Part shown: positions 1-64,000 of the stretch, piece by piece
Layout of the letters: every line of letters begins with the position of its first letter
Position numbering within the stretch: position 1 is the stretch's first letter
From: a phage
Reading direction: 5' to 3' (one strand)
Assembly (NCBI GenBank): GCA_020773975.1
Contig: GCA_020773975.1_3638.1
Length of the DNA stretch: 64,000 nt
Notes under the pieces: model-generated
Database searches by the model: none
What the model saw: the letters and a program-made list of their open reading frames with translations, nothing else
What the model was told of the DNA's origin: nothing
Translations under genes and position numbers: made by a program

Positions 1-1
1 G

Positions 2-1528
2 TTGGGCGACGGAATGCCTGATTTCAATAATGAGAAATTGACCCCGACATTAACCCTTAAACTTTTAGATGGGGCGACCCATTATATCCCTCTGTACGCT
101 TATGCTGAAAATATCAGCGAGGATTATAAAAGAGCCACAATCAAACTTGATTTTTCAAATTTAAAATCTGGCCCTGATGTGAACGTGCCAGTGGATACCT
201 CTCAAGTGGATCAGTTTTTCTTTTCTATGATATCTGAGAAGTATGCAGAAGGAGAAGATGTTGTCCCTAAAGAAAATCAGAACCTTATGTTGAAAATAAC
301 TCTTAAAAAGCCTGATACAGGCTATACAATGATGAGAGTTAATAATTTGACAATTCCTGCACATGATGTGCGTATGTGTACATCCTATGATGACATGTAT
401 AACCTGACACCTGAACGAGTGGTGGACAACTGCTTGAAACTTGGGTACAGGGATATGATAAACCACTATAATGGTATGTCGCATTATTACGAGTTCTCTT
501 GGGAAAGCTCTGCATGGAAACTGAACAAAGATGTCCCTGTCAATAATGCAACTCTACAATGGATGAAAAACTATTTCGCACTGACACAAGCAAATGGTTA
601 TAAGGTTATCAATTCTATTAGTTTTGAGTTGATGAGTACTGTATGTCCGGCAGAATGGGTGCAGCATGATTGGAATGATGCATTGGCTGAAACAGGATAC
701 ACACCACCAAGTTGGGTATTATCACCTAATATTAATGAGGGTATGCAATATATCCAAAGTGTGATAAATAAAATAGCAGCCACATGCGAACAAGTTAACC
801 AGGTTGTTATCATTCAGATAGGGGAGCCTTGGTGGTGGTATAATACTGCTACAAATTTACCTTGTGTCTATGATTATACTACAAAAGTTCGTTTTAATGA
901 AGAGACTGGATTGTATGCTCAAGACATGGGAACAATTTATGACTTTAAGACCGGAACACCCTATGATGAGTATGTAGATTTTCTAAGACAGTGCTTAGGG
1001 GAGCGAGTGGTAAAATTCGGTGCTGATCTTAAAAAATCTTATCCTAATGCAAAAATAACACTTTTACCGTTTTTACCATCCATTATTGGTAATGGTATTA
1101 TGGAAAAGATAAATTTCCCTAGTGGTAGTTATACACCTGAGAATTTTGATTTTTATTGCTCCGAGTGCTATGACTGGTTACTTCAAGGAAAAATGGAAAA
1201 ATCATTCCAGGCCATCACCATTCCGCGAGATGTCTTAAAATTTAAAGAAGATAAGATACATTATCTGGCAGGATTTGTTCCAGACGAAGGGCTAGCACCA
1301 TTATACGGATTTGACCCTAATTCTAATTATAGAGAATATCTTTGGAAAATGATTATAGGGAACATCGTTCTTAATGAGTTTAAGTTTCCAGGTATTTATC
1401 AATACATATGGGCGTATCCACAAGTAATGCATGATTCTATAACAGTGCACAACTCTCAATCCGCAGTCTTTCATATGGGGCATACAGCATTGAAAGGGTA
1501 TTTAAAAGATACCCCACCAGAAGTTTAA
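2..1528 (+). CDS. tail-associated structural protein, C-terminal part (5' end outside window)
   Basis: Long ORF open at window start, immediately upstream of tail-fibre genes; no catalytic motif recognised. Confidence 0.45.
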   Translation: MGDGMPDFNNEKLTPTLTLKLLDGATHYIPLYAYAENISEDYKRATIKLDFSNLKSGPDVNVPVDTSQVDQFFFSMISEKYAEGEDVVPKENQNLMLKITLKKPDTGYTMMRVNNLTIPAHDVRMCTSYDDMYNLTPERVVDNCLKLGYRDMINHYNGMSHYYEFSWESSAWKLNKDVPVNNATLQWMKNYFALTQANGYKVINSISFELMSTVCPAEWVQHDWNDALAETGYTPPSWVLSPNINEGMQYIQSVINKIAATCEQVNQVVIIQIGEPWWWYNTATNLPCVYDYTTKVRFNEETGLYAQDMGTIYDFKTGTPYDEYVDFLRQCLGERVVKFGADLKKSYPNAKITLLPFLPSIIGNGIMEKINFPSGSYTPENFDFYCSECYDWLLQGKMEKSFQAITIPRDVLKFKEDKIHYLAGFVPDEGLAPLYGFDPNSNYREYLWKMIIGNIVLNEFKFPGIYQYIWAYPQVMHDSITVHNSQSAVFHMGHTALKGYLKDTPPEV

Positions 1529-1543
1529 GAAGGAGATACTTTT

Positions 1544-2638
1544 ATGGCTACACCAAGTATACCAATCGAGATTTGGGCAGCGGGGGATGTAATTCTCCCT
1601 AATACTCACGGGAAGAATAAAATAAGACCTATTGACGACCTTTGGTTAAAAGGTTGGGATATGGGAGAAAAACCAGCTTGTGAAGAATTTAACTATGTTC
1701 TTCATATGATGACAAGTTGGATAAAATATGTTACAGAGGATCAAATTCCTGAATTAGATACAAGATTTTTAAGAAGAAGTGAAAATCTGTCTGATTTAGC
1801 TGACAAGGAAACATCCAGAGTCAACCTTGATGTGTGGAGCAGATCAGAGGCCGACAACCGTTACGTGAATGTAACGGGAGATACAATGACAGGAGCTTTG
1901 TCATTGCCGAGATTGAATTTTCAACCTTCTGAAACAGATACTGCGTATATTACAACTACAAATCCGGCTTCTGACTGGACGTACTGGGATTTTGTTCTTG
2001 GAGATAATCCGGGAATAGCAGGGACAAACGGTGTAGATTCTATACGTTTCCGATTCTCTCCTACAGGTAACTCTGGGATGTTCACTATGATGGAGCTTAA
2101 TGCTATTAGCTCCTCAGCGGCTTTGTGTAAAGTAACAGGAAATGTTGTTGCCACAGGAACTGTACAAGGAACAAATGTTAATGGCACAGATGCAACATTC
2201 ACCACAACAAGAACATCCTTTTTGACGGCTACAGGGCAAATTCAAGGTCAGACTGTTGTAGCAACAAGCTCATTAACAACACCATCTGCAAGAGTTAATG
2301 GAACAGCAAACGTAAATGAGTTAATTGTAAATAATAACTTTGCTACGGTTGCTGGGAGAAATATCGTAAGATCTGTTAATGGTGTAGGTGCGGATGGTAA
2401 CGGCAATGTTAATATCCAAACTGGCGGTGTTCAAGATGTTAGATTAACAGGTAACACATGGTACTGGCCTGGTAGTAACCTAGTATCTTGGAACTGGCAA
2501 GCGCCAGCGGGTGCAGTTATGACAGGTATCTGTCCTCAAGATGTTGGTAAAAACTCAGCAGACAACATTGGTGGGGTTTACTATGCGTATATCCAGAAAC
2601 AAGTAAATGGTGTCTGGCACAACGTAAGTAGAGTTTAA
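1544..2638 (+). CDS. tail fibre protein
   Basis: RBS AGGAGA 8 nt upstream of ATG; Gly/Thr/Asn-rich repetitive C-terminal region typical of fibre shafts. Confidence 0.55.
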   Translation: MATPSIPIEIWAAGDVILPNTHGKNKIRPIDDLWLKGWDMGEKPACEEFNYVLHMMTSWIKYVTEDQIPELDTRFLRRSENLSDLADKETSRVNLDVWSRSEADNRYVNVTGDTMTGALSLPRLNFQPSETDTAYITTTNPASDWTYWDFVLGDNPGIAGTNGVDSIRFRFSPTGNSGMFTMMELNAISSSAALCKVTGNVVATGTVQGTNVNGTDATFTTTRTSFLTATGQIQGQTVVATSSLTTPSARVNGTANVNELIVNNNFATVAGRNIVRSVNGVGADGNGNVNIQTGGVQDVRLTGNTWYWPGSNLVSWNWQAPAGAVMTGICPQDVGKNSADNIGGVYYAYIQKQVNGVWHNVSRV

Positions 2639-2655
2639 TCATTCAGGAGAGTTGC

Positions 2656-3240
2656 ATGAACAAAATATTTGGACCATTTTTCCCTTATTCTCCACTTCCT
2701 GATAATGCAACAGGAGCTACGAAAAGATTGTTGGAAGCTAACCCTTTCGCCCCTTTTTTCTATGAAGAATCTACGGGGAAAGACTATTATGAAATAGCCG
2801 AAGAATTGAAATCCCAAACAGAGCCGGGGAAATATGCTTTTCTTTCGCTGGATCTCGACGATAGGGTTTGCTGCGTTTGCTATGAAGGTTTTGATGGGTG
2901 CACTCCTTTCAGCGGCTGGAAAATAGCGGTTGTTCCGGTAGAAAATTTGCCTAAAGGCATTGAGTATGACCTCGGTGACGTGGCATTAAAAGATGGCAAA
3001 TTTGTTTATACCTATTTCCGATCTATACAAGAGGCAAAACTTCACAAGGATAAGGAAATTGCATGGGCAAGTCAATATATTCAGACATATGAAGACTATG
3101 AGCAGGTAACAGGTAAAAAACTACCAGAGCACATGGCAGATATTCTTAAGAAATTAAAGATTTATCGTTGTGAGGTATTAAGCATTAAAACTGAGGATGC
3201 TCCTAACATAACATGGGCTATAAGACCGTCAGTTGAGTAA
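2656..3240 (+). CDS. hypothetical protein (possible fibre accessory or assembly protein)
   Basis: ORF packed between two fibre genes; no motif recognised. Confidence 0.4.
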   Translation: MNKIFGPFFPYSPLPDNATGATKRLLEANPFAPFFYEESTGKDYYEIAEELKSQTEPGKYAFLSLDLDDRVCCVCYEGFDGCTPFSGWKIAVVPVENLPKGIEYDLGDVALKDGKFVYTYFRSIQEAKLHKDKEIAWASQYIQTYEDYEQVTGKKLPEHMADILKKLKIYRCEVLSIKTEDAPNITWAIRPSVE

Positions 3241-3252
3241 AGGAGCTAAGGA

Positions 3253-3567
3253 ATGTCTATTGACCTATTTGCTATCTTAAAAGCCGTATGGGGCGTATTG
3301 ACGTTTTTCTTAGTTGGTGTTCTGAAGCTAACATACTCAGACTATAAAAAGACACAACAACGTCTTGATGAACTTGATAGGGACATCATAAGAATTAAGG
3401 CAGAAATGGTCACTAAAGAAAAACTTGATGAGATTCTTGATAAAAAACTGAAAGCTGTCCGCGATGATGTTTCAGATTTTAGAAAAGACTTAAAAGAGGA
3501 TGTAAGCAGTTTGAGAGTTGATCTTATAGACCGGCTTAAAATTCTTATAGAGAGCCAAATGAAATGA
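3253..3567 (+). CDS. small membrane-anchored coiled-coil protein
   Basis: N-terminal hydrophobic segment followed by charged heptad-like region. Confidence 0.4.
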   Translation: MSIDLFAILKAVWGVLTFFLVGVLKLTYSDYKKTQQRLDELDRDIIRIKAEMVTKEKLDEILDKKLKAVRDDVSDFRKDLKEDVSSLRVDLIDRLKILIESQMK

Positions 3568-4040
3568 TAAGTTCTGCACTGTACTTTATATGCTTTGCAG
3601 TGCTACTTCTTGATAATGATAAAGGTATCCGAACCATGTCAGTACTTGGCATGGTTCATATCCTGATAGAGAATATATTGTACTGGTGGTTCAGTTCCCA
3701 TATCTACGCATTTGATTTATCACTCTACCTAACTTTTTGTTGGTTTTTGGATATATCTCTGATTTTCTTTACTGCATGTGTTTTGACAGGATGGAGAAAA
3801 AAGCTAATGCTTGCACTATCTCTACCTGTTTTGTTTTGCCAAATTTTAATTATGCAGTTCCCATTTATTTTACCGAACGCATTAGGCTTCACGATAAATT
3901 CATCATATCCAACATTTATGGAAGTTCTTTTATTATGCGCTGCATACAAAACAGGTACAATAAAAGAATTGTTTAAAACTTCTGTTGTTGTTGTTGGTTT
4001 CATAATTATAGCCAGAATTGTTCCTGGAGTAAATTATTGA
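3564..4040 (+). CDS. multi-pass membrane protein
   Basis: Several hydrophobic segments; 4-nt start/stop overlap with the upstream gene. Confidence 0.4.
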   Translation: MISSALYFICFAVLLLDNDKGIRTMSVLGMVHILIENILYWWFSSHIYAFDLSLYLTFCWFLDISLIFFTACVLTGWRKKLMLALSLPVLFCQILIMQFPFILPNALGFTINSSYPTFMEVLLLCAAYKTGTIKELFKTSVVVVGFIIIARIVPGVNY

Positions 4041-4055
4041 GGATTCTAATGTATT

Positions 4056-4319
4056 ATGATAAAATCAATATTGAAATTTTTAAAAGATCTTGTCAGATCC
4101 CCAGTAAATCCAGAGAAAGCCTCCCACACAAAATTTTGGAGCAATATCGGATTAGCTGCAATGACAGCAGTTTTTTTGGATTGGGGTTTCAAAGGCACAT
4201 TAACGGAGTGGTATATGTGGGTGTATGCCCCCACAGTAGCTGCCCCGCAGTTAATAAGTAAGTTAATATCTCTACGCTGGGGTGTAGAAGCACAACGTAG
4301 GGAAGAGTCAGACCAATAA
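4056..4319 (+). CDS. small membrane protein
   Basis: One predicted TM segment (NIGLAAMTAVFLDWGF); function unknown. Confidence 0.35.
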   Translation: MIKSILKFLKDLVRSPVNPEKASHTKFWSNIGLAAMTAVFLDWGFKGTLTEWYMWVYAPTVAAPQLISKLISLRWGVEAQRREESDQ

Positions 4320-4329
4320 GGAGATTCTT

Positions 4330-6081
4330 GTGGCGGACATGACTAAATTTGAACAGGCGGTAGATCAGGTTGTAGAAGATTCTGAACGCCTTCATAAAGT
4401 TGTCAATGGGGCAGCTACTGAAACTGTAGTTACAGAGGATGGCAGTCTGATACCTACAGTCAGAAAAGCATTTCTTGACAATTTATTCTTTAAAACACCT
4501 CCACTGCCGTGGGTTGCTGGACAACAGACGACGGTATTTAATCAGTTGTATGCCTATACAGGGGAAAGAGGTGTCCAATGGTGGTATGCACCCGGTGCGA
4601 CAGAGAGTTCGCCTGTAACACTACCTCCTAATCCAGTCAATAATGTTAACTGGAGATTATACAACGATTCAGAATCTATTTCTCAGGTATTTGCGCCTAT
4701 TGACAGCCCTATTTTTACAGGGAACCCTCAAGCACCAACACCATCAGCGGATAGTAACAGTACAACTCTGGCAACAACACAATTCGTTACTAGAGCTATT
4801 GCTACTGCTTTGGCTGGAATTGCGGGTGGCAACGGTACATTCGCGGATCTTACTGTAACAGGTTTAGCGAGTCTTAATACGCTTTCTGTTGGCGGTGTGT
4901 CAACATTTAATGGGCCTGTTAATGCTGAAAATCAAACAGGAAAATTCCAGAATCTTATCTTAACAAAAGATAATTCAAGTCTATCTTTTGCCTACAGTGA
5001 TGATTCTAACCCGACGTTTATGAAAACAAGGCTTGAAGCATACTCAGCGCAGACACATCAGTTACATACAGACATCATCATAAACGGTGTGCCAGTAGCA
5101 GACAATACAACAATGTCTTTCACAGGTCTTGGTAATAATACCTTCGACTATGTTTACATTACAGGTAACTCTAAAAAAGACCCTTCTGAAGCTCGTCTTA
5201 AAGTTTCTGGGATAACAGAACTTGAAAACTTAAAGATTACAGGTACTGTAACAGGACTTTCTTTTTCTGTCAATGGGGAAGATATCTCGCCTAATTCTGT
5301 AACAACGGCACAAGGGATTACTGTAGGTGGTGATTTACAAGTCAATGGTAACACCAATCTCAACAGTACAACATGTGAGAGCTTAGAAGTTACTAACAAC
5401 CTTGTTGTTAATGGACAAGCCAGTCTCAAAGATTTCTCCTCTACAACTGGTAATGTCACAGAGCTATTAACTTTAGGGGAGGGATTCACTGCGACTGGTG
5501 ACGGGTATGTAGGTGGTGATCTAACTGTCAACGGAACTTCAACCCTTGGTAAGATAATATCTGATGGCGATGTGACTTTAAATAGATCTTCTGGCACAAC
5601 AACAGTAAACAACCTGATTGTTAAGGGGACTGTATCTGGTATTACGGTTGATTTGACAGGACAAAACGTAAACGTAGCATCTCTTTCTGCTCAAAGCAGT
5701 GTAACGACAGATCAGTTATTTGTTAACGGCCAGACACAACTTTCTTCCACCAATGTAAGTTTCCTAACTTTACAATCGGAAGAAGTTGACGATCCGACAG
5801 CAACATGGGCACCAAGCGGCACATCCAACATTTATAATGTCACAGTAAATAAAAATCTGACAATCGGAGCATGGCCTGATCCACAGCAACCTTTCTCCGC
5901 TATGATTTATCTGACGCAGGATGCCACAGGTGGGCACAGTGTGACTCTGGATCCTAATTATGTTGTCCTTAACAGTGAAACTGTTAATACAACAGCAAAT
6001 TCAGTCACCATCCTTCAATTAACCTTTAATGGTGTTGAAGGTGGGGTTATCGACACTGTTATTGTCCGTAGACCACAATAA
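4330..6081 (+). CDS. tail fibre protein
   Basis: N-terminal fibre motif SPIFTGNPQAPTPSADSNSTTLATTQFV followed by long T/N/G/S-rich repeats; RBS upstream; GTG at 4321 is an alternative start. Confidence 0.65.
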   Translation: MADMTKFEQAVDQVVEDSERLHKVVNGAATETVVTEDGSLIPTVRKAFLDNLFFKTPPLPWVAGQQTTVFNQLYAYTGERGVQWWYAPGATESSPVTLPPNPVNNVNWRLYNDSESISQVFAPIDSPIFTGNPQAPTPSADSNSTTLATTQFVTRAIATALAGIAGGNGTFADLTVTGLASLNTLSVGGVSTFNGPVNAENQTGKFQNLILTKDNSSLSFAYSDDSNPTFMKTRLEAYSAQTHQLHTDIIINGVPVADNTTMSFTGLGNNTFDYVYITGNSKKDPSEARLKVSGITELENLKITGTVTGLSFSVNGEDISPNSVTTAQGITVGGDLQVNGNTNLNSTTCESLEVTNNLVVNGQASLKDFSSTTGNVTELLTLGEGFTATGDGYVGGDLTVNGTSTLGKIISDGDVTLNRSSGTTTVNNLIVKGTVSGITVDLTGQNVNVASLSAQSSVTTDQLFVNGQTQLSSTNVSFLTLQSEEVDDPTATWAPSGTSNIYNVTVNKNLTIGAWPDPQQPFSAMIYLTQDATGGHSVTLDPNYVVLNSETVNTTANSVTILQLTFNGVEGGVIDTVIVRRPQ

Positions 6082-6098
6082 TGTAAAAGGCCACAGCA

Positions 6099-6731
6099 GT
6101 GGCCTTTGTTTTAGGAGGTTTAATGTATCCAATTCCTTGTTTCTATAATACAATTATTAACAAGATAGCGGCACAATCCATAACTTTACAACCTATAGGT
6201 ATTGCATTAAAAGGTAGTTCTAAAAAGCTGGCGTATGCGGTTTCCCCCGAAGGGGCTGATATATATGATATAACTTTTGAAGCTAATACGCCGGATTCGG
6301 TCTCTGTTAATAAAGATGGGGAAATATCCTTTATTTCAGAAGGTTACTTCAGTATATTAATGACAGCAAAGACAGTTGGAGATATAACTTTATCCGATGT
6401 TATAATTGGAAATGTAGAAGAGTTGAGATTGGACGTTGACCCTATAGGAAATAGACCAATCGGGGACAGGTTCTGGTTTGTCTATAGAGGCGATCCTTCT
6501 TTTGATCCTGGCAACCCATCCCCTAATATGGTTGGTTTTGATGTATTCCCGCCAAAGATCATGGAAGAAGATGACTTCTTTGTCTATGGGTTTGCAGAAA
6601 CACCTAACATCATAAGCATGGCTCCTAGCGGGATATTTACATGCATATCCTCTGGTGAGGCACAATGTGGATTAAAAGGTACATACAAAGATGTTTCTGC
6701 CACCCACAAAGAAACAGTAACGGTGGTTTAA
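6099..6731 (+). CDS. Ig-like (BIG2-type) domain protein, probable fibre-associated
   Basis: BIG2-like segment YAVSPEGADIYDITFEANTPDSVSVNKDGEISF. Confidence 0.4.
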   Translation: MAFVLGGLMYPIPCFYNTIINKIAAQSITLQPIGIALKGSSKKLAYAVSPEGADIYDITFEANTPDSVSVNKDGEISFISEGYFSILMTAKTVGDITLSDVIIGNVEELRLDVDPIGNRPIGDRFWFVYRGDPSFDPGNPSPNMVGFDVFPPKIMEEDDFFVYGFAETPNIISMAPSGIFTCISSGEAQCGLKGTYKDVSATHKETVTVV

Positions 6732-6883
6732 TAAAGCTCTTTTATAATTTTGTAGGACATCACTTATTTTTACAAGTAAATATTTATTACAAATAATCCA
6801 CACTTTATAGGAGTATGTAATTATCATAAGATCGCCACTGTTGTATAAATCCCTAATAAACACCTAGACTTTAATCAAAAAAT

Positions 6884-6908
6884 GGAGGGGAGATCCCCTC
6901 CATTTTTA
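6884..6908. terminator. bidirectional rho-independent terminator between convergent blocks
   Basis: GGAGGGG-agat-CCCCTCC hairpin flanked by A-run upstream and T-run downstream. Confidence 0.7.
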
Positions 6909-6916
6909 TGAGGTAT

Positions 6917-8134
6917 TTACAGGATGTATACCCGATGTTTACCGTACTGTAGACCTACAGGACTGAAAGGGATATCTTCATCATAGTCAAATTCAGGTGC
7001 TGGCGATTCCATATTCGGAATATCGCTATTGGAACTGTTCAAAGGTTCCTCAGCATGCTGTTTGTTCTTTTGTTGTGTCTTCCCATCACCTTTAGATAAG
7101 AACTCGTAAAACGGCTCTGATAGTGTTAGGTAAACATCTTTGGCGGCATTCAGAATACTATCTTCTGTTATTTTATCGGTTTGATGATACAAAGCACAAG
7201 CCACTAAGATAGCATTACCCGCACTAGCGCCCACCGCATTAGATTCCACATCTTTTCCTGTTTTCTCTGCCACAAAAGCCTTCATAGCTACTGTAGCGTT
7301 GTGAACCATCTTCGCGGCAGAGAGACGATCCTCGATCTTAAAACCAGCTTTAATGAGTTCCTTCACACCGTTGATGCCGTGCCCACAAGCAACACCTAAA
7401 GCATCATAGCCGCCAGATGACTTCTTAGTCTGCCCAGCAGGACCATAGGCTTTAAATCCACTTAAGACCGTACCATCACTTAGGTTAACAATCGCAGTGA
7501 CACGACCACCTACTACAACTTGCGCCAATTGCTCATCTGTGAGGACAAGGTTTCCTTGACCATTCTTCTCATCATTAACTGTCACCACATTGCCAACGAT
7601 TGCAGCAATCTCACCATAAATTTTAGTGCCTTTAACTTGGGCATTTGCAGGTGATTGGGTCGAAGATTGCTGGCGAGGAGCACTTTGACCAACTTTACTT
7701 TCATCGAGAATGCTGAAGGTCTTTCCGTTTAAAGTGCCGTTTGTATACGTTTTATCCCCACTCTTAGTAATTTTGAGAGGGAAAGAAACAACCATCCCCG
7801 CCACAATATCTTTGTATCCAGAATCAAATTTCACCTGAATTTTGTCTGCATGGCTTGGGTGAAGTTTTTTCTCACCCATAGAAATCCACTCACCTTGGCT
7901 CTGTGGGTCAATAACGTTGTTATTATCGTCAACCTCTTGCATCAGGAAACTGATTGAGTGCGTAGCCTCAATAACTTTAGCTGGTTGCCCGTTGCGAGCA
8001 GGGATATGGGTACGCCGGATACCATCTGCGTCAGCGTTTTTCACTGGACGAATATTAACATACTTGATAAAACCTTTCGCAAAATAATCAACTTTTCCGT
8101 TGATTGGATTCTTAAATTCATTGATTACGCTCAT
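6917..8134 (-). CDS. putative ssDNA-binding protein with SSB-type acidic DIPF motif
   Basis: Acidic C-terminal region EFDYDEDIPF resembles the SSB tail, but is followed by 15 further residues; position at head of replication block. Confidence 0.45.
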   Translation of the reverse strand: MSVINEFKNPINGKVDYFAKGFIKYVNIRPVKNADADGIRRTHIPARNGQPAKVIEATHSISFLMQEVDDNNNVIDPQSQGEWISMGEKKLHPSHADKIQVKFDSGYKDIVAGMVVSFPLKITKSGDKTYTNGTLNGKTFSILDESKVGQSAPRQQSSTQSPANAQVKGTKIYGEIAAIVGNVVTVNDEKNGQGNLVLTDEQLAQVVVGGRVTAIVNLSDGTVLSGFKAYGPAGQTKKSSGGYDALGVACGHGINGVKELIKAGFKIEDRLSAAKMVHNATVAMKAFVAEKTGKDVESNAVGASAGNAILVACALYHQTDKITEDSILNAAKDVYLTLSEPFYEFLSKGDGKTQQKNKQHAEEPLNSSNSDIPNMESPAPEFDYDEDIPFSPVGLQYGKHRVYIL

Positions 8135-8148
8135 TCTCTCTCCTTTTA

Positions 8149-8490
8149 TTACTTAACGCCTTCAGCAGTTTCGTTTCCAACGCTCAACATTTTATCTACC
8201 ACTAAATCTTCAACTTGATTTAGCAGGTTCAATGCAAAAGTGGAAGCAGTATTTAATTTCAACAAATTGTTGCGGTGTCCTCGGATCCATGAAATTGCAT
8301 CCTCTACCGTTTTATAGTTACCACTTTGGATGAGCTTTAGCATCTCTTCTCGAATTTCTTTCGACCCGATTACTGTTCCCATCTGGTGACTGGCGCTGGA
8401 CAAGTATACGATTGTTCCAAACTGCCCTTCATCAAGATCAAGAAAACGGATATCCTCTTTATTTTCAGGTGTTTGTTTTTCTTTAGGCAT
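8149..8490 (-). CDS. hypothetical protein
   Basis: ORF with TTGACA-containing promoter-like sequence upstream. Confidence 0.4.
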   Translation of the reverse strand: MPKEKQTPENKEDIRFLDLDEGQFGTIVYLSSASHQMGTVIGSKEIREEMLKLIQSGNYKTVEDAISWIRGHRNNLLKLNTASTFALNLLNQVEDLVVDKMLSVGNETAEGVK

Positions 8491-8550
8491 GTCTATTCCT
8501 TACAAGGTTGTTGAGTATCACATCTTACACTATGCATGCATGCATGTATG

Positions 8551-8742
8551 TCAAGATGATTTTTTGTCTTTTTCTTGGAGAAAAGACAGGACAAATGCTG
8601 TAACCGCTATAATCAAAGGGGGCATGACAACAATTGCCCATGGTAGGTATAGAGGGGCAAGAACTAACCACCAAGACCAGTCTATAATCTCACACAACTT
8701 CAACGCTATGAAGAGAATGCTTAACGCAGATAAAAATCTCAT
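8551..8742 (-). CDS. small membrane protein
   Basis: Two hydrophobic segments in 63 aa. Confidence 0.35.
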   Translation of the reverse strand: MRFLSALSILFIALKLCEIIDWSWWLVLAPLYLPWAIVVMPPLIIAVTAFVLSFLQEKDKKSS

Positions 8743-8749
8743 AAAAACC

Positions 8750-9031
8750 TCAAGAGAAAAACTCTTCTATAACTTCCCAAACCCTTTCCGAACCCCCTCC
8801 TGAAAGGATACTCCAAATAACCATATCTTGATAGCCTTTCTTACACACATCCACTTGTCGAAATGCTTTGTGGAAACCCTCTGGACAACCATATTCCACA
8901 GGGAGCATATCCACATTATCTTCGAAATATTTAAGTAGCAATTCCTCTTCCAAAGAGGGGTTGTTGCGAAGTTTCTCTTTGAGATTCTCAACAAGTTGTG
9001 CACCTGTTAACTTTTTGTTTGTCATGTCCAA
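8750..9031 (-). CDS. hypothetical protein
   Basis: ORF in leftward operon; preferred over the overlapping frame 8767-9003. Confidence 0.35.
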   Translation of the reverse strand: MDMTNKKLTGAQLVENLKEKLRNNPSLEEELLLKYFEDNVDMLPVEYGCPEGFHKAFRQVDVCKKGYQDMVIWSILSGGGSERVWEVIEEFFS

Positions 9032-9378
9032 TCTCCATTTTTAATTTCCAGTATATCTACGCTCTCTGTTGGTACAAAGCCAACAACAGGCTTCATACAT
9101 TTCTCTTTTACATTATCGAAGACATACATTTCATCCAATGCTTTTTGTGTTGTGCACGATTCCCAGTTTTTTGTGTACTCTTTGTAGCCATCCTCGTAAA
9201 GGAGGAAGTAGTTAATAGTTGTTGCCCCAAGAATAACGAACATAACAAAAGAGACAACAACGTGTTTCCATGTTCCTTTATACGATAAAATGAAAGCCCA
9301 AATAGAACACAACACATAAAACGATAAAGCAGGGAACCAGTTATTATGCACCTGTACCCACTCTAAAAAAGACATCAT
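9022..9378 (-). CDS. membrane protein
   Basis: Multiple hydrophobic segments. Confidence 0.4.
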   Translation of the reverse strand: MMSFLEWVQVHNNWFPALSFYVLCSIWAFILSYKGTWKHVVVSFVMFVILGATTINYFLLYEDGYKEYTKNWESCTTQKALDEMYVFDNVKEKCMKPVVGFVPTESVDILEIKNGDWT

Positions 9379-9382
9379 GTTT

Positions 9383-9676
9383 CTATCCTTTATTTATATA
9401 TCTCTTCCAGTCAGAAACAATGTTAGATGCAAGCTGGTAAGTTCCGTTGGCATGTCCATCAGTTTTTGCTGCCGCTTTTACATATGGTAGGGATTGTTCG
9501 AGAGCATCCACAATCAAGGGACACATTGCAATAGCCAAAGCTAGATTCCCGTTTTCAGCGGTACAGATTGGGGAGTAGCTCTCCATTCCGTTTCCGTATT
9601 TCTCAAGACTACCTTTAACAATAACTTGGTCTTCACCAAACAAATCCTCATGATGTTCCCACATTTCTTCGATCAT
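9383..9676 (-). CDS. hypothetical protein
   Basis: ORF tightly packed in operon. Confidence 0.4.
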   Translation of the reverse strand: MIEEMWEHHEDLFGEDQVIVKGSLEKYGNGMESYSPICTAENGNLALAIAMCPLIVDALEQSLPYVKAAAKTDGHANGTYQLASNIVSDWKRYINKG

Positions 9677-9898
9677 CTAGTTGTTCCTCAATTTTGCCAT
9701 TGCATTATTAAATATTTTTTCGAGTTTCCTGTATTTAATCTTTTGTTTTATGCTTAACTTTTTTCTCTCTCCGGCAACCATTGCGCCATAATACTTAAAT
9801 AAAACAACACGTCTATTGCTTACTTTTAATACTTGGGATTCCCTTTTCCTTGGCAGGAGAAGGATTTTAGCTTTGCGATTTTTCAACTTTACCTCCAA
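9677..9898 (-). CDS. small basic protein
   Basis: Lys/Arg-rich 73-aa ORF. Confidence 0.3.
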   Translation of the reverse strand: MEVKLKNRKAKILLLPRKRESQVLKVSNRRVVLFKYYGAMVAGERKKLSIKQKIKYRKLEKIFNNAMAKLRNN

Positions 9899-10310
9899 TC
9901 ATCTTATCCAGTTTTCGCCACATATCCCACACACCACCATTACCTATTGTGTTTTTCGATGGAGTCACACAGGCGATAAATTCCAGATCAGTGCCCTTAT
10001 TCATAAGATATTCAGATACCAACCCTGAAGCGATCAGTTTTATATTTTCAAGGTCTTCTTCAAGCTCCTTAATACGAGCCTGTGCTTTTTCAATTTCTTC
10101 CTTATGTCTTTTGTATTCTTGAAAAGCGTGCCAAGATTGTCCTTTATGAACACTTTCACAAATGGCCTCTACTTGCTCTTTTGAGAGCACAGTGAGTGGT
10201 TGAGATGGGAAAATCATTATTTGTCCACTATCCCAATCGAATCCTGCATGTATAGATTGAACATCAACCGAAGGTGTTGCTCCAACAGTACCTGGGGAAT
10301 GAATAACCAT
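9867..10310 (-). CDS. hypothetical protein
   Basis: ORF; overlaps neighbour ends in another frame. Confidence 0.4.
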   Translation of the reverse strand: MVIHSPGTVGATPSVDVQSIHAGFDWDSGQIMIFPSQPLTVLSKEQVEAICESVHKGQSWHAFQEYKRHKEEIEKAQARIKELEEDLENIKLIASGLVSEYLMNKGTDLEFIACVTPSKNTIGNGGVWDMWRKLDKMIGGKVEKSQS

Positions 10311-10491
10311 CGTTAATTTTAATCAAAGGGAAGTCAGTAATCAAGACATGATTTAAACCAACGGCAGTAACAAGGTATTTCTGCTCTGGATCCCAAGACA
10401 ATTTAGACTTGTACAAACAACCTTGTCTAATTTTAAAATCTTCCACACACCCACCCTTCACAGTTGTGATCACGACATCCTTCAAAATCAT
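10264..10491 (-). CDS. hypothetical protein (possible fragment)
   Basis: Overlaps both neighbours by 47-59 nt in different frames. Confidence 0.25.
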   Translation of the reverse strand: MILKDVVITTVKGGCVEDFKIRQGCLYKSKLSWDPEQKYLVTAVGLNHVLITDFPLIKINDGYSFPRYCWSNTFG

Positions 10492-11068
10492 ATGGGCTGT
10501 ACTGCCAGGTTATTTTTCCGCAGTGCGGACAATTCCAGCGCACTTTCCCGCTTCGTGACCTCTTCCTTCTGTTCTGCTTTTTCAACCAATCAGGCATGAC
10601 CAAACCTGCGCCCTGAACCATTGTTCTGCGGTTAAAGTTATTGATATTGAACGTCCGGCGCTTTGCTGCATCAGCAATGGAAAATGGCAACCAAACTATT
10701 CCTGGTTCGTTTTTGTTGGCGACGCTAAAGATGGTCGCTTTACTGAAGTCATCTGTTGGCAATCCACCGTGTTGAAGCCAGTAAACATCGTTGCCGTTCC
10801 AGCTACCTTTTTTGTAGGCCACATACGCAGTGCAATCTGACTCAATCAGGCTTTCTGTAGGGATGTACTGGCAATCAACGTGCCACACAGCCATTGCATC
10901 CACACTATCAGCGCAAACAGGTTGATCGATATCTCGACCACAATTCCAGGCTTTTTGGGCTTCTTCCAGCGTGTAAACATGAGCGCGATCGATATCATAA
11001 CTGTAACCATTGCCGTTATGGCAATGGAATGAGGCGTTATTACCCACAGTTTCACGCAAGCACATCAT
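10433..11068 (-). CDS. Cys-rich hypothetical protein
   Basis: C-terminal CPHCG...C...C zinc-ribbon-like cluster; start placed at internal Met to avoid overlap. Confidence 0.4.
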   Translation of the reverse strand: MMCLRETVGNNASFHCHNGNGYSYDIDRAHVYTLEEAQKAWNCGRDIDQPVCADSVDAMAVWHVDCQYIPTESLIESDCTAYVAYKKGSWNGNDVYWLQHGGLPTDDFSKATIFSVANKNEPGIVWLPFSIADAAKRRTFNINNFNRRTMVQGAGLVMPDWLKKQNRRKRSRSGKVRWNCPHCGKITWQYSPYDFEGCRDHNCEGWVCGRF

Positions 11069-11082
11069 GTAAAAACGGTTGC

Positions 11083-11532
11083 TCACTGGTTGCCTCCGTT
11101 GCGAAGCTGTTCCGCACAATGCCGCAGGGCATCCGTAGCATCTTTAAGCGTAACCATCTCGTCATCATCCAGTCCTGCTCCCCTCGCATCCATGACAAAC
11201 GCTGCGCAAAGGTCGTTAAACACTTCAGCCCGTATTTCAGCCAGAAAAGCATCGGTGGCTGGGGTTTTGATATCATAAATTTCAGGAAGAATCTCTTCCC
11301 ATGTGACGATATCACCATTCAAATGCCAATCGGCAATCCCACTGGAGTTATCAGCAACATCGTGGACAGCTTTAATCGCTCTGTGCAGGGCTATATTCTC
11401 AGCAACCAATTCTGCACAACGAGTCTCCAGTTCTGAGATTTTCTTTTTATTATGGTATCCCTTTTCTAAAAGAGTTGCGCATTTACTACCTAGGCGTTTG
11501 ATTTCATTGGTGTACACTGATTTCTCAGTCAT
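11083..11532 (-). CDS. hypothetical protein
   Basis: ORF in GC-richer segment. Confidence 0.4.
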   Translation of the reverse strand: MTEKSVYTNEIKRLGSKCATLLEKGYHNKKKISELETRCAELVAENIALHRAIKAVHDVADNSSGIADWHLNGDIVTWEEILPEIYDIKTPATDAFLAEIRAEVFNDLCAAFVMDARGAGLDDDEMVTLKDATDALRHCAEQLRNGGNQ

Positions 11533-11752
11533 GGTTGGCTACCCCTTTCTTCAACAACTTGATGTTAGTTTTAAGTTCTGCAATTTGACACATAGCGTCA
11601 ATATTTGTGTCTTCTAACTTCTTAATTTCATCAAGAAGTGTCAATACAACCTCCGGTGTTACCATACTACGATAATCCGTCACCTCTTGATAAGTACCGC
11701 CATCTCTTGCTATCTCTGCTAACTTACGTAATTCTTGGTAGTCAATTTTCAT
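11525..11752 (-). CDS. hypothetical protein (prophage Ea22-like flavour)
   Basis: Short acidic coiled-coil ORF. Confidence 0.35.
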   Translation of the reverse strand: MKIDYQELRKLAEIARDGGTYQEVTDYRSMVTPEVVLTLLDEIKKLEDTNIDAMCQIAELKTNIKLLKKGVANHD

Positions 11753-12146
11753 AACTTGATAAGTCCTGCGTTGTTTTATTTACTACATCATATGCCTCTT
11801 TGAGCACCCAGTCAACAGCATCTTTCCATGCTCCGGTTTCGACTGGTGGATTCTCACGCTTAACCTGTTCATAGAAGCGCACTGCTTTAATCAATCCTTC
11901 TAAGGTTACAGGTGTGGTGTATAACGCCTGAATTTCGTAGTTTGGTCTGTCGTTACAATCCTCTTTTGTCGGTACATATTTCCAGTCACCAACCCACGGC
12001 TCCCCCTGAGAGTCCGTAACGCCTTTTTTCACGTAGCGATATCGCCATGCAACTGGTTGTTGGGTTGCTGCTTTAAGGCTTGGTGACGAAGATGGAAGCG
12101 CAACATTAGTCATTTCCGAGATGACAGGTTGATAACCATTGCTCAT
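11742..12146 (-). CDS. hypothetical protein
   Basis: ORF with PVAW motif shared with 12386-13048 and 61008-61418 products. Confidence 0.4.
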   Translation of the reverse strand: MSNGYQPVISEMTNVALPSSSPSLKAATQQPVAWRYRYVKKGVTDSQGEPWVGDWKYVPTKEDCNDRPNYEIQALYTTPVTLEGLIKAVRFYEQVKRENPPVETGAWKDAVDWVLKEAYDVVNKTTQDLSSYEN

Positions 12147-12321
12147 TTAAATCTCCTCCTGCCTCATATGCCACTTGTAACCAATACATAAATGTTTCAA
12201 TAGAAACACAACCACAATCCACATCAATCTGGTCATGTTGTTGTTCCAACCACTGCTGAAAACGTGATTTTTGAGTATCATTCTCTGGTTGTTCTTTTAT
12301 CATTATCACCCCCATCGGCAA
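12106..12321 (-). CDS. hypothetical protein
   Basis: 71-aa ORF. Confidence 0.3.
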   Translation of the reverse strand: MPMGVIMIKEQPENDTQKSRFQQWLEQQHDQIDVDCGCVSIETFMYWLQVAYEAGGDLNEQWLSTCHLGND

Positions 12322-12385
12322 ACTGAGTACACTGCAAAGGCTACAGCCATTACAACCCCTACCGTTGTGAATGCTTCAGGCCAAG

Positions 12386-13048
12386 TCATTGATTCATCCC
12401 CTTCTTTTTGAGCATAGCGGCACGACAGGCATTCCAGCCATCAACATAATCAAACGTATTGCTATCGTCTGGCTCGATTTCATCTGGTACTGCCAATGTC
12501 GGCTGGGCGGCAGCATTGGCAAAGGCTGCACGCAACCCTGTCTTAATCTCCTCTACCTCATCAGCACCTAGCGATGAATCTGACAGTGCATGATGGAATG
12601 CGTATGCCATGTCGTCGTTTACTGTTATCGGTTCCACTTTCTTTACTGTAAGTGTTGGCGGTACATGATACAACGGGATTACACGACGCGGGTCTGTACC
12701 TTTACCTGGTGGGTACGGCATTATCCAGCCTAAACCAATCTGATCAACATCCCGCAACTCCTCTTCGTCCGTCCATCCCACCGGTTCTGCTCTCAACTCC
12801 ACCTGCGCATTAGGGGAGGTGTAGAGTGGGATTCCTTTCCTCCCACCAGAAAATTCATTGCGAGCGTTATACTCACGACCATCTGCGTCCTCACACATCC
12901 ATGCTACAGGCTCTGTTTCCAGCACTGCCAGAGCAATTCGAGCCAGTTCTTGCGCTTCTTCTGCTGGCAGTACAACGTTGCCACCAAGTCCGTATGTTTC
13001 GCGCCATTGCTTGATTGTCAGCAGACGTTCTTTGGTAATAGTGGTCAT
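12386..13048 (-). CDS. hypothetical protein
   Basis: 220-aa ORF in GC-richer segment. Confidence 0.45.
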   Translation of the reverse strand: MTTITKERLLTIKQWRETYGLGGNVVLPAEEAQELARIALAVLETEPVAWMCEDADGREYNARNEFSGGRKGIPLYTSPNAQVELRAEPVGWTDEEELRDVDQIGLGWIMPYPPGKGTDPRRVIPLYHVPPTLTVKKVEPITVNDDMAYAFHHALSDSSLGADEVEEIKTGLRAAFANAAAQPTLAVPDEIEPDDSNTFDYVDGWNACRAAMLKKKGMNQ

Positions 13049-13050
13049 AA

Positions 13051-13242
13051 CTATTTCACCTTAATCTCAACATTTCTCACATCTAGCTCTACGGGGAGTT
13101 CTGACTTTCCGGTCAGTGCTAATGCAAGATTTTCTGGGGTAACAAGGACAGTTATTGTTTTTCCTCTCTCCAGACGAATAGCCATTCTTATCTTGTCATC
13201 ATCACCTGTGTTAGGTCGAGTAATTGATATTTGTCCGTTCAT
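13051..13242 (-). CDS. hypothetical protein
   Basis: Start moved to internal ATG (MNGQ...) which has AAGGATAAA upstream. Confidence 0.35.
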   Translation of the reverse strand: MNGQISITRPNTGDDDKIRMAIRLERGKTITVLVTPENLALALTGKSELPVELDVRNVEIKVK

Positions 13243-13274
13243 ATATTTATCCTTTGTTATTAATATGCCAATCC

Positions 13275-13400
13275 TTAACAAATAGTTATGTGAATGAAAG
13301 AAAGCAACCAAAGAATTGACTCAATAGCTGCCCAACCAATAACTGCACAAACAACACCAAGAAACAAGAAAAAACCAGTACTGGGCAAATTATTGAACAT
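13275..13400 (-). CDS. 41-aa hydrophobic peptide (small membrane protein)
   Basis: Not in the ORF track (<60 aa): RBS GGAGTGAGG then ATG; MFNNLPSTGFFLFLGVVCAVIGWAAIESILWLLSFIHITIC read by hand. Confidence 0.3.
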   Translation of the reverse strand: MFNNLPSTGFFLFLGVVCAVIGWAAIESILWLLSFIHITIC

Positions 13401-13642
13401 CCTCACTCCCTTTTTTGTTATTAACACGCTGTTGGAGGTCTTTTAGATGGTCAATATTAGAGCGAACATGCTTAAGTAGCTGCTCTTTTGTAAAGGTTTT
13501 CATGATTCCCCCTCATTGAACAGAATATCTCGTAATACAGGGACGCTTTTATCCATACTTGCTTTAAATTGTTTACTGTTCGCACTTGCCCATGTATACA
13601 CAACCATTTTAGCAGCGTCGCTCAAAGTTTCATACTTATTTC

Positions 13643-13984
13643 TTAAAGCTCCTTGAACAAATCTATGTTGTCTTGTACCCATTGCAAGCGTTCTTTGTTC
13701 TCATGGCAAGCCTTTTTAAACATTTCTCTACTATAGGGACTTGTCTGGTTGAAAGGCAATCTTTTGTCTAGCCCCGCCTTTTCGAAATCATCATGCAGCA
13801 TGTCTAGTAGGTCATCTCTGTAGCAGGACAAATGATTCACATTGCACCAATCAAATAAATTAGCGCACAAACCACAGTCACGAGAGAAAATATCAGAGTC
13901 TGGTGCTCCTCTTTTTACCCAAGCATCGTAAGAAAGGTAAAAACTTTGTAGTAAGACATGTAGCTTTGTAATATCAAAATTCAT
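13643..13984 (-). CDS. hypothetical protein
   Basis: ORF. Confidence 0.4.
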   Translation of the reverse strand: MNFDITKLHVLLQSFYLSYDAWVKRGAPDSDIFSRDCGLCANLFDWCNVNHLSCYRDDLLDMLHDDFEKAGLDKRLPFNQTSPYSREMFKKACHENKERLQWVQDNIDLFKEL

Positions 13985-14400
13985 TGTTCGAAATCTCCAT
14001 TACGAAGTTGTTCTGCATAAAGAAGGGCTTGCTTTCCCGCATAGATGATGCTTTCTTCTTGCTCCTGCTCTCCGATACGGATTGTGAGCATACCGTACAT
14101 ATGAACACCTTGAGCCATCATCTCTGTAGAAAACTTCTGTGTGGCTTCCAAACCAGGCATTAAAAGTGATTGATCTGCTGGGGTATATGCATCAGAGATA
14201 TCAGATTGTTCCCCATCAAAAACATAACAACTCTCACGAATGAACTTCTTTAGGAGTGCATTTTCTGATGCTACGTCAATGAACATACCCTCCAGTTTCT
14301 TGTAGTCATCGTAAGAAACCATGTCTGTACAGAAGGAACTCCCTTGTACAGGGGGTGATAAATAGTCACTTGGTATTGCATGTATCTTTACATTTCTCAT
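13981..14400 (-). CDS. hypothetical protein
   Basis: Start placed at internal Met (MRNVK...). Confidence 0.4.
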   Translation of the reverse strand: MRNVKIHAIPSDYLSPPVQGSSFCTDMVSYDDYKKLEGMFIDVASENALLKKFIRESCYVFDGEQSDISDAYTPADQSLLMPGLEATQKFSTEMMAQGVHMYGMLTIRIGEQEQEESIIYAGKQALLYAEQLRNGDFEQ

Positions 14401-14466
14401 AGAAATTCTCCACAAAGTGTCAGGTAGCGAAATGATACACAAACAGATTGCCTATAGCAAGTGTTC

Positions 14467-14838
14467 TTAATTAGCCAATTCAGCATCCAACGACATTATA
14501 TACTCAGGTAGCTTTCGGATGTTCTCATACAGCACAATCTCTCCGTGTGTCAATGGCCTGATTTCTTTATCCACACCAACATTATTATGGTAATCCCAAT
14601 CGGCATCAACATGGACGAAGACCAGTGTTCCTCTATTGCCAGCCTTAGCGTCCTTTCTTACGATAATCTCTCCGTCTATTGAAGGTAGGCATCTTTTGAA
14701 GAATTTGTTTAAAAGTTTTTGTTGAATTGCTTCTGCCAAGATCATTTTGTCTTGGCTATCTACGATTCTTTTGATTTCAGAGTCGTTTACTTCAACATCA
14801 ATAAGTTGTGTTGTTGTCTGGGTTCCTTTTACTTTCAT
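14467..14838 (-). CDS. hypothetical protein
   Basis: ORF downstream of polymerase terminator. Confidence 0.4.
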   Translation of the reverse strand: MKVKGTQTTTQLIDVEVNDSEIKRIVDSQDKMILAEAIQQKLLNKFFKRCLPSIDGEIIVRKDAKAGNRGTLVFVHVDADWDYHNNVGVDKEIRPLTHGEIVLYENIRKLPEYIMSLDAELAN

Positions 14839-14856
14839 GCCACCTCTTCTTTTAAA

Positions 14857-14876
14857 AAGGTGCTTTTCAGCACCTT
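14857..14876 (-). terminator. rho-independent terminator after DNA polymerase exon 2
   Basis: AAGGTGCT-tttc-AGCACCTT hairpin followed by T-run on minus strand. Confidence 0.55.
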
Positions 14877-14883
14877 ACCATTT

Positions 14884-15183
14884 TTAGTGAGAATCTGCCC
14901 ATGTGTATCCACAAAGATATTCTCCTGTAATTAAAACTGGAAGCCCCATTATCTTAGATGCTTTTTCTACACATTTTGTTGCAAGCTCTCCTACTGGGCA
15001 ATGCAGTATCCTGTATTTCCCATACACATCAGGTTCAACAATAACTCTACCCGCTTTCACATAATGTCCGTCGAAACGATGACCTTTTTCAAGCATCATA
15101 TCTACATAGCTTTGTGCCGCCTCTAAGTTAGAATGCTCCGTTATTGATTTAAATCTTTCCGGTACTTGTACCTGTATCTCATC
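14884..15183 (-). CDS. family A DNA polymerase, exon 2 (motif C to C-terminus)
   Basis: Begins DEIQVQVPERF (HDE motif C once joined to exon 1) and ends GEYLCGYTWADSH like PolA C-termini. Confidence 0.85.
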   Translation of the reverse strand, partial: DEIQVQVPERFKSITEHSNLEAAQSYVDMMLEKGHRFDGHYVKAGRVIVEPDVYGKYRILHCPVGELATKCVEKASKIMGLPVLITGEYLCGYTWADSH

Positions 15184-15501
15184 CATCAGTTCAGAGAGTT
15201 CGTTACGCTCTCCCGCACCATTACGTGCATAGCCACAAGATTTCTCCTGTGGGTCGGACTATCTCATCCTCCTGATATTAAGGAGGCCTCCCGTTTCGAC
15301 CGCACTTGCTGGCCTACTCTACTCGCTTTCACATTACTAGTGTGCTTTCGATAGTCTCTGAACGTTCATCCCATAGGGATGCTTCGCTGCGGATTAGCAT
15401 ATTGAACTTTTGCTACTTTTACGTATAAAAGCCAGCTTAGCCTTCCCGTCAATTAGAGAGGTTTTCGACATGCATTACTGCATGAAGCCACAATGTTATT
15501 T
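15184..15501 (-). ncRNA. group I self-splicing intron (ORF-less, 318 nt) in DNA polymerase gene
   Basis: P/Q/R/S-like elements AAUUGACGGGAAGG, AAUCCGCAGC, GUUCAGAGACUA, AGAUAGUCCGACC; IGS GUGG pairs with exon end CCAU; ends in G. Confidence 0.8.
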
Positions 15502-17913
15502 ATGGTAGTAGATAACCCTCCTGACACCTTGGTCGTACCATCCCCATTTCACCAATTCCCAATGGAACAGGACTCCCATGAGGTCAAACAATGAAGCACC
15601 ACCGTTTTGTTGGTAAGCATTCAGCAGAGAATGTTTAGAACGAGTCCAAATTTTACGCCCGTCCATGCCTGGAATATAGCGTCTCCCATTTGCCTCCCAG
15701 AATTTTTCCAACCACTCCCTACGCATTTTCAACCCGAAGTTACTATCCCAGAATGCATCTATTACAGCCTGTGCTCTATTAAGGGGGATACCCAGCATTG
15801 CGGCTATCTTAGGAGCTTGTGCTCCATACATAATTCCATACGTAACCCCCTTTCCTCCAGAGCGTGTTACCTCCTTTCCTGCTGCTATTGTGTATGCTCT
15901 TGCGTTTCGTTCATGGGCATCCTCTTCCATCATGATACGTAAATACTCACCACCATCAAACTCAAAAGCCCCTGCCGCTGCAATCATACCTTCTAAGTTA
16001 GATCCATCACAACCCATCAGGTAGTAGCCTTCAGGGACTGTCCAAAGACCCCGCATTTCTTTTCCCAACAAAACCTTCGGATCAGGCTTGGGCATGTTTG
16101 CGCAAACAGTATGCTTGCACCTGCCCGTGTTAGTGATTCCAGAAAAACGTGCTGGAAGTTTTCCGTCAATGTCTAAACGAGGGTGATTTAATAACCCTGT
16201 ATCCGTCTTATCCTCATCCATTGGGTCTAAAACAGATCGCCTGTTACGAAGTGATAGCCACTTAACAATCTGTTTTGCCATATGCACATCAATTTTCTCC
16301 AAATTTGGACACAGATGCCCAAAATTATCTTTTAATTGAGGAGATGTCGGTAACTGGCGTGCTTTACGCCGAAATTTCTTAAATATCTCTGAATAACCCC
16401 TTTCAGATGCATGGCGATGGTCAAACTTACGCTCTGAAATGTTGAATTTCTCATCTGAATCATTAAGGTAGTCAAGAATAAGAGATTTATACTCAGACTC
16501 TGCCAACTCTTCTATGTACTTCTTAACTAGTACATCAATTTCAGAATCTTCACGAGTCTTTTTAAATTGATCCTTAGTAACATCTTTTACGCGCCACAGT
16601 GTAGGTTTCCAACCAGCATCTTTGATCAAATATTTTTTAATATCATCCTGATTAGAGATTTTCATTGGAACCATTAAATCTGGCATTTTTCTGTTTCGAA
16701 GGTCTTCTTTAGCCTTCTCTAGAAGATCCGGCGGTAAAGGTTCGAGTGTGTTCTCTTTGGTTCGCTGGGAACGAATGAAATCACCGTATAAAGCCGGATC
16801 TTCAATGCCATTCTGGATGCAATATCTCTCCCCTGCTGCACTTACATCCCCATTGCTCTTAAAAGCTGTTTTTGGTGGAGCTTTAAACTCCAGAGCTTCC
16901 CTGTTAACAGGATAGCCAAGTTTATATTCCAACCAATTCCACCCATGATGAGATATATTACCCGCTGTGTCAAAAGGGTTAGCTGGGAATTTTGGTTGTT
17001 GAGATTTCGTCATCTCTTTTTTTGGAAGAAGTGGTTCTACCTCTTCTTCAATTTCTCGCATCATCTTATCTATGCGATCTCTTAATTTTTCTGCCTCCTC
17101 CCGATTAAAGTATACGCCTTGTATTTCTTGCTCTATCATCAAATAGTCTGTGAGCATTCTCCTACGTAATGCATTTTTCCAATTAATCTGGTGCATCCCG
17201 TGAGGTTTATCAGTGTACATAAACTGCTTGTCATCAGGCCATCGCGTACCATTTGACTCATCAATAAGAGCTTTCCACACAAGTTCGTTAATGATAACGT
17301 CTTCCCACACACGGTTTACATATTCCCACAATGGCTGATTACGCCAATCATCAATCTGCACTTTCTTGTTTGCTACACGATAACCCCATGCCAATAAGCC
17401 GTGTGGCCCAACCCTGTCACGTTTTCCTGTTACAGGGTTCAATACAGAATCTGGGCAGCCATTAGGCAATGGGCGATCTGGGTAAAGAACACGACTCATT
17501 GAAAGAGTGTCGTAAAGATTTACCTGTTTATTACCTATCGTCCCCATACATTTTAGGTCTTTGAACATGTCATATTCAATCCCAGAAAGTTTTTTCCACA
17601 GACGTAAATCATAGCCGAACAGGTTATGTATTGCTATCCCTCTTGGCTCGGTCTGCAACCAAGAGTAAAAATCATCATAAGAAAGGATACGTAAATTAAC
17701 ACCTTCTTTGCTGCGTGCAAAATTAACTGCACTCTGGTATTCCTTGTGAGCAGGATCGAGAAACAACACCCAGTTATTTACAGCATATTCTTTAAAAAGT
17801 GTGCAGTGATATTTAGTTGCCTCTTCTAATAATCCGTCAGCTTCGTTATCTCCGACAAAAAGCCCTTTCATACTCCTCCTATTCAAGATGGGCTTGACTG
17901 TATCGTCGCCCAT
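15502..17913 (-). CDS. family A DNA polymerase, exon 1
   Basis: Motif B RSGGKGVTYGIMYGAQ; ORF runs 2 codons into the intron before a stop. Confidence 0.85.
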
Positions 17914-18066
17914 CTCTTAGTTGGTTATAGATTATGTGGAAAACTACCTATTTTTGATTTATGTTTCTTTGCCAAAGGGCTTCTCTTGGCGGGAATGTAC
18001 CCCTCAAGCCCCTTGGCAACACGAATAGCTAACTCATCATATTTTACATGTATCCTCTTTTTTCTC

Positions 18067-21039
18067 TCAAAATGGAGAATCGCTATCTAAATCTTCAGGT
18101 TGCTCAATCACAACAGCAGGTTCTTGTTGAGGAACAGAAACAGCAATTTTCCCCACAGGTGTTTCAAGTTCCAGACTTTGAATCATTGATTTAGGTCTTA
18201 GCATTACCTCCCCGTTGAGTTTAAACATATTGTCTTCCCACACCCATCCTGACGCATCAGAAAACTGACCATTATCATCCATAATCAGGGTATCCGCTAT
18301 GCCTAATTTTTTGTGTGGACGGTTTTTCAAAACAACACTACGAATACGCCCACGAGATCGGTCAGGGAGTTCTTCAGGCTCGACACCTAAGACAACCCAC
18401 GATAACTGTTCGAGTGCTGCACTATTTCCTGTGACAAAAATATGTCCGTTGCGGCGTGCCACCCACATACCGGATGGTAATGTAAAGCAATACTTGCGAC
18501 CATCTGGGGAAGGTACACGTTTAATAGAAGATTTATTTTTCCCTCCTTTACGTATATGCATATACTTTGTGGCACAAACTCTTACTACATACAGAGGTTT
18601 GTGATCATATTTACCATCAAACGCACCATTGCCATTTTTTACAACAGACACAGACGTTCTATGCCCACAAGCACTGTAAGCAAATTGTAGGAAATCTGCC
18701 TCAAATTTGTTAATGGTTGATACCCTGTTTCTGTTTACAGAATCACCATCCCAATACATGACTTCATCACAGATAATCTCCAACTCGTGCTGTTTAAGAT
18801 TAAACCATTCCTTTGTCACCCCTTTATACCCACAAGGGGCTTTAAATTGGTACTCTGTTCTGCCTTCATGCTTCCCGTGCAAATCAAAACTCTTGTAAGG
18901 AGTGTTCGTCTTCTTCAGTAGCATCTCAAGGCGTTGTTTCTTACGTTCTTTTTTGATGCGTACAGCTACCCTTCCCGTTGATTCAGTAAGAACCGTCCCA
19001 TCAGCATTTACAGCTATCTGTAAACGTAGTTGATCATCAGTTAACCCTAATGAACCATCACATCCAGTGGTGAATGTAGTAGGTATTTTACCACGCATAC
19101 CTGATCGTTTATTGGTATGGTCATGAACAACCTCCTGCATAGTTTTCATACGAAAAATATCAGGCGTTCGATCGTTTACATACACAACACGATGTTCATC
19201 GCTCAACATCATGTCTACAACATGGCTATTAGAAAGATGCCACATTTCATTACAAGGTAGATTAATGTACGCCTCGGGATTTACGAAGGTCATTACACCA
19301 TTTTTATCGTGTTGTGCAACCAAATCTCCTTCTACGTATTCATCAATACGTTTCCAGCCTTGCGGGGTTAAGAACTCTGTGCTTGCATCAACACAACCAC
19401 GGAGATCCTCTTTCCGCACAGGATACCAAAACGGTAACAAATTACCTTCTTTATCTTTCGGAATTTGTATATCAACACGCTTCATATGACTGATACTGAG
19501 GATAAACACGTCATATTTTTTGCAGAAGGCAGCCAATTCCGTCATGATGTTATCTAAATCTCTTCGCTCGTTATCGGATTTTAATCCTGATATCACCATC
19601 GATAAGTGATCTAAGATAATCCATCTACACCCATCAAGGAAAACCATCTGTTTCAATTTTTGTAGTAATTGGTCAGTTGGTATTGAACCAAAGTGATCGA
19701 AAATTTTAACCTTATCTTCGGCAATCCATCGTTGGTGTATAGCTAAGTGCTGCTCATCGGTAAGGAATTGTTCTGGGTCTGCAACAAATGCTTTCGGGTC
19801 AATCTTTAGCTCCTCAGCATATAAACTGTTTACAGACTCCTCCTCATCCTCCTCTAGACGAATAATTGCAATTTTCTCGTTCTCTTTCCAACCGTCTAAT
19901 CGGGGAATATCCATGTTACGGAGGTACTCGATAATTGCATACTCAATCTTTCTTGAGAAAGTTGATTTCCCAGCTCCAGATGGGCCTGTCAGTGTCCACA
20001 ATTCTCCTGTTCGTGGGCCTCTTGTTAGTTCATACAAACGAGGAAAGCACGGCAACGGAACGCCATCTTTTTTCTTTTTACGGAGATTTTCAATAGATAT
20101 TCTCTCCAACCCAATCAATTTGTCTGGAACATATTTATCCTGCGCTTTAGCAAACATATTCCAGATATCCATCCATTTACCTTTTTTGTAAATATCCCGG
20201 ATATCTTTAACACCATTTGGGTCATTGCGCTCATTTGGGTATCGTGCAACATAGATGTTGTCAGACAGTAAAAAACCTGCGACATCATCTGTGGCTTCCT
20301 TACCTTTCTTAATTCTGTGTTCTTTTTCCCTTGCTGTGGCTTCATCATTGTCTAAGCCAAGGACAATCTTTTCATATTCCCTGATAAACTTTTCGTTGTG
20401 GGCGAATGTATCCACAGCATTGGCTGTACCACAGTTCAACCCGATAAAAGGTAATGTCGGGCAATTAGAAACCTCTTCCCCATCCTGAATTGCTTTGATG
20501 CCTTTTAAAGCATTGTTTGCCCACTCACGTACTGAACGTGACGTGTTAGGATTGCTATGAAGGAATTTAATATACTCAAACCCAGCTTGCCAGCCAGCCG
20601 TTACATCACCTTCCCCCTCAACAATAAAGATCTGTTTTTTACCAGATCCCATAGAGGCCTCATGTTGACCAAAAAATTGAGAGGAAGCCTTTACTGTGCC
20701 AACAACAGAGAAATGCCCCTTTTTCTCTTTCGGAACAGTCCAGTCTCGTTTTTTGTACCCTGTCAATTTCCCATATTTGTCATAATATGGAAGATATGTT
20801 GCCACCACTGTAGTACCGTCTTTCAAATCTGTTGCAGATCTGATCTTGAAGTACTTAGCTGCATCTAAACTAATATCCATTTGGGGGACAGCCAAGATCC
20901 TTGTACTATCTAGGACAGACTCTACAGTTTCTTCTTCTTTTTTCTGATAATTCACTTTACCACCACTTTTTGTAGGTCGGAATGCTTTTGGGTTCTCACC
21001 TTCAAAGTATGCACCAGCCCCCCATTTTGTCATCTTCAT
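18067..21039 (-). CDS. T7 gp4-like primase-helicase (TOPRIM + DnaB-family helicase) containing an intein
   Basis: TOPRIM IVEGEGD...LGLDNDEA; Walker A GPSGAGKST; Walker B-like WIILDH; acidic C-terminus ending in F (DLDSDSPF) as in T7 gp4; no N-terminal Cys4 zinc ribbon seen. Confidence 0.85.
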   Translation of the reverse strand: MKMTKWGAGAYFEGENPKAFRPTKSGGKVNYQKKEEETVESVLDSTRILAVPQMDISLDAAKYFKIRSATDLKDGTTVVATYLPYYDKYGKLTGYKKRDWTVPKEKKGHFSVVGTVKASSQFFGQHEASMGSGKKQIFIVEGEGDVTAGWQAGFEYIKFLHSNPNTSRSVREWANNALKGIKAIQDGEEVSNCPTLPFIGLNCGTANAVDTFAHNEKFIREYEKIVLGLDNDEATAREKEHRIKKGKEATDDVAGFLLSDNIYVARYPNERNDPNGVKDIRDIYKKGKWMDIWNMFAKAQDKYVPDKLIGLERISIENLRKKKKDGVPLPCFPRLYELTRGPRTGELWTLTGPSGAGKSTFSRKIEYAIIEYLRNMDIPRLDGWKENEKIAIIRLEEDEEESVNSLYAEELKIDPKAFVADPEQFLTDEQHLAIHQRWIAEDKVKIFDHFGSIPTDQLLQKLKQMVFLDGCRWIILDHLSMVISGLKSDNERRDLDNIMTELAAFCKKYDVFILSISHMKRVDIQIPKDKEGNLLPFWYPVRKEDLRGCVDASTEFLTPQGWKRIDEYVEGDLVAQHDKNGVMTFVNPEAYINLPCNEMWHLSNSHVVDMMLSDEHRVVYVNDRTPDIFRMKTMQEVVHDHTNKRSGMRGKIPTTFTTGCDGSLGLTDDQLRLQIAVNADGTVLTESTGRVAVRIKKERKKQRLEMLLKKTNTPYKSFDLHGKHEGRTEYQFKAPCGYKGVTKEWFNLKQHELEIICDEVMYWDGDSVNRNRVSTINKFEADFLQFAYSACGHRTSVSVVKNGNGAFDGKYDHKPLYVVRVCATKYMHIRKGGKNKSSIKRVPSPDGRKYCFTLPSGMWVARRNGHIFVTGNSAALEQLSWVVLGVEPEELPDRSRGRIRSVVLKNRPHKKLGIADTLIMDDNGQFSDASGWVWEDNMFKLNGEVMLRPKSMIQSLELETPVGKIAVSVPQQEPAVVIEQPEDLDSDSPF
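18424..19395 (-). mobile_element. intein (324 aa, Hint + LAGLIDADG-like endonuclease) in the helicase domain
   Basis: Starts CVDASTEF..., ends ...HIFVTGN with +1 Ser; removal joins DLRG|SAALEQLS; LAGLIDADG-like LQIAVNADG. Confidence 0.75.
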
Positions 21040-21190
21040 CTCTTCTCCTTAGAAGGGTTTGCTAACTACAGCCATATACCAGCCATTACACACAGATATA
21101 CCACCTGAAATACAGTAACCTTTTCTAAACCAAGTGTTTAGCTTTAATTCTAATTCTGAAATACTAGTTCCTGTGAGAATCTTGACATTT

Positions 21191-21913
21191 TTATCCACCA
21201 GCCCTCCTAAAATCATTATATAGGAATACAGCTTTGGCAAATCCTCTTGGGGTTAACGATCTTATAACCTTTGTCTTTTTTGATTTACCACCCAATTTTA
21301 GGTGCTGCTCAGAATACCCGCTTACCACGGGAACAGGTAATTTCTCAGGCATCCTAAAACCATTGCCTGTCCACAAACAAGTCCTCTTAGGGTAGGCATC
21401 TCTGGGTTTTATGTATTCTGGAAAAAACGGATGAACATCATTCTCTGATAGATACCCGCCGTACTCATAAGGATGAAATGAATGATCTGGTTTACGCCAC
21501 AGAGAAGATAGAACACTAACAGGATTTTCTATCATGTAAGGGCAGTCGTATTCATCTGCCAACCTTGCTGCCACCTTTGCTGTATTTACAGCCTTTATCT
21601 GGAATAAAGGGTCTTTTGCAGCTTTTCTTGCGAAATGCGCTGCACCACTAACAGCCATGTCAGTACATGGTGGAGATGCGAATATAATACTTGGCTTACA
21701 GATCCCTATCTCTGTTGGGTTAAACTGGTCATCTATCCAAACATTAATGTATTCTATATTTTTATGTTTTACTCGGATACTTTCATAACCGCCGTGATCA
21801 GCGCCATCATAGTTAAGGCATATTACTTTGTACCCATTCTTTGCCCACTCATAACCCATGATGCCTGATCCGTCAAACATGTACAAAACCGTATCACTCA
21901 ATACACCTCCCAT
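21191..21913 (-). CDS. compact DNA (cytosine-5)-methyltransferase-like protein
   Basis: Motif I FDGSGIMG, motif IV ASPPCTD (PC dipeptide), motif VI IENP; only 240 aa, no obvious target-recognition domain. Confidence 0.45.
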   Translation of the reverse strand: MGGVLSDTVLYMFDGSGIMGYEWAKNGYKVICLNYDGADHGGYESIRVKHKNIEYINVWIDDQFNPTEIGICKPSIIFASPPCTDMAVSGAAHFARKAAKDPLFQIKAVNTAKVAARLADEYDCPYMIENPVSVLSSLWRKPDHSFHPYEYGGYLSENDVHPFFPEYIKPRDAYPKRTCLWTGNGFRMPEKLPVPVVSGYSEQHLKLGGKSKKTKVIRSLTPRGFAKAVFLYNDFRRAGG

Positions 21914-21923
21914 ACCAGAAAAC

Positions 21924-21946
21924 AGGCCCGTAATGTGGGCCTTTTG
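21924..21946 (-). terminator. rho-independent terminator
   Basis: AGGCCC-gtaatgt-GGGCCT hairpin with T-run on minus strand. Confidence 0.45.
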
Positions 21947-21959
21947 AGTACACTAGAAA

Positions 21960-22181
21960 TCAATGCAATGCTGTATGGACAGGAGTTCCATCTGCACCGT
22001 ATGGAATGTCTTGCACTTGGGAATGCTTTCTCACTAAAGTATACACCAGCCAACCTTCAGCTTCATGCTGTCCTGCAATGTCATAGCCATCATCAAGAAG
22101 TTCAGCCAGTTTGCTCTCTACTTCTTCTCTTTTTGTTTTGCTAATTTTGAACTCAATGAGTTTAACAGTGTTTTTAACCAT
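21960..22181 (-). CDS. hypothetical protein
   Basis: ORF. Confidence 0.35.
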   Translation of the reverse strand: MVKNTVKLIEFKISKTKREEVESKLAELLDDGYDIAGQHEAEGWLVYTLVRKHSQVQDIPYGADGTPVHTALH

Positions 22182-22185
22182 AATT

Positions 22186-22470
22186 CTAGAAACCTTCTTC
22201 TCTATTGTAACACCCGTTTATCTCTAGATCTCTTAGGTATTCTCTTAAATGATGGTATAGCACATCATCTGGAATGTCAAGATAGATTTGCTTACCGTTT
22301 TTGAATACAGCGCAATATTCCAGTTCCTGAAAACCGTTGTAATCCCAGTCGCTTTCTTTACTGAAGAAGTCAGGTTTTTGAACAGAAAATAGAGCTTCGA
22401 CAACCACCAATCCGCAATCCTCATGGTCGTATTCGAACTCAATGTCTACCATAGGGGATTTGCTATTCAT
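22186..22470 (-). CDS. hypothetical protein
   Basis: ORF. Confidence 0.4.
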   Translation of the reverse strand: MNSKSPMVDIEFEYDHEDCGLVVVEALFSVQKPDFFSKESDWDYNGFQELEYCAVFKNGKQIYLDIPDDVLYHHLREYLRDLEINGCYNREEGF

Positions 22471-22937
22471 ACTCCCCCCAACTCTTGTTTTAACTCAATA
22501 TTTTCTTTTAACAGGGCATCCACAAAAGCTAATATGTGAACAAGAGAACTATGACAACCATTAGCATATAGTTCGGCTTCTACACGCTTTTTCAATTCTG
22601 CGCCATAGCCGCCTAAGTTGTCGAGATGCTCTTTAATTTTATCATAAGCATCTCGTTTTCCTCTTAGCTCATTAATAATGTACAGAACATTATCTGGGCT
22701 TGCGGTGGCAATGTAACTGGCATCGTAGTCATTTTGCCAGTGAGATAAATTCCCGGTTCCCTCATGTCTCTTTGCCGGACCCATTTTAGGATCTGTGATG
22801 AAAACAGTTTCTATTTTATTATCATTTTGGAATGATACCATTGCATGTCCATGGCTATCTATCCACCAGTGCCCTCTGGTGGCTTTCTTTGCCAGTTTCT
22901 CAATATCTCCGATTAAGATATCAGCTTTTGTCTGCAT
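22467..22937 (-). CDS. hypothetical protein (Ead/Ea22-like flavour)
   Basis: 156-aa ORF; weak resemblance to lambdoid Ea22-type proteins. Confidence 0.4.
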   Translation of the reverse strand: MQTKADILIGDIEKLAKKATRGHWWIDSHGHAMVSFQNDNKIETVFITDPKMGPAKRHEGTGNLSHWQNDYDASYIATASPDNVLYIINELRGKRDAYDKIKEHLDNLGGYGAELKKRVEAELYANGCHSSLVHILAFVDALLKENIELKQELGGV

Positions 22938-23247
22938 TGATATCCTCCTTCTTCAAGACTAAACTTGCTCTTGAGATCTCAGAAGAAACATACTCTATGT
23001 GACTAATCACATATGTCGTTACTTCGCTTCCATCGCCAAAAATATTATCAAGATCTACGATAACAAGATCACCATTCTCCGGTTTTTCTACATCCTCGGA
23101 TAAGATGATAACAGCTTCTGCAACCTCACCAGATTGGTTGAGACGCAGTGTAATATCGTGACCATTACCCCTATACTTAGTAAAATCAAAAACTTTTTCT
23201 GCTTTTTGGTGTGGTGGGAAAAACCACTTAAAGAGCTTCTTCAACAT
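22921..23247 (-). CDS. hypothetical protein
   Basis: ORF. Confidence 0.4.
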   Translation of the reverse strand: MLKKLFKWFFPPHQKAEKVFDFTKYRGNGHDITLRLNQSGEVAEAVIILSEDVEKPENGDLVIVDLDNIFGDGSEVTTYVISHIEYVSSEISRASLVLKKEDINADKS

Positions 23248-23410
23248 TCATTCGCTCCTTAATTTCATTTAGGATGTCTTCGTATCGCTGCCACGACTCT
23301 TCGGCAGACAACTTTGCTTCAAGAAAGTTGTCTCGTGCAACATCTCGTAATTTCAACAATTTCTCAGTTGAAACTTGACTCAAATCTGTAAAGTCTTCGA
23401 CTTTAAACAT
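23228..23410 (-). CDS. small acidic hypothetical protein
   Basis: Start trimmed to internal Met (MFKVEDF...) to remove overlap. Confidence 0.3.
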   Translation of the reverse strand: MFKVEDFTDLSQVSTEKLLKLRDVARDNFLEAKLSAEESWQRYEDILNEIKERMNVEEAL

Positions 23411-23774
23411 CTTTATTTTCCTTAAAGTAGTTAAACAGATCAGTGATCTTCTCTTCCACACCTTTATAGAAGAGATACTTTGTGTCTGCCATACGAGAAT
23501 TATATGCGTCTTGGCCTTTTTCTTGTAACCAAAAGAACGCCTGTGCAAACTCACCCTCTCTAAGGGTAGGGTCATATTCAAACCCTATTCGTTTACATGC
23601 TTGCAAACACTGAAAGATAAGAACATCCAATGAGTTTATTACATGTGCAGCTATCTCAACATCCCTTGCCATACGATGCTCTCCTTTTGCAGAGAGTTCT
23701 TTAGAAATCTCTATGAGTCTGCTGTAATTCTCTTCTGCCGCTGTCTTTGCTCTTTTGCTTGTAGATGTGCTCAT
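23403..23774 (-). CDS. hypothetical protein
   Basis: ORF. Confidence 0.4.
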   Translation of the reverse strand: MSTSTSKRAKTAAEENYSRLIEISKELSAKGEHRMARDVEIAAHVINSLDVLIFQCLQACKRIGFEYDPTLREGEFAQAFFWLQEKGQDAYNSRMADTKYLFYKGVEEKITDLFNYFKENKDV

Positions 23775-23776
23775 AA

Positions 23777-24202
23777 TCAGTCCTCGAACTTAATCCAACG
23801 CTTCTGGGATTTGATCTGCCCTCGTTCACCTTTACCTTTCAAACGCTGGACAGCCACCTGTTGTACAATTTTACTCCGTAAAGCAAAGCTGATAGCGTCA
23901 GGAGCTAAAACACGAGCTTTACAAACACAATTATTATGAAGTGACACAGCATCTTCAAAAGACAGGTTTAAAGGGTGTTTTTCAGAACCCCAAACACGAT
24001 AATATCCAAAACGACCATCCTTAACATCTGGGTAGTTAGGTAGTAAACGAGGTGCATATCCTAATGCAGCCATCATTTCATCAACCGATGCCATCTGGAT
24101 ATGTGTGGTGTCTTTACCATGATGAGATTCTTTATTATCCCACCAACCCTTTAATTCAGCTTTAAATTTCTTCAAAAGTTCACTTTTTGAATATGAGGTC
24201 AT
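23777..24202 (-). CDS. hypothetical protein
   Basis: ORF. Confidence 0.4.
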   Translation of the reverse strand: MTSYSKSELLKKFKAELKGWWDNKESHHGKDTTHIQMASVDEMMAALGYAPRLLPNYPDVKDGRFGYYRVWGSEKHPLNLSFEDAVSLHNNCVCKARVLAPDAISFALRSKIVQQVAVQRLKGKGERGQIKSQKRWIKFED

Positions 24203-24212
24203 CAGCTATCTC

Positions 24213-25517
24213 CTACTTACCAGGGAAAGTCTCTTCATAAAACTTAACAAGACGTTGATCAACGATAATATCTTTATCCCTGATCCTACGTAATAACCTT
24301 AATCCTTTTGCACTTGTTGCTCTGCTAAAAGCCACGTATGCCATGCCTGGTGCAAAAGTCCCATTGCCAAAGTCAACATTAACTTCCGGTAATGTTAATC
24401 CTTGTGCTTTGTGTATTGTAACAGCCCACCCAAGACGAATCGGCAAAGCCCTGTACTCACCAATGATAATCTTCTCAATTTCTTCAGTTATTGTACCATC
24501 TGGGTTTTTCACCTTTATGGGGTTATACTCAACATTTTCCCACACATAAGGTTCTACGTCAACAATATCACCATTCTCAAGGCGGACTTTAACACTGTAT
24601 TTACGTAGTTCAACAATCTCCCCACGGGAACCATTCACATAACTTGGTTCATCCAGACCTCTGGGGTCATTGACAGTAATCATCACCTGCGCCCCCTCTT
24701 TCAGATATAACTCTTCAGGTACAGGTGTCTGGTTAAATTGCCCTGTCTTTTTTGCCTTGTAAACTGTTGGGATTCCAGGTATTGCATCAAAACGTTTTTT
24801 GTTTATTTTGTCTGCTGCCGCGTTTGTTGAGGTTATTGTTATAGCATCCAAGGGTTTTCCCATGTTGTAGCAATAAGTATTCATAAACTCAACAATCTCT
24901 GGAATACGCTCTCCCTTGCGAAGGCAATTAAGAAGTGTTGAAAAATGAACACTACTTTGCCTGTATATTTTATCAAGAAATACAGGATATGGGTTCAATT
25001 CTTTCCATGTTTTAGAAAAGCAACAAAGTTCTGTGTCGTGGAACTGGTAGTAGATCTCTTTTTCTTCACCTTTCAAAACAGGTGGATTCTGTAAGAAATC
25101 CCCGAACATGCACACCTGCAAACCACCGAAAGGCTCTTTAGGTTTTTTACGTGCCAGACGACATTTCATGTCCATTTCCCAAAGTTTGTCTGCCCTGAAC
25201 ATACTTATCTCTTCAATAATAAGAATCTTCAGTGCTTTACTTTTAAGCAACTTCTTAGCCTTTGCCTTTATCTCTTCTGCATCTTTTTTAGTGGACACGC
25301 CTAATGAAAGTCCGAAAGCTCTGTGTGCCGTCATACCATCCACATTAATGGCAGCAGCCCCTGTAGGGGCCACTGTCAAGACTGAACCTGCGTATAAGGA
25401 TTGGATAGTTTTTATGGTATGGCTCTTTCCAGCACCTGCATAACCACTGATAAACACATTTTCACCGGACATTATAGCGCCAAGAGCTTCTTCAACGCCA
25501 ACCCCGTATTGAGACAT
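24213..25517 (-). CDS. SF1 DNA helicase (Dda/RecD/Pif1-like)
   Basis: Walker A GYAGAGKS; Walker B ILIIEE; C-terminal TIHKAQG and VAFSR motifs. Confidence 0.8.
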   Translation of the reverse strand: MSQYGVGVEEALGAIMSGENVFISGYAGAGKSHTIKTIQSLYAGSVLTVAPTGAAAINVDGMTAHRAFGLSLGVSTKKDAEEIKAKAKKLLKSKALKILIIEEISMFRADKLWEMDMKCRLARKKPKEPFGGLQVCMFGDFLQNPPVLKGEEKEIYYQFHDTELCCFSKTWKELNPYPVFLDKIYRQSSVHFSTLLNCLRKGERIPEIVEFMNTYCYNMGKPLDAITITSTNAAADKINKKRFDAIPGIPTVYKAKKTGQFNQTPVPEELYLKEGAQVMITVNDPRGLDEPSYVNGSRGEIVELRKYSVKVRLENGDIVDVEPYVWENVEYNPIKVKNPDGTITEEIEKIIIGEYRALPIRLGWAVTIHKAQGLTLPEVNVDFGNGTFAPGMAYVAFSRATSAKGLRLLRRIRDKDIIVDQRLVKFYEETFPGK

Positions 25518-26530
25518 CAGTCCTCCTTAGATTCTTGTAGATAAATCTCTTCAAGAATTTTACCCTGTACACCAATGACAATAATATCTGGTGCACCTGC
25601 TGGTTTTGGTGTTCCTGTCAGAACTTCATAACGACAGCAACGGCATTTTTTCTGGTTATAGTCATAAGGGACACTGACAATATCTGCCGGATCCACAGAT
25701 ACTTCTACAAGTGCCCTTGAAGTCTTCTCAAAGGTAGCGGCATAGTCAATAGATGCAACATGCAAACCTTGGCTACATGTTCTATTGGGATTATCCTCAA
25801 CCATATTACGTGGCATGGAAATCACTTGCCCTTTATAATTAGGAACTTTACCTGTATGACAATCTCGTGGGCCATCTACAGTTATCTTAATTTTCTTGTA
25901 TGCCTTAATATTTCCGTTTTCAAGGATCTCAAGATCATTATGTTTTACAAAATCATAAAGCATTTTAACAGAAGCATACGACGGGTTGTGTAGCAACTTC
26001 TGCATGAATTTGACATATCGTTCGTCAAAGCAATCATTCTCAATATCTTTAATGATTCGTTTAGCAATACTGCTTTCCTGTTTTTGACCGTGCCAATATA
26101 AAACGTTATCTATCAATACTAAATTATCACCAAAATCAATGGTCTTTTTCTTTTCTGCTTCTTTCTCTTCCAAAATACGTTGTACAGCAGCATCTATTCC
26201 TCCTGTCCAAAGGATAACACCAACTTCTTTGAAGATGGGGCTGCTACTATTTAGAGTATATTGTTCACCATTTAACAAAGTGATATGGATATTGTCTTGG
26301 GTAACAAGGACAATTGGTTGTGCAAGAGTATGCACTGGCTTCATAATACCTACAGGATCTTCCTTAGCCTTTTTGGTTGTCGGCATTCCTTTTTTGGGTG
26401 CAACTGTCCAGCGTTTAAGAACATTTAGACCACGATCAACAACCACCATATTATTTTTCTTAGCGTATTCACGAGCTTCACGACGTGACATGAATAAAGG
26501 ATTACTCACCTTTTTCTCCTTTGCTGTCAA
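25517..26530 (-). CDS. rIIB: rIIB-like protein
   Basis: Size and position immediately downstream of rIIA; start may be the internal Met at 26491. Confidence 0.4.
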   Translation of the reverse strand: MTAKEKKVSNPLFMSRREAREYAKKNNMVVVDRGLNVLKRWTVAPKKGMPTTKKAKEDPVGIMKPVHTLAQPIVLVTQDNIHITLLNGEQYTLNSSSPIFKEVGVILWTGGIDAAVQRILEEKEAEKKKTIDFGDNLVLIDNVLYWHGQKQESSIAKRIIKDIENDCFDERYVKFMQKLLHNPSYASVKMLYDFVKHNDLEILENGNIKAYKKIKITVDGPRDCHTGKVPNYKGQVISMPRNMVEDNPNRTCSQGLHVASIDYAATFEKTSRALVEVSVDPADIVSVPYDYNQKKCRCCRYEVLTGTPKPAGAPDIIVIGVQGKILEEIYLQESKED

Positions 26531-28514
26531 TAAATTTACGATACTCTAGCATCTCTGGAGTATTGAAATGCCTAATATTAATGTATTTTAACAATGGGTA
26601 ACGATCTTTCTTAATCTGTAGTAGCTTTTTCCCAATTCTCTTCTTGGCCTCTATCATCCTTAATGCTTTCTCACGACTATCTTCGTAGCCAGGAACTGAC
26701 CAATAACTGGGTATGTTTACCTTCATCTCCCATTTTGGGAAACTAGCTACCATCACACCAAAATAGCTAAGCTCTTTAACAATGTTATGATACTCATGAT
26801 CTTTCCCCACTTCTTGATATAAATGATATTCAAGAAGGTTAGTTTTTGCAAGAGCATGAATATCCTCCTCAGTTATAACCCGTGCCTCATCTGGCAGCCA
26901 ACTTGATCTGTTTAAAGGCACAATATATAACTTACCAGCTACACCAAGATTCTTAAGAAATGTTGGTGGTTGCTTTCTCCAAGATGTTCTAAGATTTGTT
27001 CTAAGATTGGAAACGTATCCTAACGGGCATAATCCTTTCACCTGCCCACCCCAGTAGACCATAGCCGCCTCAATATCTTCAAACTGAGCACGGGAAATGC
27101 GGGTTACATCTACGGAGCCATCTTGGTTGATTATCCAAACTTTATGACCCGGTTCGTAATAACCATAGCCACCATACTTTTTATCTGCTTTTTGCACTGG
27201 TCGTTTTTCAAGTTCAGATAACTTGAAAATCATCCCTTCAAAGAATTTATCACTGTATAAGGACAGAGCGTAATCAGCATCGGTTATAAATGATCTCTTA
27301 CCAAACTTCTCTGCGAGCCAGTTACATTTAGAGCGCACATACTTGTGATCATCATTGTAAACCAGTGGATGACCATTCATCAACTCTGCGTATGAATATC
27401 TCTCATCCTTACCACGGCGTGATCCTTCGCCACCATATGTTTCACAGTAATCTATGTAAGAACCATCAGTATAATTCTTGAACTTATTTGCAATAAAAGC
27501 AGCACCGTACTTTGTAGCGAAGTACCCGCCAATAAACTTCATATGATCAAGAACTGCTTTTAACGTTGGCAGATCGCTTAATTCTTTTGTGATTTCTTCT
27601 CCGCGAAGTCGGATAGCTTTCGTCACAAAACTTTCAAGTTTATCACGAAATCCCCCGTCATTCTTTCCTTCTACTGTCCACTCCCTGCCAGGATCTACAT
27701 TACAATCCCCAATAGGGATAGATACCGTCATCATAGGCAGTTCTTTGCGAGTAGAGAGATAATCAGAGAGATATGGTTGTTGCCCCATGATGACAACACT
27801 ATCAGCGTTTCTTGAAATGCTACTATACATCTCAAGAACCCAGCCAGTCTCCTCATCCTCATACCGATACTGAACAGGATAAGTGCGATCTTCAATCTGA
27901 GTTTTAACAAAAGGATCGTTAATAATATATGGGAATTTGGCATAACGAAGGCATTTTACAATAGCCTGTCGATAAGCTCCTGTTTCCCAAGTGTTTACGT
28001 TAAATTTAACCTCTACACCATTCTCCTCTGTTGTTTCACAACAGAATAAAGGTACAACCTCTGGTATTCCGCTGTTTTTGTGAACAGAGTATGTTGTTTT
28101 CACTCCATCTTTAACAGAAACAACTGTGAACATATCTGTTACTGCAAGAGGCGCTTTTGACCCAATACCTTTCGCGCCAATCAGATCATTACTGTTTCTT
28201 TTTGTGGACTTACCAATCATCATGAATGTACGTGTTACCATCTCATGATCCATACCTAACCCTGTATCCTTAACAGAATACCAAGGTTCCAAGTCTGTTG
28301 GTGAGTGGATGATGATGGGTTTATCAGAACACCCTGCCTCTGTATGAGCATCTACAGCGTTGAAGAGAGGCTCTCGTACTGCTGCCAAAGGTTTATCTTT
28401 ATAAATTCCATCGATAAGAATACTGAAAGTCTCAGGATTCATTGCAATTGATGCTTGGTATCTTTCTACGTTCCCAGTTACCTGAACTTTGTTGTCAGAT
28501 CTTTGAATAATCAT
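26502..28514 (-). CDS. rIIA: rIIA-like protein with N-terminal GHKL ATPase domain
   Basis: REPLFNAVDAH, DTGLGMD, GAKGIGSKAPL match the GHKL N/G1/G2 boxes as in T4 rIIA. Confidence 0.7.
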   Translation of the reverse strand: MIIQRSDNKVQVTGNVERYQASIAMNPETFSILIDGIYKDKPLAAVREPLFNAVDAHTEAGCSDKPIIIHSPTDLEPWYSVKDTGLGMDHEMVTRTFMMIGKSTKRNSNDLIGAKGIGSKAPLAVTDMFTVVSVKDGVKTTYSVHKNSGIPEVVPLFCCETTEENGVEVKFNVNTWETGAYRQAIVKCLRYAKFPYIINDPFVKTQIEDRTYPVQYRYEDEETGWVLEMYSSISRNADSVVIMGQQPYLSDYLSTRKELPMMTVSIPIGDCNVDPGREWTVEGKNDGGFRDKLESFVTKAIRLRGEEITKELSDLPTLKAVLDHMKFIGGYFATKYGAAFIANKFKNYTDGSYIDYCETYGGEGSRRGKDERYSYAELMNGHPLVYNDDHKYVRSKCNWLAEKFGKRSFITDADYALSLYSDKFFEGMIFKLSELEKRPVQKADKKYGGYGYYEPGHKVWIINQDGSVDVTRISRAQFEDIEAAMVYWGGQVKGLCPLGYVSNLRTNLRTSWRKQPPTFLKNLGVAGKLYIVPLNRSSWLPDEARVITEEDIHALAKTNLLEYHLYQEVGKDHEYHNIVKELSYFGVMVASFPKWEMKVNIPSYWSVPGYEDSREKALRMIEAKKRIGKKLLQIKKDRYPLLKYINIRHFNTPEMLEYRKFIDSKGEKGE

Positions 28515-28534
28515 TCAATACCTCTATGAACTAA

Positions 28535-29155
28535 TTATGCGTCAGGATGCTTGTAAAAAATATGATTCCCAACCTTCACTGTTTTCACCATGACTTTTGC
28601 CCAAGATGGCCTAACAGTAGTTGCATGATAGTACGTTGCTGATTTTGTGTAGTCAAGAGCCTTGTATAAACTTTTGTGGTCTTTATGCAATCTCATCAAG
28701 ATTTTAGCATAAAATTTAGCTCTTAACCACCTATCCTTTTCATAGACTTTAAAGGATTGCCCACCGAATGTCCAAGAGAATTGCCCCGGCTGGTAAACTA
28801 CTTTCTTGATAGTATGCGGGAAATTCTTGTCATCTTTTCTATTCAATGTGACAAAAGCGACACCCATCATTCCATAATCACCTTCTCCTCTTCCCTCTTT
28901 ATACAAGTTACAGGCAAGAATATTAAGCTCTGTATCATTCTTCTTGCAAATGTGAAGAACTTGGGGCTTCTTTGCACTTTCTTTGGCTAGAACAGGGGTA
29001 ATAGACAGAGAAAGTGCACAGCAAACTGCAAATAATAAAGATCTTATTTTCAAAACTAACTCCAGACAAATAAGCCCCATAAAGGGGCTTTCTGTTAACG
29101 ATGGGTAATATCTCCAGATACTGTGTTTACACTTCCATGGATTGTATTTGCGCAA
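28535..29155 (-). CDS. cell-wall hydrolase, SleB/CwlJ family (probable endolysin) with N-terminal signal or anchor
   Basis: ACNLYKEGRGEGDYGMMGVAFVTLNRK motif; hydrophobic N-terminus. Confidence 0.6.
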   Translation of the reverse strand: MRKYNPWKCKHSIWRYYPSLTESPFMGLICLELVLKIRSLLFAVCCALSLSITPVLAKESAKKPQVLHICKKNDTELNILACNLYKEGRGEGDYGMMGVAFVTLNRKDDKNFPHTIKKVVYQPGQFSWTFGGQSFKVYEKDRWLRAKFYAKILMRLHKDHKSLYKALDYTKSATYYHATTVRPSWAKVMVKTVKVGNHIFYKHPDA

Positions 29156-29436
29156 ACATCGCCAGACACCGAAGACACATTGCCTAAGATATCTTTTTCA
29201 ACATTAATATCCCCAGATGTTGAGATCACACCATTAGAGACATTTCCATAGACATTGATACCACCTGATGTTGTACGTACCTCTTTAGCATCACCTTTGA
29301 TAATAACTGTGATGTTTTTATCGTTTGTGGTATGAACTAAATCACCATTGATATAGACATTATCACCCTTAGTGGTGATAGAGATACTACCATTGGTATA
29401 GTTTCCAGAAATTGTATTACCATTAATCGTAATCAT
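29095..29436 (-). CDS. beta-helix repeat protein (bactofilin-like repeats)
   Basis: Repeated G-x-V/I-x-G-N/D pattern; start placed at internal Met MITINGN. Confidence 0.35.
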   Translation of the reverse strand: MITINGNTISGNYTNGSISITTKGDNVYINGDLVHTTNDKNITVIIKGDAKEVRTTSGGINVYGNVSNGVISTSGDINVEKDILGNVSSVSGDVCANTIHGSVNTVSGDITHR

Positions 29437-29607
29437 TGTTTTGTTTCTCTTTAACAATAGGTGCTTTCTGAACAGAGTATACAAATGTTTTATTGTCTTC
29501 AATAAACTTTCTGCCCTGTTCTTCATCTTCAAAAATAATTGTGTCACACTTTGCCTTTAACATACCACGTTCTACAGTTGTGTGTGTCGTAGAAACAATT
29601 AAAGCCA

Positions 29608-30642
29608 TCAAGACACCTCGTTAAGTTGTTCCATGTACCAACTACGGGCTTTATTTGTTGTAAATTTTGCCACGTCTTTCATAGAAAGAGAATTGGCTTC
29701 TAACACATCTGCTTCTTCTTTGTTGATATCGCGGTTAACCCATGCGATAAATGCCCCCAGAGATGCGATGTCCAATCCAATTTCTTGCAACCCTTGTCGT
29801 AAACGGTTCTCAGTAACTGCATACTCCACAAAATCTTTGATAGATTGCAGTTTCACAGGATCAACAGCAGCCAGGGTTTTCACTTTAGAAACAGAATGTT
29901 TTTGCCCTTTCACTTTAAACCAAAGTGCAGAAACATGTGCCAAGTGGCGATCTTTAGGTGTCCATACCACACCCTCACCAACACCAGATACGCCAAAATA
30001 TTTACCTACTGGACACTCTTTTTCCACACCTTCGGTAATCTGTGCAATTTCTGATTGCACTGTCTCTGGCATGTTAAAAGGAATATCCAGTTCCCACTTA
30101 CCAAAAGTTAAAATATTATAAATACGTTGTTCTGGTAATCCAATGCCAAGAATATCGTTTAAAGCTAACCATTTCCGATGGTCATTCTCTTTTCCTACTG
30201 CCACACGGAAAATAGTAAAGAAAGGCATGATTTCAGATACCGCAACACCTTTCTGGATACCTTTCCCTGCAAATTCCCCAGCGATTTCTACTGGGAACTT
30301 AAATTCAATACCACGATCTTCGCAGATCTGTTTGACTTGCTCCAACAGGCCTTTAGGGTCTTTTTCAACCATAAAGGCCATAAACCCATAATTATCTTCT
30401 TCCAGAGACAAAACGCGTTCTTTGGACTGGTATACAACCTCATTTTCAGAATTAAAGACTACACGGCAATTAGTCCCGTGAATTTTAACTGTTCCTACAT
30501 AAGGAATGAGATATTGGTCTGGAGAGGCAACCTTACGCTTTATATTGCCATTCTCATCACGACCATCATAAGTCAGACGGTCATTAACCGCTCGGATAAC
30601 ATTGCGAAATTGACTAGTGCTTGGGTACTTAGTTGCTTGCAT
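29608..30642 (-). CDS. RNA ligase, Rnl2 family
   Basis: Motif I KIHGTN; GEFAGKGIQKGV; EGVVW; FKVKGQKH. Confidence 0.8.
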   Translation of the reverse strand: MQATKYPSTSQFRNVIRAVNDRLTYDGRDENGNIKRKVASPDQYLIPYVGTVKIHGTNCRVVFNSENEVVYQSKERVLSLEEDNYGFMAFMVEKDPKGLLEQVKQICEDRGIEFKFPVEIAGEFAGKGIQKGVAVSEIMPFFTIFRVAVGKENDHRKWLALNDILGIGLPEQRIYNILTFGKWELDIPFNMPETVQSEIAQITEGVEKECPVGKYFGVSGVGEGVVWTPKDRHLAHVSALWFKVKGQKHSVSKVKTLAAVDPVKLQSIKDFVEYAVTENRLRQGLQEIGLDIASLGAFIAWVNRDINKEEADVLEANSLSMKDVAKFTTNKARSWYMEQLNEVS

Positions 30643-31015
30643 TACTATCTTCCTTATTAATAAAAGTCACACCAAGAGTTGCCTGGGCAAGAAGTTTCGT
30701 GATCTCCTGGCTCCATACAGGACTGGAGATAAAATGTTGTAATTGGAGGCTACCTAAGCGATAGGCGCTGTTCATCGTAATAGCATAGATCTCCCCATCG
30801 TGCATAATCAGACTTTCGACAACAGAAGTCCTGATATTAGAACCACTAAATCCACGCTTTTTGAGGTCATCTGCTAAGTATCCGCAGATACAACGCACAT
30901 CTTTTGTATCACCAAAACCGAAATAGGGTTCAGCACCAAACAGGATACCAGCGTATCTCTTCCCACAGACATAAGTATCTTTAGATACGCCTGTTACAGA
31001 TTTACTTTCCATCAT
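30629..31015 (-). CDS. hypothetical protein
   Basis: ORF. Confidence 0.4.
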   Translation of the reverse strand: MMESKSVTGVSKDTYVCGKRYAGILFGAEPYFGFGDTKDVRCICGYLADDLKKRGFSGSNIRTSVVESLIMHDGEIYAITMNSAYRLGSLQLQHFISSPVWSQEITKLLAQATLGVTFINKEDSNASN

Positions 31016-31171
31016 TGTCCCTCCACATCGTCAATATCTTCCATACCATCTTGCCACAGAACTTCATAGCAAGCGTCATAAATTGCGCTCATAGCATCTT
31101 TACGATCTAACACATCTACAATTTTTGGATCAATACTTTTAATTGCTTCCGCAATTTTATCGTAAGCAATA

Positions 31172-31780
31172 TCAGGATGCATGTTCTCTTTTGCCATCTG
31201 GGATCTCCTCTTCGTTTAAGACATAAATTGTCACATCACAATCATGGAGAACAGATTCTATCATAGTTTCTATGATTTTCCAATCCCCACCTGCTAGTCC
31301 AGCACCTATTTTTGGCAGCCCGATCTTATAATCAGACATAAAGCCATCTGTGTGCCTTTGCAAACAATCTCGCATTGCTGCTAAAGAATCGTAAAGGGCG
31401 TTATAATTCAGATCCCTCACACCCATTCTACGCCCATTATATCCGTATTGTGTGTACAGATTAAAACCCGCCAGCTTACCTTCGTTCATGACAGCCCAAG
31501 TATAACTGCCCAGTTTTGTTCGATCACCTTTCTCTGTCTTTAAATCTTCAGCATACATTTTTGGGAATGTATTCTTTATTTCTTTAGCAATTCCAGACCC
31601 CATGGTGCAAAATGTATTACAACCATGAGCTATCACATTAACATCCCTTTTAAGTGCTGCCTCTATTAAGCAACCAACTTTATACTTAAGCATTGTCTGA
31701 TACCTCTTCGCATTCGTATGGATAGATATCCAGTCTTTTCCCATTCCATTCGCAAGAGTAACACTCAAGAAAACTACCAT
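31172..31780 (-). CDS. macro-domain protein (ADP-ribose binding or hydrolysing)
   Basis: NVIAHGCN...GSGIAKEI and IGLPKIGAGLAGG resemble the macro-domain pocket motifs. Confidence 0.55.
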   Translation of the reverse strand: MVVFLSVTLANGMGKDWISIHTNAKRYQTMLKYKVGCLIEAALKRDVNVIAHGCNTFCTMGSGIAKEIKNTFPKMYAEDLKTEKGDRTKLGSYTWAVMNEGKLAGFNLYTQYGYNGRRMGVRDLNYNALYDSLAAMRDCLQRHTDGFMSDYKIGLPKIGAGLAGGDWKIIETMIESVLHDCDVTIYVLNEEEIPDGKREHAS

Positions 31781-32040
31781 TAAATATTTCTTCTCTTACT
31801 TCAAGAATATCTCCTGTTTTTGGATATCCATCAACATCCGAAAAATCAGAAATCATTTTAACCTTCATTCACAACTCCTTTCAAGGAAGGCATTCATACT
31901 TTCCAATGCCTCGCTTTTATTTTTAGCACAAACAACAAACACACGCTTATTTTTATAGGTGTATCCTGCCATGACCATATCGGATCTTTCAACCCACCAT
32001 TTCTCATGTAGCTGGTCTTTCTTAAATTTATGTTTTGCCA

Positions 32041-32457
32041 TCAACGATTATACCATACCACATGTGTGGCCCAGTCTGGCTTTTTATCCCATACTGAAAC
32101 GTCAGATTCATAGCTATCGTTAGGACACCAGTATCCATTCCCATCTTCAGGGCTAAAAATCGCCGCTTGGACACCGAAATTCCAATCATCAAGATCCATC
32201 ACCTTAGCTCCAGCGGTCTTAAAATTAGCATCTGTTTTAAAATGCTCTTTCAGAAGATTACTGACAGATGGTATAGGCATATAAGCAATGACAGGTTCAC
32301 AATCAAAGTAGAAAGACCCATTGATGACATGAGCAATACAGTTATTGCCTTGATAGGATTCACAAATGCCAATCTCACCATCTGCCAAGACTACAAGCCA
32401 TCTACCAACATCAAGATCTTTAACACCATTTGGTGTTTTTATCCACATATCATTCAT
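32041..32457 (-). CDS. hypothetical protein
   Basis: ORF. Confidence 0.4.
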   Translation of the reverse strand: MNDMWIKTPNGVKDLDVGRWLVVLADGEIGICESYQGNNCIAHVINGSFYFDCEPVIAYMPIPSVSNLLKEHFKTDANFKTAGAKVMDLDDWNFGVQAAIFSPEDGNGYWCPNDSYESDVSVWDKKPDWATHVVWYNR

Positions 32458-32497
32458 TCAGGTATTCCTGGGAAAAGCAGCCATTAGGCTGCTGTTA

Positions 32498-33706
32498 TTA
32501 ATTTAAAATTGCATCTACATCTTTTGCAAAGTTCTTGTGATATTCAGTAATAATCTGCATGACAACAGGATACTTCTTAAGTAACTTCGCTGGCAGTCTG
32601 TCACGAAGGCCATCTAACAAAATACCCTTCCCTGTAGAACTGTCATTAATAAACATCATGAAGACAGATGATACAAAATCACGGTTGGAATGAGCATCAT
32701 CTTTACCAAAGTTATCATACAGATATTGCAAGAAATTGGCTGAGAAGTCAATAATCTGATCATCTGTGTAGTTGGTATTCTTCATAGCCTTACGTAGCCA
32801 GATGCAACCTTGTGATCCTAGCGTCCACAATACATCAGAGCTATCAGAGCCAGTGTGTTCCTTAATTGAACCATCCATTACTTTCTCAATGGGGACCATA
32901 TCAGCAACGCGAGTATGGTAATACCATAACTCTTTCATTAACGGCCCACCAATACACCCTTGCAAAGCAGCCATTGCAAGACGGGAAGTAAGATCACCAT
33001 CCTCATACGCATACAGAATATCACTTGCAGTAACCCAAGTTCGTGGTGTGGCATATGCAGGACTGTTAATCTCATACATGGCCTCGAAGTTTTCCAGTTT
33101 ATCGGGATTGGCCTGGATAAAACCAATTACTGATGGATGCACATTTTTACGCAACGCATAATCCTGCATCCACACAGAGGCATCGTAATCAAGTTCCACA
33201 ACAATAAAACGGTTAGCCAAAGGAGCTTCCATCATGGTCACTGCCGTACCATCACCAGGACGGTTCCCTGCCGCTGCAAAAACTGCACCTTTTGGAAAGG
33301 TGTACTTACCAATTTTATGATCCAAAACAATCTGGAAAGCTACTTTCTGTAAGTAGTTATCAGCATGTAAAAGTTCGTCAAGGAAAATAATACCTTCCCA
33401 ATCTGGGTCTTCTGGCCAGAAATCTGGTAGCGCATAGACTGTACGTGTTTTTCCATTATCGTCTGTTACAGGAATCTGTACACCTACTACGTCTGTCGGA
33501 TCTTTATCCGCAAGACGAAAATCAACGAGATTATCATCTCGTTCACCAAACATCTCATTGGCAACTTGCTTCATGACTTGACTCTTACCAAGCCCAGCAC
33601 CACCAAACATCATAAGTGCTTTGTTTGCCTTCTTACAAAATTTCATGAGGCTTGGAATATCACGGAGTGTAACACGATGATCTTCAAAAATATTTCTACT
33701 AGACAT
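32498..33706 (-). CDS. AAA+ ATPase, MoxR/AAA_5-like
   Basis: Walker A GGAGLGKS; Walker B IIFLDELLHA. Confidence 0.6.
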   Translation of the reverse strand: MSSRNIFEDHRVTLRDIPSLMKFCKKANKALMMFGGAGLGKSQVMKQVANEMFGERDDNLVDFRLADKDPTDVVGVQIPVTDDNGKTRTVYALPDFWPEDPDWEGIIFLDELLHADNYLQKVAFQIVLDHKIGKYTFPKGAVFAAAGNRPGDGTAVTMMEAPLANRFIVVELDYDASVWMQDYALRKNVHPSVIGFIQANPDKLENFEAMYEINSPAYATPRTWVTASDILYAYEDGDLTSRLAMAALQGCIGGPLMKELWYYHTRVADMVPIEKVMDGSIKEHTGSDSSDVLWTLGSQGCIWLRKAMKNTNYTDDQIIDFSANFLQYLYDNFGKDDAHSNRDFVSSVFMMFINDSSTGKGILLDGLRDRLPAKLLKKYPVVMQIITEYHKNFAKDVDAILN

Positions 33707-33941
33707 TCGTCTCGTTCCTTAAATCGTTCTTCTGCTCAAGATAACTTTCAATGATACTGTCTATATCTGCTGATTCAATATCAGCATACAGATTCATAAT
33801 GCTTGATGCAAGGTCTTTGGCAGAAAAATTGTCTACTCTTTCTGCACCAAAAACTAAAAACCATTGTCGTCGTGTCATCCTCGCTCTAACAACGGTTTTT
33901 AAATACTCCGCTCTCTCTGAAAAATCAAGAGGTTTTACCAC
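33699..33941 (-). CDS. hypothetical protein
   Basis: ORF. Confidence 0.35.
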   Translation of the reverse strand: MVKPLDFSERAEYLKTVVRARMTRRQWFLVFGAERVDNFSAKDLASSIMNLYADIESADIDSIIESYLEQKNDLRNETNV

Positions 33942-34291
33942 TTATCCACCCAAACTCTGTTCTCATCACACCAGTCGTAGAACTCGTTCAAAGCTAGATT
34001 GAACTGCTGTAGAGGACTCACGATAAGGTTGGGGTTATCTTCTTTGCTACAGATTTCCAAGTATTCTTCATATGTGAGAATATGCTGCATTTCTTCAAGA
34101 ATATCATACAACCACCCATCGAAGTCAGCATTCTCTTCATCAGTTTGCTTTGGTAAAAGTCGTTTTACTCTTTTTACAAGCATGTCCACAAACAGGTGAA
34201 TATTATCATCTGCCCAAGGCTCTACCTTACCTTCTACGGGATTACCTTTCCAGATATCACGTAAATCAAGTCGATGTTTCCACTGTGCCAT
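33935..34291 (-). CDS. hypothetical protein
   Basis: ORF. Confidence 0.4.
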   Translation of the reverse strand: MAQWKHRLDLRDIWKGNPVEGKVEPWADDNIHLFVDMLVKRVKRLLPKQTDEENADFDGWLYDILEEMQHILTYEEYLEICSKEDNPNLIVSPLQQFNLALNEFYDWCDENRVWVDKW

Positions 34292-34292
34292 T

Positions 34293-34487
34293 TTATAACT
34301 CCTTAACAGATTCTAAATCAAGATATTCATCACCACCCACTCGTTTACCGTCTTTCTTACGGTATTTTGCCTTGCTTTCAAATGCTACCCAATAAGCACC
34401 TTCATCTTTTAACTTGTCTTCCCATACCCAACCGAACTGCTTTTTCCTAATGGTTCCTTTGTGGGTATATTGTTGTTTACAATACAT
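34293..34487 (-). CDS. hypothetical protein
   Basis: ORF. Confidence 0.3.
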   Translation of the reverse strand: MYCKQQYTHKGTIRKKQFGWVWEDKLKDEGAYWVAFESKAKYRKKDGKRVGGDEYLDLESVKEL

Positions 34488-34488
34488 C

Positions 34489-34704
34489 CTAATCCTCCCA
34501 TTTTATCCATAAAGGGTATTCTGCAACATGCACTTTCTTACCCTTTTTGTTAATAAAAGTATACTCAACAAACTTTGCTATGTAAAACCTATTGTAATCC
34601 TCTGTACCTTTAACAGGACAGTCTGTTTTCCTTCTCTCCACCCATTCTCTGTGGATCACCGCTTTGTTCTTTGGATCAAATGGATGTGGTTGATAAACAT
34701 TCAT
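34489..34704 (-). CDS. hypothetical protein
   Basis: ORF. Confidence 0.3.
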   Translation of the reverse strand: MNVYQPHPFDPKNKAVIHREWVERRKTDCPVKGTEDYNRFYIAKFVEYTFINKKGKKVHVAEYPLWIKWED

Positions 34705-35201
34705 TATTTCCCCTCGAATCTTTTTCTTGCATCAGCAAGTTTAAGATGCATTTCATGGTATTTCTTTAACCTTGCCAAATCCTTATCAGATAAGGATTTA
34801 AGACGTTTTACGTCCATATTGTCTTTTAAATCAGCGAGTTTTACACGAATCGCATCATAATTAGTACAGATGCCCTCAATGTACTCTTCTTCAGTCAGGC
34901 TCTGTTTCTTTGTTAGCAGAAGAACTGCATCTTTTACTCTGTTAGTGAACCCTAACATTACCAAATCGTAAGCTGTAACTTTAGTATCCTCAAGGATATC
35001 GTGAAGGACACCGATTGCCATTAGCTGTAAGTCATCATTACCAAGTTCATGCATCACCCTTAATGGGTGAAGAATGTATGGCATTCCACCACGATCTTTC
35101 TGCTTAAGATGGTTTTCAGAGGCCAACTTTACAGCTAAAGCCAACTCCTGATGGGGTCTTAAATCTTGCATATTACTGGGGACAGACTTCGATTGTACCA
35201 T
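34704..35201 (-). CDS. small alarmone hydrolase (SpoT/RelA-type HD domain)
   Basis: YILHPLRV...GVLHDILEDT matches the (p)ppGpp hydrolase HD motif. Confidence 0.7.
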   Translation of the reverse strand: MVQSKSVPSNMQDLRPHQELALAVKLASENHLKQKDRGGMPYILHPLRVMHELGNDDLQLMAIGVLHDILEDTKVTAYDLVMLGFTNRVKDAVLLLTKKQSLTEEEYIEGICTNYDAIRVKLADLKDNMDVKRLKSLSDKDLARLKKYHEMHLKLADARKRFEGK

Positions 35202-36019
35202 TTATATGTCTCTTCCATGTTAAAGGGTTTTATACCGATATTATCAAAATCTACAAGAGAATCAAGAAAAAATTCTCCTTTGTACCCAGCCATTTCTATC
35301 ATTGAGCGTTCCTCTTGGGTAGGGATCTCCCCCAAGATAAGCTCTTTTAGCTCCTTTTCTACAACACGATGGTACATTACTTCTTGGGTATTACACACCA
35401 AGTAGTAGTGCGATTTCTTATTCTCTACGTTTGGCGTGTTGGCTATCTTAATTGCAGCATGACCTACATAATCATACATCTTTGTTTGGTAAAACATTCC
35501 ATAACAACCCGCCAGAGAAAAGGATCCAAAACTGGAGTTAATCTCCCTGATGTGGAGAATATCTGGGTTTGTTCTGACATAGGAAGCCTTTATGGAAAAC
35601 ATATTACCATCCCAATGCCCCAATTGGGACAAAACAGACAGGAATTTTTGTGTTCGTGCAGACAACGATCCTGCTAAACACATTCCATAATTAAAGCCTT
35701 GGAAAGAAATTGTTATTTGCCCACAAGTAATATCATAGCTTGAAAACTCATGCGTTAAGTTTACGCTTGCCATGTAAGCACGCTCGTCAGCTTCAACATA
35801 ATATTTCCAGTAACATTTCCTATCCCGAGTATCAAAACACATAAGCACAGCATGTTTTATGAGTTCTATTAAAGGGTTTGGTTCATGGTGGCGACTTTCA
35901 ACTTCCCTTATAATGGCTTCACGGAATACATTAAAATCTATTTTCATAGATTTTGTGTGATACAGGTAGGCATCAAAGTAAGAAGAAATGTTTTCGTCAG
36001 GTATCTTTGTCATGGTCAA
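35159..36019 (-). CDS. hypothetical protein
   Basis: 286-aa ORF, first gene of the leftward block. Confidence 0.45.
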   Translation of the reverse strand: MTMTKIPDENISSYFDAYLYHTKSMKIDFNVFREAIIREVESRHHEPNPLIELIKHAVLMCFDTRDRKCYWKYYVEADERAYMASVNLTHEFSSYDITCGQITISFQGFNYGMCLAGSLSARTQKFLSVLSQLGHWDGNMFSIKASYVRTNPDILHIREINSSFGSFSLAGCYGMFYQTKMYDYVGHAAIKIANTPNVENKKSHYYLVCNTQEVMYHRVVEKELKELILGEIPTQEERSMIEMAGYKGEFFLDSLVDFDNIGIKPFNMEETYKWYNRSLSPVICKI

Positions 36020-36124
36020 ACTCCAAAAATATTTTCATTGGTTATGAGGAATGTACAGAACTAAAAAATCAAAGTCAACGCTTGACAAACTGGAAATTTG
36101 TGAGATACTACGAACACAAGTTAA

Positions 36125-36940
36125 GTGACAGAGATATTCTGTATGAACTGGAATGAAGAGTTTACAACCAAAGAGATAAGGTATCTCAAAACACGACTCT
36201 TTTTCAAAAAGAGGAATACCAAAGCGAGAGGTATAGAGTTTAATCTGACAGAAGATGACTGGTTTATGATGGGCAACGGATTACTTGGGAAAGGTGTTTG
36301 TGATTACACAGGCCTACCTTTTTCTGCAACACCTAATGACCCCCTCTACCCGTCTGTTGAACGAATAGATGACAAAAAAGGGTATGTTCGTGGAAACGTT
36401 TGTGTAGTCGGTAAGAGAGCAAACCAGTTAAAAGATTTTCTTGTAGACAAAAAGAAAGCTCTAACGATTGTAGATCCACTCGACATGGATATCGTCCAAG
36501 GAATGATGTTAAATATGTCAAAGGATCACTTGGAAAAGTTAAAACTTAAATACATACCTACGGAAACAGATATGAAAGAGACAGAGAACGTAATTATTGA
36601 TGAGCAGGTTGAAGAGATGAAAGAAAAATCTCTTCCTGACGATGTTGAAATTGCACTTGCATACGCAAACTACTGTAAAACATTTGCGGAAGCAGGTATG
36701 AATGTTAGCGTTACTTATGCACAATTTAAAGCTAAATATTCAAGAAACACCTGTTCTCTAACAGGGGAGAAGTTAACAAAAACACCAAAACCTATTCTCA
36801 TTATGGATTTAGATCTTGGGTTCGCAAAAGACAACTTTATTATTGTTTCTGAAAAGATGGAAACAGCATTAACACAACTCATGATCAATACGAAAATGAG
36901 TTTACCAAAAATTACAGCTATGCTGAACAAGGTGGTTTAA
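36125..36940 (+). CDS. HNH-family (HNH_3-like) endonuclease-like protein, two tandem domains
   Basis: CDYTGLPF...PSVERIDDKKGYVRGNVCVVGKRANQLK and a second degenerate copy. Confidence 0.45.
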   Translation: MTEIFCMNWNEEFTTKEIRYLKTRLFFKKRNTKARGIEFNLTEDDWFMMGNGLLGKGVCDYTGLPFSATPNDPLYPSVERIDDKKGYVRGNVCVVGKRANQLKDFLVDKKKALTIVDPLDMDIVQGMMLNMSKDHLEKLKLKYIPTETDMKETENVIIDEQVEEMKEKSLPDDVEIALAYANYCKTFAEAGMNVSVTYAQFKAKYSRNTCSLTGEKLTKTPKPILIMDLDLGFAKDNFIIVSEKMETALTQLMINTKMSLPKITAMLNKVV

Positions 36941-37128
36941 TGAAAGATTCTCTACCAAAACCGTGTCCGTTTTGTAAAAATGATGCACTTCTGCTTAAAC
37001 AATCACGCTCTGGTCAAACAATATTTCACTACATTTACTGCCAGAAATGTGGAACATCTGGGCCACAGGCTCTGAGTGAGCCTACTGCTGTAAGTTGGTG
37101 GAATGTCGGTAATAAAGAGGTAAAATAA
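36940..37128 (+). CDS. Lar-family (restriction alleviation-like) zinc-ribbon protein
   Basis: CPFC...CQKCG in 62 aa. Confidence 0.45.
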   Translation: MKDSLPKPCPFCKNDALLLKQSRSGQTIFHYIYCQKCGTSGPQALSEPTAVSWWNVGNKEVK

Positions 37129-37129
37129 T

Positions 37130-37393
37130 ATGTTTGAAGAGATTCTTGGAAGGCCAGCTACCGATCAAGAAGCCCAGATGATTGAATCTGGAAAGAAACC
37201 AAATTTTAAAGTTGGTGATAGGGTTCGTTATAAAAATGCCAGAAACGTTATAACTTCTGTAGAGGCTATAGTATTATTTATGTTCCCACACCAACCAACT
37301 GGAGGACAAGTTCCGGTATGGGGAGCCAGATTAACTGGCGGTAATAATTTTATGCCGCTTGATACCATAGAATTATTTACAAGTAAAAAATAA
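37130..37393 (+). CDS. hypothetical protein
   Basis: ORF. Confidence 0.4.
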   Translation: MFEEILGRPATDQEAQMIESGKKPNFKVGDRVRYKNARNVITSVEAIVLFMFPHQPTGGQVPVWGARLTGGNNFMPLDTIELFTSKK

Positions 37394-37444
37394 CAAGTAT
37401 AATAGGCTGTCGAAAGATAGCCTATTTTTGTATGGAGCATAATT

Positions 37445-38881
37445 ATGCAAAAAGACGAACATGAAATGATTGCCAAGTTAGAGAAGGATGCTGTAAAAGT
37501 TATCCAATCGGCACGAATAGCTCTTTTAAAGTACAGACCATTTTACGGGACTTTGTTAAGTTCTCTACCCTTAGTTGCTAACTGGAAATGGTTGCCAACA
37601 GCAGCGACTGATCACAAAAACCTCTACTTCAACCCTGAGTTTATTATGGGTATGCCTGAAGAAAGGAAGAAGAAGGTTTTTGAGCGTGTGGATAATCACC
37701 CCACAATGACACAACAAGAAAAAGATGACTATAAAGACTATGTGAACGTATTTTATCGTAAGAAAACACCCAAAGAGGTTGTTGTTATTCTTATGCACGA
37801 GCTACGTCATATTACTAACGATCATTTATCCCGTGGAAAAGCATTTGATTCTAAAACCTACAACACAGCAGCAGATCATTATATTAACACGGATTTAGTG
37901 GTGTCTGATCTTGGGCCACGCTCCAGCCAGATGTGTTTCTTCCCAATGGGGAAACAGACAACCTTTGACAAAGGTAAAGAGTTTGGGTTTATGGCTTATT
38001 GCTACTGTGATTTTAATTTCCACGGTAAGACAGCGGAGGAGATTTACAGTCTCATAAACAAAGGCCAACCGTCTGTTGGTAAACCTATGGGCACACACAT
38101 AGGTGATTATGATCAAGACAGCAATATCCTAGGATATGAAGATCCTCACCCAGTGCCAAGCCAAGCAGAAAAAGATGATAATATGTCGTGGTCATCTGGT
38201 CTTATCGAGGCCGCGATGGAAGCAGCGGGAGGAGAGGGGCCGAAAGAGGTGCGTGACGTTATTGCAAGAATGCGTAAACCACACATAAATTATCTTCAGA
38301 TAATCAAACAGCGTATGCTTTCTCGGATCAAGTCTAACCTGACATACAGGAAACCATCTCGTAGGTCTGGATCTATGACACAGGCACTTCGGCAGTATGG
38401 AGCTATTGGAAAAAAACAGCATATTGTTTTACCAGGAAGGGAGTACGATAATACTATAGATATAGTTATTGGCTTCGATGTGTCTGGATCAATTTCGAAG
38501 GCGAATTTAGACAAAATCTTCGGAGAAATTGTAGGATTATGCCAGCTTTACCGCGTTTTTCGCGTGACATTGTTCTGTTGGTCAACAAAAGTCGGAGAGG
38601 TTAAAGTTTATACACATGATAATATCAAGGAAATGCTTGATTATAAAGTAAATTCTACGGGTGGGACACTTGCAGCATCGGCTTTTGAGTATATTGAAAA
38701 TAACATTTTTGATGCAAAAGACGTTATTATTTTTACAGACGGATATATAGAGGATTTAAGACACAAGAAAAAAGATTGGGGACGCAAATGGGATATTCTT
38801 TGGGTTATTTGTGGTCGCGGAAATAATAAATTTGTACCACCTTTCGGAAGGGCTGTAAATTTAGATGAACACGCAAAATAA
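37445..38881 (+). CDS. putative metallopeptidase (HExxH) fused to vWA domain
   Basis: LMHELRHI zincin-like motif; C-terminal MIDAS-like DVSGSIS. Confidence 0.55.
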   Translation: MQKDEHEMIAKLEKDAVKVIQSARIALLKYRPFYGTLLSSLPLVANWKWLPTAATDHKNLYFNPEFIMGMPEERKKKVFERVDNHPTMTQQEKDDYKDYVNVFYRKKTPKEVVVILMHELRHITNDHLSRGKAFDSKTYNTAADHYINTDLVVSDLGPRSSQMCFFPMGKQTTFDKGKEFGFMAYCYCDFNFHGKTAEEIYSLINKGQPSVGKPMGTHIGDYDQDSNILGYEDPHPVPSQAEKDDNMSWSSGLIEAAMEAAGGEGPKEVRDVIARMRKPHINYLQIIKQRMLSRIKSNLTYRKPSRRSGSMTQALRQYGAIGKKQHIVLPGREYDNTIDIVIGFDVSGSISKANLDKIFGEIVGLCQLYRVFRVTLFCWSTKVGEVKVYTHDNIKEMLDYKVNSTGGTLAASAFEYIENNIFDAKDVIIFTDGYIEDLRHKKKDWGRKWDILWVICGRGNNKFVPPFGRAVNLDEHAK

Positions 38882-39299
38882 ATTAAAAGTTTTCGACATG
38901 TTAGTGGATATTCACTTCCTGTCTCTAGGGTGTGCCATAGATATATCATGGAAGAGTTGGAACGGTGGTAAATTTATTTTTGGGTCGCTTAGACAAGATA
39001 CCACAAAATATTTTGTAAGTTGCACAAGGAAATCTCTTGAAATACAGAAATTTTTTGGGTCTGGTTGGAAAACATTAATTGATCCCAGCATGACACTTGA
39101 CCCACAAAATATATCAGAGAGTGAAAAACTCTTGGTAAATATTCTCCCAGGACTCACAGATTTTGAGAGGGAACTCTACGAAGTGGCTGGGAATGTGGCT
39201 AAAATGTGGGCAGATGACCACACACAAGAAACGGATGCAAGGGAGTACGTGAGGAAGTTTCTCCATAGTCATCTCGATTGGGATACACCAGAAGAGTAA
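38865..39299 (+). CDS. hypothetical protein
   Basis: ORF. Confidence 0.4.
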   Translation: MNTQNKLKVFDMLVDIHFLSLGCAIDISWKSWNGGKFIFGSLRQDTTKYFVSCTRKSLEIQKFFGSGWKTLIDPSMTLDPQNISESEKLLVNILPGLTDFERELYEVAGNVAKMWADDHTQETDAREYVRKFLHSHLDWDTPEE

Positions 39300-39354
39300 A
39301 ATTTAACCACACAGGGAGGCTAACGCACGTAGTCTCCCATATGTCCCCATTTCA

Positions 39355-39378
39355 GGGACATGGGTATGTCCCTGTTTT
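39355..39378 (+). terminator. rho-independent terminator within a cluster of overlapping GGGACAT/ATGTCCC hairpins (39341-39385)
   Basis: GGGACAT-gggt-ATGTCCC followed by TGTTTTG. Confidence 0.55.
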
Positions 39379-39430
39379 GGGGACACAATACTAACTGATC
39401 AAATTAAACTAACTTATAAGATCTATTAAA

Positions 39431-39564
39431 TATAATACTACGTATTATAATACTATGATCTATTTAATATAATATATTATACTACGTATAATATAATTTA
39501 ATATGATCTAATATAATATAATATAAATTATATAATATAATTTAATATAATACTACGTATTATA
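39431..39564. repeat. very AT-rich segment with three copies of inverted repeat TATAATAC-TAC-GTATTATA
   Basis: Copies at 39431-39449, 39476-39492, 39546-39564. Confidence 0.7.
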
Positions 39565-40040
39565 TATTATAATATATATATTATATAAAATTTATTTAAA
39601 ATACACTAAGTCTTGAAGAATGTCAAGACTTGATTTTAAATATTTTTGTTGATATGATTCGATTGAGTCGAATCGTATGGTTCGATGATTTCGAATCATA
39701 GAGTTCATAGTGTTTTGCCTGAAAGTGTGAGTCGATGAGACTCTTCAGGCAATACGTGAGTGTGTAAGATGCTCACTGCGCTGATAGCTTGTGACCATCT
39801 AACCCTCATGAGCCATTCTGAGATAAACCCACATCAACAAACCCTACAGGTTTGTCTCTGTGTGTTGATCTCAATCATGGATTCGGGTTGTCACAGGTCA
39901 CTATGTGACTCTGTGTGTGGGGGATTTTGAATGTGTACCGGAGCATGGCGCACAGGACTGGTTCATCTGTCTGTCTCAACTGGGGCGCGGCGGGTGTCAA
40001 GGTTTAGTTTTACGTTTGTTTGGGTGTGGAGGAGAGTTTT

Positions 40041-40358
40041 ATGGCCTACGATGAAAATTCTATCCGTGTGCTGTCACCTGAGGATATCAAACAACGATTT
40101 GACTGGGTACGCATCGGGGATTTGGTTCACGAATATAACTTACCTGTGGATTGGGTCAGACGTGGTTTTGAAGCGTGCTGGAGGTTAGACATCGATCCTG
40201 ATTATTTTATCAACAAGTACATCCTCAAGCAGGATGTTGATCCTGTACCTGATTTTGAGGCTGTTTTTAAGGAGATTGTTATGGAGTCTCGATTCAAGGA
40301 TCAGGTATGCACTCGGCAGTCTCAAAAACGCACCTACGAATCAGATTTGCAAATGTAG
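40041..40358 (+). CDS. early-region hypothetical protein
   Basis: RBS GGAGGAGAG before ATG 40041. Confidence 0.45.
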   Translation: MAYDENSIRVLSPEDIKQRFDWVRIGDLVHEYNLPVDWVRRGFEACWRLDIDPDYFINKYILKQDVDPVPDFEAVFKEIVMESRFKDQVCTRQSQKRTYESDLQM

Positions 40359-40437
40359 CCTACGGATAGGTAAAAACATCAACGAAAATCGATTCTCCGC
40401 TGGATCTACAGAGTAAATTTTCAATTTTCGGAGAAAA

Positions 40438-40812
40438 ATGATGAAACGTACCATGACAGATAAAGAGCGCGAAATTGCCCTCCAGTTAGCAAGAGAAAAA
40501 AGAGAGCAACAAAAGCGAGAATGGACTGCGCTGGCAGAAGCGGGAAAAATACGCCAACATTTCGCTGACGCTAATCACTGGACAAGGCTTCGTAGCAAGT
40601 ATAGGATTTCGTCTCCGTACAAATTAGCTCCCGCAGAAAGTGAGCATGGAATGAAAATTCTTAGACGAACGATCAGACTGACCGGAGGATTCGAGTGGTT
40701 CAATGAGTCTTTCGGTATGGACATCAAGCAGTTTGTCAGAATGAACCATACGTGGCCTGCATACGCCATTCAGGGGATCATCCTTGAAGAGTGGGATGAT
40801 TATCAGAATTGA
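40438..40812 (+). CDS. early-region hypothetical protein
   Basis: RBS GGAGAAAA before ATG. Confidence 0.45.
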   Translation: MMKRTMTDKEREIALQLAREKREQQKREWTALAEAGKIRQHFADANHWTRLRSKYRISSPYKLAPAESEHGMKILRRTIRLTGGFEWFNESFGMDIKQFVRMNHTWPAYAIQGIILEEWDDYQN

Positions 40813-40905
40813 TTTTTGTTGTATTTCTGGTAGCCAACTGGTATGTTTATTACAGGGAGTGATAAACACCCCTGTGTTACTTGTTTTATACAGGAGAGTT
40901 GATAT

Positions 40906-41520
40906 ATGTCTTGGCCTTTTTTGATTTATCTTATTGATGTTCTTAGTACGGATGGGAAGTATGATGGCTGGGGATTCTTGTTGTTTCTGTGTGTTATTGT
41001 ATACATGCTGATGCGTATTCTTCCAAAGATCCTCGAAAAACCTAAGCTGGATATCTATCCAGGACAAAACCTTGTTTTAGCACAAGACTGGTCACGATTT
41101 AAAGCCGGAGATGTTCTTGTTGTGAAGGATACTGCGGGTGGTGATGTTCTTCTTCGCCACGGGGAGGAATCACTTGGTTATTGGGTGGGTAAGAGCATTT
41201 TACGAAAAGTGTGCAAACTTGATGAAAAACAAGAATATATCCCACAGCAAGATGCGATGGAAACACCGCGAAAGTTAACTGTTATTGCTATGGTTGTCTG
41301 TGTAATAGGTATTCTATATGCCAACTTCATGCCGCAGAAAGAGACTTCTTACAAGATGCTTGCTGCGTATGTAGGTCAAAACATTGTAGAATCTCCAAGG
41401 ACTCAACAACTTGCAGACAGCACAATCAAGTATCTGGATGCCCAAATCAAGAAGTACACCCAAGAATTGGGTGACGAGGGGAGTAAGGAGTCTAAGCCTG
41501 GTGAGAAGGTGAAAGAATGA
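40906..41520 (+). CDS. membrane protein
   Basis: RBS; two hydrophobic segments. Confidence 0.45.
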   Translation: MSWPFLIYLIDVLSTDGKYDGWGFLLFLCVIVYMLMRILPKILEKPKLDIYPGQNLVLAQDWSRFKAGDVLVVKDTAGGDVLLRHGEESLGYWVGKSILRKVCKLDEKQEYIPQQDAMETPRKLTVIAMVVCVIGILYANFMPQKETSYKMLAAYVGQNIVESPRTQQLADSTIKYLDAQIKKYTQELGDEGSKESKPGEKVKE

Positions 41521-41882
41521 TGGGAAAGCCATTTGAAATAAAACGAATAGCGTTGGACTTTGATGATACTTTCACGCTAGATACTGAGAGATGGTCACAA
41601 TTTGTTGCTATATTCGCAGCAAAAGATTCAGGTTGGTGTGTTAAATTTGTTACTTATCGATTCGACTCAGATGATAACTCTGATATCCAGTTTTGGGCTG
41701 AAAAACTAGGTATCGAAATAATTTATTGCAATGGTATCCAGAAAGCACAAGTTTGTGCAGAACTTGGTTGGATCCCAGATGTGTGGATAGACGATTTTCC
41801 TGTTCTCATTCCTGTGAAACAACAACTACAGGGTATGCTTTTAGGAATAGAAAATAACGAAGAAAAACACAATGTTAAGTAG
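41517..41882 (+). CDS. small HAD-like hydrolase, possibly 5'(3')-deoxyribonucleotidase-like
   Basis: IALDFDDTF (DxDxT motif I) and WIDDFP. Confidence 0.35.
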   Translation: MMGKPFEIKRIALDFDDTFTLDTERWSQFVAIFAAKDSGWCVKFVTYRFDSDDNSDIQFWAEKLGIEIIYCNGIQKAQVCAELGWIPDVWIDDFPVLIPVKQQLQGMLLGIENNEEKHNVK

Positions 41883-42119
41883 TTTAAGGGGGAGTGTTGA
41901 GAAGCGTTGCGTATTACAAATTCAAATGTTGGGAGAAACTCTATGATTTGAGCTACCTTATTTTTGGGAATCTCCCTGTCACTGAAGACATTAAACACAA
42001 AATGTATCTTGCATACATGAAATACCGTCTCCACGAAAGAAAGAGTGGTTGATGAGAATGTTATGATGCCCTGTAGATACTCTCTACAGGGCTTGAATGC
42101 TTAATCACAGGACTTACCA

Positions 42120-42944
42120 ATGACAAGTATTTTACACACGACAGGTATTTTACCACACTATCAGAAGGACTATTCTTTCCCTGATTTCTCTGGGGATATG
42201 TTGCAAATATACGACAAAGTGCAAGGCGAAGTGTCGGAGCTACAGTTTAGTTCAGACCCTGATGATGAGCAAGAGTTTGATAAACAGATTTGTCGTGTAG
42301 AAAACGAGCTTATAGAGCTACAATCATTAGCCAAATCAACAGATATCGAAGACTTAAGGCGATACGTCGAGAATCTTGAAAATTTAGTGTTCGGGCTTTC
42401 GCAAGCTATTATAAACATTGGTGAAATTGCTAAAATTGCCTCTGACAAGTTGCCAGACAACGCAGAAGATATTGAAGAAGCGTTGCAGAATATCTGCTAT
42501 GAAGGAAGTTCTGCTCTCGGTTGTGAATGTAATCTAGGAAATGCTCTTGAAGAACGTGGGTGGAGCCTAGCCCAAAAAACTTTTGTTTATCTTGTTATTG
42601 GTGGTGAGTTCCCACGACTTTTACAACTTAATGCCCTTTTTGGAAACAGTCAGAGCGATAATATTGCATTAGGTATTGATGGTTGGTTCTGCTTAAGAGG
42701 TAAAGAATTAACATTTTGTCGTGGCGATGATGTGTTAATTCTCAATGCTTCTAAACCTGGTGTTGGAATAACAGTAAGACTTAATGGTAAGTCCACTAAT
42801 TTCCACACCACAGAATTGACAGATATTTTTATGGACATATTCGATCCTACAGAAGACGAAATTCTTATGTATGAAATGACCAGTGGAAAAAGGTATGATA
42901 TTTTGTTGTGGAGAAATATTTTCGGTAAGAAGAAAAGTTTATAG
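42120..42944 (+). CDS. hypothetical protein
   Basis: 274-aa ORF. Confidence 0.45.
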   Translation: MTSILHTTGILPHYQKDYSFPDFSGDMLQIYDKVQGEVSELQFSSDPDDEQEFDKQICRVENELIELQSLAKSTDIEDLRRYVENLENLVFGLSQAIINIGEIAKIASDKLPDNAEDIEEALQNICYEGSSALGCECNLGNALEERGWSLAQKTFVYLVIGGEFPRLLQLNALFGNSQSDNIALGIDGWFCLRGKELTFCRGDDVLILNASKPGVGITVRLNGKSTNFHTTELTDIFMDIFDPTEDEILMYEMTSGKRYDILLWRNIFGKKKSL

Positions 42945-43204
42945 TATGATATTTTATCGCTGATATTTGTTTTCCCTGTGATATTTTTGTCACAGGGAAA
43001 GTTTCAACAACAGATATTTTCTTGATACTTTAAAACTCTACCAGAATTTAAAATTCTGTAAATTTAGAAAACTATTACTTATAAGCGTTTCGACACAATT
43101 TTGTTATGAAAGCCTTGTTTTTATATAAAAACCTGTTTTAGCATGAGTGGTAGGATCACACTCCATACTACCTTTATTCCTACAGATGAGCACCTCCATG
43201 TCCG

Positions 43205-43420
43205 AAAACTCGGTTCTCGATCGAAAATTCATTTTCCAGATCGTATTTGCTCCTTACGGAGAAAATTTTTTAGGGCTACAAATTTCAGTTCTCGATCAGT
43301 TTTTCGATTTCAAAATCGTATTTGTTTTTTCTTGCGAAAAATTTCGCACGCTCAGTTCTCGATCGAGTTTTCAAAATCGAAATCGTATTTGCTCTATAGC
43401 GCGAAAAAATTTTTATGGGT
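43205..43420. repeat. three tandem direct repeats of 67-75 bp
   Basis: Cores GTTCTCGATC(GA) at 43213, 43288, 43355 and ATCGTATTTG at 43240, 43315, 43382. Confidence 0.7.
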
Positions 43421-43796
43421 ATCATAATTCTATCACACACTTAAACGCAAAGCAACATAAAAATTTTTGTTGAATGATAATCATTCTTATTTGCATAATG
43501 ACAGGCAGGAGCGGTGTCTTATCCTCCCCCGTTGACCATCGTCGCCGTAGTTTGAAGTTTATAGCCGTTCTCGGCTTATATCTTTGTTAGATATAGATTA
43601 GCATAATTGATAAAGAAAGCAAGTTTTAGGCATAATCTTTACGTTTCTTTACAAATTTATTTTTGACGAGTTACCGGCGATCGACCTTCCAACCAGCGCC
43701 CTGATATGTTAGCCCCGCCTTTACGCCGTGGGGATGGCGTTTCCTCTTCTGTATGTGAAACATTATAAGCCCGACCCCCGGGCTTGTCAAACATTT

Positions 43797-44063
43797 TTAT
43801 TGTTTATTTTCTTGCCAGGTTAGGACACCTAGCCAGAAATGGCAATCACCTTTCGCCCATTGTGGTATATTGCTTTCTTTCCCACCTTCCCGCGCCCAGG
43901 AATAACCGCCCGTGTAACTTTGCAATTGATAACTATCCTCGACCTTATAATCTGACAGGCTGAGAACTGTTTCTACCTTTAAGCCCGTTGCGCTCGCTAC
44001 CTGGTGGATAGTTCCCCCTTGCCAGCCTAACGCGTGCATAAGGTGCAATGTGGTAGTGGTCAT
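43797..44063 (-). CDS. hypothetical protein, antisense to the early block
   Basis: RBS AGAGGAA upstream; GC-richer than surroundings by eye; hairpin AAGCCCGACCCCCGGGCTT just downstream. Confidence 0.4.
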   Translation of the reverse strand: MTTTTLHLMHALGWQGGTIHQVASATGLKVETVLSLSDYKVEDSYQLQSYTGGYSWAREGGKESNIPQWAKGDCHFWLGVLTWQENKQ

Positions 44064-44142
44064 TTTTTCTATTCCTCTGTTAGTTGGCTAGTTGTTAAAA
44101 TTATATCTATAACCAGCCAGGTTAGCAAGGCAAATAAAAGAG

Positions 44143-44193
44143 AAAAATTTTTTAAAAATAGTATTGACAGCGGGGGTAGTATAGATCTACTAT
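44143..44193 (+). promoter_or_regulatory. sigma70-like promoter with A/T UP element (cassette copy 1)
   Basis: AAAAATTTTTTAAAAATAGTATTGACA then 18 nt then TACTAT. Confidence 0.5.
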
Positions 44194-44248
44194 GTGCACA
44201 TCAAGGCGATACACCGCCACCAACCAACCTAAAAAGGGGTGAATTAAT

Positions 44249-44596
44249 ATGAAAACCATCGTTAACGCTGAGAATGTATCTTTTGATAAGTTGAGCGACG
44301 CACAAAAAGAAAAAGCCATTGATCTTATTCGTGAGCGTGAAAGAGAAAGTAATAATGATTTCTTTGCTGATAGTGTCATTGAAGACTATAAGAATGACAT
44401 TTTGCCAGAGTACGGGATCGATGACGCGGTTATCTATTGGTCAGGATTCTGGTCGCAAGGCGACGGCGCATCAATCAGCACTGACCGCGTGGATATTGAA
44501 AAATTTTTAAGAAAAGTTAAATCTTTAACAAAATTCAGAGGGATCCGCAAACTATTTGATATTGATGAAGATGGAAAAGTTTACGCTATCGCTTAA
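44249..44596 (+). CDS. early-region hypothetical protein
   Basis: Leader AAAAGGGGTGAATTAATATG shared with the gene at 50099. Confidence 0.5.
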   Translation: MKTIVNAENVSFDKLSDAQKEKAIDLIRERERESNNDFFADSVIEDYKNDILPEYGIDDAVIYWSGFWSQGDGASISTDRVDIEKFLRKVKSLTKFRGIRKLFDIDEDGKVYAIA

Positions 44597-44636
44597 AAGT
44601 GCTTGCATTCAGTTTTAAAATAGGAGGTAAATAAAA

Positions 44637-44993
44637 ATGGCAATCAAGGCAATCATGTTAGAACTTACAGACTTCCGTAATACTGTAAAAAATTTAACCA
44701 AAAAACAGGTTGATAATATTATCAACGGATACCGTAGCAAGATTAAAGATCTTCCGCTTAAACGCGATCAACATGCGGCTAATATGATGCTTGACGCTAT
44801 GATCAAAAAGATGATTCAGTGCGATCTTACTCTGGCTTATGAATACGCTGGCGATCTCTTTGTAACGTATAATAAGCCAGTGCCAGGCATGTGCACCACG
44901 GAAGAATTGCACGCCCTGAATCTAAAACAAGATGCATGGGATAATATGCGCCGCGTTATGGTGTGGGCAGAAAGCGGTAAAATTTATCAATAA
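44637..44993 (+). CDS. early-region hypothetical protein
   Basis: RBS AGGAGGTAAAT. Confidence 0.5.
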   Translation: MAIKAIMLELTDFRNTVKNLTKKQVDNIINGYRSKIKDLPLKRDQHAANMMLDAMIKKMIQCDLTLAYEYAGDLFVTYNKPVPGMCTTEELHALNLKQDAWDNMRRVMVWAESGKIYQ

Positions 44994-45000
44994 AGATAGT

Positions 45001-45038
45001 TGTCTTTTAGTTATGCCGTGGTAGAATACACGGCATAG
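45001..45038 (+). promoter_or_regulatory. promoter with -10 inside a palindrome
   Basis: TTGTCT - 16 nt - TAGAAT; ATGCCGTG (45014-45021) and CACGGCAT (45030-45037) flank the -10. Confidence 0.5.
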
Positions 45039-45069
45039 ATAAGAGAAACTACTTATCAGAGTTTAAAAG

Positions 45070-45288
45070 ATGAAAAATATTACGGGTAAAACCGAGCTAT
45101 TAAAGGCGCTTTCTGTCGGTGAGTCAGCTTTATGGGTATGTGAAAAAGATCGCCTACCGTCGCGTGAGATGGCCTTGTTTAAGGCTTTATCTTTGAAGCT
45201 GAAAATTAAATTATCCCAAAAATTAGCGGTTGTTGCCGCACCTGGGGAAACTGCTTTCAGTATCGTAATGGTTAAAAGGTTGGAGTAG
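45070..45288 (+). CDS. early-region hypothetical protein
   Basis: ORF; weak RBS. Confidence 0.35.
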   Translation: MKNITGKTELLKALSVGESALWVCEKDRLPSREMALFKALSLKLKIKLSQKLAVVAAPGETAFSIVMVKRLE

Positions 45289-45306
45289 AAAAAATTAAAA
45301 ATTATA

Positions 45307-45335
45307 TTGACAAGCAAAACAGCAAAAATTAAACT
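45307..45335 (+). promoter_or_regulatory. sigma70-like promoter
   Basis: TTGACA - 17 nt - TAAACT. Confidence 0.45.
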
Positions 45336-45373
45336 TACACACAGTTAAATAAACAATATTAACGAGGTAAATC

Positions 45374-45745
45374 ATGAAACAGTTAACCGCTTCCCAAAAA
45401 GCAATGATCCGTGAGTATGTTTTAAACTCTCTTTCTTTCGATATTGAATCGGGTAGCGAGCAAGAGCAGATCAAAGAATTAAAAAACCGATTTGAATCTG
45501 AATACTGGTACGATAGCAACAAGAAACGCTATCAAAATGATAAAGTACAAGGCCTCAAAAATTGGTTGCAAGGCTTGCCGAGTGGTGTTAATATCGATTT
45601 CACTTATTACGATATTGAGCAACGCCTTAAAGATCTTGGAATCATTACCGAGACGACCAGAGAAAGCACTATTGAAAAATATATATCTGAGTGGTGGGAT
45701 CTGGTAGCGCCGTTTTATGCTGGGCTAATCGTCAACTTAAAATAA
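45374..45745 (+). CDS. early-region hypothetical protein
   Basis: RBS GAGGTAAAT. Confidence 0.5.
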   Translation: MKQLTASQKAMIREYVLNSLSFDIESGSEQEQIKELKNRFESEYWYDSNKKRYQNDKVQGLKNWLQGLPSGVNIDFTYYDIEQRLKDLGIITETTRESTIEKYISEWWDLVAPFYAGLIVNLK

Positions 45746-45823
45746 TTATTGCAAACTATCTAAAACTGGTTTAAATTAAAGGGAGTGAGTTTAATCACTC
45801 CCAACATGAAAGAGGTTAATCAA

Positions 45824-46135
45824 ATGAATACTTATTTTTCTACTCGTTCACTTGCACGCATTGCAGCGAAAGAAACAGGCGGTAAAGTTTTAGATAATGG
45901 CAAAGATGCGCCGATCGGTAAACGTTGGCAAGTTATCCCTGGCTATGTTATTGAAGCCGTCCAGGATACAGCAAAACAACGCGCTGAGATGGAAAATAAA
46001 CCAGTAGTCACCTTGTCCATTGGTAAGCGTAGCAATGTAGCGAATCAAGCCCGTAAGGCGCTTTATTACGCCATCAATTACGCAAGAAATAATAAAACTG
46101 TTCCGCTTTATCATAAGCGTTCATTTAAGAAATAA
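45824..46135 (+). CDS. early-region hypothetical protein
   Basis: RBS AAAGAGGTTAAT before ATG 45824. Confidence 0.45.
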   Translation: MNTYFSTRSLARIAAKETGGKVLDNGKDAPIGKRWQVIPGYVIEAVQDTAKQRAEMENKPVVTLSIGKRSNVANQARKALYYAINYARNNKTVPLYHKRSFKK

Positions 46136-46204
46136 TTTTTAATTAGATAAAAAGCGCCCTAAGAAATGGGCGCTAAACAAAAACACTTAAAGAGGTAAAT
46201 TATT

Positions 46205-46555
46205 ATGGCTAGCATTGTAGAAATTTTCAAAAAAGCTGTTGAAAATAAAAACGCTGAGTTGTCTTTAACGTCTTTGAATTTTACTGATGCTTACGGTAAT
46301 ACTTATTTTGTTTATGAGCTTGGTTTTACTTGTCCTGAGTTAAAAACATGGGAAACGTTGCATAAATCTCGCGATCTGCAATATGGATATGGTGATCACG
46401 TTTTAACTGTTGCAATGAAAGACCTTTCAACTATTACCGGGGTAAAATCTGAGGCCGCATATATTACCCGTTGGGCGCATGACAACGGCTTAAAAATTAG
46501 TGTCAACAAGCGCACCAATTGCCGGAAAAAAGATTTAAAACAGTTTATCGCTTGA
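46205..46555 (+). CDS. early-region hypothetical protein
   Basis: RBS AAGAGGTAAAT. Confidence 0.5.
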
Positions 46556-46580
46556 TCCTGTTAATCATCTTGGTGGTTGT

Positions 46581-46931
46581 ATGATCCAGTTTTATATAAT
46601 CATCGCGGCGCTTGCAATTTACTTAGGATTGCACCAAAAAGTATTCAGGGTAATTCTTTGGTTTTATTACGAGTACAGGATCAGAATGGGTTATCACTAT
46701 ATCGAATACTCTTTCCACGGCGAGAGATACCACACAAGGAGATCCGGCCCATTAAATGATCTTGAGGGAAACGGTTTAATCTGTGAGGTCAAAAAGCGGG
46801 GCGGGAAAATTCTTTACCACAAAGAGGGCACTTTTGATTATATTGATGAGGTGATTAATTTTAGGCAACAAGCCGTAAAAGATCACGCCAGCAAAATAAT
46901 CAACGGCAGCTATAAACGCAAAGCGGGGTAA
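46581..46931 (+). CDS. hypothetical protein with N-terminal TM segment
   Basis: ORF. Confidence 0.4.
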   Translation: MIQFYIIIAALAIYLGLHQKVFRVILWFYYEYRIRMGYHYIEYSFHGERYHTRRSGPLNDLEGNGLICEVKKRGGKILYHKEGTFDYIDEVINFRQQAVKDHASKIINGSYKRKAG

Positions 46932-47122
46932 TATGCGGAATTTTGAAAAAATTGTTAAAGCTAATCGCCTGGAATACGGGGAAACAGACGAAAAACGGGA
47001 ACGGGTAGGCAAACGCCATAAACCTAAAAAGGTTCCTAAATTGTGGTGTCCTGATAAATACGATCACAAATTAAAACAGCGTATCGCTGAGAAACAGCGA
47101 TTAAACGCAAGATAACAGACAA

Positions 47123-47146
47123 GGCCGGAACTATCCGGCCTTTTTA
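47123..47146 (+). terminator. rho-independent terminator
   Basis: GGCCGGA-acta-TCCGGCC followed by TTTTT. Confidence 0.65.
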
Positions 47147-47510
47147 ATGCCTGGTGGCGTTCAGAACGATTAAAACTATTAAAGATGGTCCGATGTACCA
47201 CAAAATAAAATAGCTCGTTAGAGAGTGTTTTAGAGGCCTTAAAATCGATCCTAAAAATATCTATAAAAATGCTTGCAATGCTTTCCCGCTATCGTTATAG
47301 TGTTCCCAACAAGCAAGCAAACGAGGTTAACGGCAATGATTGAGATTCTTAAAAATCCTATTTTGTGTGGTATGGTTGTTTCTGTGTCACTTCCGATCGT
47401 GCTGTTAGTCGTTAGCGAAATAGATGATTTTATCTTTAATAAAAGACTTGCCAACAAGTCAAAAACAAATTAATATAGTATCAGCATACTAACTAGCGAG
47501 GTGATTTAAT

Positions 47511-47729
47511 ATGTTTGGTTTTATTGTTCTATCTTGTTCTCTTCCTGTCACTGCTGCAAAGGTAGAATGTAACTACACTGTAAAAGAGACTTTTAATGAT
47601 GAAAAGTCTTGCAATGTATACGAAAATAATTATAAACTAGGAGACGGGGAGCAGTTCGGGATCTGTGATGAATTAAAGGACGGTATGAAGAAAGGCGATA
47701 AGCGCCCGATCCTGGTCCTGAAAAAATAA
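47511..47729 (+). CDS. small secreted or membrane-anchored Cys-containing protein
   Basis: Signal-peptide-like N-terminus; RBS GCGAGGTGA. Confidence 0.45.
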   Translation: MFGFIVLSCSLPVTAAKVECNYTVKETFNDEKSCNVYENNYKLGDGEQFGICDELKDGMKKGDKRPILVLKK

Positions 47730-47770
47730 TTTTTCTAATCATGTTGATCAATTCTTAAGAGGTGAATAAA

Positions 47771-48058
47771 ATGTTTGAAGTTTTCGCGGGTATGTGTTTT
47801 TATACAGCTTTGGCAGTTCGCCAATGTGATGATTATATCGTTGAATCATACGATGATCAGTTGACTTGCGAAATAGTCGCTAATGACTACGGCAAAAAAG
47901 ATCGCTGGATTAATCCGGCTTGCATACCATCCCCAGAGGTAGAAGCCATGCCGGAAGGGGAAGAGGTATCAAATCCAGTTGTAGCAGTATCCTCCTTTTT
48001 CGTTGACAACCTGGACGCCCAAGAATTGATCAACATGTATGTAAAAAATCAAAAATAA
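47771..48058 (+). CDS. early-region hypothetical protein
   Basis: RBS AAGAGGTGAATAAA before ATG 47771. Confidence 0.45.
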   Translation: MFEVFAGMCFYTALAVRQCDDYIVESYDDQLTCEIVANDYGKKDRWINPACIPSPEVEAMPEGEEVSNPVVAVSSFFVDNLDAQELINMYVKNQK

Positions 48059-48061
48059 CGC

Positions 48062-48097
48062 TTGACGTTGATTTGTGCCACCTTATAATAGGTGGCA
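48062..48097 (+). promoter_or_regulatory. promoter with consensus -10 inside a palindrome
   Basis: TTGACG - 16 nt - TATAAT; TGCCACC (48076-48082) and GGTGGCA (48091-48097) flank the -10. Confidence 0.55.
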
Positions 48098-48148
48098 TAG
48101 GTAAGCGAAAGCGGATCTAAGTCTTAAACAAGGTAAGAGAGGTAAATC

Positions 48149-48469
48149 ATGGAACAAGCTAATAAATTTTTCTTCCTGGCTGGGATCGTGGATAATGTGA
48201 AATGTGATTTCAAGCGTGAAAATGATAAGACGTTACTCACTTTCTGCGATATGCTTGATCATGAGAATGCCGACAAGTTACGAATCGAGATCCGCACGAT
48301 AACCAATATCGACAATTCAAGCCGTTTAATTTATAAATCTCATTCGATAGCTTACAGCTTGGAAACATCAACAAGCTGCATACAACAAGGTGAGAGCTTG
48401 CCCATTCTAAATAGTGCCGATGTATTTGGCGCGGTTGTTGCAATTGTAAATGATGTTTTTTCTCGTTGA
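48149..48469 (+). CDS. early-region hypothetical protein
   Basis: RBS AGAGAGGTAAAT. Confidence 0.5.
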   Translation: MEQANKFFFLAGIVDNVKCDFKRENDKTLLTFCDMLDHENADKLRIEIRTITNIDNSSRLIYKSHSIAYSLETSTSCIQQGESLPILNSADVFGAVVAIVNDVFSR

Positions 48470-48586
48470 TTGGTGTTAATATTATGTTAGAGAATATCGT
48501 GTTTTGGTGTGGTGTCGTTATCGCTGTTATGGTTGGCATCCTGGCGACGATGGCGAACATTGTGATCTCAAACAACCTGGCAGGGT

Positions 48587-48635
48587 AAAAATTTTTTAAA
48601 AATAGTATTGACATACTGGCGGCATATGGTATCAT
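48587..48635 (+). promoter_or_regulatory. sigma70-like promoter with A/T UP element (cassette copy 2)
   Basis: Same 27 nt AAAAATTTTTTAAAAATAGTATTGACA as at 44143; TG-extended -10 TATCAT after 16 nt. Confidence 0.5.
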
Positions 48636-48686
48636 TTACCACATGAAGGGGCGAGATTGACTTGCCTCACTAACGAAAGGTAAATA

Positions 48687-48956
48687 ATGATGAACATTTC
48701 TAAAACTACTTTTAACTTTGCTAAAAAGCGTGGAATTTAGCTTGAGCTAGTCGAAGCAGATGATCGCTTGCTCCTGGCTTTTTATGAAGCTAAAAACGAA
48801 TGTGAGTGGATGTTCTCTTATAATGTTAATCATGATTGCCTAACCTGGCGCGGAAATATCTATCTTTCAAACGAAGTGAAAGAGGAATTACCCGCCACGA
48901 TCACGACTGAGAAAAAACTACGTGAGGTTATTGACTTCATCTCTAAAAGTATCTAA
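48687..48956 (+). CDS. reading frame interrupted by an in-frame TAG at 48738-48740
   Basis: RBS AAAGGTAAAT then ATGATG; 17 codons, TAG, then 72 in-frame codons with no ATG until 48810. Confidence 0.3.
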
Positions 48957-49002
48957 GATTACAGGGAAAGGGGCAAAAGCCCCCTACCGCAGAAGGTATA
49001 AA

Positions 49003-49227
49003 ATGGATAAATTAACAAAGATTGAACATGAAGTTATGGATCTTGCAAGGGCTAATAGGCCATTTGACAAGATTTTCTCTAAGGAGAATAAAGAGATCTT
49101 GAAAGATCTAACGCAAGGTCAAAAAGACGGCTTGCGCCGCTTATATCGTGAGGCGTATGACTATTTTCGCTGGTGGGAAATAGAAGAGGCTAACGCGAAA
49201 ATAGAAGGCCTAGAAAATTTAGTATAA
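49003..49227 (+). CDS. early-region hypothetical protein
   Basis: RBS GAAGGTATAAA before ATG 49003. Confidence 0.45.
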   Translation: MDKLTKIEHEVMDLARANRPFDKIFSKENKEILKDLTQGQKDGLRRLYREAYDYFRWWEIEEANAKIEGLENLV

Positions 49228-49233
49228 AAGTAG

Positions 49234-49270
49234 TTGACTTTTACTTATGCCGTGATAGAATGCACGGCAT
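49234..49270 (+). promoter_or_regulatory. promoter with -10 inside a palindrome (second copy of the 45001 type)
   Basis: TTGACT - 16 nt - TAGAAT; ATGCCGTG (49247-49254) and CACGGCAT (49263-49270). Confidence 0.55.
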
Positions 49271-49322
49271 AGATAAGAGAGACGGCACAAGCCATTGATT
49301 AAACTTAAAGAGGTAAATTATC

Positions 49323-49724
49323 ATGAATACTTACAAAACTGTTTTTAATTTCGACAACTTCAAAGCTATCTGTGACGATCAGATCGGTAAGTGCCGTAAA
49401 GAAAAAGGATTCTATAAATCTTATAAATTGATTGCGGTTGTTGATGAAGAGATCACCGAAGTGGCAACGCTCAACCTGTACCACACCAACGCTACTAATT
49501 ACGCTTGCCTGTGGATGCACTGGACCAATATTAAAGGTTGGGATCATGGCTATGTTGGCGGGAAAGCAAGCGGATACGGTTACGACAGGGAGGAGGCCGC
49601 GATCCATGTCGTAGCTAATAAGCTCGGTATTACTGGCAACTGGTTTAAAGGTGAGCAATTGCTAGATGCGATGGCACGCCATTTTGATATGAAAGGCGCA
49701 AAGGTTATAACTTGCAACGCGTGA
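49323..49724 (+). CDS. early-region hypothetical protein
   Basis: RBS AAGAGGTAAAT. Confidence 0.5.
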   Translation: MNTYKTVFNFDNFKAICDDQIGKCRKEKGFYKSYKLIAVVDEEITEVATLNLYHTNATNYACLWMHWTNIKGWDHGYVGGKASGYGYDREEAAIHVVANKLGITGNWFKGEQLLDAMARHFDMKGAKVITCNA

Positions 49725-49771
49725 TCATTCAATAGCGGGGAATATTCCCCGCTTATAGATAGGGCATAATC

Positions 49772-50023
49772 ATGATTTACGATCTTAAATATTACGACGA
49801 ATTGAGCATTACAGCACAATTAACCGCCCGTGTCAATATTATAGCAGACCTTGAGAATCACCACAGAAAGCGCATAGTCCAGACTATCGCAAGTTTTAAA
49901 AATAATCCTCATAAAGTGATTAATGACACGAAGCACATTCAACGCCTCAGAAACGGCGCAAAGGCGCTTTATAGTGTACAAGTTTTAACGAGATCGCCCC
50001 GCGTTTTGACTGGTCGAGCTTAA
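49772..50023 (+). CDS. early-region hypothetical protein
   Basis: ORF after hairpin AGCGGGGA-atat-TCCCCGCT. Confidence 0.4.
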   Translation: MIYDLKYYDELSITAQLTARVNIIADLENHHRKRIVQTIASFKNNPHKVINDTKHIQRLRNGAKALYSVQVLTRSPRVLTGRA

Positions 50024-50098
50024 AAACAATAGTTTAAAATTAATTTAGTTATTGATAAAATCTTATATAAAACTTTAATCTAAAAGGGGTGAATTAAT

Positions 50099-50299
50099 AT
50101 GAAACGTTTTACCTATGGTGTTGTTGGTGGTTATGTTTCAAACCGGTTTTACAATACCGAGCGTGGTGCTAAAAATGCGGCTACCCGTGGATATGGCAAT
50201 AGTGCAAATTTACAAGTTGGCTACATTAGCAAAATTAGCGGTATGTTTATTCCGGTTGCTCAACGCGGCATGTATTGCATAAACTGGATGCCAATGTAA
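50099..50299 (+). CDS. early-region hypothetical protein
   Basis: Leader identical to that of the gene at 44249. Confidence 0.45.
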   Translation: MKRFTYGVVGGYVSNRFYNTERGAKNAATRGYGNSANLQVGYISKISGMFIPVAQRGMYCINWMPM

Positions 50300-50314
50300 A
50301 AAGGAGTAATAAAA

Positions 50315-50506
50315 ATGGATGTATCACAAGTTAGAAAGGTATTAGCAGCGTTACGCTATCACAATTATAGCAAGGTGAAGAATGATCCTGATTATGTTGA
50401 TTCCAGCTTGGAGGAAGACACCTTGCAAGCTATAAGCCATATGCAGGAATTGCTTAAGCGTATGACAGAGAAGAACAGATCTGATTATATAGGTGAAGAG
50501 ATTTAA
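50315..50506 (+). CDS. early-region hypothetical protein
   Basis: RBS AAAGGAGTAAT. Confidence 0.45.
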   Translation: MDVSQVRKVLAALRYHNYSKVKNDPDYVDSSLEEDTLQAISHMQELLKRMTEKNRSDYIGEEI

Positions 50507-50540
50507 TCTCTTACAACCGCACAAAGTAAAATTGTACAAG

Positions 50541-50567
50541 GGGCGCATTAAGCGCCCTTTATTTTTG
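50541..50567 (+). terminator. rho-independent terminator closing the early block
   Basis: GGGCGC-attaa-GCGCCC followed by TTTATTTTTG. Confidence 0.65.
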
Positions 50568-50951
50568 CCCTAACAAGCATGATAAGTTTTATCTATCAAA
50601 ACACCACACAGAAAAAAGTGAATAAAACGCGGTATCGAGCTAAACGAGGGTAGGCAGTACAACGGCAAGGGTAAACAATTAAGGCCGTTATAACGCGATT
50701 TAGGCCGCTTAAAATCGATCCCCATCACGAACAACCCCCATAATCTGACCAAAACGACACAACATGACTTAAATGATAACCATTCTCAACAACATAAGAA
50801 TTTTTATGCAATTTTAGTGAATATCTATTTAAATGATAATGACTCTCAACAACAAAATAACACGACCGAAGCGATTTAATCGCCTATCACAAAACAAATC
50901 AATTGTAAAGAACAATTTAAAAGCTGCGTAAGTGGCGCGACCGTAGGGAGC

Positions 50952-51177
50952 GACACAATAACGCAGTAGTAACCCCTCCCCCTCACTCCTTACAGTCGCC
51001 CGGTATCGGGATAGCGTTATTATGTCGCTACGCGCCAACGCGTTAACAATTTTGCAAAGAAGCCTGCTTTGCAGGTTAAGCGCATTGCGCTTAATCGCGT
51101 AGCGACTATGTGAAATTATAACAGTTAAATTATTAATAAAATCTTGCAAAATTGTTAACCTACTGCGTTATTGTGTC
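50952..51177. repeat. nested inverted-repeat locus (three different perfect IR pairs)
   Basis: 18-bp pair 50952-50969 / 51160-51177; 11-bp pair 51024-51034 / 51096-51106; 16-bp pair 51042-51057 / 51144-51159; central hairpins. Confidence 0.7.
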
Positions 51178-52047
51178 CTGTATATAATTCGTTAAATTAA
51201 CCAAATTAATCCCCGATTATTACGCAGTAAATCACCTGCTTTTAACCCTGTTAATGTGCCACGTAGTGATCTGCTATCTTGCCCAGGGATAACCGCATGG
51301 CATGCGGTTAAATGCTGTTAAGTGCTTGAAATGCCAGATCAATTTGGTCACTGCGTGATTATGATTGCGACAATAATTTGCTATTTATTTGTTATAATTT
51401 GTTATAATTTGTTAAACACTCTTTTATCTTTTCTCTTACATTTTCGTTATATTTGATTTGTTATCGTTTTCCCTCATTTCGCTTCGTTATTGAAAACAAG
51501 AATTATTATCATTGATACGCCTTAACAGGCTGGCGGGTCTGTTAGTGGTCTGGCTCTCTGTGTGGTCATGTTGTTATTGGTTGTGATAGCTTGGTTTTAT
51601 TGTCTGGCCTGTTATTGTTAGCTTGCTTATTGTTGTGTGGTGTATGTATTAGTTAGCTAGTACATTAGCTGGTGCGCATAACGTGTATTATGTTAAATCA
51701 GGTGGCCCACAAGTAAGGTGGCTTGTCAATAACAATAAGTGCTATGTGCGGTAGTCTGGCCCATCAGTGTGCCCCTTTGTTGTGTGGTGCTCTCAGTGTG
51801 TGACCTGTCTGCTGTGTGCGCTGCGCCAAATCTCGAGCGGTTCTCGATCACAATAGCTGTAGGATATTTTCAAAACATCCGAATTTCCATCGACACCCCC
51901 AGCTCATCTGCCTGTCACCTCTGAGATAAAGCTGTAGATATTTTCACTCCTCACATCATGCACAAGTTAATACATGCAAGTCTTTACAGACAGGGGTGGG
52001 TGGTGTAAAATACCTGTGCCAACAGTACAAAACACAGAGGAGGTTTA

Positions 52048-53508
52048 GTGGCAAAACAGTTCTTTGACAAACATTACATGGAAACGCATTTTGTAGAGAA
52101 ACCTCTGCATCGCCTGAACTTTACAGATTTAGAAGGAATGAGGTTTGGCAAGATAACGGTGCACAAACTTAACAGAAGAGAGGATAAGTCTTTTGTGTGG
52201 TGGTGTACGTGTGATTGTAACCCATCCAGATATTTTATGGTTGTGCCTTACTCACTTAAAACAGGGGTGACAACATCTTGTGGTTGCAATTATAAAACTA
52301 ATGGAGGGAATATACATGAAACACTCCAAGAGTTTCAAAAGAAAGTTGGTGGTGATTGGGAGATTATCTCATACCAAGGTAGAAAGCACGATTGTGTTGC
52401 CAAATGTACTATGTGTGGGAGTATTGTCACCAAACAAGGTGGCTCATTTATCTGCGGTGTGACGTGCCATTGCACTGATAAAAGAATAAAGAGGCGTGAT
52501 GATATTTTGCATCTTGCGGGGTACAGTCTGATCAAAGAAGAGAAAGTTCAACAGCAGAATGGTGAATATATAATGCACTTGCGCTGTAAATCTTGTGGTG
52601 TTAAGAAACTGACGCGAAACACGGAGTTAAGGGATTTAAAGCCATGCCTGTGTAGAGGCGACCACACCAACAATGGGAAACCTTGCGCCATTTACCTGCT
52701 TTCACATAAAGATGGTAAGTATTGTAAGATTGGTAGGTCTTATAGCCCCTCCTCAAGATTACGTATGATTAATGGTTCTGGTGGCGACTTTATATTGGAG
52801 CATGTTTGGTGGACACCTAACTATCACTACGCATCTGTGCTGGAGACAACACTCCACAGGGAATTTTCTGAGCATCGCTTTGACGCTGGTGGTTTCGATG
52901 GGAGCACAGAGTGTTTCTACATAAAGCCTGACAAATTGGCAAAAGGAATATCTGAGATAGTCGCCAAGTTGGTTGGGGATTACAAACCTGAAGATGGGGT
53001 GTTGACAAAAGATGTGAAGATAAGGAATAACTACAAGAACAGCGGTATGATTGTGAAGTCTAGGAGTTATCACTTCAAAGAGTCAGATGTGTGTTTGTGG
53101 ATACCTTATAAAGGGTATCTCAGAAAGAAGAGATCCCCATTCTCCTCTTGGGAGATGGCAGAAGAGTGTCACTATTTAGCTGCAAATGTGCAGCCTTCCA
53201 AAAACTTAGATAGGTTTAAAATTTATGATGTGGATGGGGTTACTGACTCCATAGCAGGTTGGTCAAGGAGAACTGGAATCCCTGCTCAGACACTTACGTG
53301 GAGAATGCAACGCACAGGCATGACAATGAAAGAGGCGATTAATTATTGCAGACCAGACACTGTTATTTGGTGTGGCGGGAAAATGGTTAAGAAGAGAGAT
53401 CTTAAAAGCATTATCGGTGTTTCTTGGGAGTCGGTTTATACAGCATCCAGAAAAAGCAAGAAGTCCCCAGAACATATTATAGAAGAAATACTGAAAAGGG
53501 CCACTTAA
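52048..53508 (+). CDS. free-standing GIY-YIG/T5orf172-like homing endonuclease-like protein
   Basis: GTG start with RBS AGAGGAGG; Cys-rich N-terminal repeats; AIYLLSHKDGKYCKIGRS; C-terminal HTH-like IAGWSRRTGIPAQTLTWRMQ. Confidence 0.5.
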   Translation: MAKQFFDKHYMETHFVEKPLHRLNFTDLEGMRFGKITVHKLNRREDKSFVWWCTCDCNPSRYFMVVPYSLKTGVTTSCGCNYKTNGGNIHETLQEFQKKVGGDWEIISYQGRKHDCVAKCTMCGSIVTKQGGSFICGVTCHCTDKRIKRRDDILHLAGYSLIKEEKVQQQNGEYIMHLRCKSCGVKKLTRNTELRDLKPCLCRGDHTNNGKPCAIYLLSHKDGKYCKIGRSYSPSSRLRMINGSGGDFILEHVWWTPNYHYASVLETTLHREFSEHRFDAGGFDGSTECFYIKPDKLAKGISEIVAKLVGDYKPEDGVLTKDVKIRNNYKNSGMIVKSRSYHFKESDVCLWIPYKGYLRKKRSPFSSWEMAEECHYLAANVQPSKNLDRFKIYDVDGVTDSIAGWSRRTGIPAQTLTWRMQRTGMTMKEAINYCRPDTVIWCGGKMVKKRDLKSIIGVSWESVYTASRKSKKSPEHIIEEILKRAT

Positions 53509-53541
53509 GGCCCGTTGTGTTGTTGGTATGGGACACCCGAC

Positions 53542-53793
53542 TTACCATTGACCAGGTAAACCAATATCAAGGCCAAATTCGTGACACTCATCCCAGTCAA
53601 GACTTTGATTCCAGTTTGTAACTGTCCTCTCTGTGTGGTGGGTGTATGATGCTCTCCGTGACTGCTTTGGCATCTTTTTTGTCTGAGATTTCCCGAAAAG
53701 AGGTGTGTTGTCATTGAGTCTTCCGGCAGCCTTTTCACCCTTTTTGACTTGTCTCCCACGGGCATTCCACTGCTCCAGTGTCCTGTAACACAT
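53542..53793 (-). CDS. small basic protein
   Basis: RBS AGGAGAAT before ATG; Lys/Arg-rich. Confidence 0.35.
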   Translation of the reverse strand: MCYRTLEQWNARGRQVKKGEKAAGRLNDNTPLFGKSQTKKMPKQSRRASYTHHTERTVTNWNQSLDWDECHEFGLDIGLPGQW

Positions 53794-54193
53794 AAAATCA
53801 TTCTCCTGTAATATCTGGTGTGGGGATAATGACAGATTGTACCAGAGGTGTCAAGTCTGTTGACCAGAGTGTGTGGGAGGGGTGTCGCTATAAAAAATTT
53901 TTGGAGAGCTTTCTATGGTTTATTCTGTAGCTTCAGACAGGCCATAAACCCAGATGTGACGGGGCTTTCAGCTATGTTGTGTGTTGATCGCAAATAAGGA
54001 TAAAATAATCAATATAAATGCAGATAAATGTTGTTTTATTGTGTTTGTGTAACTGGGGTGTCATGTCTTGATAGGTTATGACCTGTACATATTTTGTACA
54101 GAAGTGTGGTGTGCAGAGTGGAGGTGGCAATTCCCCAGACGGGGGTGGGGGTAGGTCATGGTGGAGAGCAGGGGCATGGTTAGCCCCATATGA

Positions 54194-54517
54194 TCAGGGT
54201 TGTGCGTCTGTTTGTTTGAACTGGTCTTTTGAACGTATTACATAACCACAACCATATTTTCTCAGCCAGACCAGTTCCCATGGACTATCACTCAGGTTAT
54301 TCCTGTTTATCTCTTTTAGCTGGGCAACCGCATCGTCCCATGATGTGACTTCGAGATAACCGATAAGACTGTCCTCTCCAAAATCTCCATAATCAAATGT
54401 ACATTTGACCTTGGCGATGAACTCTGTCTGTGGGTTTGTTGGTTTTACAAAAACCCAGTGGAAGATTTGTTCTGTGCAGTGCTCATTCACCCATCTGATT
54501 TGTGTGGTCATAATCAC
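54194..54517 (-). CDS. hypothetical protein
   Basis: ORF. Confidence 0.4.
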   Translation of the reverse strand: MIMTTQIRWVNEHCTEQIFHWVFVKPTNPQTEFIAKVKCTFDYGDFGEDSLIGYLEVTSWDDAVAQLKEINRNNLSDSPWELVWLRKYGCGYVIRSKDQFKQTDAQP

Positions 54518-54520
54518 CTC

Positions 54521-55144
54521 TCATCGTATAATCTCGCCTCGAAAAACTGGCGCTTTCTCCTGGGGTTGCTTTGCCATGTAGTCTTTAATCCGATCATCAA
54601 CCCATTTAATACGTTCTGGGTTGGTGTGACATTTATCATTGAGGCTTTCCAACCAGTAAGCCGCTTGGTCAGCGGTGAATGGAAAATTCAATGGGCGACC
54701 CGCAGCTACGAATTGTGCTTGCATCTCCCGAAGTAAGTTATCCCTTTCTCGCCATGACCAGCGCCATTCTGCATAAGCCTTCAGATTGTTTTTCAGACCT
54801 GTCTGTTTTGAAAACTTATATCCTAGATATTCGTCAGGGTCATTAAGCCATTTCTGGTAAGCCGTGTAAAACTCATATAGTTTTTCACTTGAAACTTTTA
54901 TCTTTGTTGTCTGCATTGGTGGCAGAGGCAGATATGCCCAGTGTGTTGGTTCACACACAATACGTGTATCATCGTGGTAAGCATACTGGAATACACCTTG
55001 CCCAATATGAGCACCAACAAACATTTCTTTAGTGTCTGAACAAAACACCAACACATCTACAAAATCTGGTGGTAACTTATCGGAGCACATTACCCATGTA
55101 TCTGTGTGATGGGTTTTTAATTCCGCAAAAAATTTATTGTTCAT
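54521..55144 (-). CDS. hypothetical protein (possibly prophage DUF551-like)
   Basis: Start at internal ATG with RBS AAGGGTG; motif LPPDFVDVLVF. Confidence 0.4.
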   Translation of the reverse strand: MNNKFFAELKTHHTDTWVMCSDKLPPDFVDVLVFCSDTKEMFVGAHIGQGVFQYAYHDDTRIVCEPTHWAYLPLPPMQTTKIKVSSEKLYEFYTAYQKWLNDPDEYLGYKFSKQTGLKNNLKAYAEWRWSWRERDNLLREMQAQFVAAGRPLNFPFTADQAAYWLESLNDKCHTNPERIKWVDDRIKDYMAKQPQEKAPVFRGEIIR

Positions 55145-55337
55145 ACTTACACCCTTAAAAATAAGGAAAACAGACAGGCGACCCCAGCAAATACACTGAC
55201 ACAACTTAGAAGAATACTCCACAATCTTTTCCAGCCTTTAACAGCAGCACTTTCCGAGAATCCGCAGAGTGCCAATATGAAATTGGAAATTCCAAGAAAG
55301 GCCAGTAGTAAATTTAATAGTATATCTATCATCGGCA

Positions 55338-55694
55338 TCACCCAAACCACATTACTATCCCTAATACTACGAAAAGAAACCCAAGTAGGCAAAAGGAGGT
55401 TATTCTCTCTTTCTTTTTAAACTCTTTTGTTGGGTTGTAATTTTCCTGTTTTAATACAAGGTTCTCATCATACCAAGTAATCCGTTGCCCGTTCAGGTTA
55501 TGATACCGCTTATGAAGCTGCACAGCTTTTTTGGCAATATCTCCTGTTGGGTATGGGTTTGAGTACATGGCCTCGCCATCATCTGAAACTACTGTTTGGT
55601 TTATCGCATTACCATCGTAGTACACTTCCCAGCAGGATTTAGTTATAACCCCATCAACCATGTCTTCTATGTGGTATATATTGTACTTGCTCAT
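55338..55694 (-). CDS. C-terminally membrane-anchored protein
   Basis: Single hydrophobic segment at the C-terminus. Confidence 0.4.
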   Translation of the reverse strand: MSKYNIYHIEDMVDGVITKSCWEVYYDGNAINQTVVSDDGEAMYSNPYPTGDIAKKAVQLHKRYHNLNGQRITWYDENLVLKQENYNPTKEFKKKERITSFCLLGFLFVVLGIVMWFG

Positions 55695-56062
55695 GCGTAC
55701 TCTTTTATCTCCTGGATTGCATCTTTCGATAGCCAGCTATCAACAGGAATACTACTGAAATCTTTGTGCCACCGATGGGGCTTGTGCCCCTCCCTATGGT
55801 CAAGGGGGCATATATCCTCTGGCACTTTAAAATGAATGCCTTCGATATCGTAATAGTTTCCGTCTATAAGGGTATAGACGTGCCCTTGTATCCTGCTATA
55901 GCATATCTGTGCTTGTGGGAAAATGTGTTTAAGTACTAATGCCACTTGGTAGCACTTCCCATTCTGACCAATCCACACACTATCTACTTGTGGTGGGAAA
56001 ATATCCCTGATTTTTCTTATCAGGGATGTTATATGGTTTTCTACACAACCTGCCATACTCAT
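55691..56062 (-). CDS. hypothetical protein
   Basis: ORF. Confidence 0.4.
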   Translation of the reverse strand: MSMAGCVENHITSLIRKIRDIFPPQVDSVWIGQNGKCYQVALVLKHIFPQAQICYSRIQGHVYTLIDGNYYDIEGIHFKVPEDICPLDHREGHKPHRWHKDFSSIPVDSWLSKDAIQEIKEYA

Positions 56063-56334
56063 CGCCTTGCTTTTAGCAGTGCCTTGAAAAATTTTCTCGC
56101 TGCTTTTTCTGCCTGTCCTTTACGAGAAAACTCGTTCTCTCTGAATCTCCATTTTCCCGTATCTTCATCCTTCCAGACTTCTGCGTTAAGGAAATCAAGA
56201 ATATTATCTGGAATCAATTCAATATCCTCATCTGTAAACCAATATTTTATAGCCCCGCTATAGACTTCCCGGAGGTACTCTCTACAGTCATTACCAGAAA
56301 TCATACTTTTCCCTGATAGCTGCTCCCAGTCCAA
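56059..56334 (-). CDS. hypothetical protein
   Basis: ORF. Confidence 0.4.
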   Translation of the reverse strand: MDWEQLSGKSMISGNDCREYLREVYSGAIKYWFTDEDIELIPDNILDFLNAEVWKDEDTGKWRFRENEFSRKGQAEKAARKFFKALLKARR

Positions 56335-56476
56335 TACCGATAACTAATAATATTGCCACAGTGATCAACCAAAAGAGATAGGCATTGCCAAAAAAGGTTA
56401 TTGGAAACACAACAATAAACAAAGCAAGCAGTACGACAGGAACCCCGATACACAAATTCTTTAACACTTCCTTCAT
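56291..56476 (-). CDS. small membrane protein
   Basis: Two hydrophobic segments in 61 aa. Confidence 0.35.
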   Translation of the reverse strand: MKEVLKNLCIGVPVVLLALFIVVFPITFFGNAYLFWLITVAILLVIGIGLGAAIREKYDFW

Positions 56477-57206
56477 AATTACAAACTACCTTTTTTCTTT
56501 GGTAATGGCTTGAAACATGGGGGTAATTCACCACCTAACGACCAACGCAGCAGATTGTTATATCCAGGAAGTCTTTTTCTACCACCTTCTCCTTTATACA
56601 CCCACGGAACATGCGTAGTTTCAAACTTTCTCTCACCTGTCTTTGATTCGTACAATAGCCACATACCTAATGTGAGGGTTTCTGTGTCTGTCCAGTTTAT
56701 CTGCTACTCAGATGTGCCTATTAATTCGAAATTGTCTTTTTCTTTCTTTTTCTTAAACCATCCGAACATTATTCAATCCTCACTGATACATATCGCCATG
56801 TTCTTTTGTAGTATTCTACGGTTTCCACCAATTTGTCAAGAGGTACTCTTGTTTTCAATATCCACCAGCTACCAAGATACTCTGTAGAACATGCACTCAT
56901 CCTGCCACATATGGTATACGTTGCCACTACATCCTCCACGTTAGTTTCTGAGCGATCTCTAACAAAGCATCTATCTTGTGTATATACTCTTTCCTTTTCT
57001 CACTGCCAGGAGGGAATTGGTCTCTCGTTTGCATCAAGGTTTTTATCTCTTCAGACAGATGATTAAGGATTTCAACGCGCTCACGTTTTCGACCTAGTTG
57101 TTCAATTTCTTTATCACTACAATTCATAACACACCCTACAGTGTTGTCAAACTATGAGAGTATGATAATATATGGTGCAACAACTTACAATAGCAGGAGA
57201 CAATTT

Positions 57207-57488
57207 ATGACTGTGAAAATACCTAAAGGCGGCAGACCAGATAGAAATGCATGTGACATGCGTGTAAGGGTAGGGAGAATGTGTCTAATTTATGGAATAA
57301 CTTATCCACCAATGGTGCGACTTAATGGTAAAATATGTAAGGTCATCGACATACCAAAAGATAGAACAACACGCTTCTTGTGCAAGGTCAAAGGTGAAGA
57401 GAAGGTTTTTAACATCTCACACAAAAACCTAACAGTTTTGGATCTTAATGACAACATTGTTATCTCCAAATACCGTTGTATAAACTAA
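57207..57488 (+). CDS. hypothetical protein
   Basis: RBS AGGAGA 7 nt before ATG; followed by bidirectional terminator. Confidence 0.4.
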   Translation: MTVKIPKGGRPDRNACDMRVRVGRMCLIYGITYPPMVRLNGKICKVIDIPKDRTTRFLCKVKGEEKVFNISHKNLTVLDLNDNIVISKYRCIN

Positions 57489-57494
57489 AATAAA

Positions 57495-57519
57495 AGCCCC
57501 GCATGGGGCTTTTATTTTT
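57495..57519. terminator. bidirectional rho-independent terminator
   Basis: AGCCCC-gcat-GGGGCT with A-run upstream and T-run downstream. Confidence 0.7.
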
Positions 57520-58258
57520 ATTCAAAATCATCAACACCGCTATCGGTAAGGTTTTCTCTGCTCGAAGGTTTTGTCGAAAGAACTTGCTCAAGCAGAGAGG
57601 AAAATTTCTGCAAATTACTTACAGAAGAAGTCCCTGCTGCCATGGCAAGCATATCCACTTCTTTTTCGGTAGGTTGCGTCCAGTCTAGAAACATCTCTTT
57701 CATGTACAACGTTGATATCCCTATTGGTGTGGCGTGGTCAACCCTATCAGTACGGACCCAGAAAAGAACTTCTTTCTCTATACATACACACAAAGCAGCA
57801 CCCAACGAGTATCCTGTAACGATGGATGGATAACTTGCAACGAGGATCTCGACATTCAGGTCATCCCAGTGAAATACAACACCCAAACACTTCATATCCA
57901 CAATGTCTTCCACTGCGGGTCTTAGCTCCTCATGGGAAGAAAGGGAGTCATAGTTAATATTCTTTATGAATTTAAGAACGTCTTGGCGGTTGTAGGCACA
58001 ATCGTTATTACCTTGCTTCCAGTAGCCCCAAAATGAAGTCGATAAATTCAACCAAAAACTTGCAGTTGTCCCTAATGTCTCAGCCAGTTTTTCAGCCACA
58101 TCTTCTGATACTTCTTCCATGTTATATAGGATAGTTCTTAACTTATTTACAGGTATACCAGATCTGTCGGCAAGATCATCCACACACCAACCTAATGGAT
58201 CCAGATATTCGTGGATAATAACCTCCCCTGGTGACACTGGTGCTCTTTCTTTCTGCAT
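57518..58258 (-). CDS. XRE/HigA-family HTH protein with extra C-terminal domain
   Basis: N-terminus PGEVIIHEYLDPLGWCVDDLADRSGIPVNKLRTI...FWLNL resembles HigA antitoxin HTH; start at internal ATG with RBS AAAGGAGAGA. Confidence 0.55.
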   Translation of the reverse strand: MQKERAPVSPGEVIIHEYLDPLGWCVDDLADRSGIPVNKLRTILYNMEEVSEDVAEKLAETLGTTASFWLNLSTSFWGYWKQGNNDCAYNRQDVLKFIKNINYDSLSSHEELRPAVEDIVDMKCLGVVFHWDDLNVEILVASYPSIVTGYSLGAALCVCIEKEVLFWVRTDRVDHATPIGISTLYMKEMFLDWTQPTEKEVDMLAMAAGTSSVSNLQKFSSLLEQVLSTKPSSRENLTDSGVDDFE

Positions 58259-58311
58259 TCTCTCTCCTTTCTCTCTACCAGAAAACCCTGCAAAGCAGGG
58301 TTTTGTTACTA

Positions 58312-58515
58312 TCAGCATTTAGGCGAGCATTTATCGCACGGGCATGAAATTCCGTGGAAACACAAACCTGTTCCGTCTTTCTTGACCCCTGTTCCACCAC
58401 ATTGGGGACAACTATCGTGTAAGCATTTTGTTTTTGTTGTCTCCTCTTTATCTTTATTAAAGAGGTTTTTCATAATCATTTTCTGTTGCTCAATCGTAAA
58501 CATTTTCGTCCCCAA
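58312..58515 (-). CDS. small Cys-rich (zinc-ribbon-like) protein
   Basis: CPQCGG...C...CPCDKCSPKC. Confidence 0.35.
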   Translation of the reverse strand: MGTKMFTIEQQKMIMKNLFNKDKEETTKTKCLHDSCPQCGGTGVKKDGTGLCFHGISCPCDKCSPKC

Positions 58516-58684
58516 AATCTTTCAAGTGCTTCTACCTCTCCCATGTTTGGGAAGATACCACAGAGACTTTTATAGCCTCTTTAATACTTTTATCCCACTG
58601 ATGCGCCATTTACAGGCTTTTAAGTACCCACTACTATTGTAAAAGCCTACTCTCCGAAAGATACTGGTGAGGAACTTTTTATTT

Positions 58685-58990
58685 TTACGAATAATCTTCT
58701 TTTTCACTCAAAAACCTCGTTTCTTCAAACTGCTCTGGTGTCAATAAACTTGTTCCTACACGACTGCCATTACCACACATAATGGGCACGGCAATCATGT
58801 GGCTATCCTTTTCTGCATTAGCTGTATCAAGGTACTGCCCATAACGTTTGATAAGTCGGATACTCATTTTTGAATTAGCTAAAGCCCTTGTATTATAGAG
58901 ATAATCCTCAATGTACAAACGCAATGCGTTTGCGGATTTTAAGGATTTCGATAAGAATAATTTATTACGCCGTACCAGTTTTTTCTTCAT
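58685..58990 (-). CDS. hypothetical protein
   Basis: ORF. Confidence 0.35.
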   Translation of the reverse strand: MKKKLVRRNKLFLSKSLKSANALRLYIEDYLYNTRALANSKMSIRLIKRYGQYLDTANAEKDSHMIAVPIMCGNGSRVGTSLLTPEQFEETRFLSEKEDYS

Positions 58991-59175
58991 GCAACCCTCG
59001 CTTGTGCCTGTACATTGCTAGGGGCCATACAGAACTCACTATAAAGCATTTCCATGCCCAACCCCATGCAGTTTTTGGTGCATATACCTGCTCAAGTATT
59101 TTACTATTCTCCATCTCTGCGGTATGTACAAACCATACAGCAATATACAATGTAACTATAATGTAGATAAAGCCA

Positions 59176-60237
59176 TTAATCATTCATCTTATCCCAACAC
59201 ATTTGTTGTGCTGTCATCAAAACATCGGCAGCAAAGTTAAGATCTGTTGTTTTCGGTAAATGCGTGTTCTTGTACAGAGTGTTACGAATATAATCATCCT
59301 TCTCTTCTGCCCAAGCCAAGAGCTTCTCCAAAGACCATGCGCCATTCCTGATTGCAAGAAGCTCCTGAGCATCAGGTCTTTTTACTAAGACTTTCCCTTC
59401 CGTCAGGATTTCTTCCGCTTGACGCATCAGCCTAACCAAGTGCATACCATGCTTTGAATCGAAGCCATACTTTTCTTCTAACTCATGACGTGCTGGGTTT
59501 CTGTTTTCAACCCATGTCCAGTAGTTCTTATGCTTTTCCTTTGCTTGTTTATGCTCATCTGCCAGATATTTAACGATTAAAATTGGCTTACGTTTCTTAT
59601 CTTCGTCAGAGAACTGCTCGTATGGAACTTTACGAATAGAACCATCAGAGTTAAACAAACCAGCATTGTCGCGTGTTCCGATTACACCATAGATATTATC
59701 ACCCATGGGTAAAAAGACACACAACTTGTTAAGATCATCCAACATTTTCTGGAAGTCTTTGTGTTTTGTAAGATTATCATCCATCCACGAGTGTGTCAAG
59801 CGCATGAACTCTTTTTGTGTTGGTTGCTCTTTAGGCTGCGGGTTATTAATCCATTTATTATGGCCTTTGATACGCTTCAGTTGCGCCATCGCATACCCAG
59901 AAAAAGTAAAAGCAACTTTACTGGATAGGAGTTTTGGCGCTTGCTCGCGTAGGTACTCGTAAACATCTGAAGTTTGCAGAATGTCACTTCTATCAACAAA
60001 CATAAGCTCGATGATGTTTGGGTTCATATCAACGAACAACTTCATGTAGTTTGTTAGCTCATACAGCTTACCATCCTCTTCATCAATAAGAGTCATTTCT
60101 CTGTCAACGAAAAACGGGGTAAGAATGCTTTTAGGCTCTGCACAATAAATTCCGCGAATATCCACATCGGATGTTGGTAAGTTAGTTCCATAGGCAATGC
60201 TACCACTGTAGCAGCGCATTAGTTCTAGTTTCTTCAT
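59176..60237 (-). CDS. Pol-beta superfamily nucleotidyltransferase
   Basis: GSIAYGTNLPTSDVDIRG (GS-x9-SDxD) NTase signature. Confidence 0.5.
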   Translation of the reverse strand: MKKLELMRCYSGSIAYGTNLPTSDVDIRGIYCAEPKSILTPFFVDREMTLIDEEDGKLYELTNYMKLFVDMNPNIIELMFVDRSDILQTSDVYEYLREQAPKLLSSKVAFTFSGYAMAQLKRIKGHNKWINNPQPKEQPTQKEFMRLTHSWMDDNLTKHKDFQKMLDDLNKLCVFLPMGDNIYGVIGTRDNAGLFNSDGSIRKVPYEQFSDEDKKRKPILIVKYLADEHKQAKEKHKNYWTWVENRNPARHELEEKYGFDSKHGMHLVRLMRQAEEILTEGKVLVKRPDAQELLAIRNGAWSLEKLLAWAEEKDDYIRNTLYKNTHLPKTTDLNFAADVLMTAQQMCWDKMND

Positions 60238-60614
60238 TCTTGTACCTTTGTGCTTTTTCTTACATTATCCCAAAAATCAAGGATATTTTGGTAACGGATT
60301 TTGTCTTCCATATATTCAGCTTCATCCCGAAGATCGCACACATGTTCTATTAAGGCACACACTTCATTGTGGTATGTTGTATCACTTGTGATGTGCTTAA
60401 TCATACAAGATCCTGCTTTCCACTTTGAAAGTGAGTATCTCAGATTATCATCTTTCTCTGTTGGAAAAGCATCAACTAGCACCTTTGCCCTATTCCCTTG
60501 TATCGTTTGTATTGTTCCTTGGCGCAACTCGTTTCCACCCCAATAGATAAACACAGTATCACCAACAAATAATCTAGTTCCACTTGCGTCTCTCATTTTA
60601 TGCCTCCAACCCAA
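60234..60614 (-). CDS. hypothetical protein
   Basis: ORF, 4-nt overlap with downstream gene. Confidence 0.4.
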   Translation of the reverse strand: MGWRHKMRDASGTRLFVGDTVFIYWGGNELRQGTIQTIQGNRAKVLVDAFPTEKDDNLRYSLSKWKAGSCMIKHITSDTTYHNEVCALIEHVCDLRDEAEYMEDKIRYQNILDFWDNVRKSTKVQE

Positions 60615-60942
60615 AGAAATAATAAATTGTTACCGCTGCAAAGTAAAGTGTTTTGGAAATCAGCCGTAACCAACAATCTCTGTTTGTATACACTTTTCCT
60701 GCTAAGATATTACTACCTGTTACGATATGTCCCCACACCCACACACCAAACAGGAATCCTCCTAGCAAACCCCCTGTTGGTGGTGTTAATGTGGTAATCA
60801 TTGCAATACCTTCTAGGATGGTGAATATGAAGAAATATGAGAATGCCTCTCTTACACATTTTATTCCTTTGCCAGTAACGCAGGTATTGACTAAACCTAT
60901 AAGACAAAAGATCGTCCAAAGTACATACAATGTATAAACCAT
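60598..60942 (-). CDS. membrane protein
   Basis: Multiple hydrophobic segments. Confidence 0.4.
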   Translation of the reverse strand: MVYTLYVLWTIFCLIGLVNTCVTGKGIKCVREAFSYFFIFTILEGIAMITTLTPPTGGLLGGFLFGVWVWGHIVTGSNILAGKVYTNRDCWLRLISKTLYFAAVTIYYFFGLEA

Positions 60943-61007
60943 AAACCACTTAACCCCGAGAATGTTAACCTCTCCAACCCTATCAGAGAGGTTTCAGAAA
61001 TGATCTG

Positions 61008-61418
61008 TTACTCACCTTTCAGCTTAAAACTTTTCAATGTTTTGATAAAGTTTTTCTCTGCTGGTGTGTAAGTGTGAACGAAACCTGTTTCTTCACAGGT
61101 GTAGGTATCATTAACCTCCATTGCGTGTGGAGGGATAAATGCACCATCAGGAACAGACTTATATTCCGGGTTGTAGATAAATTCCGGCAGTACAACAGCT
61201 ACAGCAGTCATTGCTCCGTTCAAGGCTTTCTTTTCTTCACGCCACCACGCTACTGGGTAAGTCTCTAAAGACATTGCCTGGGTAAGAAAATCTTCAAGCA
61301 CGGACTGATAACCGCCATTCAAAACAATAATGGTCTTATCTTCTTCTTTCCAGCATTTCAGCCAATGGTGTGCAGTGATCTGCTCTGGTGTATATGCTTC
61401 ACCACTATGCAAAACCAT
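61008..61418 (-). CDS. hypothetical protein
   Basis: ORF. Confidence 0.4.
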   Translation of the reverse strand: MVLHSGEAYTPEQITAHHWLKCWKEEDKTIIVLNGGYQSVLEDFLTQAMSLETYPVAWWREEKKALNGAMTAVAVVLPEFIYNPEYKSVPDGAFIPPHAMEVNDTYTCEETGFVHTYTPAEKNFIKTLKSFKLKGE

Positions 61419-61496
61419 AAGCTCTGCAATGGCGTGTGCTGATTGGATACCCGCATGGATACCGGAGATATATTGATTAACAATACATTCTTGTTT

Positions 61497-61715
61497 TCAT
61501 TTTTGTTTTTTCCTCAGAATTATTCTATCTTCACTAAAAATTTCCTGTAACCCAGCAGCAATCAGAGCAAATATTGCTACCCACCATACAACTAACAGGA
61601 GTGCCCCAACAAGCAAATCTCTACCTGTGATCTGTTGCTCAATCCTGTAGGTAAAAATAAAGAAAGCTACGGATACTAAAGCACCAACAAAGAAGTAGAT
61701 AAACACTTCAGTCAT
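61497..61715 (-). CDS. small membrane protein
   Basis: Two hydrophobic segments. Confidence 0.35.
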   Translation of the reverse strand: MTEVFIYFFVGALVSVAFFIFTYRIEQQITGRDLLVGALLLVVWWVAIFALIAAGLQEIFSEDRIILRKKQK

Positions 61716-62043
61716 TATCTCTTTTCTCCAAATCCCGTTTCTCCAAGTATCCTTTTACCATAAGTGCTACAGCGTAAATCCCCACAAGACAAATACAAAA
61801 TGTGAAAATAATAGGTAAAACCATTACCGCAAACATCATAAATAGCGGTCCTGCAACAGTAATGAATGCTTCTCCAAGCAACAGCAAAAATACTACATAT
61901 TTATTTGCCGTCTCATCCACCTTCTTAAGATACACACCTAAACACACAGAAGACAACAGGAATGACAGAATGGACAGCAATAGATACCAATTATCAATAA
62001 AGATGATAATTGGACCAGCAACATTTTCTAACCACCACATCAT
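61708..62043 (-). CDS. membrane protein
   Basis: Three hydrophobic segments. Confidence 0.4.
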   Translation of the reverse strand: MMWWLENVAGPIIIFIDNWYLLLSILSFLLSSVCLGVYLKKVDETANKYVVFLLLLGEAFITVAGPLFMMFAVMVLPIIFTFCICLVGIYAVALMVKGYLEKRDLEKRDND

Positions 62044-62057
62044 ATATACTTACCTCT

Positions 62058-63302
62058 TTAGAATAACATATCTCTGCTGATTGCTTTACGAATAGCATCA
62101 ATACGGGCTACTCGCACAGCTTCACCAATCTCTTTACCCTTCTTACCCTTTTCCAGAAGGGGTTTTGTTATAGCTTTAGAATCAACTTTTGTCATAGCGT
62201 CGTAGGCTTCCAACAAAAAATGACCTTGAAGATAAGGTTTATGTCTAAAATCACCACCTCTTCCTTTAGCATCACAATAACACGCATCTGCAAGTGTGTA
62301 AACCTTCATTTTCTGGTCAGCTTGTCCAGCAGCTTCAAATATTTTCATGATGCTTTTTGGTTTCAAACCGTTGTTACCATCTCTGGGAGAGATGGTGTGC
62401 ACTTTTGTGTGATTTTCTGCAACATATTTTGCCGTGTCACGATAGATATTATAAATCTTCAACCTTTCACACAAGGATTGGATAACATCTACCCCAGCTT
62501 TCTCATGACCATGAAGATTACCATTGTCCTTGTAAGTTATAGCTTTGCCAAAATCATGGCACAGCACAGCAAACTTGGTCAGTGGATCAGCTTCTAATTC
62601 ATCAGCAACCCGTAACGCTAGAATTGTATGGGTGTAAGCATCCCCCTCTGGGTGATGTTCTTTAGGTTGTTGCACACGACGTAGGGCTTCCAGTTCAGGA
62701 AGTTCGCCAATACGTCCCATATTGACAGCAAAAGACCTGAAATAACCACTCTTTAAGGCTTTCAACATTTCCTTCCATTTACGATAGGCGCTTATTTCTG
62801 CCAAAGAGTGTCGGTTGTCATAAGCCAGTTTAAAAGTTTCTGGATGGATATGCCATTCTTCCCCAAGCTGGGCTTTAAATCTAAACAGGCGTAGAATACG
62901 TAATGGATCTTCAATAAACGCCTCCGATGTATGACGTAATGTTTTAAGTCCTAAGTCAACCTGACCACCAAAAGGATCAATAATCTCACCACTGTCAACA
63001 TCCATCGCCATGGAGTTGATGGTAAGATCTCTACGTGCCAAATCCTCTTCCAGAGTTACATCTGGACTAAAGCATACCTCAAATCCTTTATGGCCTTCGC
63101 CTGTTTTTCTTTCTGTGCGTGCAAGAGCGTACTCTTCTTTTGTTTCTGGGTGAAGATAAACTGGAAAAGATGCGCCAACTTGTGTGAACCCTCTTTTCAG
63201 CATCTCTTCATGCGTAGCACCAACAACCACATAATCACGGTCTGATATTTCACGACCTAACAATTTATCTCTTACTGCGCCACCTACCAAGTATACCTTC
63301 AT
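62058..63302 (-). CDS. cca: tRNA nucleotidyltransferase (class II CCA-adding enzyme) with HD domain
   Basis: MKVYLVGGAVRDKLLGR...DRD head domain; FPVYLHPETKEEYALARTERK; HD motif HHPEGDAYTHT...CHDFGK; near-colinear with E. coli Cca from memory. Confidence 0.85.
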   Translation of the reverse strand: MKVYLVGGAVRDKLLGREISDRDYVVVGATHEEMLKRGFTQVGASFPVYLHPETKEEYALARTERKTGEGHKGFEVCFSPDVTLEEDLARRDLTINSMAMDVDSGEIIDPFGGQVDLGLKTLRHTSEAFIEDPLRILRLFRFKAQLGEEWHIHPETFKLAYDNRHSLAEISAYRKWKEMLKALKSGYFRSFAVNMGRIGELPELEALRRVQQPKEHHPEGDAYTHTILALRVADELEADPLTKFAVLCHDFGKAITYKDNGNLHGHEKAGVDVIQSLCERLKIYNIYRDTAKYVAENHTKVHTISPRDGNNGLKPKSIMKIFEAAGQADQKMKVYTLADACYCDAKGRGGDFRHKPYLQGHFLLEAYDAMTKVDSKAITKPLLEKGKKGKEIGEAVRVARIDAIRKAISRDMLF

Positions 63303-63571
63303 TTCTTCGCCCACGTATTCATATAATTAACAATATCTTTTACGGTTCTCTTTCCGTCCAGTGGATAAACCATGTCATCGCTCATCCCACCGTGTTTTAG
63401 CATTGCTACCAGTCTAGTATATACCTCTTTTGGTCTTTTGCAAGTTCTTTTCTTCCATTTATGACCGTCTGGGAAGTACTCCTTATCTTCAAGAGAGATA
63501 TGAAGGATGTCCCCTATAAACTCTTTAGCCTGTGTGCTGTAAAGTGGACGGTGGAATATGTAGAATTTCAT
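63299..63571 (-). CDS. hypothetical protein
   Basis: Start at internal ATG (MKFYIFHRP...); 4-nt overlap with cca start. Confidence 0.35.
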   Translation of the reverse strand: MKFYIFHRPLYSTQAKEFIGDILHISLEDKEYFPDGHKWKKRTCKRPKEVYTRLVAMLKHGGMSDDMVYPLDGKRTVKDIVNYMNTWAKK

Positions 63572-63660
63572 TGCTTGCTCCTTTGTTGTAATAACAATAT
63601 CAGTGCAAGCCACCTGTGTCAACACATAAAGAAAAACCCGCTAAAAAGCGGGTTAATCTC

Positions 63661-63942
63661 TTACCATGTTACAAATATGTTTATAGATGTGCCTTGTTTT
63701 GTTGGTCGATAGCTAATAATATCTACCGTGAAGCCACCACCACGAAGATCGCCAACAATATGAGGCAGGTAATCACCCATTTCCTCCGGGAACTGTAGTG
63801 ACATACCCATTCCAAATAGACCTTTCTTTGCACATTGGCTGATCCCGTTTACTATCTGGTCGTACAGTTCCACCAGAGATTTTGGGGTATCCTTTTTCGA
63901 CTTGTTCGCTATCTCTCTCATTTTGCTGGCGACATTTGCCAT
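63661..63942 (-). CDS. hypothetical protein
   Basis: ORF. Confidence 0.4.
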   Translation of the reverse strand: MANVASKMREIANKSKKDTPKSLVELYDQIVNGISQCAKKGLFGMGMSLQFPEEMGDYLPHIVGDLRGGGFTVDIISYRPTKQGTSINIFVTW

Positions 63943-64000
63943 CTTTACCTCTTAAAAAATAGAAAGGCTTCAAATTAAGGGTGTTCTTTTTGTCCCACAC

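Follow-up and report, generated by a model that had tools for sequence, protein, structure and literature searches.

What is an inverted repeat doing at early phage promoters whose -10 hexamer sits in the loop of a perfect palindrome, and is the repeat read as DNA or as RNA? The window analysed here, a 64,000-nt stretch of DNA from an Avunavirus-like phage (Vequintavirinae, rV5-like) with about 94% identity to Av-05 and TH18 (94.7% to Av-05), contains three such promoters in a run of small same-strand ORFs where terminators are few. Each lies between two genes, with the stop codon of the upstream gene 0-6 nt ahead of the helix described below and the downstream ATG 35-40 nt beyond it (Table 1), and all genes adjoining the three promoters encode hypothetical proteins of 60-130 aa. 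The class was found in three copies each in the window, TH18 and Av-05, with only three per Avunavirus genome; other promoter-plus-hairpin arrangements were seen in the window at 45781-45802, 48650-48672 and 48970-48983.

Table 1. Hairpin promoters and the genes they are predicted to serve; positions count from the first base of the window.
Feature	Position	Strand	Details	Tool or annotation
Promoter-embedding hairpin 1	44993-45054	+	25 predicted pairs including 2 G.U; -27.7 kcal/mol (73-nt context); z = -6.9; start coincides with stop codon of ORF 44637-44993; covariance-model match 44992-45061, 82.0 bits	RNAfold
-35 hexamer, promoter 1	45000-45005	+	TTGTCT (TH18: TTGACT); in lower stem, one base bulged	
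Upper stem 1	45012-45037	+	TATGCCGTG-GTAGAATA-CACGGCATA (arm, apical loop, arm); -10 TAGAAT at 45022-45027; predicted start about 45034-45035, within 3' arm	
Small early ORF, 72 aa	45070-45288	+	Served by predicted promoter 1	Av05_0029, hypothetical protein
Promoter-embedding hairpin 2	48059-48113	+	22 pairs including 4 G.U; -31.0 kcal/mol; starts one base past stop codon of ORF 47771-48058; covariance-model match 48054-48123, 79.8 bits	RNAfold
-35 hexamer, promoter 2	48062-48067	+	TTGACG; base 6, a G, is paired with the C in downstream AAGCGAAA	
Upper stem 2	48071-48102	+	13 pairs with G.U allowed; perfect core TGCCACCT-TATAAT-AGGTGGCA at 48076-48097; apical loop exactly the -10 TATAAT, 48084-48089; predicted start about 48096-48097	
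Small early ORF, 106 aa	48149-48469	+	Served by predicted promoter 2	Homologous to 4MG gp137
Promoter-embedding hairpin 3	49233-49283	+	19 pairs including 3 G.U; -26.4 kcal/mol; z = -7.0; starts 6 nt past stop codon of ORF 49003-49227; covariance-model match 49226-49295, 76.8 bits	RNAfold
-35 hexamer, promoter 3	49234-49239	+	TTGACT	
Upper stem 3	49246-49271	+	TATGCCGTG-ATAGAATG-CACGGCATA (arm, loop, arm); -10 TAGAAT at 49256-49261; predicted start about 49268-49269	
Small early ORF, 133 aa	49323-49724	+	Served by predicted promoter 3	

The perfect palindromes bracketing the three -10 boxes had been picked out in a preliminary description of the sequence and were re-found in the window. The positions given there were exact for site 2 and for site 3 (49247-49270, one base short at each end of the full palindrome) and one base off for site 1 (quoted as 45014-45037, with the 8-nt arms lying at 45013-45036); as had been claimed, the two bases flanking the loop are the only difference between sites 1 and 3. 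Also borne out were the -35 boxes and 16-nt spacers, each followed by a -10 matching the consensus, a near-consensus sigma-70 layout at all three sites. Sites 1 and 3 have in addition a TG extended -10, A/T-rich tracts lie directly upstream of the -35 boxes (ATCAATAAAGATAG, AAATCAAAAATAACGC and TTTAGTATAAAAGTAG), and an AA.A motif is conserved upstream in the alignment of the hairpin family. From these matches we infer promoter activity, the three sites being very probably sigma-70 early promoters, with start sites placed by the standard -10 to +1 spacing. A fourth site that had been proposed, TAGTAT-CAGC-ATACTA, is present at 47476-47491, but it is only a 6-bp A/T palindrome and is not kept in TH18, where the counterpart reads TAGTAC-CAAC-ATACTA with the change uncompensated; by this comparison the site is weak and without sign of selection.

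The 8-9 bp of palindrome originally reported proved to be only the top of a helix of 19-25 bp, which spans the whole promoter and is of similar length in other genera (21-23 pairs). In the predicted fold base pairs link the -35 region to the initially transcribed sequence (CTTTTA:TAAGAG and GTTG:AAAC) and the spacer to the G+C-rich discriminator, and the -10 forms the apical loop, with helix irregularities in the window consisting of 1-nt bulges or 1x1 loops and with folding z-scores of -4.7 to -7.0 for the hairpin promoters. The helices have no U-tract on their 3' side, where the sequence is purine-rich (GATAAGAG and ACTACTTATC), and the three sites were not listed by a terminator scan; canonical intrinsic termination is thus unlikely, the elements lacking the Rho-independent form of a G+C-rich hairpin with a U-tract directly behind it. 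Rfam covariance models run over 39000-56000 (E <= 1) gave no relevant match.

The window contains 5 promoter-like -10 hexamers enclosed by a perfect stem 8 bp or longer; 60 local-composition shuffles of it averaged 0.43 and never exceeded 3. It had been argued that two different palindromes sharing one architecture speak against chance, but the sites are not independent: sites 1 and 3 are paralogues in an 81-nt direct repeat (79% identity), and site 2 is homologous to both, having the spacer and the GGCATAG(A/G)TAAG flanks in common with them. Because all three are homologous, the main case against chance is not the site count but the keeping of complementarity via compensatory substitutions.

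Covariation was followed in 22 distinct copies, drawn from five Vequintavirinae genera (the window, Av-05, TH18, 4MG, GAP31 and Erwinia phage pEp_SNUABM_01) and from uncultured contigs. In this alignment, which was built by the covariance model and is thus biased towards the model structure, and in which many copies are related by descent, 91.9% of pair cells were paired compared to 38-54% with the partner slid, the covariation score of 0.579 was reached by none of 500 shuffles (slid controls gave at most 0.111), and compensatory changes were found at 13 of the 19 pairs. RNAalifold with 12 copies similarly returned 19 pairs and showed compensatory changes at 12. Site 2 in TH18 and Av-05 (TGCCGCTT/AGGCGGCA) shows an A:T to G:C double change and a U.G pair, site 3 in Av-05 (TATACCGTG/CTCGGTATA) a G:C to A:T double change with one mismatch, and the upper stems of 4MG and GAP31 differ by two double changes. 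The last base of the -35 itself covaries with a transcribed position (pair 14:68 is UA in 16 copies, GC in 6 and unpaired in none), the G:C at the sixth base in promoter 2 corresponding to T:A in the TTGACT...AAGAGAAA copies.

This pairing was found to favour one strand. G.U cells numbered 50 in the 22-copy alignment and A.C/C.A cells 5, a bias that does not strictly separate RNA from non-template DNA, as single-stranded DNA can form G.T pairs too and the non-template strand is the one with the sense sequence. The sense strand was the more stable in RNA folding in 17/17 copies, and with DNA parameters the + strand was no less stable than the - strand in 16/17 copies, the differences being 0.1-5.3 kcal/mol. 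On this comparative evidence the pairing itself is under selection, on the sense strand, which supports the view that the palindromes belong to a hairpin maintained by selection; selected sense-strand pairing speaks for a hairpin in RNA and against a fixed operator.

We suggest that the sites are probably composite cassettes, in which a sigma-70 early promoter in the DNA is overlaid by a sense-strand RNA hairpin acting on read-through transcripts. In the DNA layer, the A/T-rich upstream sequence, TTGAC(T/G) -35, 16-nt spacer and TAnAAT -10 would constitute a strong early promoter, while in the sense-strand layer the same ~55 nt would encode the hairpin, with the -10 hexamer left as the apical loop as it is the sole part unable to be self-complementary. 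Because the predicted start lies within the 3' arm, RNA started at the promoter would hold half the helix and be unable to fold, and the hairpin would be formed only by transcripts from the upstream co-directional gene; it is most likely in RNA read through from that gene that it folds. There it may attenuate the read-through transcripts, or may give a double-stranded structure that allows processing and protects and stabilises 3' ends, and the outcome would be the transcriptional insulation of each small early gene cassette.

Alternatively, the ~70-nt cassettes may be recombination substrates that shuffle small early genes, with the palindromes perhaps targets of structure-specific nucleases and any transcriptional role of the stem secondary, a mechanism which has been proposed for the promoter-early stem-loop (PeSL) cassettes of other phages (PMC2839356, PMC4122927). 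The direct repeats at sites 1 and 3 enclose a 4.2-kb block of about ten ORFs, copies of the family adjoin non-homologous genes at non-orthologous positions in different genera, two contigs (L124 and L136) carry a copy without the upper stem and -10, and a cassette deletion in the window has its end within another promoter, of which just the -35 is left as a remnant at 44595-44649. Homologous recombination, however, needs sequence identity and not intramolecular pairing, which leaves the compensatory changes and G.U bias unexplained, and no indel was found at the three hairpin promoters when the window, Av-05 and TH18 were compared. We regard this explanation as unlikely.

Folding could also take place in the DNA, with the non-template strand forming a hairpin under negative supercoiling or behind polymerase, and the -10 loop pre-melted for sigma-70 or the promoter switched off, so that the promoter would depend on structure or supercoiling. 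The favoured strand is the one that sigma-70 reads single-stranded at the -10, it tolerates G.T pairs and keeps its advantage with DNA parameters, and the hairpin promoters of the N4 virion RNA polymerase provide a precedent. Yet extrusion would swallow the -35 hexamer and abolish the normal -35/-10 arrangement, the predicted energies are modest (-4 to -17 kcal/mol), and a cruciform requires both strands to fold, the antisense of which would bear A.C mismatches. Extrusion is also inefficient when the stem is interrupted or the loop is 6-8 nt long. Recognition of the promoter through a cruciform or hairpin, one of two functions initially suggested for the palindromes, is thus a weak candidate at best, given strand-specific pairing and the enclosed -35, and DNA folding appears to us quite unlikely. 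A structure-gated host-polymerase promoter, where supercoils from upstream polymerases fold the non-template strand and either display the -10 or hide the -35, we hold to be very unlikely; DNA-level folding, if true, would couple promoter firing to upstream transcription.

The other function initially suggested was that of an operator, whereby a dimeric phage or host regulator on inverted half-sites would occlude the -10 and shut off early transcription. The arms are 6-8 bp apart and centred on the -10, like operators overlapping a -10, and the outer TGCC...GGCA is kept within Avunavirus and contig L013. The half-sites as such were not conserved: the arms vary among orthologues and even inside one genome (GCCGTG versus GCCACC), stem positions both inner and outer change in compensated fashion between close relatives, and the arms of the 4MG, GAP31, Erwinia phage and CR3 copies are wholly different with complementarity retained, which is not how sites would evolve under a protein that recognises one set half-site. 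Tolerance of G.U but not A.C would be meaningless for duplex recognition and the selected helix, at least 20 bp long, is beyond plausible operator size; little credence can be given to an operator. Chance palindromes beside A/T-rich hexamers, which would fit the fourth site and several A/T-rich matches near 39.5 kb, are refuted for sites 1-3 by the shuffles, z-scores and cross-genus covariation, and the probability that these sites are accidental is negligible.

The favoured composite of DNA promoter and RNA hairpin can be compared with several known systems. Promoters of the N4 virion RNA polymerase are likewise tied to an inverted repeat, but their hairpins consist of a 5-7 bp stem closed by a 3-nt loop, are on the template strand and serve a phage-encoded polymerase, whereas the loop in the window is a sigma-70 -10 with a canonical -35 at 16 nt. 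Between the early genes of T7, RNase III hairpins are the sites at which polycistronic RNA is cut, leaving a protective 3' hairpin; these resemble the window helices in being intergenic, about two turns long with small internal loops, set among co-transcribed early genes and without a U-tract, but they are not known to overlap promoters. The window helices, at 19-25 predicted pairs, are of the length required by RNase III, for which double-stranded RNA should run largely unbroken over some 20 bp or more, and could be substrates for it as candidate processing structures.

Within the same subfamily, Certrevirus has a conserved sigma-70-like early promoter, AAAA(N4)TGTTGAC(N17)TATAAT, at 13-21 sites per genome, which was described as a motif with no mention of stems or hairpins (PMC7344957). 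The promoter motif is that of the window, the early region is one of short hypothetical ORFs in both, and the hairpin family's three members in CR3 (L170 10002, 10743 and 12728) belong to the Certrevirus promoter set. Over 20 kb of CR3, 26 promoters carry stem-loops, most of them of the form GGGGCC...GGCCCC and inside the spacer, and the -10 lies in the apical loop at only 3 of the 26.

PeSL cassettes were described in the T4-like phages RB49/phi1, PST/T4 and nt-1/KVP40 (PMC2839356, PMC4122927), with promoter activity and a terminator-like drop in downstream lacZ measured (PMC2839356). Like the window sites, they combine A/T-rich upstream sequence with a sigma-70 early promoter close to consensus and a stable stem-loop that includes G-T pairs, and SD and ATG come next; the stem-loop lies within or over the promoter, overlapping the -10 in one PeSL subclass, and both systems show degraded half copies close to indels. 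PeSLs recur in many copies per genome, the window class in three. As in PeSLs, all three window sites lie in a plastic early region, between an upstream stop and the SD/ATG of a small ORFan downstream. Stem-loops bracketing the -10 were confirmed in the RB49 sequence at 186/185 (GGGTGTAT-ATCATA-ATACACCC) and also at 199/198, 193/192 and 205/204, and the upstream motifs are similar (AAAAGTTGTTGACA in RB49, AATAGTTGTTGACT in the window). The RB49 stems are, however, 7-9 bp and GGGG/CCCC-rich, whereas the far longer window helix joins the -35 region to the transcribed leader and holds the whole promoter, and RB49 PeSLs score only 12-20 bits with the covariance model compared to 35-89 bits for Vequintavirinae copies, which suggests that PeSLs are analogues and not the same RNA family. 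Terminator activity and mini-circles have been measured for PeSLs; the separation between Straboviridae, where PeSLs were described, and Vequintavirinae is one of where such elements have been described and not of mechanism. The three hairpin promoters probably represent a new lineage and a new shape of the PeSLs known from T4-like phages.

The sites under study sit in a block of small hypothetical ORFs on one strand, typical for an early region. Two Escherichia phages, Av-05 (Avunavirus, Vequintavirinae) and vB_EcoM_TH18 (TH18), match this region at 94-95% identity; no tRNAs were found in the window. All three palindromes around -10 boxes claimed in the preliminary description were present, with only the coordinates of site 1 having been 1 base off, and -35-like hexamers were located 16 nt upstream (TTGTCT at site 1, TTGACG at site 2 and TTGACT at site 3). 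Their occurrence was beyond chance, with five perfect stems of at least 8 bp bracketing a promoter-like -10 hexamer in the window against a mean of 0.43 in local-composition shuffles. Sites 1 and 3 lie within one 81-nt direct repeat, and site 2 has its spacer and a downstream GGCATAG(A/G)TAAG in common with them; the sites are thus not independent, and the meaningful test is whether pairing has been kept, not how many sites there are. Scanning the window with a covariance model built on the promoter hairpin gave no further copies, the next-best match (20.5 bits) being a promoter remnant at 44595-44649. A fourth palindrome proposed at the same time (TAGTAT-CAGC-ATACTA, 47476-47491) is a 6-bp A/T palindrome in which one pair is broken in TH18 with no compensating change, and it was treated as chance.

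Palindromes and hairpins at the three promoters (window coordinates), and upper stems of the same architecture in other phages
Feature	Coordinates	Arms	Loop	Pairs, energy or copies
Site 1 palindrome	45012-45037	TATGCCGTG / CACGGCATA	GTAGAATA	
Site 2 palindrome	48076-48097	TGCCACCT / AGGTGGCA	TATAAT	
Site 3 palindrome	49246-49271	TATGCCGTG / CACGGCATA	ATAGAATG	
Hairpin 1	44993-45054			25 pairs, -27.7 kcal/mol, z = -6.9
Hairpin 2	48059-48113			22 pairs, -31.0 kcal/mol, z = -4.7
Hairpin 3	49233-49283			19 pairs, -26.4 kcal/mol, z = -7.0
4MG (Seunavirus) upper stems		GGTGGGGCT / AGCTCCACC and GTTAATGTCTGGGG / TCCCGGACATTGAC		
GAP31 upper stem		GATAGGGCTT / AAGCCCTATC		
Erwinia phage pEp_SNUABM_01 (Henunavirus) upper stem		AGTGCAGCCC / GGGCGCACT		
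CR3 (Certrevirus)				three copies of hairpin architecture
Uncultured contigs of 140-150 kb				hairpin architecture present

Folding of 70-nt segments revealed that these palindromes are merely the tops of far longer helices, with the entire promoter inside the predicted helix. Bases in and around the -35 pair with AAAC/AAGCG, which lies approximately 15 nt past the start; within the spacer, CTTTTA is matched by TAAGAG of the initial transcribed region and the remainder by the G+C-rich discriminator, and the -10 hexamer forms the apical loop. We have high confidence in this anatomy. A long helix is most naturally overlaid on a promoter with the -10 at its loop: sequence can change in the spacer, discriminator and leader but not in the -10 hexamer, which cannot be self-complementary. 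No U-tract follows the helix at any of the three sites, so canonical intrinsic termination is unlikely and a terminator of that kind was rejected; an Rfam search gave no relevant match to a known RNA family.

Pairing in the helices is kept by compensatory change. At site 2 the window arms are replaced in TH18 and Av-05 by TGCCGCTT/AGGCGGCA, in which a double change turns A:T into G:C and a U.G pair is present as well, and at site 3 Av-05 carries TATACCGTG/CTCGGTATA, a G:C to A:T double change with one mismatch. Unrelated upper-stem sequences in the same architecture were found in other Vequintavirinae genomes and in uncultured contigs. From 12 copies RNAalifold predicted 19 pairs, and compensatory changes were seen at 12 of these. 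When 22 distinct copies were aligned with the covariance model, an alignment which is fitted to the model and whose members are related by descent, standard pairs filled 91.9% of cells (38-54% in controls with the 3' partner slid by 1-3 columns), double changes occurred in 13 of the 19 pairs, and the covariation score was 0.579 (at most 0.111 in the slid controls) and was matched by none of 500 shuffles; neither the slid controls nor the comparisons between orthologues rest on model fit or descent. Covariation even reaches the sixth -35 base and its partner in the leader (TTGACT with AAGAGA, TTGACG with AAGCGA), the pair being UA in 16 copies, GC in 6 and unpaired in none. Pattern scans of uncultured IMG/VR contigs gave mostly chance matches, with L013, L114, L124, L136 and L163, and Av-05 and 4MG themselves, as true relatives; megablast of L136 and L013 against the phage collection found no close relative, and the phi92-like phage EmilieFrey offered one weak case only. 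An unrelated group of contigs (L030, L050, L059, L067 and about 15 others; for example L050 889-958) carries a promoter-like element, GTTGACTTTT...AATAAGACTATACTTATT...TAAGAGAAACAATTAAC, in which a hairpin covers the -10 and the -35 region pairs with the leader lower down.

G.U cells were common in the alignment (50) and A.C/C.A cells, their antisense equivalent, rare (5), and sense RNA was more stable than antisense RNA in 17 of 17 distinct copies, typically by 5-14 kcal/mol. Selection therefore acts on sense-strand pairing. The sense strand is that of read-through RNA and also the non-template DNA strand; we favour a hairpin acting as RNA, because the helix starts 0-6 nt past the stop codon of the upstream gene, because neighbouring genes run in the same direction and few terminators separate them, and because a DNA helix taking in the -35 is incompatible with normal promoter geometry. 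A true cruciform, which had been among the suggested readings, needs folding of both strands, and the selection of sense-strand pairing argues against it. The reading as a duplex operator with a fixed half-site is not supported, since stems change in compensatory fashion and are replaced wholesale, and selected sense-strand pairing is incompatible with such a half-site. The interpretation in the preliminary description is partly right: it holds for the predicted promoters, their non-chance palindromes and a selected hairpin, and is not supported for the operator.

For the hairpin acting as RNA, standard spacing would place transcription starts at ~45034/5, 48096/7 and 49268/9, all inside the 3' arm, so that promoter-born RNA would lack the 5' arm and could not fold the helix. 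The helix would be foldable only in RNA coming from upstream, and would thus be a signal specific to read-through transcripts. Its length, roughly two helical turns broken by small interruptions, would suit a processing site specific for double strands or a structure protecting 3' ends, and attenuation of read-through may also occur, given the data on promoter-early stem-loop cassettes (PeSLs) of T4-like phages. We have moderate confidence in an RNA-level function. The arrangement suggests a simple discrimination between promoter-started and upstream-derived transcripts, as only the latter would fold the helix, and provides a compact, testable model for the insulation of many tiny early genes in phages.

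Other palindromes and hairpins were observed nearby. An A/T-rich cluster at 39431-39580, where genes switch from leftward to rightward, holds three near-identical palindromes (TATAATAC-TAC-GTATTATA and variants), is arranged differently in TH18 (11-bp ATTATATATAT arms) and could represent divergent promoters or an origin-like region. The 241-nt gap upstream of ORF 43186 contains a perfect 11-bp inverted repeat at 42971-43000 (TTTCCCTGTGA-TATTTTTG-TCACAGGGAAA) flanked by GATATTT repeats, which is kept in TH18 and in Av-05 differs by a single uncompensated change in its innermost pair. Promoter 48608 (TTGACA-16-TATCAT) has its -10 inside an imperfect inverted repeat (CATATGG...CCACATG) and is followed by a leader hairpin at 48650-48672 (GGGGCGAG-ATTGA-CTTGCCTC) with compensatory changes in Av-05 (GGGGAGAG/CTCTCCCC) and TH18; the small early gene at 48690-48956 has an in-frame TAG at 48738-48740 where TH18 and Av-05 have GAG (Glu17), making it an amber mutation or pseudogene in this phage. 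Another hairpin around a weak -10 (CTGTAC-A-TATTTT-GTACAG, 54093-54111) stands 16 nt after TTGATA (54068); for its outermost pair the window has C:G, Av-05 C.A and TH18 T:A, which may be a compensatory series. Four G+C-rich hairpins without U-tracts between early ORFs (45781-45802, 46153-46174, 48970-48983 and 49734-49752), one with a -10-like loop (AGCGCCC-TAAGAAAT-GGGCGCT), are probably other classes of the promoter/stem-loop theme.

Copies of the hairpin family adjoin non-homologous genes in different genera, and L124 and L136 have one copy without upper stem and -10. The window is without a promoter-plus-gene cassette found in TH18 and Av-05, and the junction, a -35-only remnant at 44595-44649, is reminiscent of half-PeSLs, which have been reported close to indels. 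The three hairpin promoters themselves carry no indel among the window, Av-05 and TH18, so a role of the cassettes in shuffling is only weakly supported here. Relative to TH18 and Av-05, the window has cassette-sized indels: at 44572-44649 it lacks ~320 nt near 44618 (a promoter -10, a leader hairpin and gene peg119), which leaves the -35-only remnant, at 49979-50088 it lacks another 1.1-1.3 kb, and at 51930-53541 it has ~1.3 kb of its own. Two exact repeats are possible recombination substrates, one of 27 nt (44143-44169 and 48587-48613; upstream A/T tract and -35 of two promoters) and one of 23 nt (44232-44254 and 50082-50104; ribosome-binding site and ATG of two genes).

The promoter motif as such is already published for Certrevirus, in the CB7 paper (PMC7344957), which leaves stems unmentioned, as does the rV5 paper, where promoters and terminators are given in separate lists, and we found no description of a hairpin overlay, stem-loop-embedded promoters or transcriptomes in Vequintavirinae in the open-access literature. 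This calls for caution in annotation, as the published promoter lists consulted for these phages are silent on the structure. CR3 has 26 TTGAC promoters in 20 kb, most with a GGGGCC...GGCCCC stem-loop in the spacer and three of the 26 with the -10 in the apical loop, and 4MG shows the same picture in its early intergenic regions, so PeSL-like cassettes, in several classes, are general across Vequintavirinae.

The closest known system is the PeSL, in which the stem-loop mostly lies between -35 and -10 or overlaps the -10; PeSLs are located among ORFans in plastic regions, have demonstrated promoter activity, with one stem-loop cutting downstream lacZ as much as rrnB T1, and were proposed as mediators of modular shuffling (PMC2839356, PMC4122927). 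The sequence of the T4-like phage RB49 confirmed PeSLs with stems bracketing the -10, and showed an upstream motif (AAAAGTTGTTGACA) very similar to the one here. The Vequintavirinae hairpins differ in phage lineage and in their much longer helix, which covers the whole promoter, and RB49 PeSLs score weakly with the hairpin model (12-20 bits). The three sites are best read as composite cassettes of PeSL type, from a new lineage and more extreme in architecture. Composite promoter/stem-loop cassettes appear to extend beyond T4-like phages into Vequintavirinae, the rV5-like phages that are in wide use against E. coli, Salmonella, Cronobacter and plant pathogens, in an extreme form where a whole predicted sigma-70 promoter is overlaid on a two-turn RNA helix and promoter bases, the last -35 base included, co-evolve with bases of the transcribed leader.

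Follow-up and report, generated by a model that had tools for sequence, protein, structure and literature searches.

A small conserved early gene of an Avunavirus-like E. coli phage (Vequintavirinae) has most probably been knocked out by a recent amber mutation, GAG to TAG at codon 18, that is private to one strain. The gene belongs to the phrog_6147 family and lies in the window, by which we mean the whole stretch of 64,000 nucleotides of phage DNA that was analysed. If this reading holds, transcription and translation initiation of the gene would be unaltered and the gene would be well expressed, and in an ordinary host release factor 1 (RF1) would stop translation after 17 residues. The protein would therefore be lost apart from trace near-cognate read-through, and the downstream frame would still be perfect simply because the mutation is too young for other changes to have followed. 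We infer that the protein is not actually made and that doing without it is neutral or adaptive. Nonsense mutations confined to one strain are routine in dispensable accessory genes.

The window carries tail-fibre, replication, early and nucleotide-metabolism genes. The region shares 94-94.5% identity with Escherichia phage Av-05 (Avunavirus), with vB_EcoM_TH18 (hereafter TH18) and with three marmot-derived scaffolds, and colinearity with blocks of these genomes extends over the whole window. Comparison with TH18 proteins places an orthologue of the CCA-adding enzyme, which the first-pass annotation had already recognised in this DNA, at 62061-63302. The interrupted gene and its upstream signals are laid out as follows:

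48587-48613, + strand: A/T-rich UP-like element and -35 cassette AAAAATTTTTTAAAAATAGTATTGACA, 27 nt, the second of two exact copies
48608-48635, + strand: sigma-70-type promoter, TTGACA, 16 nt, TATCAT with an upstream TG, 11 of 12 consensus matches
48676-48681, + strand: Shine-Dalgarno AAAGGT, read directly, invariant in relatives
48687-48737, + strand: first 17 codons (MMNISKTTFNFAKKRGI) of the phrog_6147 gene, encoding the N-terminus and the sole part left translatable before the stop
48738-48740, + strand: amber TAG, from the alignment GAG (Glu) in 13 of 13 close relatives, a G>T transversion at 48738
48741-48956, + strand: the remaining 71 sense codons and the TAA (48954-48956), frame intact

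The first-pass annotation had described ATGATG at 48687, a TAG at 48738-48740 after 17 codons and continuation in the same frame to 48956, and these coordinates are exact. It had also reported the second copy of a promoter cassette and a canonical ribosome-binding site, and both are borne out. The cassette occurs exactly twice in the window, at 44143-44169 and 48587-48613 (100% identity), and AAAGGT precedes the double start ATG ATG (48687-48692, + strand) with a spacing of 5 nt to the ATG at 48687 and 8 nt to the one at 48690. The promoter is kept in Av-05, TH18 and a third annotated relative, 18-1-2, where the -10 element reads TATTAT; judged by its match to the consensus, it is a real promoter.

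An 81-nt cassette is also repeated in the window, at 44969-45049 and 49203-49283, with 79% identity between copies. The copy at 49203-49283 contains a promoter-like TTGACT, 16 nt, TAGAAT, overlapped by the inverted repeat ATGCCGTG...CACGGCAT. This cassette resembles a promoter-plus-operator or hairpin unit that recurs in the early region. Directly 3' of the interrupted gene lies a GC hairpin, GGGGC-AAAA-GCCCC (48970-48983), which is kept in relatives and is not a canonical intrinsic terminator because no T-run follows it.

The nature of the stop was established by comparison with 13 close relatives. Three of these are Av-05, TH18 and 18-1-2; the other ten are metagenome or Logan contigs obtained from ENA and Logan assemblies via a neighbouring 106-aa protein. 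A single uninterrupted gene of 88 codons is annotated at the equivalent position in Av-05, TH18 and 18-1-2, and all ten ENA/Logan relatives have an intact gene of 88-89 aa with GAG at the position of the stop codon. At this codon only the first base differs in the DNA alignment, GAG in the relatives versus TAG in the window. Since 13 of 13 relatives carry GAG, we conclude that the TAG arose by one G>T substitution that only this strain has. It is also more than a chance feature of the sequence, because the frame it breaks is that of a conserved gene, which all relatives examined have intact. The comparison with related phages that the first-pass annotation had proposed as a check thus finds one intact gene with a sense codon throughout. 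An exact 48-nt pattern search for the TAG allele gave no match in IMG/VR, JGI metagenomes or GTDB genomes; in IMG/VR, only Av-05 itself is represented.

When Glu is restored at the TAG, the translation matches the phrog_6147 HMM with E=2.6e-41, residues 2-89 covering profile positions 1-89 of 91. The family, which spans Vequintavirinae, T1-like Drexlerviridae and others, is annotated as a small phage protein of unknown function. Full-length homologues occur in 432 phage records; many of these are T1-like E. coli phages, and others infect Klebsiella, Salmonella and Campylobacter. A total of 79 protein clusters (88-106 aa) likewise contain such homologues, all uninterrupted. The restored translation is 94-97% identical to its Avunavirus orthologues and about 60% identical to the T1-like ones. 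Whereas every retrieved member of the family is uninterrupted, the window copy is broken at codon 18 and departs from the family norm of one uninterrupted ORF of ~88-106 codons.

A confident AlphaFold2 model of the restored protein, built from a 44-sequence alignment (pLDDT 92.8, pTM 0.83), predicts a compact RWD-like alpha/beta fold in which helix 1 (residues 6-14) comes first, then four strands and a short helix, and finally a helix at the C-terminus. The protein probably acts as an accessory factor that binds other proteins or as a host-takeover factor. The stop coincides with the first residues of the modelled strand 1 (residues 17-24). The 17 residues before it lie within the conserved domain, A12 being invariant and G16 present in at least 90% of sequences across the family.

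This position of the stop bears on one of the options raised earlier, in which the 17 codons form a short upstream ORF and translation restarts at TTG 48768 or ATG 48810 to give a functional N-truncated protein. Bacterial ribosomes are known to reinitiate past short ORFs. Here, the first in-frame start codon 3' of the TAG is the TTG at 48768, 27 nt past the stop, and the first in-frame ATG is the one at 48810 (codon 42), 69 nt on. Neither start has a usable Shine-Dalgarno; the sequence at 48810 is weak, as had been noted, with GAGTGG alone set directly against the 5' side of the ATG. The resulting 62- or 48-aa products would, according to the model, be missing helix 1 and strands 1-2 of what is a single compact domain, and would not contain the conserved A12 and G16. 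None of the relatives is organised as an upstream ORF with a restart gene, and no gene corresponding to the 62-aa restart product is on record. The 17 codons are instead the conserved N-terminus of the same protein, comprising the helix and the start of strand 1. We consider reinitiation highly improbable.

The age of the stop can be judged from 14 aligned alleles of the gene (the window and the 13 close relatives). Five sites are private to the window: the TAG itself, three synonymous sites and one Leu that is also encoded by a second natural allele group. Among these 14 alleles, the window shows no private amino-acid change besides the stop and no indel past it. The nonsense change is thus recent relative to the 4-6% divergence that separates the window from its nearest relatives, since no other private amino-acid change has accumulated. 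As for a pseudogene, the gene is disrupted where its orthologues are intact, and no sign of relaxed selection or further decay accompanies the disruption. Such missing decay has two possible meanings: either the mutation is too young for decay to show, or the frame continues to be translated.

An error in the consensus was also considered, by which the true phage would carry GAG and the TAG would stem from sequencing, from assembly or from a minority variant that became the consensus. Within the public assembly collection, several window proteins occur in run SRR16760863 alone. Its Logan contig SRR16760863_73 agrees with window positions 43511-48842 at 100% identity and has the same TAG, and over retrieved stretches of ~15.4 kb the contigs SRR16760863_73 and SRR16760863_62 are 100% identical to the window, with both of the in-frame TAGs that it contains (the second is described below). 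An assembler-specific error is ruled out because a separate assembly of SRR16760863 has both TAGs. Agreement between the window and the Logan contigs is not library-independent, because both probably derive from the same read set, and this shared origin leaves some room for an error common to both. The same could be said of the break in the Logan assembly 100 nt downstream of the TAG (48842 to 48891), which could mean heterogeneity in the sample. Against this, two different assemblers returned the identical base, consensus-level substitution errors are rare, and the second, independent TAG is reproduced likewise. In addition, contig SRR16760863_73 extends from 40026 to 48842 with no break at the TAG, and this speaks against a GAG allele of similar abundance. 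An error thus appears very unlikely, and a genuine recent knock-out remains our preferred reading.

The Logan break itself falls inside the gene, SRR16760863_73 ending at 48842 and SRR16760863_62 starting at 48891. The 48-nt gap between them (48843-48890) holds two window-private synonymous sites, at 48845 and 48854, and may reflect micro-heterogeneity in the sample.

To find internal stops elsewhere, we aligned every annotated protein of TH18 to the window. Two of the ~105 TH18 orthologues in the window are interrupted in this way; both are small accessory genes, both stops are TAG, and both are located in the first quarter of their gene. The second case is the following:

56479-56769, - strand: phrog_8932 gene (orthologue of TH18 peg150), 96 codons, with a TAG at codon 22, from the TH18 comparison
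56704-56706, - strand: second amber, TGG (Trp) in Av-05 and TH18 changed to TAG, a G>A transition, from the alignment

The second TAG is present in Logan contig SRR16760863_62, and the residue at its site is Trp in six of the six relatives compared, which represent five Vequintavirinae genera. An amber at such a shared Trp agrees better with loss of function than with read-through being tolerated. In ~340 comparisons of genes between metagenome relatives there was no internal stop, N-terminal ones included, so that the occurrence of two N-terminal TAGs in one window is slightly unusual. The comparison of Av-05 with TH18 yielded internal stops that are C-terminal only.

Given the codon usage of the window, TAG accounts for 34-37% of possible nonsense substitutions, and the chance that two of two are TAG is p ~0.12-0.13. 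We therefore rejected the idea that TAG is over-represented among the nonsense changes; the value is not significant, though not negligible. A third apparent internal stop, the TAA at 15498 in a DNA-polymerase fragment, was likewise set aside as a nonsense change: it appears premature against the TH18 annotation because it sits inside a group I intron. This catalytic intron (window 15236-15511, - strand; Rfam RF00028, 81 bits, E=4.6e-19) lies in the region of a split DNA polymerase gene.

The two ambers raise the question of whether UAG is decoded during infection, either in a supE/supF-type host, or where RF1 is weak or absent, or by a phage tRNA mutated to CUA, in which case both interrupted genes would still give full-length protein. 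Several observations are compatible with such suppression. The two internal stops found in 64 kb are both TAG, both private and both recent, and the frames downstream of them are undamaged, as continued translation would also preserve; early TAGs of this sort are what growth in an amber-suppressing setting would produce. The relatives carry 14-16 tRNAs, the window encodes the CCA-adding enzyme orthologue, and this phage's own tRNA cluster would lie outside the window and could include a tRNA-Tyr whose GUA anticodon is one step from CUA.

Other results weigh against suppression. ARAGORN predicts no tRNA in the window, and Rfam detects none there at the gathering threshold. The tRNA cluster is conserved among the relatives as a single set of 14-16 tRNAs in the other genome block. 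It also encloses a gene for a conserved 128-aa protein, of which two rare variants come from samples other than SRR16760863. A CUA anticodon is absent from these near-identical clusters in all 14 relatives surveyed (Av-05, TH18 and 12 metagenome, NCBI or Logan contigs). TAG is moreover still a normal terminator, ending 10 of 95 window genes, as many as in TH18, and nine of the ten TAG stops of TH18 are still TAG here. From these terminators to the next in-frame stop the distance is 1-27 codons, with the full 27 codons in one gene. That both internal stops are TAG would arise by chance with p ~0.12, and the second amber replaces a shared Trp, whereas the common suppressors would insert Gln or Tyr there. 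The first-pass annotation had stated that two separate genes or an unrelated stop context in relatives, together with a genome free of suppressor tRNAs, would speak against read-through; what the relatives have at the stop is a sense codon within one intact gene, and their tRNA sets include no suppressor. We regard suppression as unlikely, though not negligible. Were it true, it would capture a natural Vequintavirinae strain at the very start of a drift toward amber read-through, the first step to reassigning a stop codon among E. coli phages that have been studied well as a group.

Known systems help to place these observations. Phages that read TAG as Gln by means of their own suppressor tRNAs (crAss-like, Lak) share with this phage an in-frame TAG, and the large tRNA cluster of the relatives and the CCA-adding enzyme in the window invite the comparison. 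TAG-reassigned phages, however, have many genes with in-frame TAGs, typically late or structural ones, and avoid TAG as a terminator. Here, only two in-frame TAGs occur among ~95-105 genes, in small genes and in one strain, TAG continues to end genes (10 of 95), the relatives have a sense codon at both sites, and a CUA tRNA is found in none of the 14. A route like that of T4 psu1, a serine tRNA suppressor that arose by anticodon mutation, would start from the tRNAs that the relatives encode, which include tRNA-Tyr(GUA), Gln(UUG), Ser(UGA) and Lys(UUU). The Tyr tRNA is one step from CUA and the Gln, Ser and Lys tRNAs are two; unlike in psu1, no mutant suppressor tRNA is present in any of the 14 relatives.

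The closest likeness is to the classical amber mutants (T4 am, lambda Sam7), which are conditional on a suppressor host. As in these mutants, a one-base change in the window has created an early UAG while promoter, ribosome-binding site and downstream frame stay intact. At both sites a single nucleotide separates the sense codon of the relatives from TAG (GAG>TAG and TGG>TAG), and GAG or TGG to TAG changes belong to the classical amber class. Unlike T4 am and lambda Sam7, the phage shows no sign of mutagenesis or of a suppressor-host origin, and no conditional phenotype is implied because the affected genes are small accessory ones and not essential.

A different possibility is that the stop is a regulatory device, with read-through, bypass or frameshift having evolved as programmed recoding. 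In its favour, C directly follows both TAGs, and UAG followed by C is a comparatively weak termination context in E. coli. A programmed signal should be shared, yet TAG is absent from all 13 relatives, which all have GAG. Nor is there a stimulatory RNA structure next to either TAG, as the RNA downstream folds no better than shuffled sequences (z = -0.44 for the phrog_6147 gene and +1.38 for the phrog_8932 gene). Two observations in effect exclude programmed read-through: relatives do not share the stop, and the protein aligns colinearly with its homologues. Because these homologues are uninterrupted, neither a bypass nor a frameshift is needed; a T4 gene-60-like event was rejected on that ground. 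We give programmed recoding almost no credence. Even when pooled, consensus error, reinitiation and programmed recoding make an improbable account of the locus.

The three options offered by the first-pass annotation were amber read-through, a decaying pseudogene and an upstream ORF coupled to reinitiation. Read-through by a phage-encoded suppressor tRNA is unsupported, given the tRNA content of the window and of the 14 relatives and the continued use of TAG as a terminator, and reinitiation is equally unsupported. What survives is the pseudogene in its mildest form: the allele is a private nonsense one in a conserved gene, as that option would have it, and decay has not yet set in, the gene being otherwise intact.

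A recent knock-out has practical consequences for annotation. Instead of being entered as two ORFs or as a read-through gene, the locus should carry the label of a disrupted phrog_6147 copy, and the phrog_8932 locus should be labelled as disrupted in the same manner. The two ambers suggest that the strain tolerates, and may even benefit from, the loss of dispensable early genes. They form a natural knock-out pair, in which neither small early protein was needed for the phage to be present in the sequenced sample, and this provides a small piece of functional information on two families that have no known role.

Several minor observations concern the genomes of the group. In the relatives, a protein of 445-452 aa with a match to Gad2 (PF26128) adjoins the tRNA cluster (10403-11740 in one contig), and several relatives have optional extra genes among the tRNAs, such as an Endonuclease_7 gene in one contig. 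A junction at ~39334-40026 of the window, with AT-rich repeats and GGGACAT-type palindromes, connects the replication-side block to the early-gene block; it is arranged otherwise in both GenBank relatives, and the same adjacency is seen in a 135.8-kb ENA scaffold. The right end of TH18 (133766-133882) is an inverted copy of window positions 39804-39920, just upstream of the early genes, and an inverted repeat therefore flanks the two genome blocks (~54-kb block). Published assemblies show the two blocks in differing orientation, and most metagenome and Logan contigs end at this repeat. Finally, about 11 kb of the Av-05 record (KM190144, 102.9-114.1 kb) bears T4 gene names, among them rI, DenV, internal head protein, thymidine kinase and valyl-tRNA synthetase modifier, and its annotation table does not list the ribonucleotide reductase (RNR) or ligase genes that TH18 has. 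This GenBank record looks chimeric or misassembled.

Follow-up and report, generated by a model that had tools for sequence, protein, structure and literature searches.

The closest described terminus within the Vequintavirinae is that of the Mydovirus KPP-1, in which a 514-bp direct terminal repeat (DTR) at 116,316-116,829 was located by twofold coverage and by PhageTerm (PMC9862379). The record of a second Mydovirus, Klebsiella phage DP (OP296941), carries an identical 514-bp repeat_region at both of its ends. The KP12 record starts exactly at one of the KPP-1 boundaries, and the DP record starts at the other. Outside this group, PhageTerm gave a DTR of 342 bp for the phi92-like phage BME3 (PMC12210895). 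Packaging mode may vary within the subfamily, since its founding member, rV5, was described as circularly permuted (PMC3606486) and PhageTerm assigned headful packaging to one recent Vequintavirus (PMC13211470). For phage T7, a hairpin-containing intermediate at the terminal repeat is mentioned as earlier work by a later paper (cited in PMC4281155).

Here we consider a gene-free locus of 1.5 kb (50568-52047) that sits between two convergent gene blocks in a 64,000-nt stretch of DNA, which we call the window, from an Avunavirus-like coliphage of the Vequintavirinae; its closest relatives are Av-05 and TH18. Judging from sequence comparison, we put the probability at about three in four that this locus harbors the physical ends of the phage chromosome, which the assembly represents by a collapsed concatemer junction. 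A previous sequence-only reading of the same DNA had listed four candidates without choosing among them: a replication origin, a packaging site or genome terminus, a MITE-like remnant and a large structured RNA. Homology and synteny with the defined termini of relatives favor the second of these, and the other three are unsupported.

In such phages, a terminal repeat accompanied by repeats and palindromes is to be expected, and its first placement for this genus is useful rather than surprising. Av-05 was deposited as a circular record and the TH18 record starts elsewhere, neither having termini annotated in this region. A DTR of ~0.5 kb at this place would give the genus a natural genome start and would account for an "empty" region of 1.5-2 kb. 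The placement also predicts exact genome ends, whose location matters for phage engineering and rebooting because intact ends are needed.

A gene-free locus between convergent gene blocks

The terminator at the end of the rightward small-gene block is kept in Av-05, TH18, L025 and L027 and has a counterpart in the phi92-like phages and the Mydoviruses (coordinates of all features are collected in Table 1). Both neighbors that the sequence-only reading had assigned to the locus were borne out, the upstream terminator by a terminator scan and the downstream endonuclease gene by Pfam and PHROG matches of an endonuclease-type ORF (T5orf172/GIY-YIG-like). Its view that the locus contains no credible ORF also stands: the longest ORF, on the minus strand at 50829-51149 (106 aa), is without a PHROG match, as are three more, and all four overlap DNA that close relatives have inverted or deleted or that is non-homologous in them. 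The endonuclease gene is inserted 135 bp beyond the predicted right boundary of the DTR and is outside the terminus module; Av-05, TH18 and three metagenome relatives lack it and have 51930 joined to 53541.

A tRNA/tmRNA scan of the 64-kb window found none, and scans for sigma-70 promoters and terminators gave counts not above those of shuffles, the only standouts being the upstream terminator and a promoter-like site ahead of the endonuclease gene. A minus-strand promoter-like site over the boxed direct repeats was rejected, as it is not kept in TH18.

Table 1. Positions of features in and beside the locus, numbered along the window.
Feature	Position	Strand	Description
Intrinsic terminator	50538-50567	+	Terminator scan; ends rightward small-gene block and forms left edge of non-coding terminus region
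Conserved non-coding element	50568-50730		Starts with GATAA-N3-TTATC box at 50579-50595; includes block GCGGTATCGAGCTAA
Two 32-nt direct repeats	50769-50800, 50829-50860		Spanning 50769-50860, copies 60 nt apart
Large nested palindrome	50949-51177		Outer arms GACACAATAACGCAGTAG (50952-50969) and CTACTGCGTTATTGTGTC (51160-51177)
16-bp perfect inverted repeats around 86-bp core	51042-51057, 51144-51159		Core with two small hairpins and an A+T-rich half
Spacer between palindrome and array	51178-51372		Conservation profile and relatives' sequences
Tandem 10-mers	51373-51414		ATAATTTGTT x4.1 (TRF); end exactly at predicted left DTR boundary
Predicted DTR	51415-51912		Contains G+T-rich stretch and three copies of TGTGTGGT
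Direct repeat astride predicted right DTR boundary	51855-51872, 51930-51946	+	AGCTGTAGGATATTTTCA, AGCTGTAGATATTTTCA
Homing-endonuclease-type gene	52048-53508	+	486 aa, T5orf172/MUG113 (GIY-YIG-like); Pfam and PHROG matches

Every repeat previously listed for the locus was recovered. These are the perfect inverted repeats of 18 and 16 nt (Table 1) and of 11 nt (51024-51034/51096-51106), a palindrome at 51290-51310 that had been called near 51295, and the imperfect direct repeat, which is 32 nt long with copies 84% identical. The tandem array is present, too, and is better described by the 10-nt unit given in Table 1 than as two copies of 11 nt. The longest perfect inverted repeat, at 18 nt, compares with a maximum of 14 nt in 300 dinucleotide shuffles of the locus. 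The strongly G+T-rich stretch was found as described, with G+T reaching 0.677 at 51351-51650, the highest of all 300-nt windows in the 64 kb (mean 0.496, sd 0.039); with a G+T of 0.36, the DNA flanking on the left (50601-51000) ranks with the most A+C-rich of the whole window. Self-similarity within the 64-kb window revealed no further copy of the locus, and two apparent match places per record in a first BLAST proved to be the inverted core described below, not a second copy.

The conserved non-coding element next to the terminator is found at ~80% identity in roughly 100 phage records. It is common to phi92-like, phAPEC8-like and Mydovirus phages, and partly to T5-like phages, and in BME3 and DP, too, it is located between the gene block and the DTR. 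Its consensus RNA fold, from seven phages, is weak (-6.6 kcal/mol, with almost no covariation). Farther in, the two 32-nt direct repeats are nearly invariant in Av-05 and TH18; each holds a Fur-box-like palindrome of the AATGATAA-N3-TTCTCA type, and we regard the pair as candidate protein-binding boxes. Fur sites of the GATAATGATAATCATTATC type do cluster in the locus, which takes 7 of the 36 window hits scoring at least 13/19 (4 sites) in 2.3% of the sequence; the best score is 14/19 here and reaches 16-17/19 in relatives, and over the whole 64-kb window such sites show no enrichment over shuffles. We record this clustering as a remark and do not claim it as a finding.

The predicted terminal repeat and its boundaries

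The terminus reading draws on the mapped Mydovirus ends. Positions 51638-51743 align inside the 514-bp DTR of KPP-1 and DP (69%, E 5e-9), 50579-50973 align with the right-end-proximal DNA of the same two phages (E 5e-15), and the two matches are collinear. The KPP-1 DTR lies inside a similar gap of ~1.8 kb between convergent blocks, one of which has a homolog of the window gene at 53545-53793. With its end positions projected from the Mydoviruses, we infer a DTR of ~498 bp at ~51415-51912, present here as a single collapsed copy; boundaries projected in the same way give 453-499 bp in four relatives. Identity to the Mydovirus DTR is 48% overall and 61-69% in the segments that align significantly, and the first half of the predicted DTR is unalignable with DP and has the opposite base skew. 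Among five Avunavirus-like sequences, the predicted DTR forms a conserved block, and the zones flanking it have gaps in 80-100% of alignment columns.

The predicted right boundary aligns well with that of DP and KPP-1, reading ...GACACCCCCAGCTCATCTGCC|TGTCACC here and ...GACGCCCGGAGCTGTCCGTC|TAGCACC in DP, and at the left boundary GTTA|AACAC is common to the window and DP. When MAFFT was used to align the left boundary with DP, the alignment slipped by ~25 columns; this boundary was therefore called from the 9-mer in common, from how far it lies from the conserved central block and from the conservation profile. In KPP-1 and DP, an outward-facing motif, GTY|TARCA, is found at both boundaries on opposite strands. 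Av-05, TH18 and L027 have GTY|TARCA at the left boundary and GYC|TAACC at the right, and the left boundary of L025 reads GTT|AAGCA. The window has GTY|TARCA at its left boundary only, the right one deviating as GCC|TGTCA. Of the direct repeat that lies astride the predicted right boundary, the inner copy (GATATTTTGTAAAGAT...) is kept as far as DP and KPP-1.

Left of the predicted DTR, the spacer is uneven. Positions 51178-51329, which include the short palindrome, are hypervariable, and relatives have extra units there composed of AAATTGTGTC and a short hairpin. The adjacent 51330-51379 form a 94%-invariant block with the box GATTATGATTGCGAC, and DP and KPP-1 have a similar box 20-47 nt ahead of their DTR boundary, as has BME3 at the boundary itself.

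All three metagenome contigs read through the junction, which is what a collapsed repeat is expected to give, so that they are uninformative on the ends; an IMG/VR search for closer relatives ending at the boundaries gave Av-05 only. The terminase gene lies outside the window. In Av-05, the terminase large subunit ORF is 72-77% identical to its counterparts in Mydovirus KpS8 and Seunavirus 4MG over end segments that make up ~35% of the 376-aa query. A Chi-like site, GCTGGTGC (7/8), is present in the DTR of the window and was dropped as a candidate, its relatives being without it.

The nested palindrome and competing readings

The large palindrome lies 237 bp inside the predicted right genome end, or 237-310 bp when relatives are included. 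Folded as single-stranded DNA, 50940-51190 gives z = -7.2, and the palindrome folds much better than shuffles throughout (z -7.2 to -9.6). Its outer stem of 18-21 bp, with a GCGACACAATAAC core, is retained in Avuna-, Mydo- and Seunavirus. Five arm variants were seen, all of them perfectly complementary (GCAGTAG/CTACTGC, ACGAGAG/CTCTCGT, ACGGGAG/CTCCCGT, ACTAGGG/CCCTAGT and ACGAGGG/CCCTCGT), and an analogous inverted repeat is present in the phi92-like BME3. The sequence of the palindrome interior is unrelated between genera, and a third near-copy of the outer arm lies at 51014-51029. It could be gene conversion, and not selection for a hairpin, that keeps the arms complementary.

Base skew changes sign at ~51000-51200, and the k-mers TGTGTGGT and TTGTGTC change strand at the palindrome. 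This arrangement could also be read as a bidirectional replication origin, with the palindrome initiating or unwinding and the mirror-image skew resulting from divergent replication or priming. In the A+T-rich tandem 10-mers one may see a likeness to a DNA-unwinding element or to iterons, and the secondary origin phiOR of T7 adjoins the right terminal repeat, so that an origin and a terminus can coexist. It may also be counted in favor of this reading that no origin is known for the rV5-like phages (PMC3606486). Nevertheless, we consider an origin improbable as the explanation of the locus, although one may share the site with a terminus. The skew is a local one of a few hundred bp and lacks conservation: in DP and KPP-1, the corresponding half of the DTR is skewed the opposite way. 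The 10-mers, which form the only tandem array, are hypervariable among relatives in copy number, length and sequence (gaps in 80-84% of alignment columns). The gene blocks converge here, and origins are usually found at divergent points. DnaA-box-like sites, whose enrichment would have spoken for the origin proposed earlier, are not enriched, with five one-mismatch sites against ~2.7 expected and none perfect. Finally, positional homology to mapped DTRs accounts for the locus by itself.

The 86-bp core invites a second alternative. Positions 51042-51159 match the reverse strand of Av-05 at 98.3% over 118 nt, above the 92-94% identity of the two flanks, which both match in forward orientation, and the inverted repeats around the core are perfect. 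One might thus propose a programmed invertible switch, in which a site-specific recombinase toggles some genome-end function. We hold this to be very unlikely, as the annotation of the complete Av-05 record includes neither an invertase nor an integrase, none was found among the neighboring genes tested, and the window is alone in its orientation, with the core the opposite way around in the five other relatives. In TH18 the halves of the core are ~270 nt apart, and a relocated 52-nt module and deletions occur in the same region among relatives; the module and the deletions fit sporadic recombination between short repeats. The palindrome interior and the spacer are very plastic (inversion, module relocation and, here, loss of hairpin units), and much of this DNA is therefore dispensable, a point against our own reading of the locus.

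The same plasticity bears on the idea of a large structured non-coding RNA, in which the 18-, 11- and 16-nt inverted repeats (X, Y and Z) would form nested and crossing helices. In favor of it, the predicted fold of 50940-51190 is very stable, the outer helix shows compensatory changes across genera and the locus is gene-free. The crossing of the Y and Z pairs, reported in the sequence-only reading, is true of this sequence, but the pseudoknot built on it is not conserved. None of the relatives retains Y-Y' pairing: Av-05 has the core inverted, which makes Y and Y' direct repeats, whereas the core is split or shortened in TH18, L025 and L027 and, as in TH18, split or deleted in the metagenome relatives. 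With the geometry of Y-Y' and of the Z-enclosed core gone, only the outermost helix is kept, the inner ones having been lost by inversion or deletion within a palindrome whose interior is unrelated between genera. Moreover, no Rfam match at E <= 1 was obtained on either strand of 49500-53000, the locus comes after a strong terminator, and promoter-like sites are no commoner than in shuffles. For the inverted repeat, tolerance of a flipped core speaks for a role at the DNA level, and we rate a structured RNA a shade below even the switch. The last candidate, a functionless, decayed MITE or IS remnant or a leftover of homing-endonuclease traffic, has next to no probability: terminal inverted repeats with an interrupted left copy, an adjoining homing-endonuclease-type gene and hairpin modules that relocate between relatives would suit it, but there is a single copy in the 64-kb window, 5,426 complete E. 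coli genomes gave one 50-nt match at chance level, the locus is syntenic and conserved in several genera with or without the endonuclease gene, and its arms stay perfect through sequence change, unlike decaying DNA.

Concatemer processing and comparison with known termini

If the locus is the end region of the chromosome, its parts can be given proposed places by homology and proposed roles by analogy with T7-type DTR phages. The DTR, present once in the assembly, would occur in virion DNA at either end. Leftward of it, ~850 bp with the terminator, the conserved element, the boxed repeats, the palindrome and the 10-mers would make up the unique sequence next to the right genome end; what follows 51912 would come next to the left end, with 135 bp and then the endonuclease gene specific to this phage. 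Replication would yield head-to-tail concatemers with one copy of the DTR per junction. Terminase would recognize signals beside the DTR, for which the recurring boxes of the GATAA-N3-TTATC or GCAAATGATAAT type are candidates, and would cut at both boundaries, where GTY|TARCA faces outward on opposite strands in relatives. The single DTR copy would be duplicated, one going to each daughter genome. The covarying palindrome would act in this processing as DNA, whether by extruding a hairpin or cruciform or by offering a protein a symmetric binding site, a part that would parallel the hairpin intermediate of T7 concatemers.

A more specific version is possible, although we are doubtful of it. The palindrome, as hairpin or cruciform, might prime or guide duplication of the DTR, with GTY|TARCA marking the two nicks, GATAA-N3-TTATC serving for the docking of terminase (or of host Fur) and both orientations of the core arising as a by-product of processing. 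If true, this would extend the hairpin-intermediate model of T7 to a large group of short-DTR myoviruses. How concatemers are cut and the repeat is regenerated in such myoviruses is a process poorly understood outside T7, and the conserved element and boxes, along with the covarying palindrome and the dyad motif of the boundaries, provide a candidate set of signals that can be mutated.

Among known systems, the Mydoviruses KPP-1 (MT438396) and DP (OP296941) have a homologous and collinear non-coding gap between convergent blocks. The order of parts is alike: terminator, conserved element, boxed palindromic motifs, nested inverted repeat with the GCGACACAATAAC core, spacer of 240-310 bp, DTR, short spacer and leftward gene block. 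Their DTR is 514 bp long against the 498 bp predicted here, and both projected boundary sequences appear related to theirs. Unlike these Mydoviruses, this phage has a tandem 10-mer array at the left boundary and a homing-endonuclease gene past the right one. The phi92-like and phAPEC8-like phages (Stephanstirmvirinae), with DTRs of 328-342 bp (BME3, Schickermooser), again show the conserved element (~80% identity), an inverted repeat with a AATAACGCA core and the DTR in the same order, with boxes of the GATAATGATTATCATTTGC type at or near the DTR boundary. However, the sequence of their DTR and their boundary motifs are unrelated to those predicted here, and the genes flanking their gap run in the same direction.

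The shuffled units of the spacer and palindrome recall the PeSLs of T4-type phages, reportedly mobile regulatory cassettes in which promoter and stem-loop modules are said by Arbiol et al. (2010) to mediate shuffling. Here, too, short hairpin modules bounded by repeated AAATTGTGTC... vary in number, order and orientation among close relatives. Unlike PeSLs, these units are without an evident promoter consensus, and they are placed in the gene-free terminus region, not between early genes.

The T7 concatemer junction has a 160-bp terminal repeat with flanking short repeat arrays, and on its right-end side lie the phiOR promoter and an inverted repeat that can form a hairpin; further details of it are said to be given by Dunn and Studier (1983) and by Chung, Nardone and Hinkle (1990). 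There is no sequence homology between that junction and our locus, which belongs to a large myovirus of a different terminase lineage and is without a phage RNA polymerase pause site; in addition, the genes beside both ends are here transcribed toward the ends, and the role of the palindrome is in our case a proposal. Nonetheless, the two have in common a short exact terminal repeat (predicted in our case), abutting arrays of short repeats and, a few hundred bp in from the right end, an inverted repeat able to form a hairpin, and in both a single copy of the repeat per junction would have to be duplicated.

Relation to mapped genome ends

We suggest, with a probability of roughly three in four, that the gene-free locus (50568-52047) is the terminus region of the phage chromosome. 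In the Vequintavirinae phage KPP-1, a 514-bp direct terminal repeat (DTR; 116,316-116,829) was located from twofold coverage and PhageTerm (PMC9862379), and terminal repeats of 342 bp and 328 bp have been reported for the phi92-like phage BME3 (PMC12210895) and a phAPEC8-like phage (PMC6563267), respectively. The KPP-1 repeat sits inside a ~1.8-kb gap flanked by convergent gene blocks, one of which holds a homolog of the window gene at 53545-53793. The KPP-1 boundaries are matched in independent records. The linear genome deposited for Klebsiella phage DP has an identical repeat_region of 514 bp at each end; it begins at one KPP-1 boundary, and the KP12 record begins exactly at the other. In sensitive BLAST searches, window 50579-50973 matched the DNA adjoining the KPP-1/DP repeat (61%, E 5e-15) and window 51638-51743 the interior of that repeat (69%, E 5e-9); the locus is collinear with the KPP-1/DP terminus region. 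Joining the end of the BME3 record (PP239276) to its start gives three occurrences of the same DTR-internal 19-mers, spaced 861 and 342 nt apart, which suggests that the deposited record has more than one copy of the 342-bp repeat around its artificial junction.

High-identity matches to the locus came only from Avunavirus-like coliphages, namely Av-05 (86-91%) and TH18 with three partial TH18-like records (~85%). The equivalent region of Av-05/TH18-type genomes is gene-free too, and a rightward block of small genes on one side faces a leftward block on the other in Avunavirus-like genomes, so that transcription converges on the locus. The sequence-only reading had seen no credible ORF here, and indeed a PHROG search of the locus ORFs gave zero matches, and the longest ORF covers DNA that close relatives lack or carry in inverted orientation. 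Four candidate roles had been proposed, among which a genome terminus or packaging site is the only one to find support. A short-DTR terminus is already documented in this subfamily; the one predicted here is placed, by homology, in an Avunavirus-like phage.

The downstream ORF was fairly labelled an endonuclease gene, given its domain (see table). It lies 135 bp beyond the predicted terminal repeat, behind a promoter-like site (TTTACA-17-TAAAAT, 51983-52011), and is found only in the window phage; Av-05, TH18 and three metagenome relatives lack it and have the equivalent of 51930 abutting 53541. It is therefore a recent insertion that does not belong to the locus proper. The window is collinear with Av-05 save at one point (39334-39362, at 39.3 kb), where Av-05 position 102,827 is fused directly to 13,595, so that ~31.7 kb of the Av-05 record is missing there. 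That stretch carries the capsid, a split terminase and several T4-like annotations, among them rI, DenV and thymidine kinase; its absence is due to genome rearrangement or else to faulty assembly of the window or of Av-05.

Predicted limits of the terminal repeat

With DP read in the orientation of the window, its right boundary (...GATATTTTGTAAAGATCCGTAAAAATAGTTGACGCCCGGAGCTGTCCGTC^TAGCACC, the caret marking the boundary) aligns with ...GATATTTTCAAAACATCCGAATTTCCATCGACACCCCCAGCTCATCTGCC^TGTCACC, which places the window boundary between 51912 and 51913. The left boundary (GTGTGTTA^AACACGATTC in DP, AATTTGTTA^AACACTCTTT in the window) projects to between 51414 and 51415. The projected repeat would be 498 bp long, and 453-499 bp in Av-05, TH18 and two metagenome relatives. 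Its right boundary appears well supported, to within a few nucleotides; the left is less secure, as the predicted DTR cannot be aligned with DP over its first half, where the skew is also reversed. When five Avunavirus-like sequences were aligned, a conserved block emerged at 51414-51903, with a sole internal indel zone (51563-51612), and gap-bearing columns reached 80-100% at 51380-51413, the tandem 10-mers, and at 51903-51918. This conservation profile supports the predicted limits independently. When each is read outward from within the repeat, one on either strand, the two DTR boundaries of the relatives share a common motif, from which the right side of the window departs. We infer that one nuclease acting at the two boundaries, on a different strand at each, would require such a dyad arrangement.

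Coordinates and sequences of features in the locus and its relatives
Feature	Coordinates	Detail
Perfect inverted repeat (outer arms)	50952-50969/51160-51177	18 nt
Perfect inverted repeat	51042-51057/51144-51159	16 nt
Perfect inverted repeat	51024-51034/51096-51106	11 nt
Palindrome	51290-51310	
Direct repeat	50769-50800/50829-50860	32 nt, 84% identical
Tandem array	51373-51414	10-nt units x4.1
TGTGTGGT/TGTTGTGT k-mers	51559, 51634, 51781 (+); 50610, 50764 (-)	
Fur-box-like palindromes	50579-50595, 50773-50789, 50833-50849, 51496-51512	
Post-terminator element	window 50568-50730; FFH_1 (T5-like, L028) 1501-1582; BME3 record 1358-1466	
TH18 relocated 52-nt half	L002 6797-6848	GTCGCTACGCG, then TTAAGCGC..GCGCTTAA, then CCTGCAAAGCAGG
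Homing-endonuclease-type gene	52048-53508	486 aa; T5orf172/MUG113 (GIY-YIG-like)
Outer-palindrome inner arm variants		GCAGTAG/CTACTGC; ACGAGAG/CTCTCGT; ACGGGAG/CTCCCGT; ACTAGGG/CCCTAGT; ACGAGGG/CCCTCGT
Boundary motifs, KPP-1		GTT^TAGCA and GTC^TAGCA
Boundary motifs, DP		GTT^TAACA and GTC^TAGCA
Boundary motifs, Av-05		GTT^TAACA and GTC^TAACC
Boundary motifs, window		left GTT^TAACA; right GCC^TGTCA

Repeats, palindrome and boxes

All of the repeats and other sequence features described earlier are present where they had been placed, although the tandem repeat, a short array that does exist, is better fitted by the longer set of 10-nt units. The inverted repeats exceed chance, since the longest perfect one in 300 dinucleotide-preserving shuffles of the locus was 14 nt versus 18 nt observed, and the single-stranded DNA fold of 50940-51190 gave z = -7.2. 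The strongly G+T-rich stretch was likewise borne out, with a G+T fraction of 0.677 at 51351-51650 that is the maximum of the 64-kb window (mean 0.496, sd 0.039), and the left flank of the locus is among the window's most A+C-rich DNA. The k-mers TGTGTGGT and TGTTGTGT, enriched about ten-fold within the locus, swap from the minus strand to the left of the palindrome to the plus strand to its right, producing a mirror-image A+C/G+T skew. Neither this strand pattern nor the local G+T richness is kept in Mydoviruses, and we therefore assign the latter no general function. A replication origin could conceivably share this DNA, yet positive support for one did not emerge: the locus shows no enrichment of DnaA boxes, its tandem array is hypervariable, and relatives do not keep the skew.

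The palindrome, by comparison of relatives, forms a conserved part of the right-end-proximal DNA, with sequence conservation limited to its outer stem. An inverted repeat with the core of the 18-nt outer arms, GCGACACAATAAC, and an interior of 137-190 nt occurs at the equivalent position, always between gene block and repeat, in KPP-1, DP, other Mydoviruses and Seunavirus 4MG, ~310 bp from the repeat boundary in KPP-1 versus 237 bp in the window. The inner arm ends vary by lineage, with perfect complementarity within each; it is this combination of core, position and complementary arms that argues for conservation. The complementarity could be maintained because a hairpin or cruciform is selected for, because a protein binds the arms symmetrically, or through arm-to-arm gene conversion. 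The Mydovirus palindrome, with a fold z of -9.6, also contains an inner nested repeat (GTTATCGTGGC/GCCACGATAAC) as well as small hairpins. In BME3, an analogous perfect repeat of 15 nt (GCTAATAATAACGCA/TGCGTTATTATTAGC) lies between the DTR and the conserved element that this phage shares. The covarying arms of this conserved palindrome and the dyad boundary motif are modestly new details.

Within the arms, the DNA is plastic and largely dispensable, as modules are inverted, relocated or lost among relatives. The 86 bp between the 16-nt arms (window 51058-51143; Av-05 6490-6575) has the opposite orientation in Av-05, where window 51042-51159 matches the reverse strand at 98.3% and both flanks match forward. 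An invertible DNA switch is an unlikely reading, as the recombinase that would define one is absent from the Av-05 annotation; in our view, the core was flipped by sporadic recombination across short inverted repeats rather than by a programmed event. In TH18, the A+T-rich half of the core still lies between the arms, and the 52-nt two-hairpin half lies ~270 nt rightward, directly before the conserved block; the three metagenome relatives L025 to L027 retain the A+T-rich half alone. Relatives also carry two to four added units, each AAATTGTGTC plus a short hairpin, past the right arm, and the window phage has none. Small hairpin modules are reshuffled inside the terminus region. The proposed pseudoknot fails, since pairing of the 11-nt repeats and their crossing with the 16-nt pair are peculiar to the window sequence, and the structured-RNA and MITE candidates each failed on the defining feature tested.

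Directly past the terminator lies a non-coding element of ~110-160 nt that is ~80% identical between Avunavirus-like phages and roughly 100 phi92-like or phAPEC8-like records, and recognisable in Mydoviruses. Part of it (window 50628-50711) recurs in the pre-early first-step-transfer region of some T5-like phages, beside an HNH endonuclease gene, and each occurrence of the element is no more than a few kb from a genome end; RNA folding of the element gave no convincing structure. Four of the 13 window matches to GATAA-N3-TTATC palindromic boxes fall inside the locus, 2.3% of the sequence. Similar boxes occur at most 50 nt from the left DTR boundary in DP and KPP-1 (DP junction 1718-1742), and one lies exactly at the DTR start in BME3, where GCAAATGATAATCATTATC agrees with the Fur consensus of E. 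coli over 16 positions in a row. Clusters of Fur-box-like palindromes are found in the terminus regions of all three groups of phages. The boxes could be docking sites for a terminase subunit or a host protein such as Fur; the best Fur-consensus match in the window phage is just 14/19, and we therefore make no claim of Fur binding there.

Comparison with T7-type packaging

The published circular permutation of rV5 (PMC3606486) and the headful packaging assigned by PhageTerm to one Vequintavirus (PMC13211470) are a caveat on the terminus reading and on the packaging mode assumed for the window phage's genus. In the Av-05 terminase large subunit ORF (376 aa, L011 267-1397), only two end segments (~35% of the query) match Mydovirus and Seunavirus proteins, at 72-77% identity, and the middle has no match; the identity of these segments favours a packaging mode common to Av-05, Mydovirus and Seunavirus. 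The Av-05 terminase is annotated in three pieces, which suggests interruption by an intein or homing endonuclease.

By position and homology, the locus is most likely a collapsed concatemer junction, made up of right-end unique DNA, a single repeat copy and left-end unique DNA. In T7-type phages, the terminase reads signals beside the repeat and cuts at the repeat boundaries, and the lone junction copy is duplicated so that every packaged genome bears the repeat at both ends. Details of the T7 hairpin intermediate were reportedly described by Chung, Nardone and Hinkle (1990). A hairpin-containing intermediate has been reported for T7-type phages, according to a citing passage in PMC4281155; we consider it doubtful that the palindrome acts in such hairpin processing. 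Set against the T7-type scheme, the locus has a short tandem array abutting the repeat, boxed motifs close to the boundary and a conserved palindrome, able to form a hairpin, that lies a few hundred bp in from the right end, and relatives of the window phage have a dyad boundary motif. By analogy, the putative roles of array, boxes, dyad motif and palindrome fit T7-type processing.

Follow-up and report, generated by a model that had tools for sequence, protein, structure and literature searches.

The window, i.e. the whole 64,000-nucleotide stretch of phage DNA analysed here, carries on its minus strand a complete open reading frame of 353 amino acids (Table 1). According to the ORF list, its product opens with MKKLELMRCYSGSIAYGTNLPTSDVDIRG and bears GSIAYGTNLPTSDVDIRG at residues 12-29 (window 60151-60204). 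The start codon overlaps the stop codon of the upstream gene (ATGA) and is preceded by an AAGG sequence 9 nt upstream, while the stop codon runs into the ATG of the next, small ORF. These overlaps with both adjoining genes place the nucleotidyltransferase (NTase) gene in a tightly packed minus-strand block, extending from about 64000 to 54000. In a promoter and terminator scan, promoter-like counts were not above those of shuffled sequence, and operon boundaries are therefore not claimed beyond a plausible promoter at 63594-63622, located after a terminator-like hairpin (63635-63654). The window DNA is 92-95% identical to that of Escherichia phage Av-05 and related Vequintavirinae, and the Av-05 ortholog Av05_0062, annotated 'nucleotidyltransferase' in RefSeq, shares 96.9% protein identity with the NTase. 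Regarding genome organization, the window follows Av-05 60050-102827 in collinear order and continues, beyond window ~39334-39362, with Av-05 13595-39036, an arrangement that differs from the Av-05 assembly. The Av-05 DNA polymerase region is also interrupted by three HNH endonuclease genes, all of which are missing from the window (14838-15836).

Several genes surrounding the NTase are related to tRNA ends. About 1.8 kb upstream, the same strand encodes a class II CCA-adding enzyme; it displays Pfam PolyA_pol head, HD and RNA-binding domains, belongs to phrog_2244 and has 'multifunctional CCA addition/repair protein' as best NCBIfam match (E=3e-124). No tRNA gene was found in the window. In Av-05, all 14 tRNA genes (L002 4068-9659, outside the window) encode their own 3' CCA, so that the phage CCA enzyme serves repair rather than maturation. 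Between the CCA enzyme and the NTase lies a gene related to peptidyl-tRNA hydrolase 2 (PTH2). Three diverged homologs of this gene gave sub-threshold Pfam PTH2 matches (E~0.002), and a profile search against PDB sequences returned no match. The AlphaFold2 (AF2) model of an intact homolog (P0270, pLDDT 94.6) had Pth2/Bit1 structures as its top 11 Foldseek matches in the PDB, with E-values from 6e-5 to 6e-4 and a probability of 1.0. The copy in the window has lost one TGTAT repeat unit (5 nt) near 61480 as compared with Av-05 and is consequently frameshifted at about codon 6; the remaining ORF (ATG at 61418) is devoid of the conserved GIHAGIQSAHA motif. Av-05 and TH18 have an intact copy of 165 aa. 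The frameshift in the window could stem from true pseudogenization, from slippage or from an error in sequencing. The DUF7205 gene is conserved directly upstream of the NTase in 10 Vequintavirinae-type loci, and its product shows weak KOW/SH3-like hints. About 0.9 kb downstream of the NTase, the same gene block encodes a 266-aa protein (57518-58318, minus strand) with an N-terminal Cro/C1-type HTH; it matches phrog_1381 'plasmid antitoxin with HTH domain', and a toxin that could be its partner was not found.

No RNA ligase is present in the NTase gene block. An Rnl2-type ligase is encoded 29 kb away in the same genome, and its homologs, annotated 'RNA ligase 2/RnlB', co-occur with the NTase in Vequintavirinae genomes; the ligase is a candidate sealing partner. 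This ligase gene belongs to a second RNA-repair-like cluster on the minus strand (29608-31780), in which a 128-aa protein, labelled 'methyltransferase' in Av-05, has no Pfam match. Two genes upstream of the ligase, a protein with a weak macro-domain match (E=2e-4) was also observed.

Table 1. Coordinates of the NTase gene, its domains and motifs, and related genes in the window
Feature	Position	Strand	Remarks
RlaP-family nucleotidyltransferase CDS	59176..60237	minus	353 aa + stop codon, ATG start, complete
N-terminal Pol-beta NTase domain and following helices, residues 1-131	59845..60237	minus	Pfam, alignments, AF2 strand order
G12-S13	60199-60204	minus	N-terminal domain, invariant
D24-x-D26	60160-60168	minus	N-terminal domain, invariant
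D55	60073-60075	minus	N-terminal domain, invariant
Subfamily-specific alpha/beta insert, residues ~132-225	59563..59844	minus	Missing from short RlaPs; AF2
RlaP C-terminal helical domain, residues 226-353	59179..59562	minus	Homology to short RlaPs; all-helical in AF2
Invariant motif G258-F-D260-S-K262-H263	59449-59466	minus	C-terminal domain
DUF7205 gene	60234..60614	minus	Pfam E=2.8e-32; 5' end uncertain, Av-05 annotates 363 nt
PTH2-fold (peptidyl-tRNA hydrolase 2-like) gene	61008..61500	minus	phrog_3668 'hydrolase'; frameshifted near codon 6
CCA-adding/repair enzyme, class II, HD domain	62058..63314	minus	Likely ATG start at 63302
Rnl2-type RNA ligase	29608..30642	minus	Pfam RNA_ligase PF09414, E=2e-9

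The preliminary description of this locus had proposed a Pol-beta-type nucleotidyltransferase on the basis of a GS...SD-x-D signature. This signature proved to be real, the ORF and its residues 12-29 being as quoted, with support from Pfam, phrog and conservation. Comparison with Pfam allowed the family to be assigned: the protein matched RlaP (PF10127) with 54.2 bits against a gathering cut-off of 23 (E=2.2e-14), over a segment spanning only residues 7-123, or model positions 22-140 of 249. The match to phrog_388 'nucleotidyltransferase' (E=3.3e-79) covered residues 5-351, and that to Pfam NTP_transf_2 (17.4 bits) remained below its cut-off of 21. The NTase had no match in NCBIfam, nor in PADLOC at E<=1, and PDB sequences gave nothing at E<=10, whether searched with the protein alone or with a profile of 65 sequences. 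Homologs were numerous, with 3544 recovered at E<=1e-3 by a word-indexed search and 5583 relatives by an exhaustive HMMER search. Among the matches listed from a search of 5.8 billion proteins, PF10127 was present in 120 of 120 homologs. A scan of bacterial genomes yielded only eight close relatives, located in MAG contigs that are probably phage contigs, and did not reveal the canonical bacterial RlaP context.

An alignment of 65 homologs showed G12, S13, D24, D26 and D55 to be invariant, as were many residues of the C-terminal third. A second alignment was widened to NrdC.11 of phage T4, to four short RlaPs and to a canonical RlaP domain, for which the N-terminal half of P0258 (317 bits to Pfam) was taken. 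Positions G12, S13, G17, S23, D24, D26, D55, L67, P73, G258 and G299 were still invariant across these subfamilies. As judged from this conservation, the catalytic triad is D24/D26/D55. Residue E60 was rejected as third catalytic residue because it is replaced in other subfamilies (by A in P0198 and by S in NrdC.11), whereas D55 is conserved. The gene product is an RlaP-family Pol-beta nucleotidyltransferase with intact active-site residues.

The preliminary description had left some 280 residues unassigned. They could be attributed to the RlaP C-terminal helical domain together with an insert of about 95 residues, which has no Pfam match. This division emerged from the four short RlaPs (P0216, P0251, P0198 and P0244; 264-311 aa), whose Pfam RlaP matches reach model positions 221-234 of 249. 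Their alignment to the NTase is confined to two blocks, one of residues 5-146 and one of residues 224/239-344, with 39-53% identity. Over residues 224-344, identity with the C-terminal parts of P0216 and P0251 reaches 42-53%, and the Pfam matches of these two proteins extend to model positions 227-234. The C-terminal part of the NTase is thus the helical domain of RlaP, and an insert specific to the subfamily accounts for the ~95 residues in between. In the AF2 model built from the 65-sequence alignment (mean pLDDT 92.3), the insert displays strands at 145-150, 173-179, 182-187 and 220-224 and a helix at 159-169. The C-terminal domain carries a series of invariant arginines (R246, R250, R269, R272, R287 and R297).

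Two further features were apparent among homologs. Bona fide LAGLIDADG inteins, starting with Cys and ending with HGN followed by Thr or Cys, are found in P0121 and P0136; they sit exactly within the invariant GYD|[TC]KH motif (window 59449-59466), which marks this motif as functionally critical. Six relatives (P0142, P0161, P0165, P0175, P0202 and P0235) are fused to a C-terminal RNase T-type DEDD 3'-5' exonuclease. This association fits a combination of 3'-end trimming and rebuilding and is equally compatible with RNA and DNA; the fusion loci (L097-L099) are short contigs, one of them with Nmad3 and NADAR neighbours. A natural tandem was also observed in P0258 (631 aa), where a canonical RlaP domain is followed by an insert-bearing 'phage-type' copy; the composition of this protein suggests a GC-rich organism.

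RlaP was reportedly named by Burroughs and Aravind for its association with RNA ligases. It is the most prevalent RNA-end NTase in jumbo phages, where its distribution parallels that of RNA ligases, and phage RlaPs have been predicted to restore the nucleotides taken off by RloC-type nucleases ahead of ligation (Iyer et al. 2021, PMC7824862). Before a December 2025 preprint (10.64898/2025.12.29.696909), neither activity nor biological role had been reported for any RlaP. That study tested only two enzymes, both from Pseudomonas (PfRlaP and PaRlaP), which add one or two NMPs onto RNA 3'-OH ends. They use any NTP as well as dATP, prefer Mn2+ or Co2+ to Mg2+, favour the 5' half of a cleaved-tRNA mimic and are inactive on DNA and on E. 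coli proteins. Aminoacylation of a tRNA lacking one nucleotide was partially recovered upon their action. The crystal structure of PfRlaP consists of an NTase domain and a helical domain separated by a basic cleft, the last C-terminal helix packing on two helices of the NTase domain (10.64898/2025.12.29.696909).

The phage NTase shares with these Pseudomonas enzymes its Pfam family, the catalytic set formed by GS, DxD and a third Asp, and the combination of an NTase domain with a helical C-terminal domain in which conserved basic residues abound. The predicted restoration of lost RNA 3'-end nucleotides before repair is completed would also be common to both. However, it belongs to another subfamily, distinguished by the ~95-residue alpha/beta insert, and its gene is located outside any RtcB/RtcA operon, adjoining instead the CCA enzyme and PTH2-like genes, with Rnl2 lying 29 kb away. 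T4 NrdC.11, assigned to RlaP SSN cluster 5 (10.64898/2025.12.29.696909), is likewise an RlaP of a large myovirus and of comparable size (336 versus 353 aa), with the same catalytic residues and the C-domain G...K..H..R motif, but identity is 25% over about 130 N-terminal residues only and the middle regions differ. Its gene, for which functional data were not found in the literature, lies in the nrdC-mobD region, in a neighbourhood unlike that of the window NTase. The jumbo-phage RlaPs (PMC7824862) belong to the same family, share the predicted role of restoring nucleotides after RloC-type cleavage and before ligation, and occur in genomes that also carry RNA ligases and CCA-adding enzymes. 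In contrast with these phages, the window phage is a member of the Vequintavirinae with a genome of about 120-135 kb, and the jumbo homologs (for instance those of SHEFM2K and phAPEC6) are ~35% identical to its NTase, roughly 400 aa long and encoded away from RNA genes.

Gene context was surveyed by clustering neighbouring ORFs across 80 IMG/VR loci, with NTase homologs 44-97% identical, and by placing the homologs on a neighbour-joining tree. A CCA enzyme was found upstream of the RlaP gene in 19 loci, often with a PTH2-like gene. At 60 loci (within L032-L095), the gene order was gp32-like SSB, UvsX-like recombinase, RlaP, a 173-aa protein, UvsY-like protein and DNA helicase. The two contexts were mutually exclusive, no CCA enzyme being found within 10 kb at the 60 recombination-context loci, and one locus displayed neither; no tRNA gene was found in the 80 viral loci. 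The 60 recombination loci form one clade and thus represent approximately a single evolutionary event, while the CCA-linked arrangement is scattered over several deep branches. Of the two contexts, the one with a CCA enzyme has been kept more widely in this RlaP subfamily. In Vibrio phage D148, the homolog is 47% identical to the NTase: a CCA enzyme, a PTH2-like gene, RlaP, Thg1, Rnl1 and Pnkp are gathered there in a single 10-kb same-strand cluster, all of them verified with Pfam except the PTH2-like gene, which had no match above threshold. Rnl1 lies within 4-5 kb of the RlaP gene in D148 and at loci L064, L051 and L079.

Cleavage of tRNA is a common antiviral strategy (PrrC, RloC, PARIS, Septu and Cas12a3), and phage tRNA-repair enzymes are counter-measures to it. 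Membership in the RlaP family and a location among tRNA-end repair genes make it most likely that the NTase is not a signalling enzyme but an ordinary component of a tRNA-repair toolkit of the phage. By analogy with the characterized RlaPs, it would probably perform untemplated addition of one or two NMPs to RNA 3' ends within this toolkit. The D24, D26 and D55 side chains, together with a divalent metal (preferably Mn2+ in the characterized enzymes), would catalyse NMP transfer, joining one or two untemplated nucleotides to the 3'-OH of a damaged RNA. Nucleotides lost to a nuclease would be restored in this way, after which the CCA enzyme would rebuild the acceptor end; alternatively, once they are restored, the phage Rnl2 may reseal a cut anticodon loop. 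Such a toolkit would keep translation going when host nucleases damage tRNAs. Family, catalytic residues, architecture and neighbourhood are observed features, and the chemistry is carried over from homologs with which the NTase has no more than the family-level core in common. The tRNA substrate and the role in counter-defence or repair are suggested by gene context, and the order of genes in the early regions of large phages says little about shared function. Among the roles listed in the preliminary description, RNA 3'-end modification therefore gains support from the RlaP family and from the tRNA-repair neighbours, and that of a second-messenger enzyme was contradicted by profile and fold searches.

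A narrower version of this repair reading, to which we attach a rather low probability, is that the RlaP subfamily acts mainly at the tRNA acceptor end, as part of a 'tRNA 3'-end rescue island' directed against tail-trimming immunity. Cas12a3 is known to take 2-4 nt off tRNA tails (PMC12851939). When trimming proceeds through the discriminator base, the CCA-adding enzyme alone cannot repair the tRNA. The class II CCA enzyme and the NTase are both template-independent members of the Pol-beta superfamily associated with tRNA 3'-end repair; however, the former is a member of an unrelated family with a PolyA_pol head and an HD domain, has a strict C-C-A specificity and is unable to replace nucleotides upstream of position 74. 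RlaP would then re-add position 73 in an untemplated manner, leaving C-C-A to be rebuilt by the CCA enzyme encoded next to it, and blocked aminoacyl or peptidyl ends may be cleared by the PTH2-like hydrolase.

The same chemistry could also serve the opposite aim. Tailing of host RNAs, either by MenT-like tRNA extension or as a mark for decay, would shut off host translation. Such a role would be in line with the little specificity of PfRlaP, which labels many E. coli RNAs with any NTP (10.64898/2025.12.29.696909), and with MenT-type NTases, which are reported to extend tRNA 3' ends and thereby to block aminoacylation (PMC11541572). We nevertheless consider it improbable: the CCA enzyme and the PTH2-fold hydrolase that neighbour the NTase both restore usable tRNA ends, RlaP is grouped in D148 with Rnl1, Pnkp and Thg1, which constitute a repair set, toxin and defence models were unmatched, and the phage itself needs host translation.

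Equally doubtful is an action on DNA ends during replication or recombination, by 3' addition to intermediates or by synthesis of short DNA oligomers in the manner of HalB. The recombination-module context of the uncultured-phage clade hints at a link to DNA metabolism. However, the loci displaying it reduce to one clade and one event, and the window gene lies outside that context. PfRlaP did not extend any DNA (10.64898/2025.12.29.696909), and HalB, which produces protein-primed oligo-dA, is only 14% identical to the NTase, the match reflecting a generic NTase-plus-helical fold. As for the exonuclease fusions, the RNase T family also comprises enzymes that trim tRNA 3' ends.

Fold comparison bears on a further possibility, namely that the NTase nucleotidylylates a small molecule or a protein such as a host factor or a toxin, as do ANT/KNTase, MNT antitoxins, DrrA or GlnE. 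In a PDB copy apparently devoid of the PfRlaP crystal structure, Foldseek returned nothing at E<1e-3. The best matches were ANT(4')/KNTase (E=0.02), HalB and MNT antitoxins, over the NTase core only. ANT(3'')(9), DrrA and GlnE were also among the fold neighbours, and the C-terminal bundle has likenesses to HEPN and to the C-terminal domain of KNTase. These likenesses would suit nucleotidylylation, but ANT(4'), ANT(3'')(9) and HalB are only 11-15% identical to the NTase, at Foldseek E>=0.02 and with no profile match, and the ANT enzymes act on aminoglycosides. Identity as an aminoglycoside NTase (ANT(4')/KNTase) was rejected, a significant sequence or structure match over both domains not being found. 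Likewise, a minimal NTase (MNT) antitoxin does not agree with a 353-aa protein bearing a fused helical domain and having no HEPN gene adjacent to it. Nucleotidylylation of a small molecule or a protein is judged very unlikely.

The structure prediction and Foldseek comparison advocated in the preliminary description thus left the KNTase/ANT matches without significance, and the placement among aminoglycoside NTases that it had envisaged was not obtained. Its suggestion of a nucleotide second-messenger synthase or decoy fared no better: a cGAS/DncV-like or OAS-like enzyme acting against host immune signalling has the common Pol-beta GS...DxD signature as its sole support and is effectively excluded, since cGAS, OAS and CD-NTases were absent from both lists of fold matches, and neither the Pfam CD-NTase, Mab-21 and OAS families nor the PADLOC toxin and defence models, including cGAS/DncV-like ones, matched the NTase at E<=1. 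With neither a profile match nor a cGAS/OAS-type fold, the CD-NTase/cGAS/OAS identity was rejected.

Assignment of this protein to RlaP clears one 'unknown nucleotidyltransferase' from the Vequintavirinae, a group that includes phages under study as agents against Salmonella, E. coli O157 and Klebsiella. Both the family and the role predicted for it in phages had been published before, so that the gain lies mainly in annotation and in a sharper hypothesis. What is new is the phage subfamily bearing the insert, the observation that a CCA enzyme, and not a ligase, is consistently linked to it, and the suggestion of repair at the acceptor end. The placement also points to a testable three-gene tRNA-end module composed of the CCA enzyme, the PTH2-like hydrolase and RlaP. 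Should the acceptor-end suggestion be true, these three genes would constitute a rescue island aimed at tail-trimming immune nucleases.
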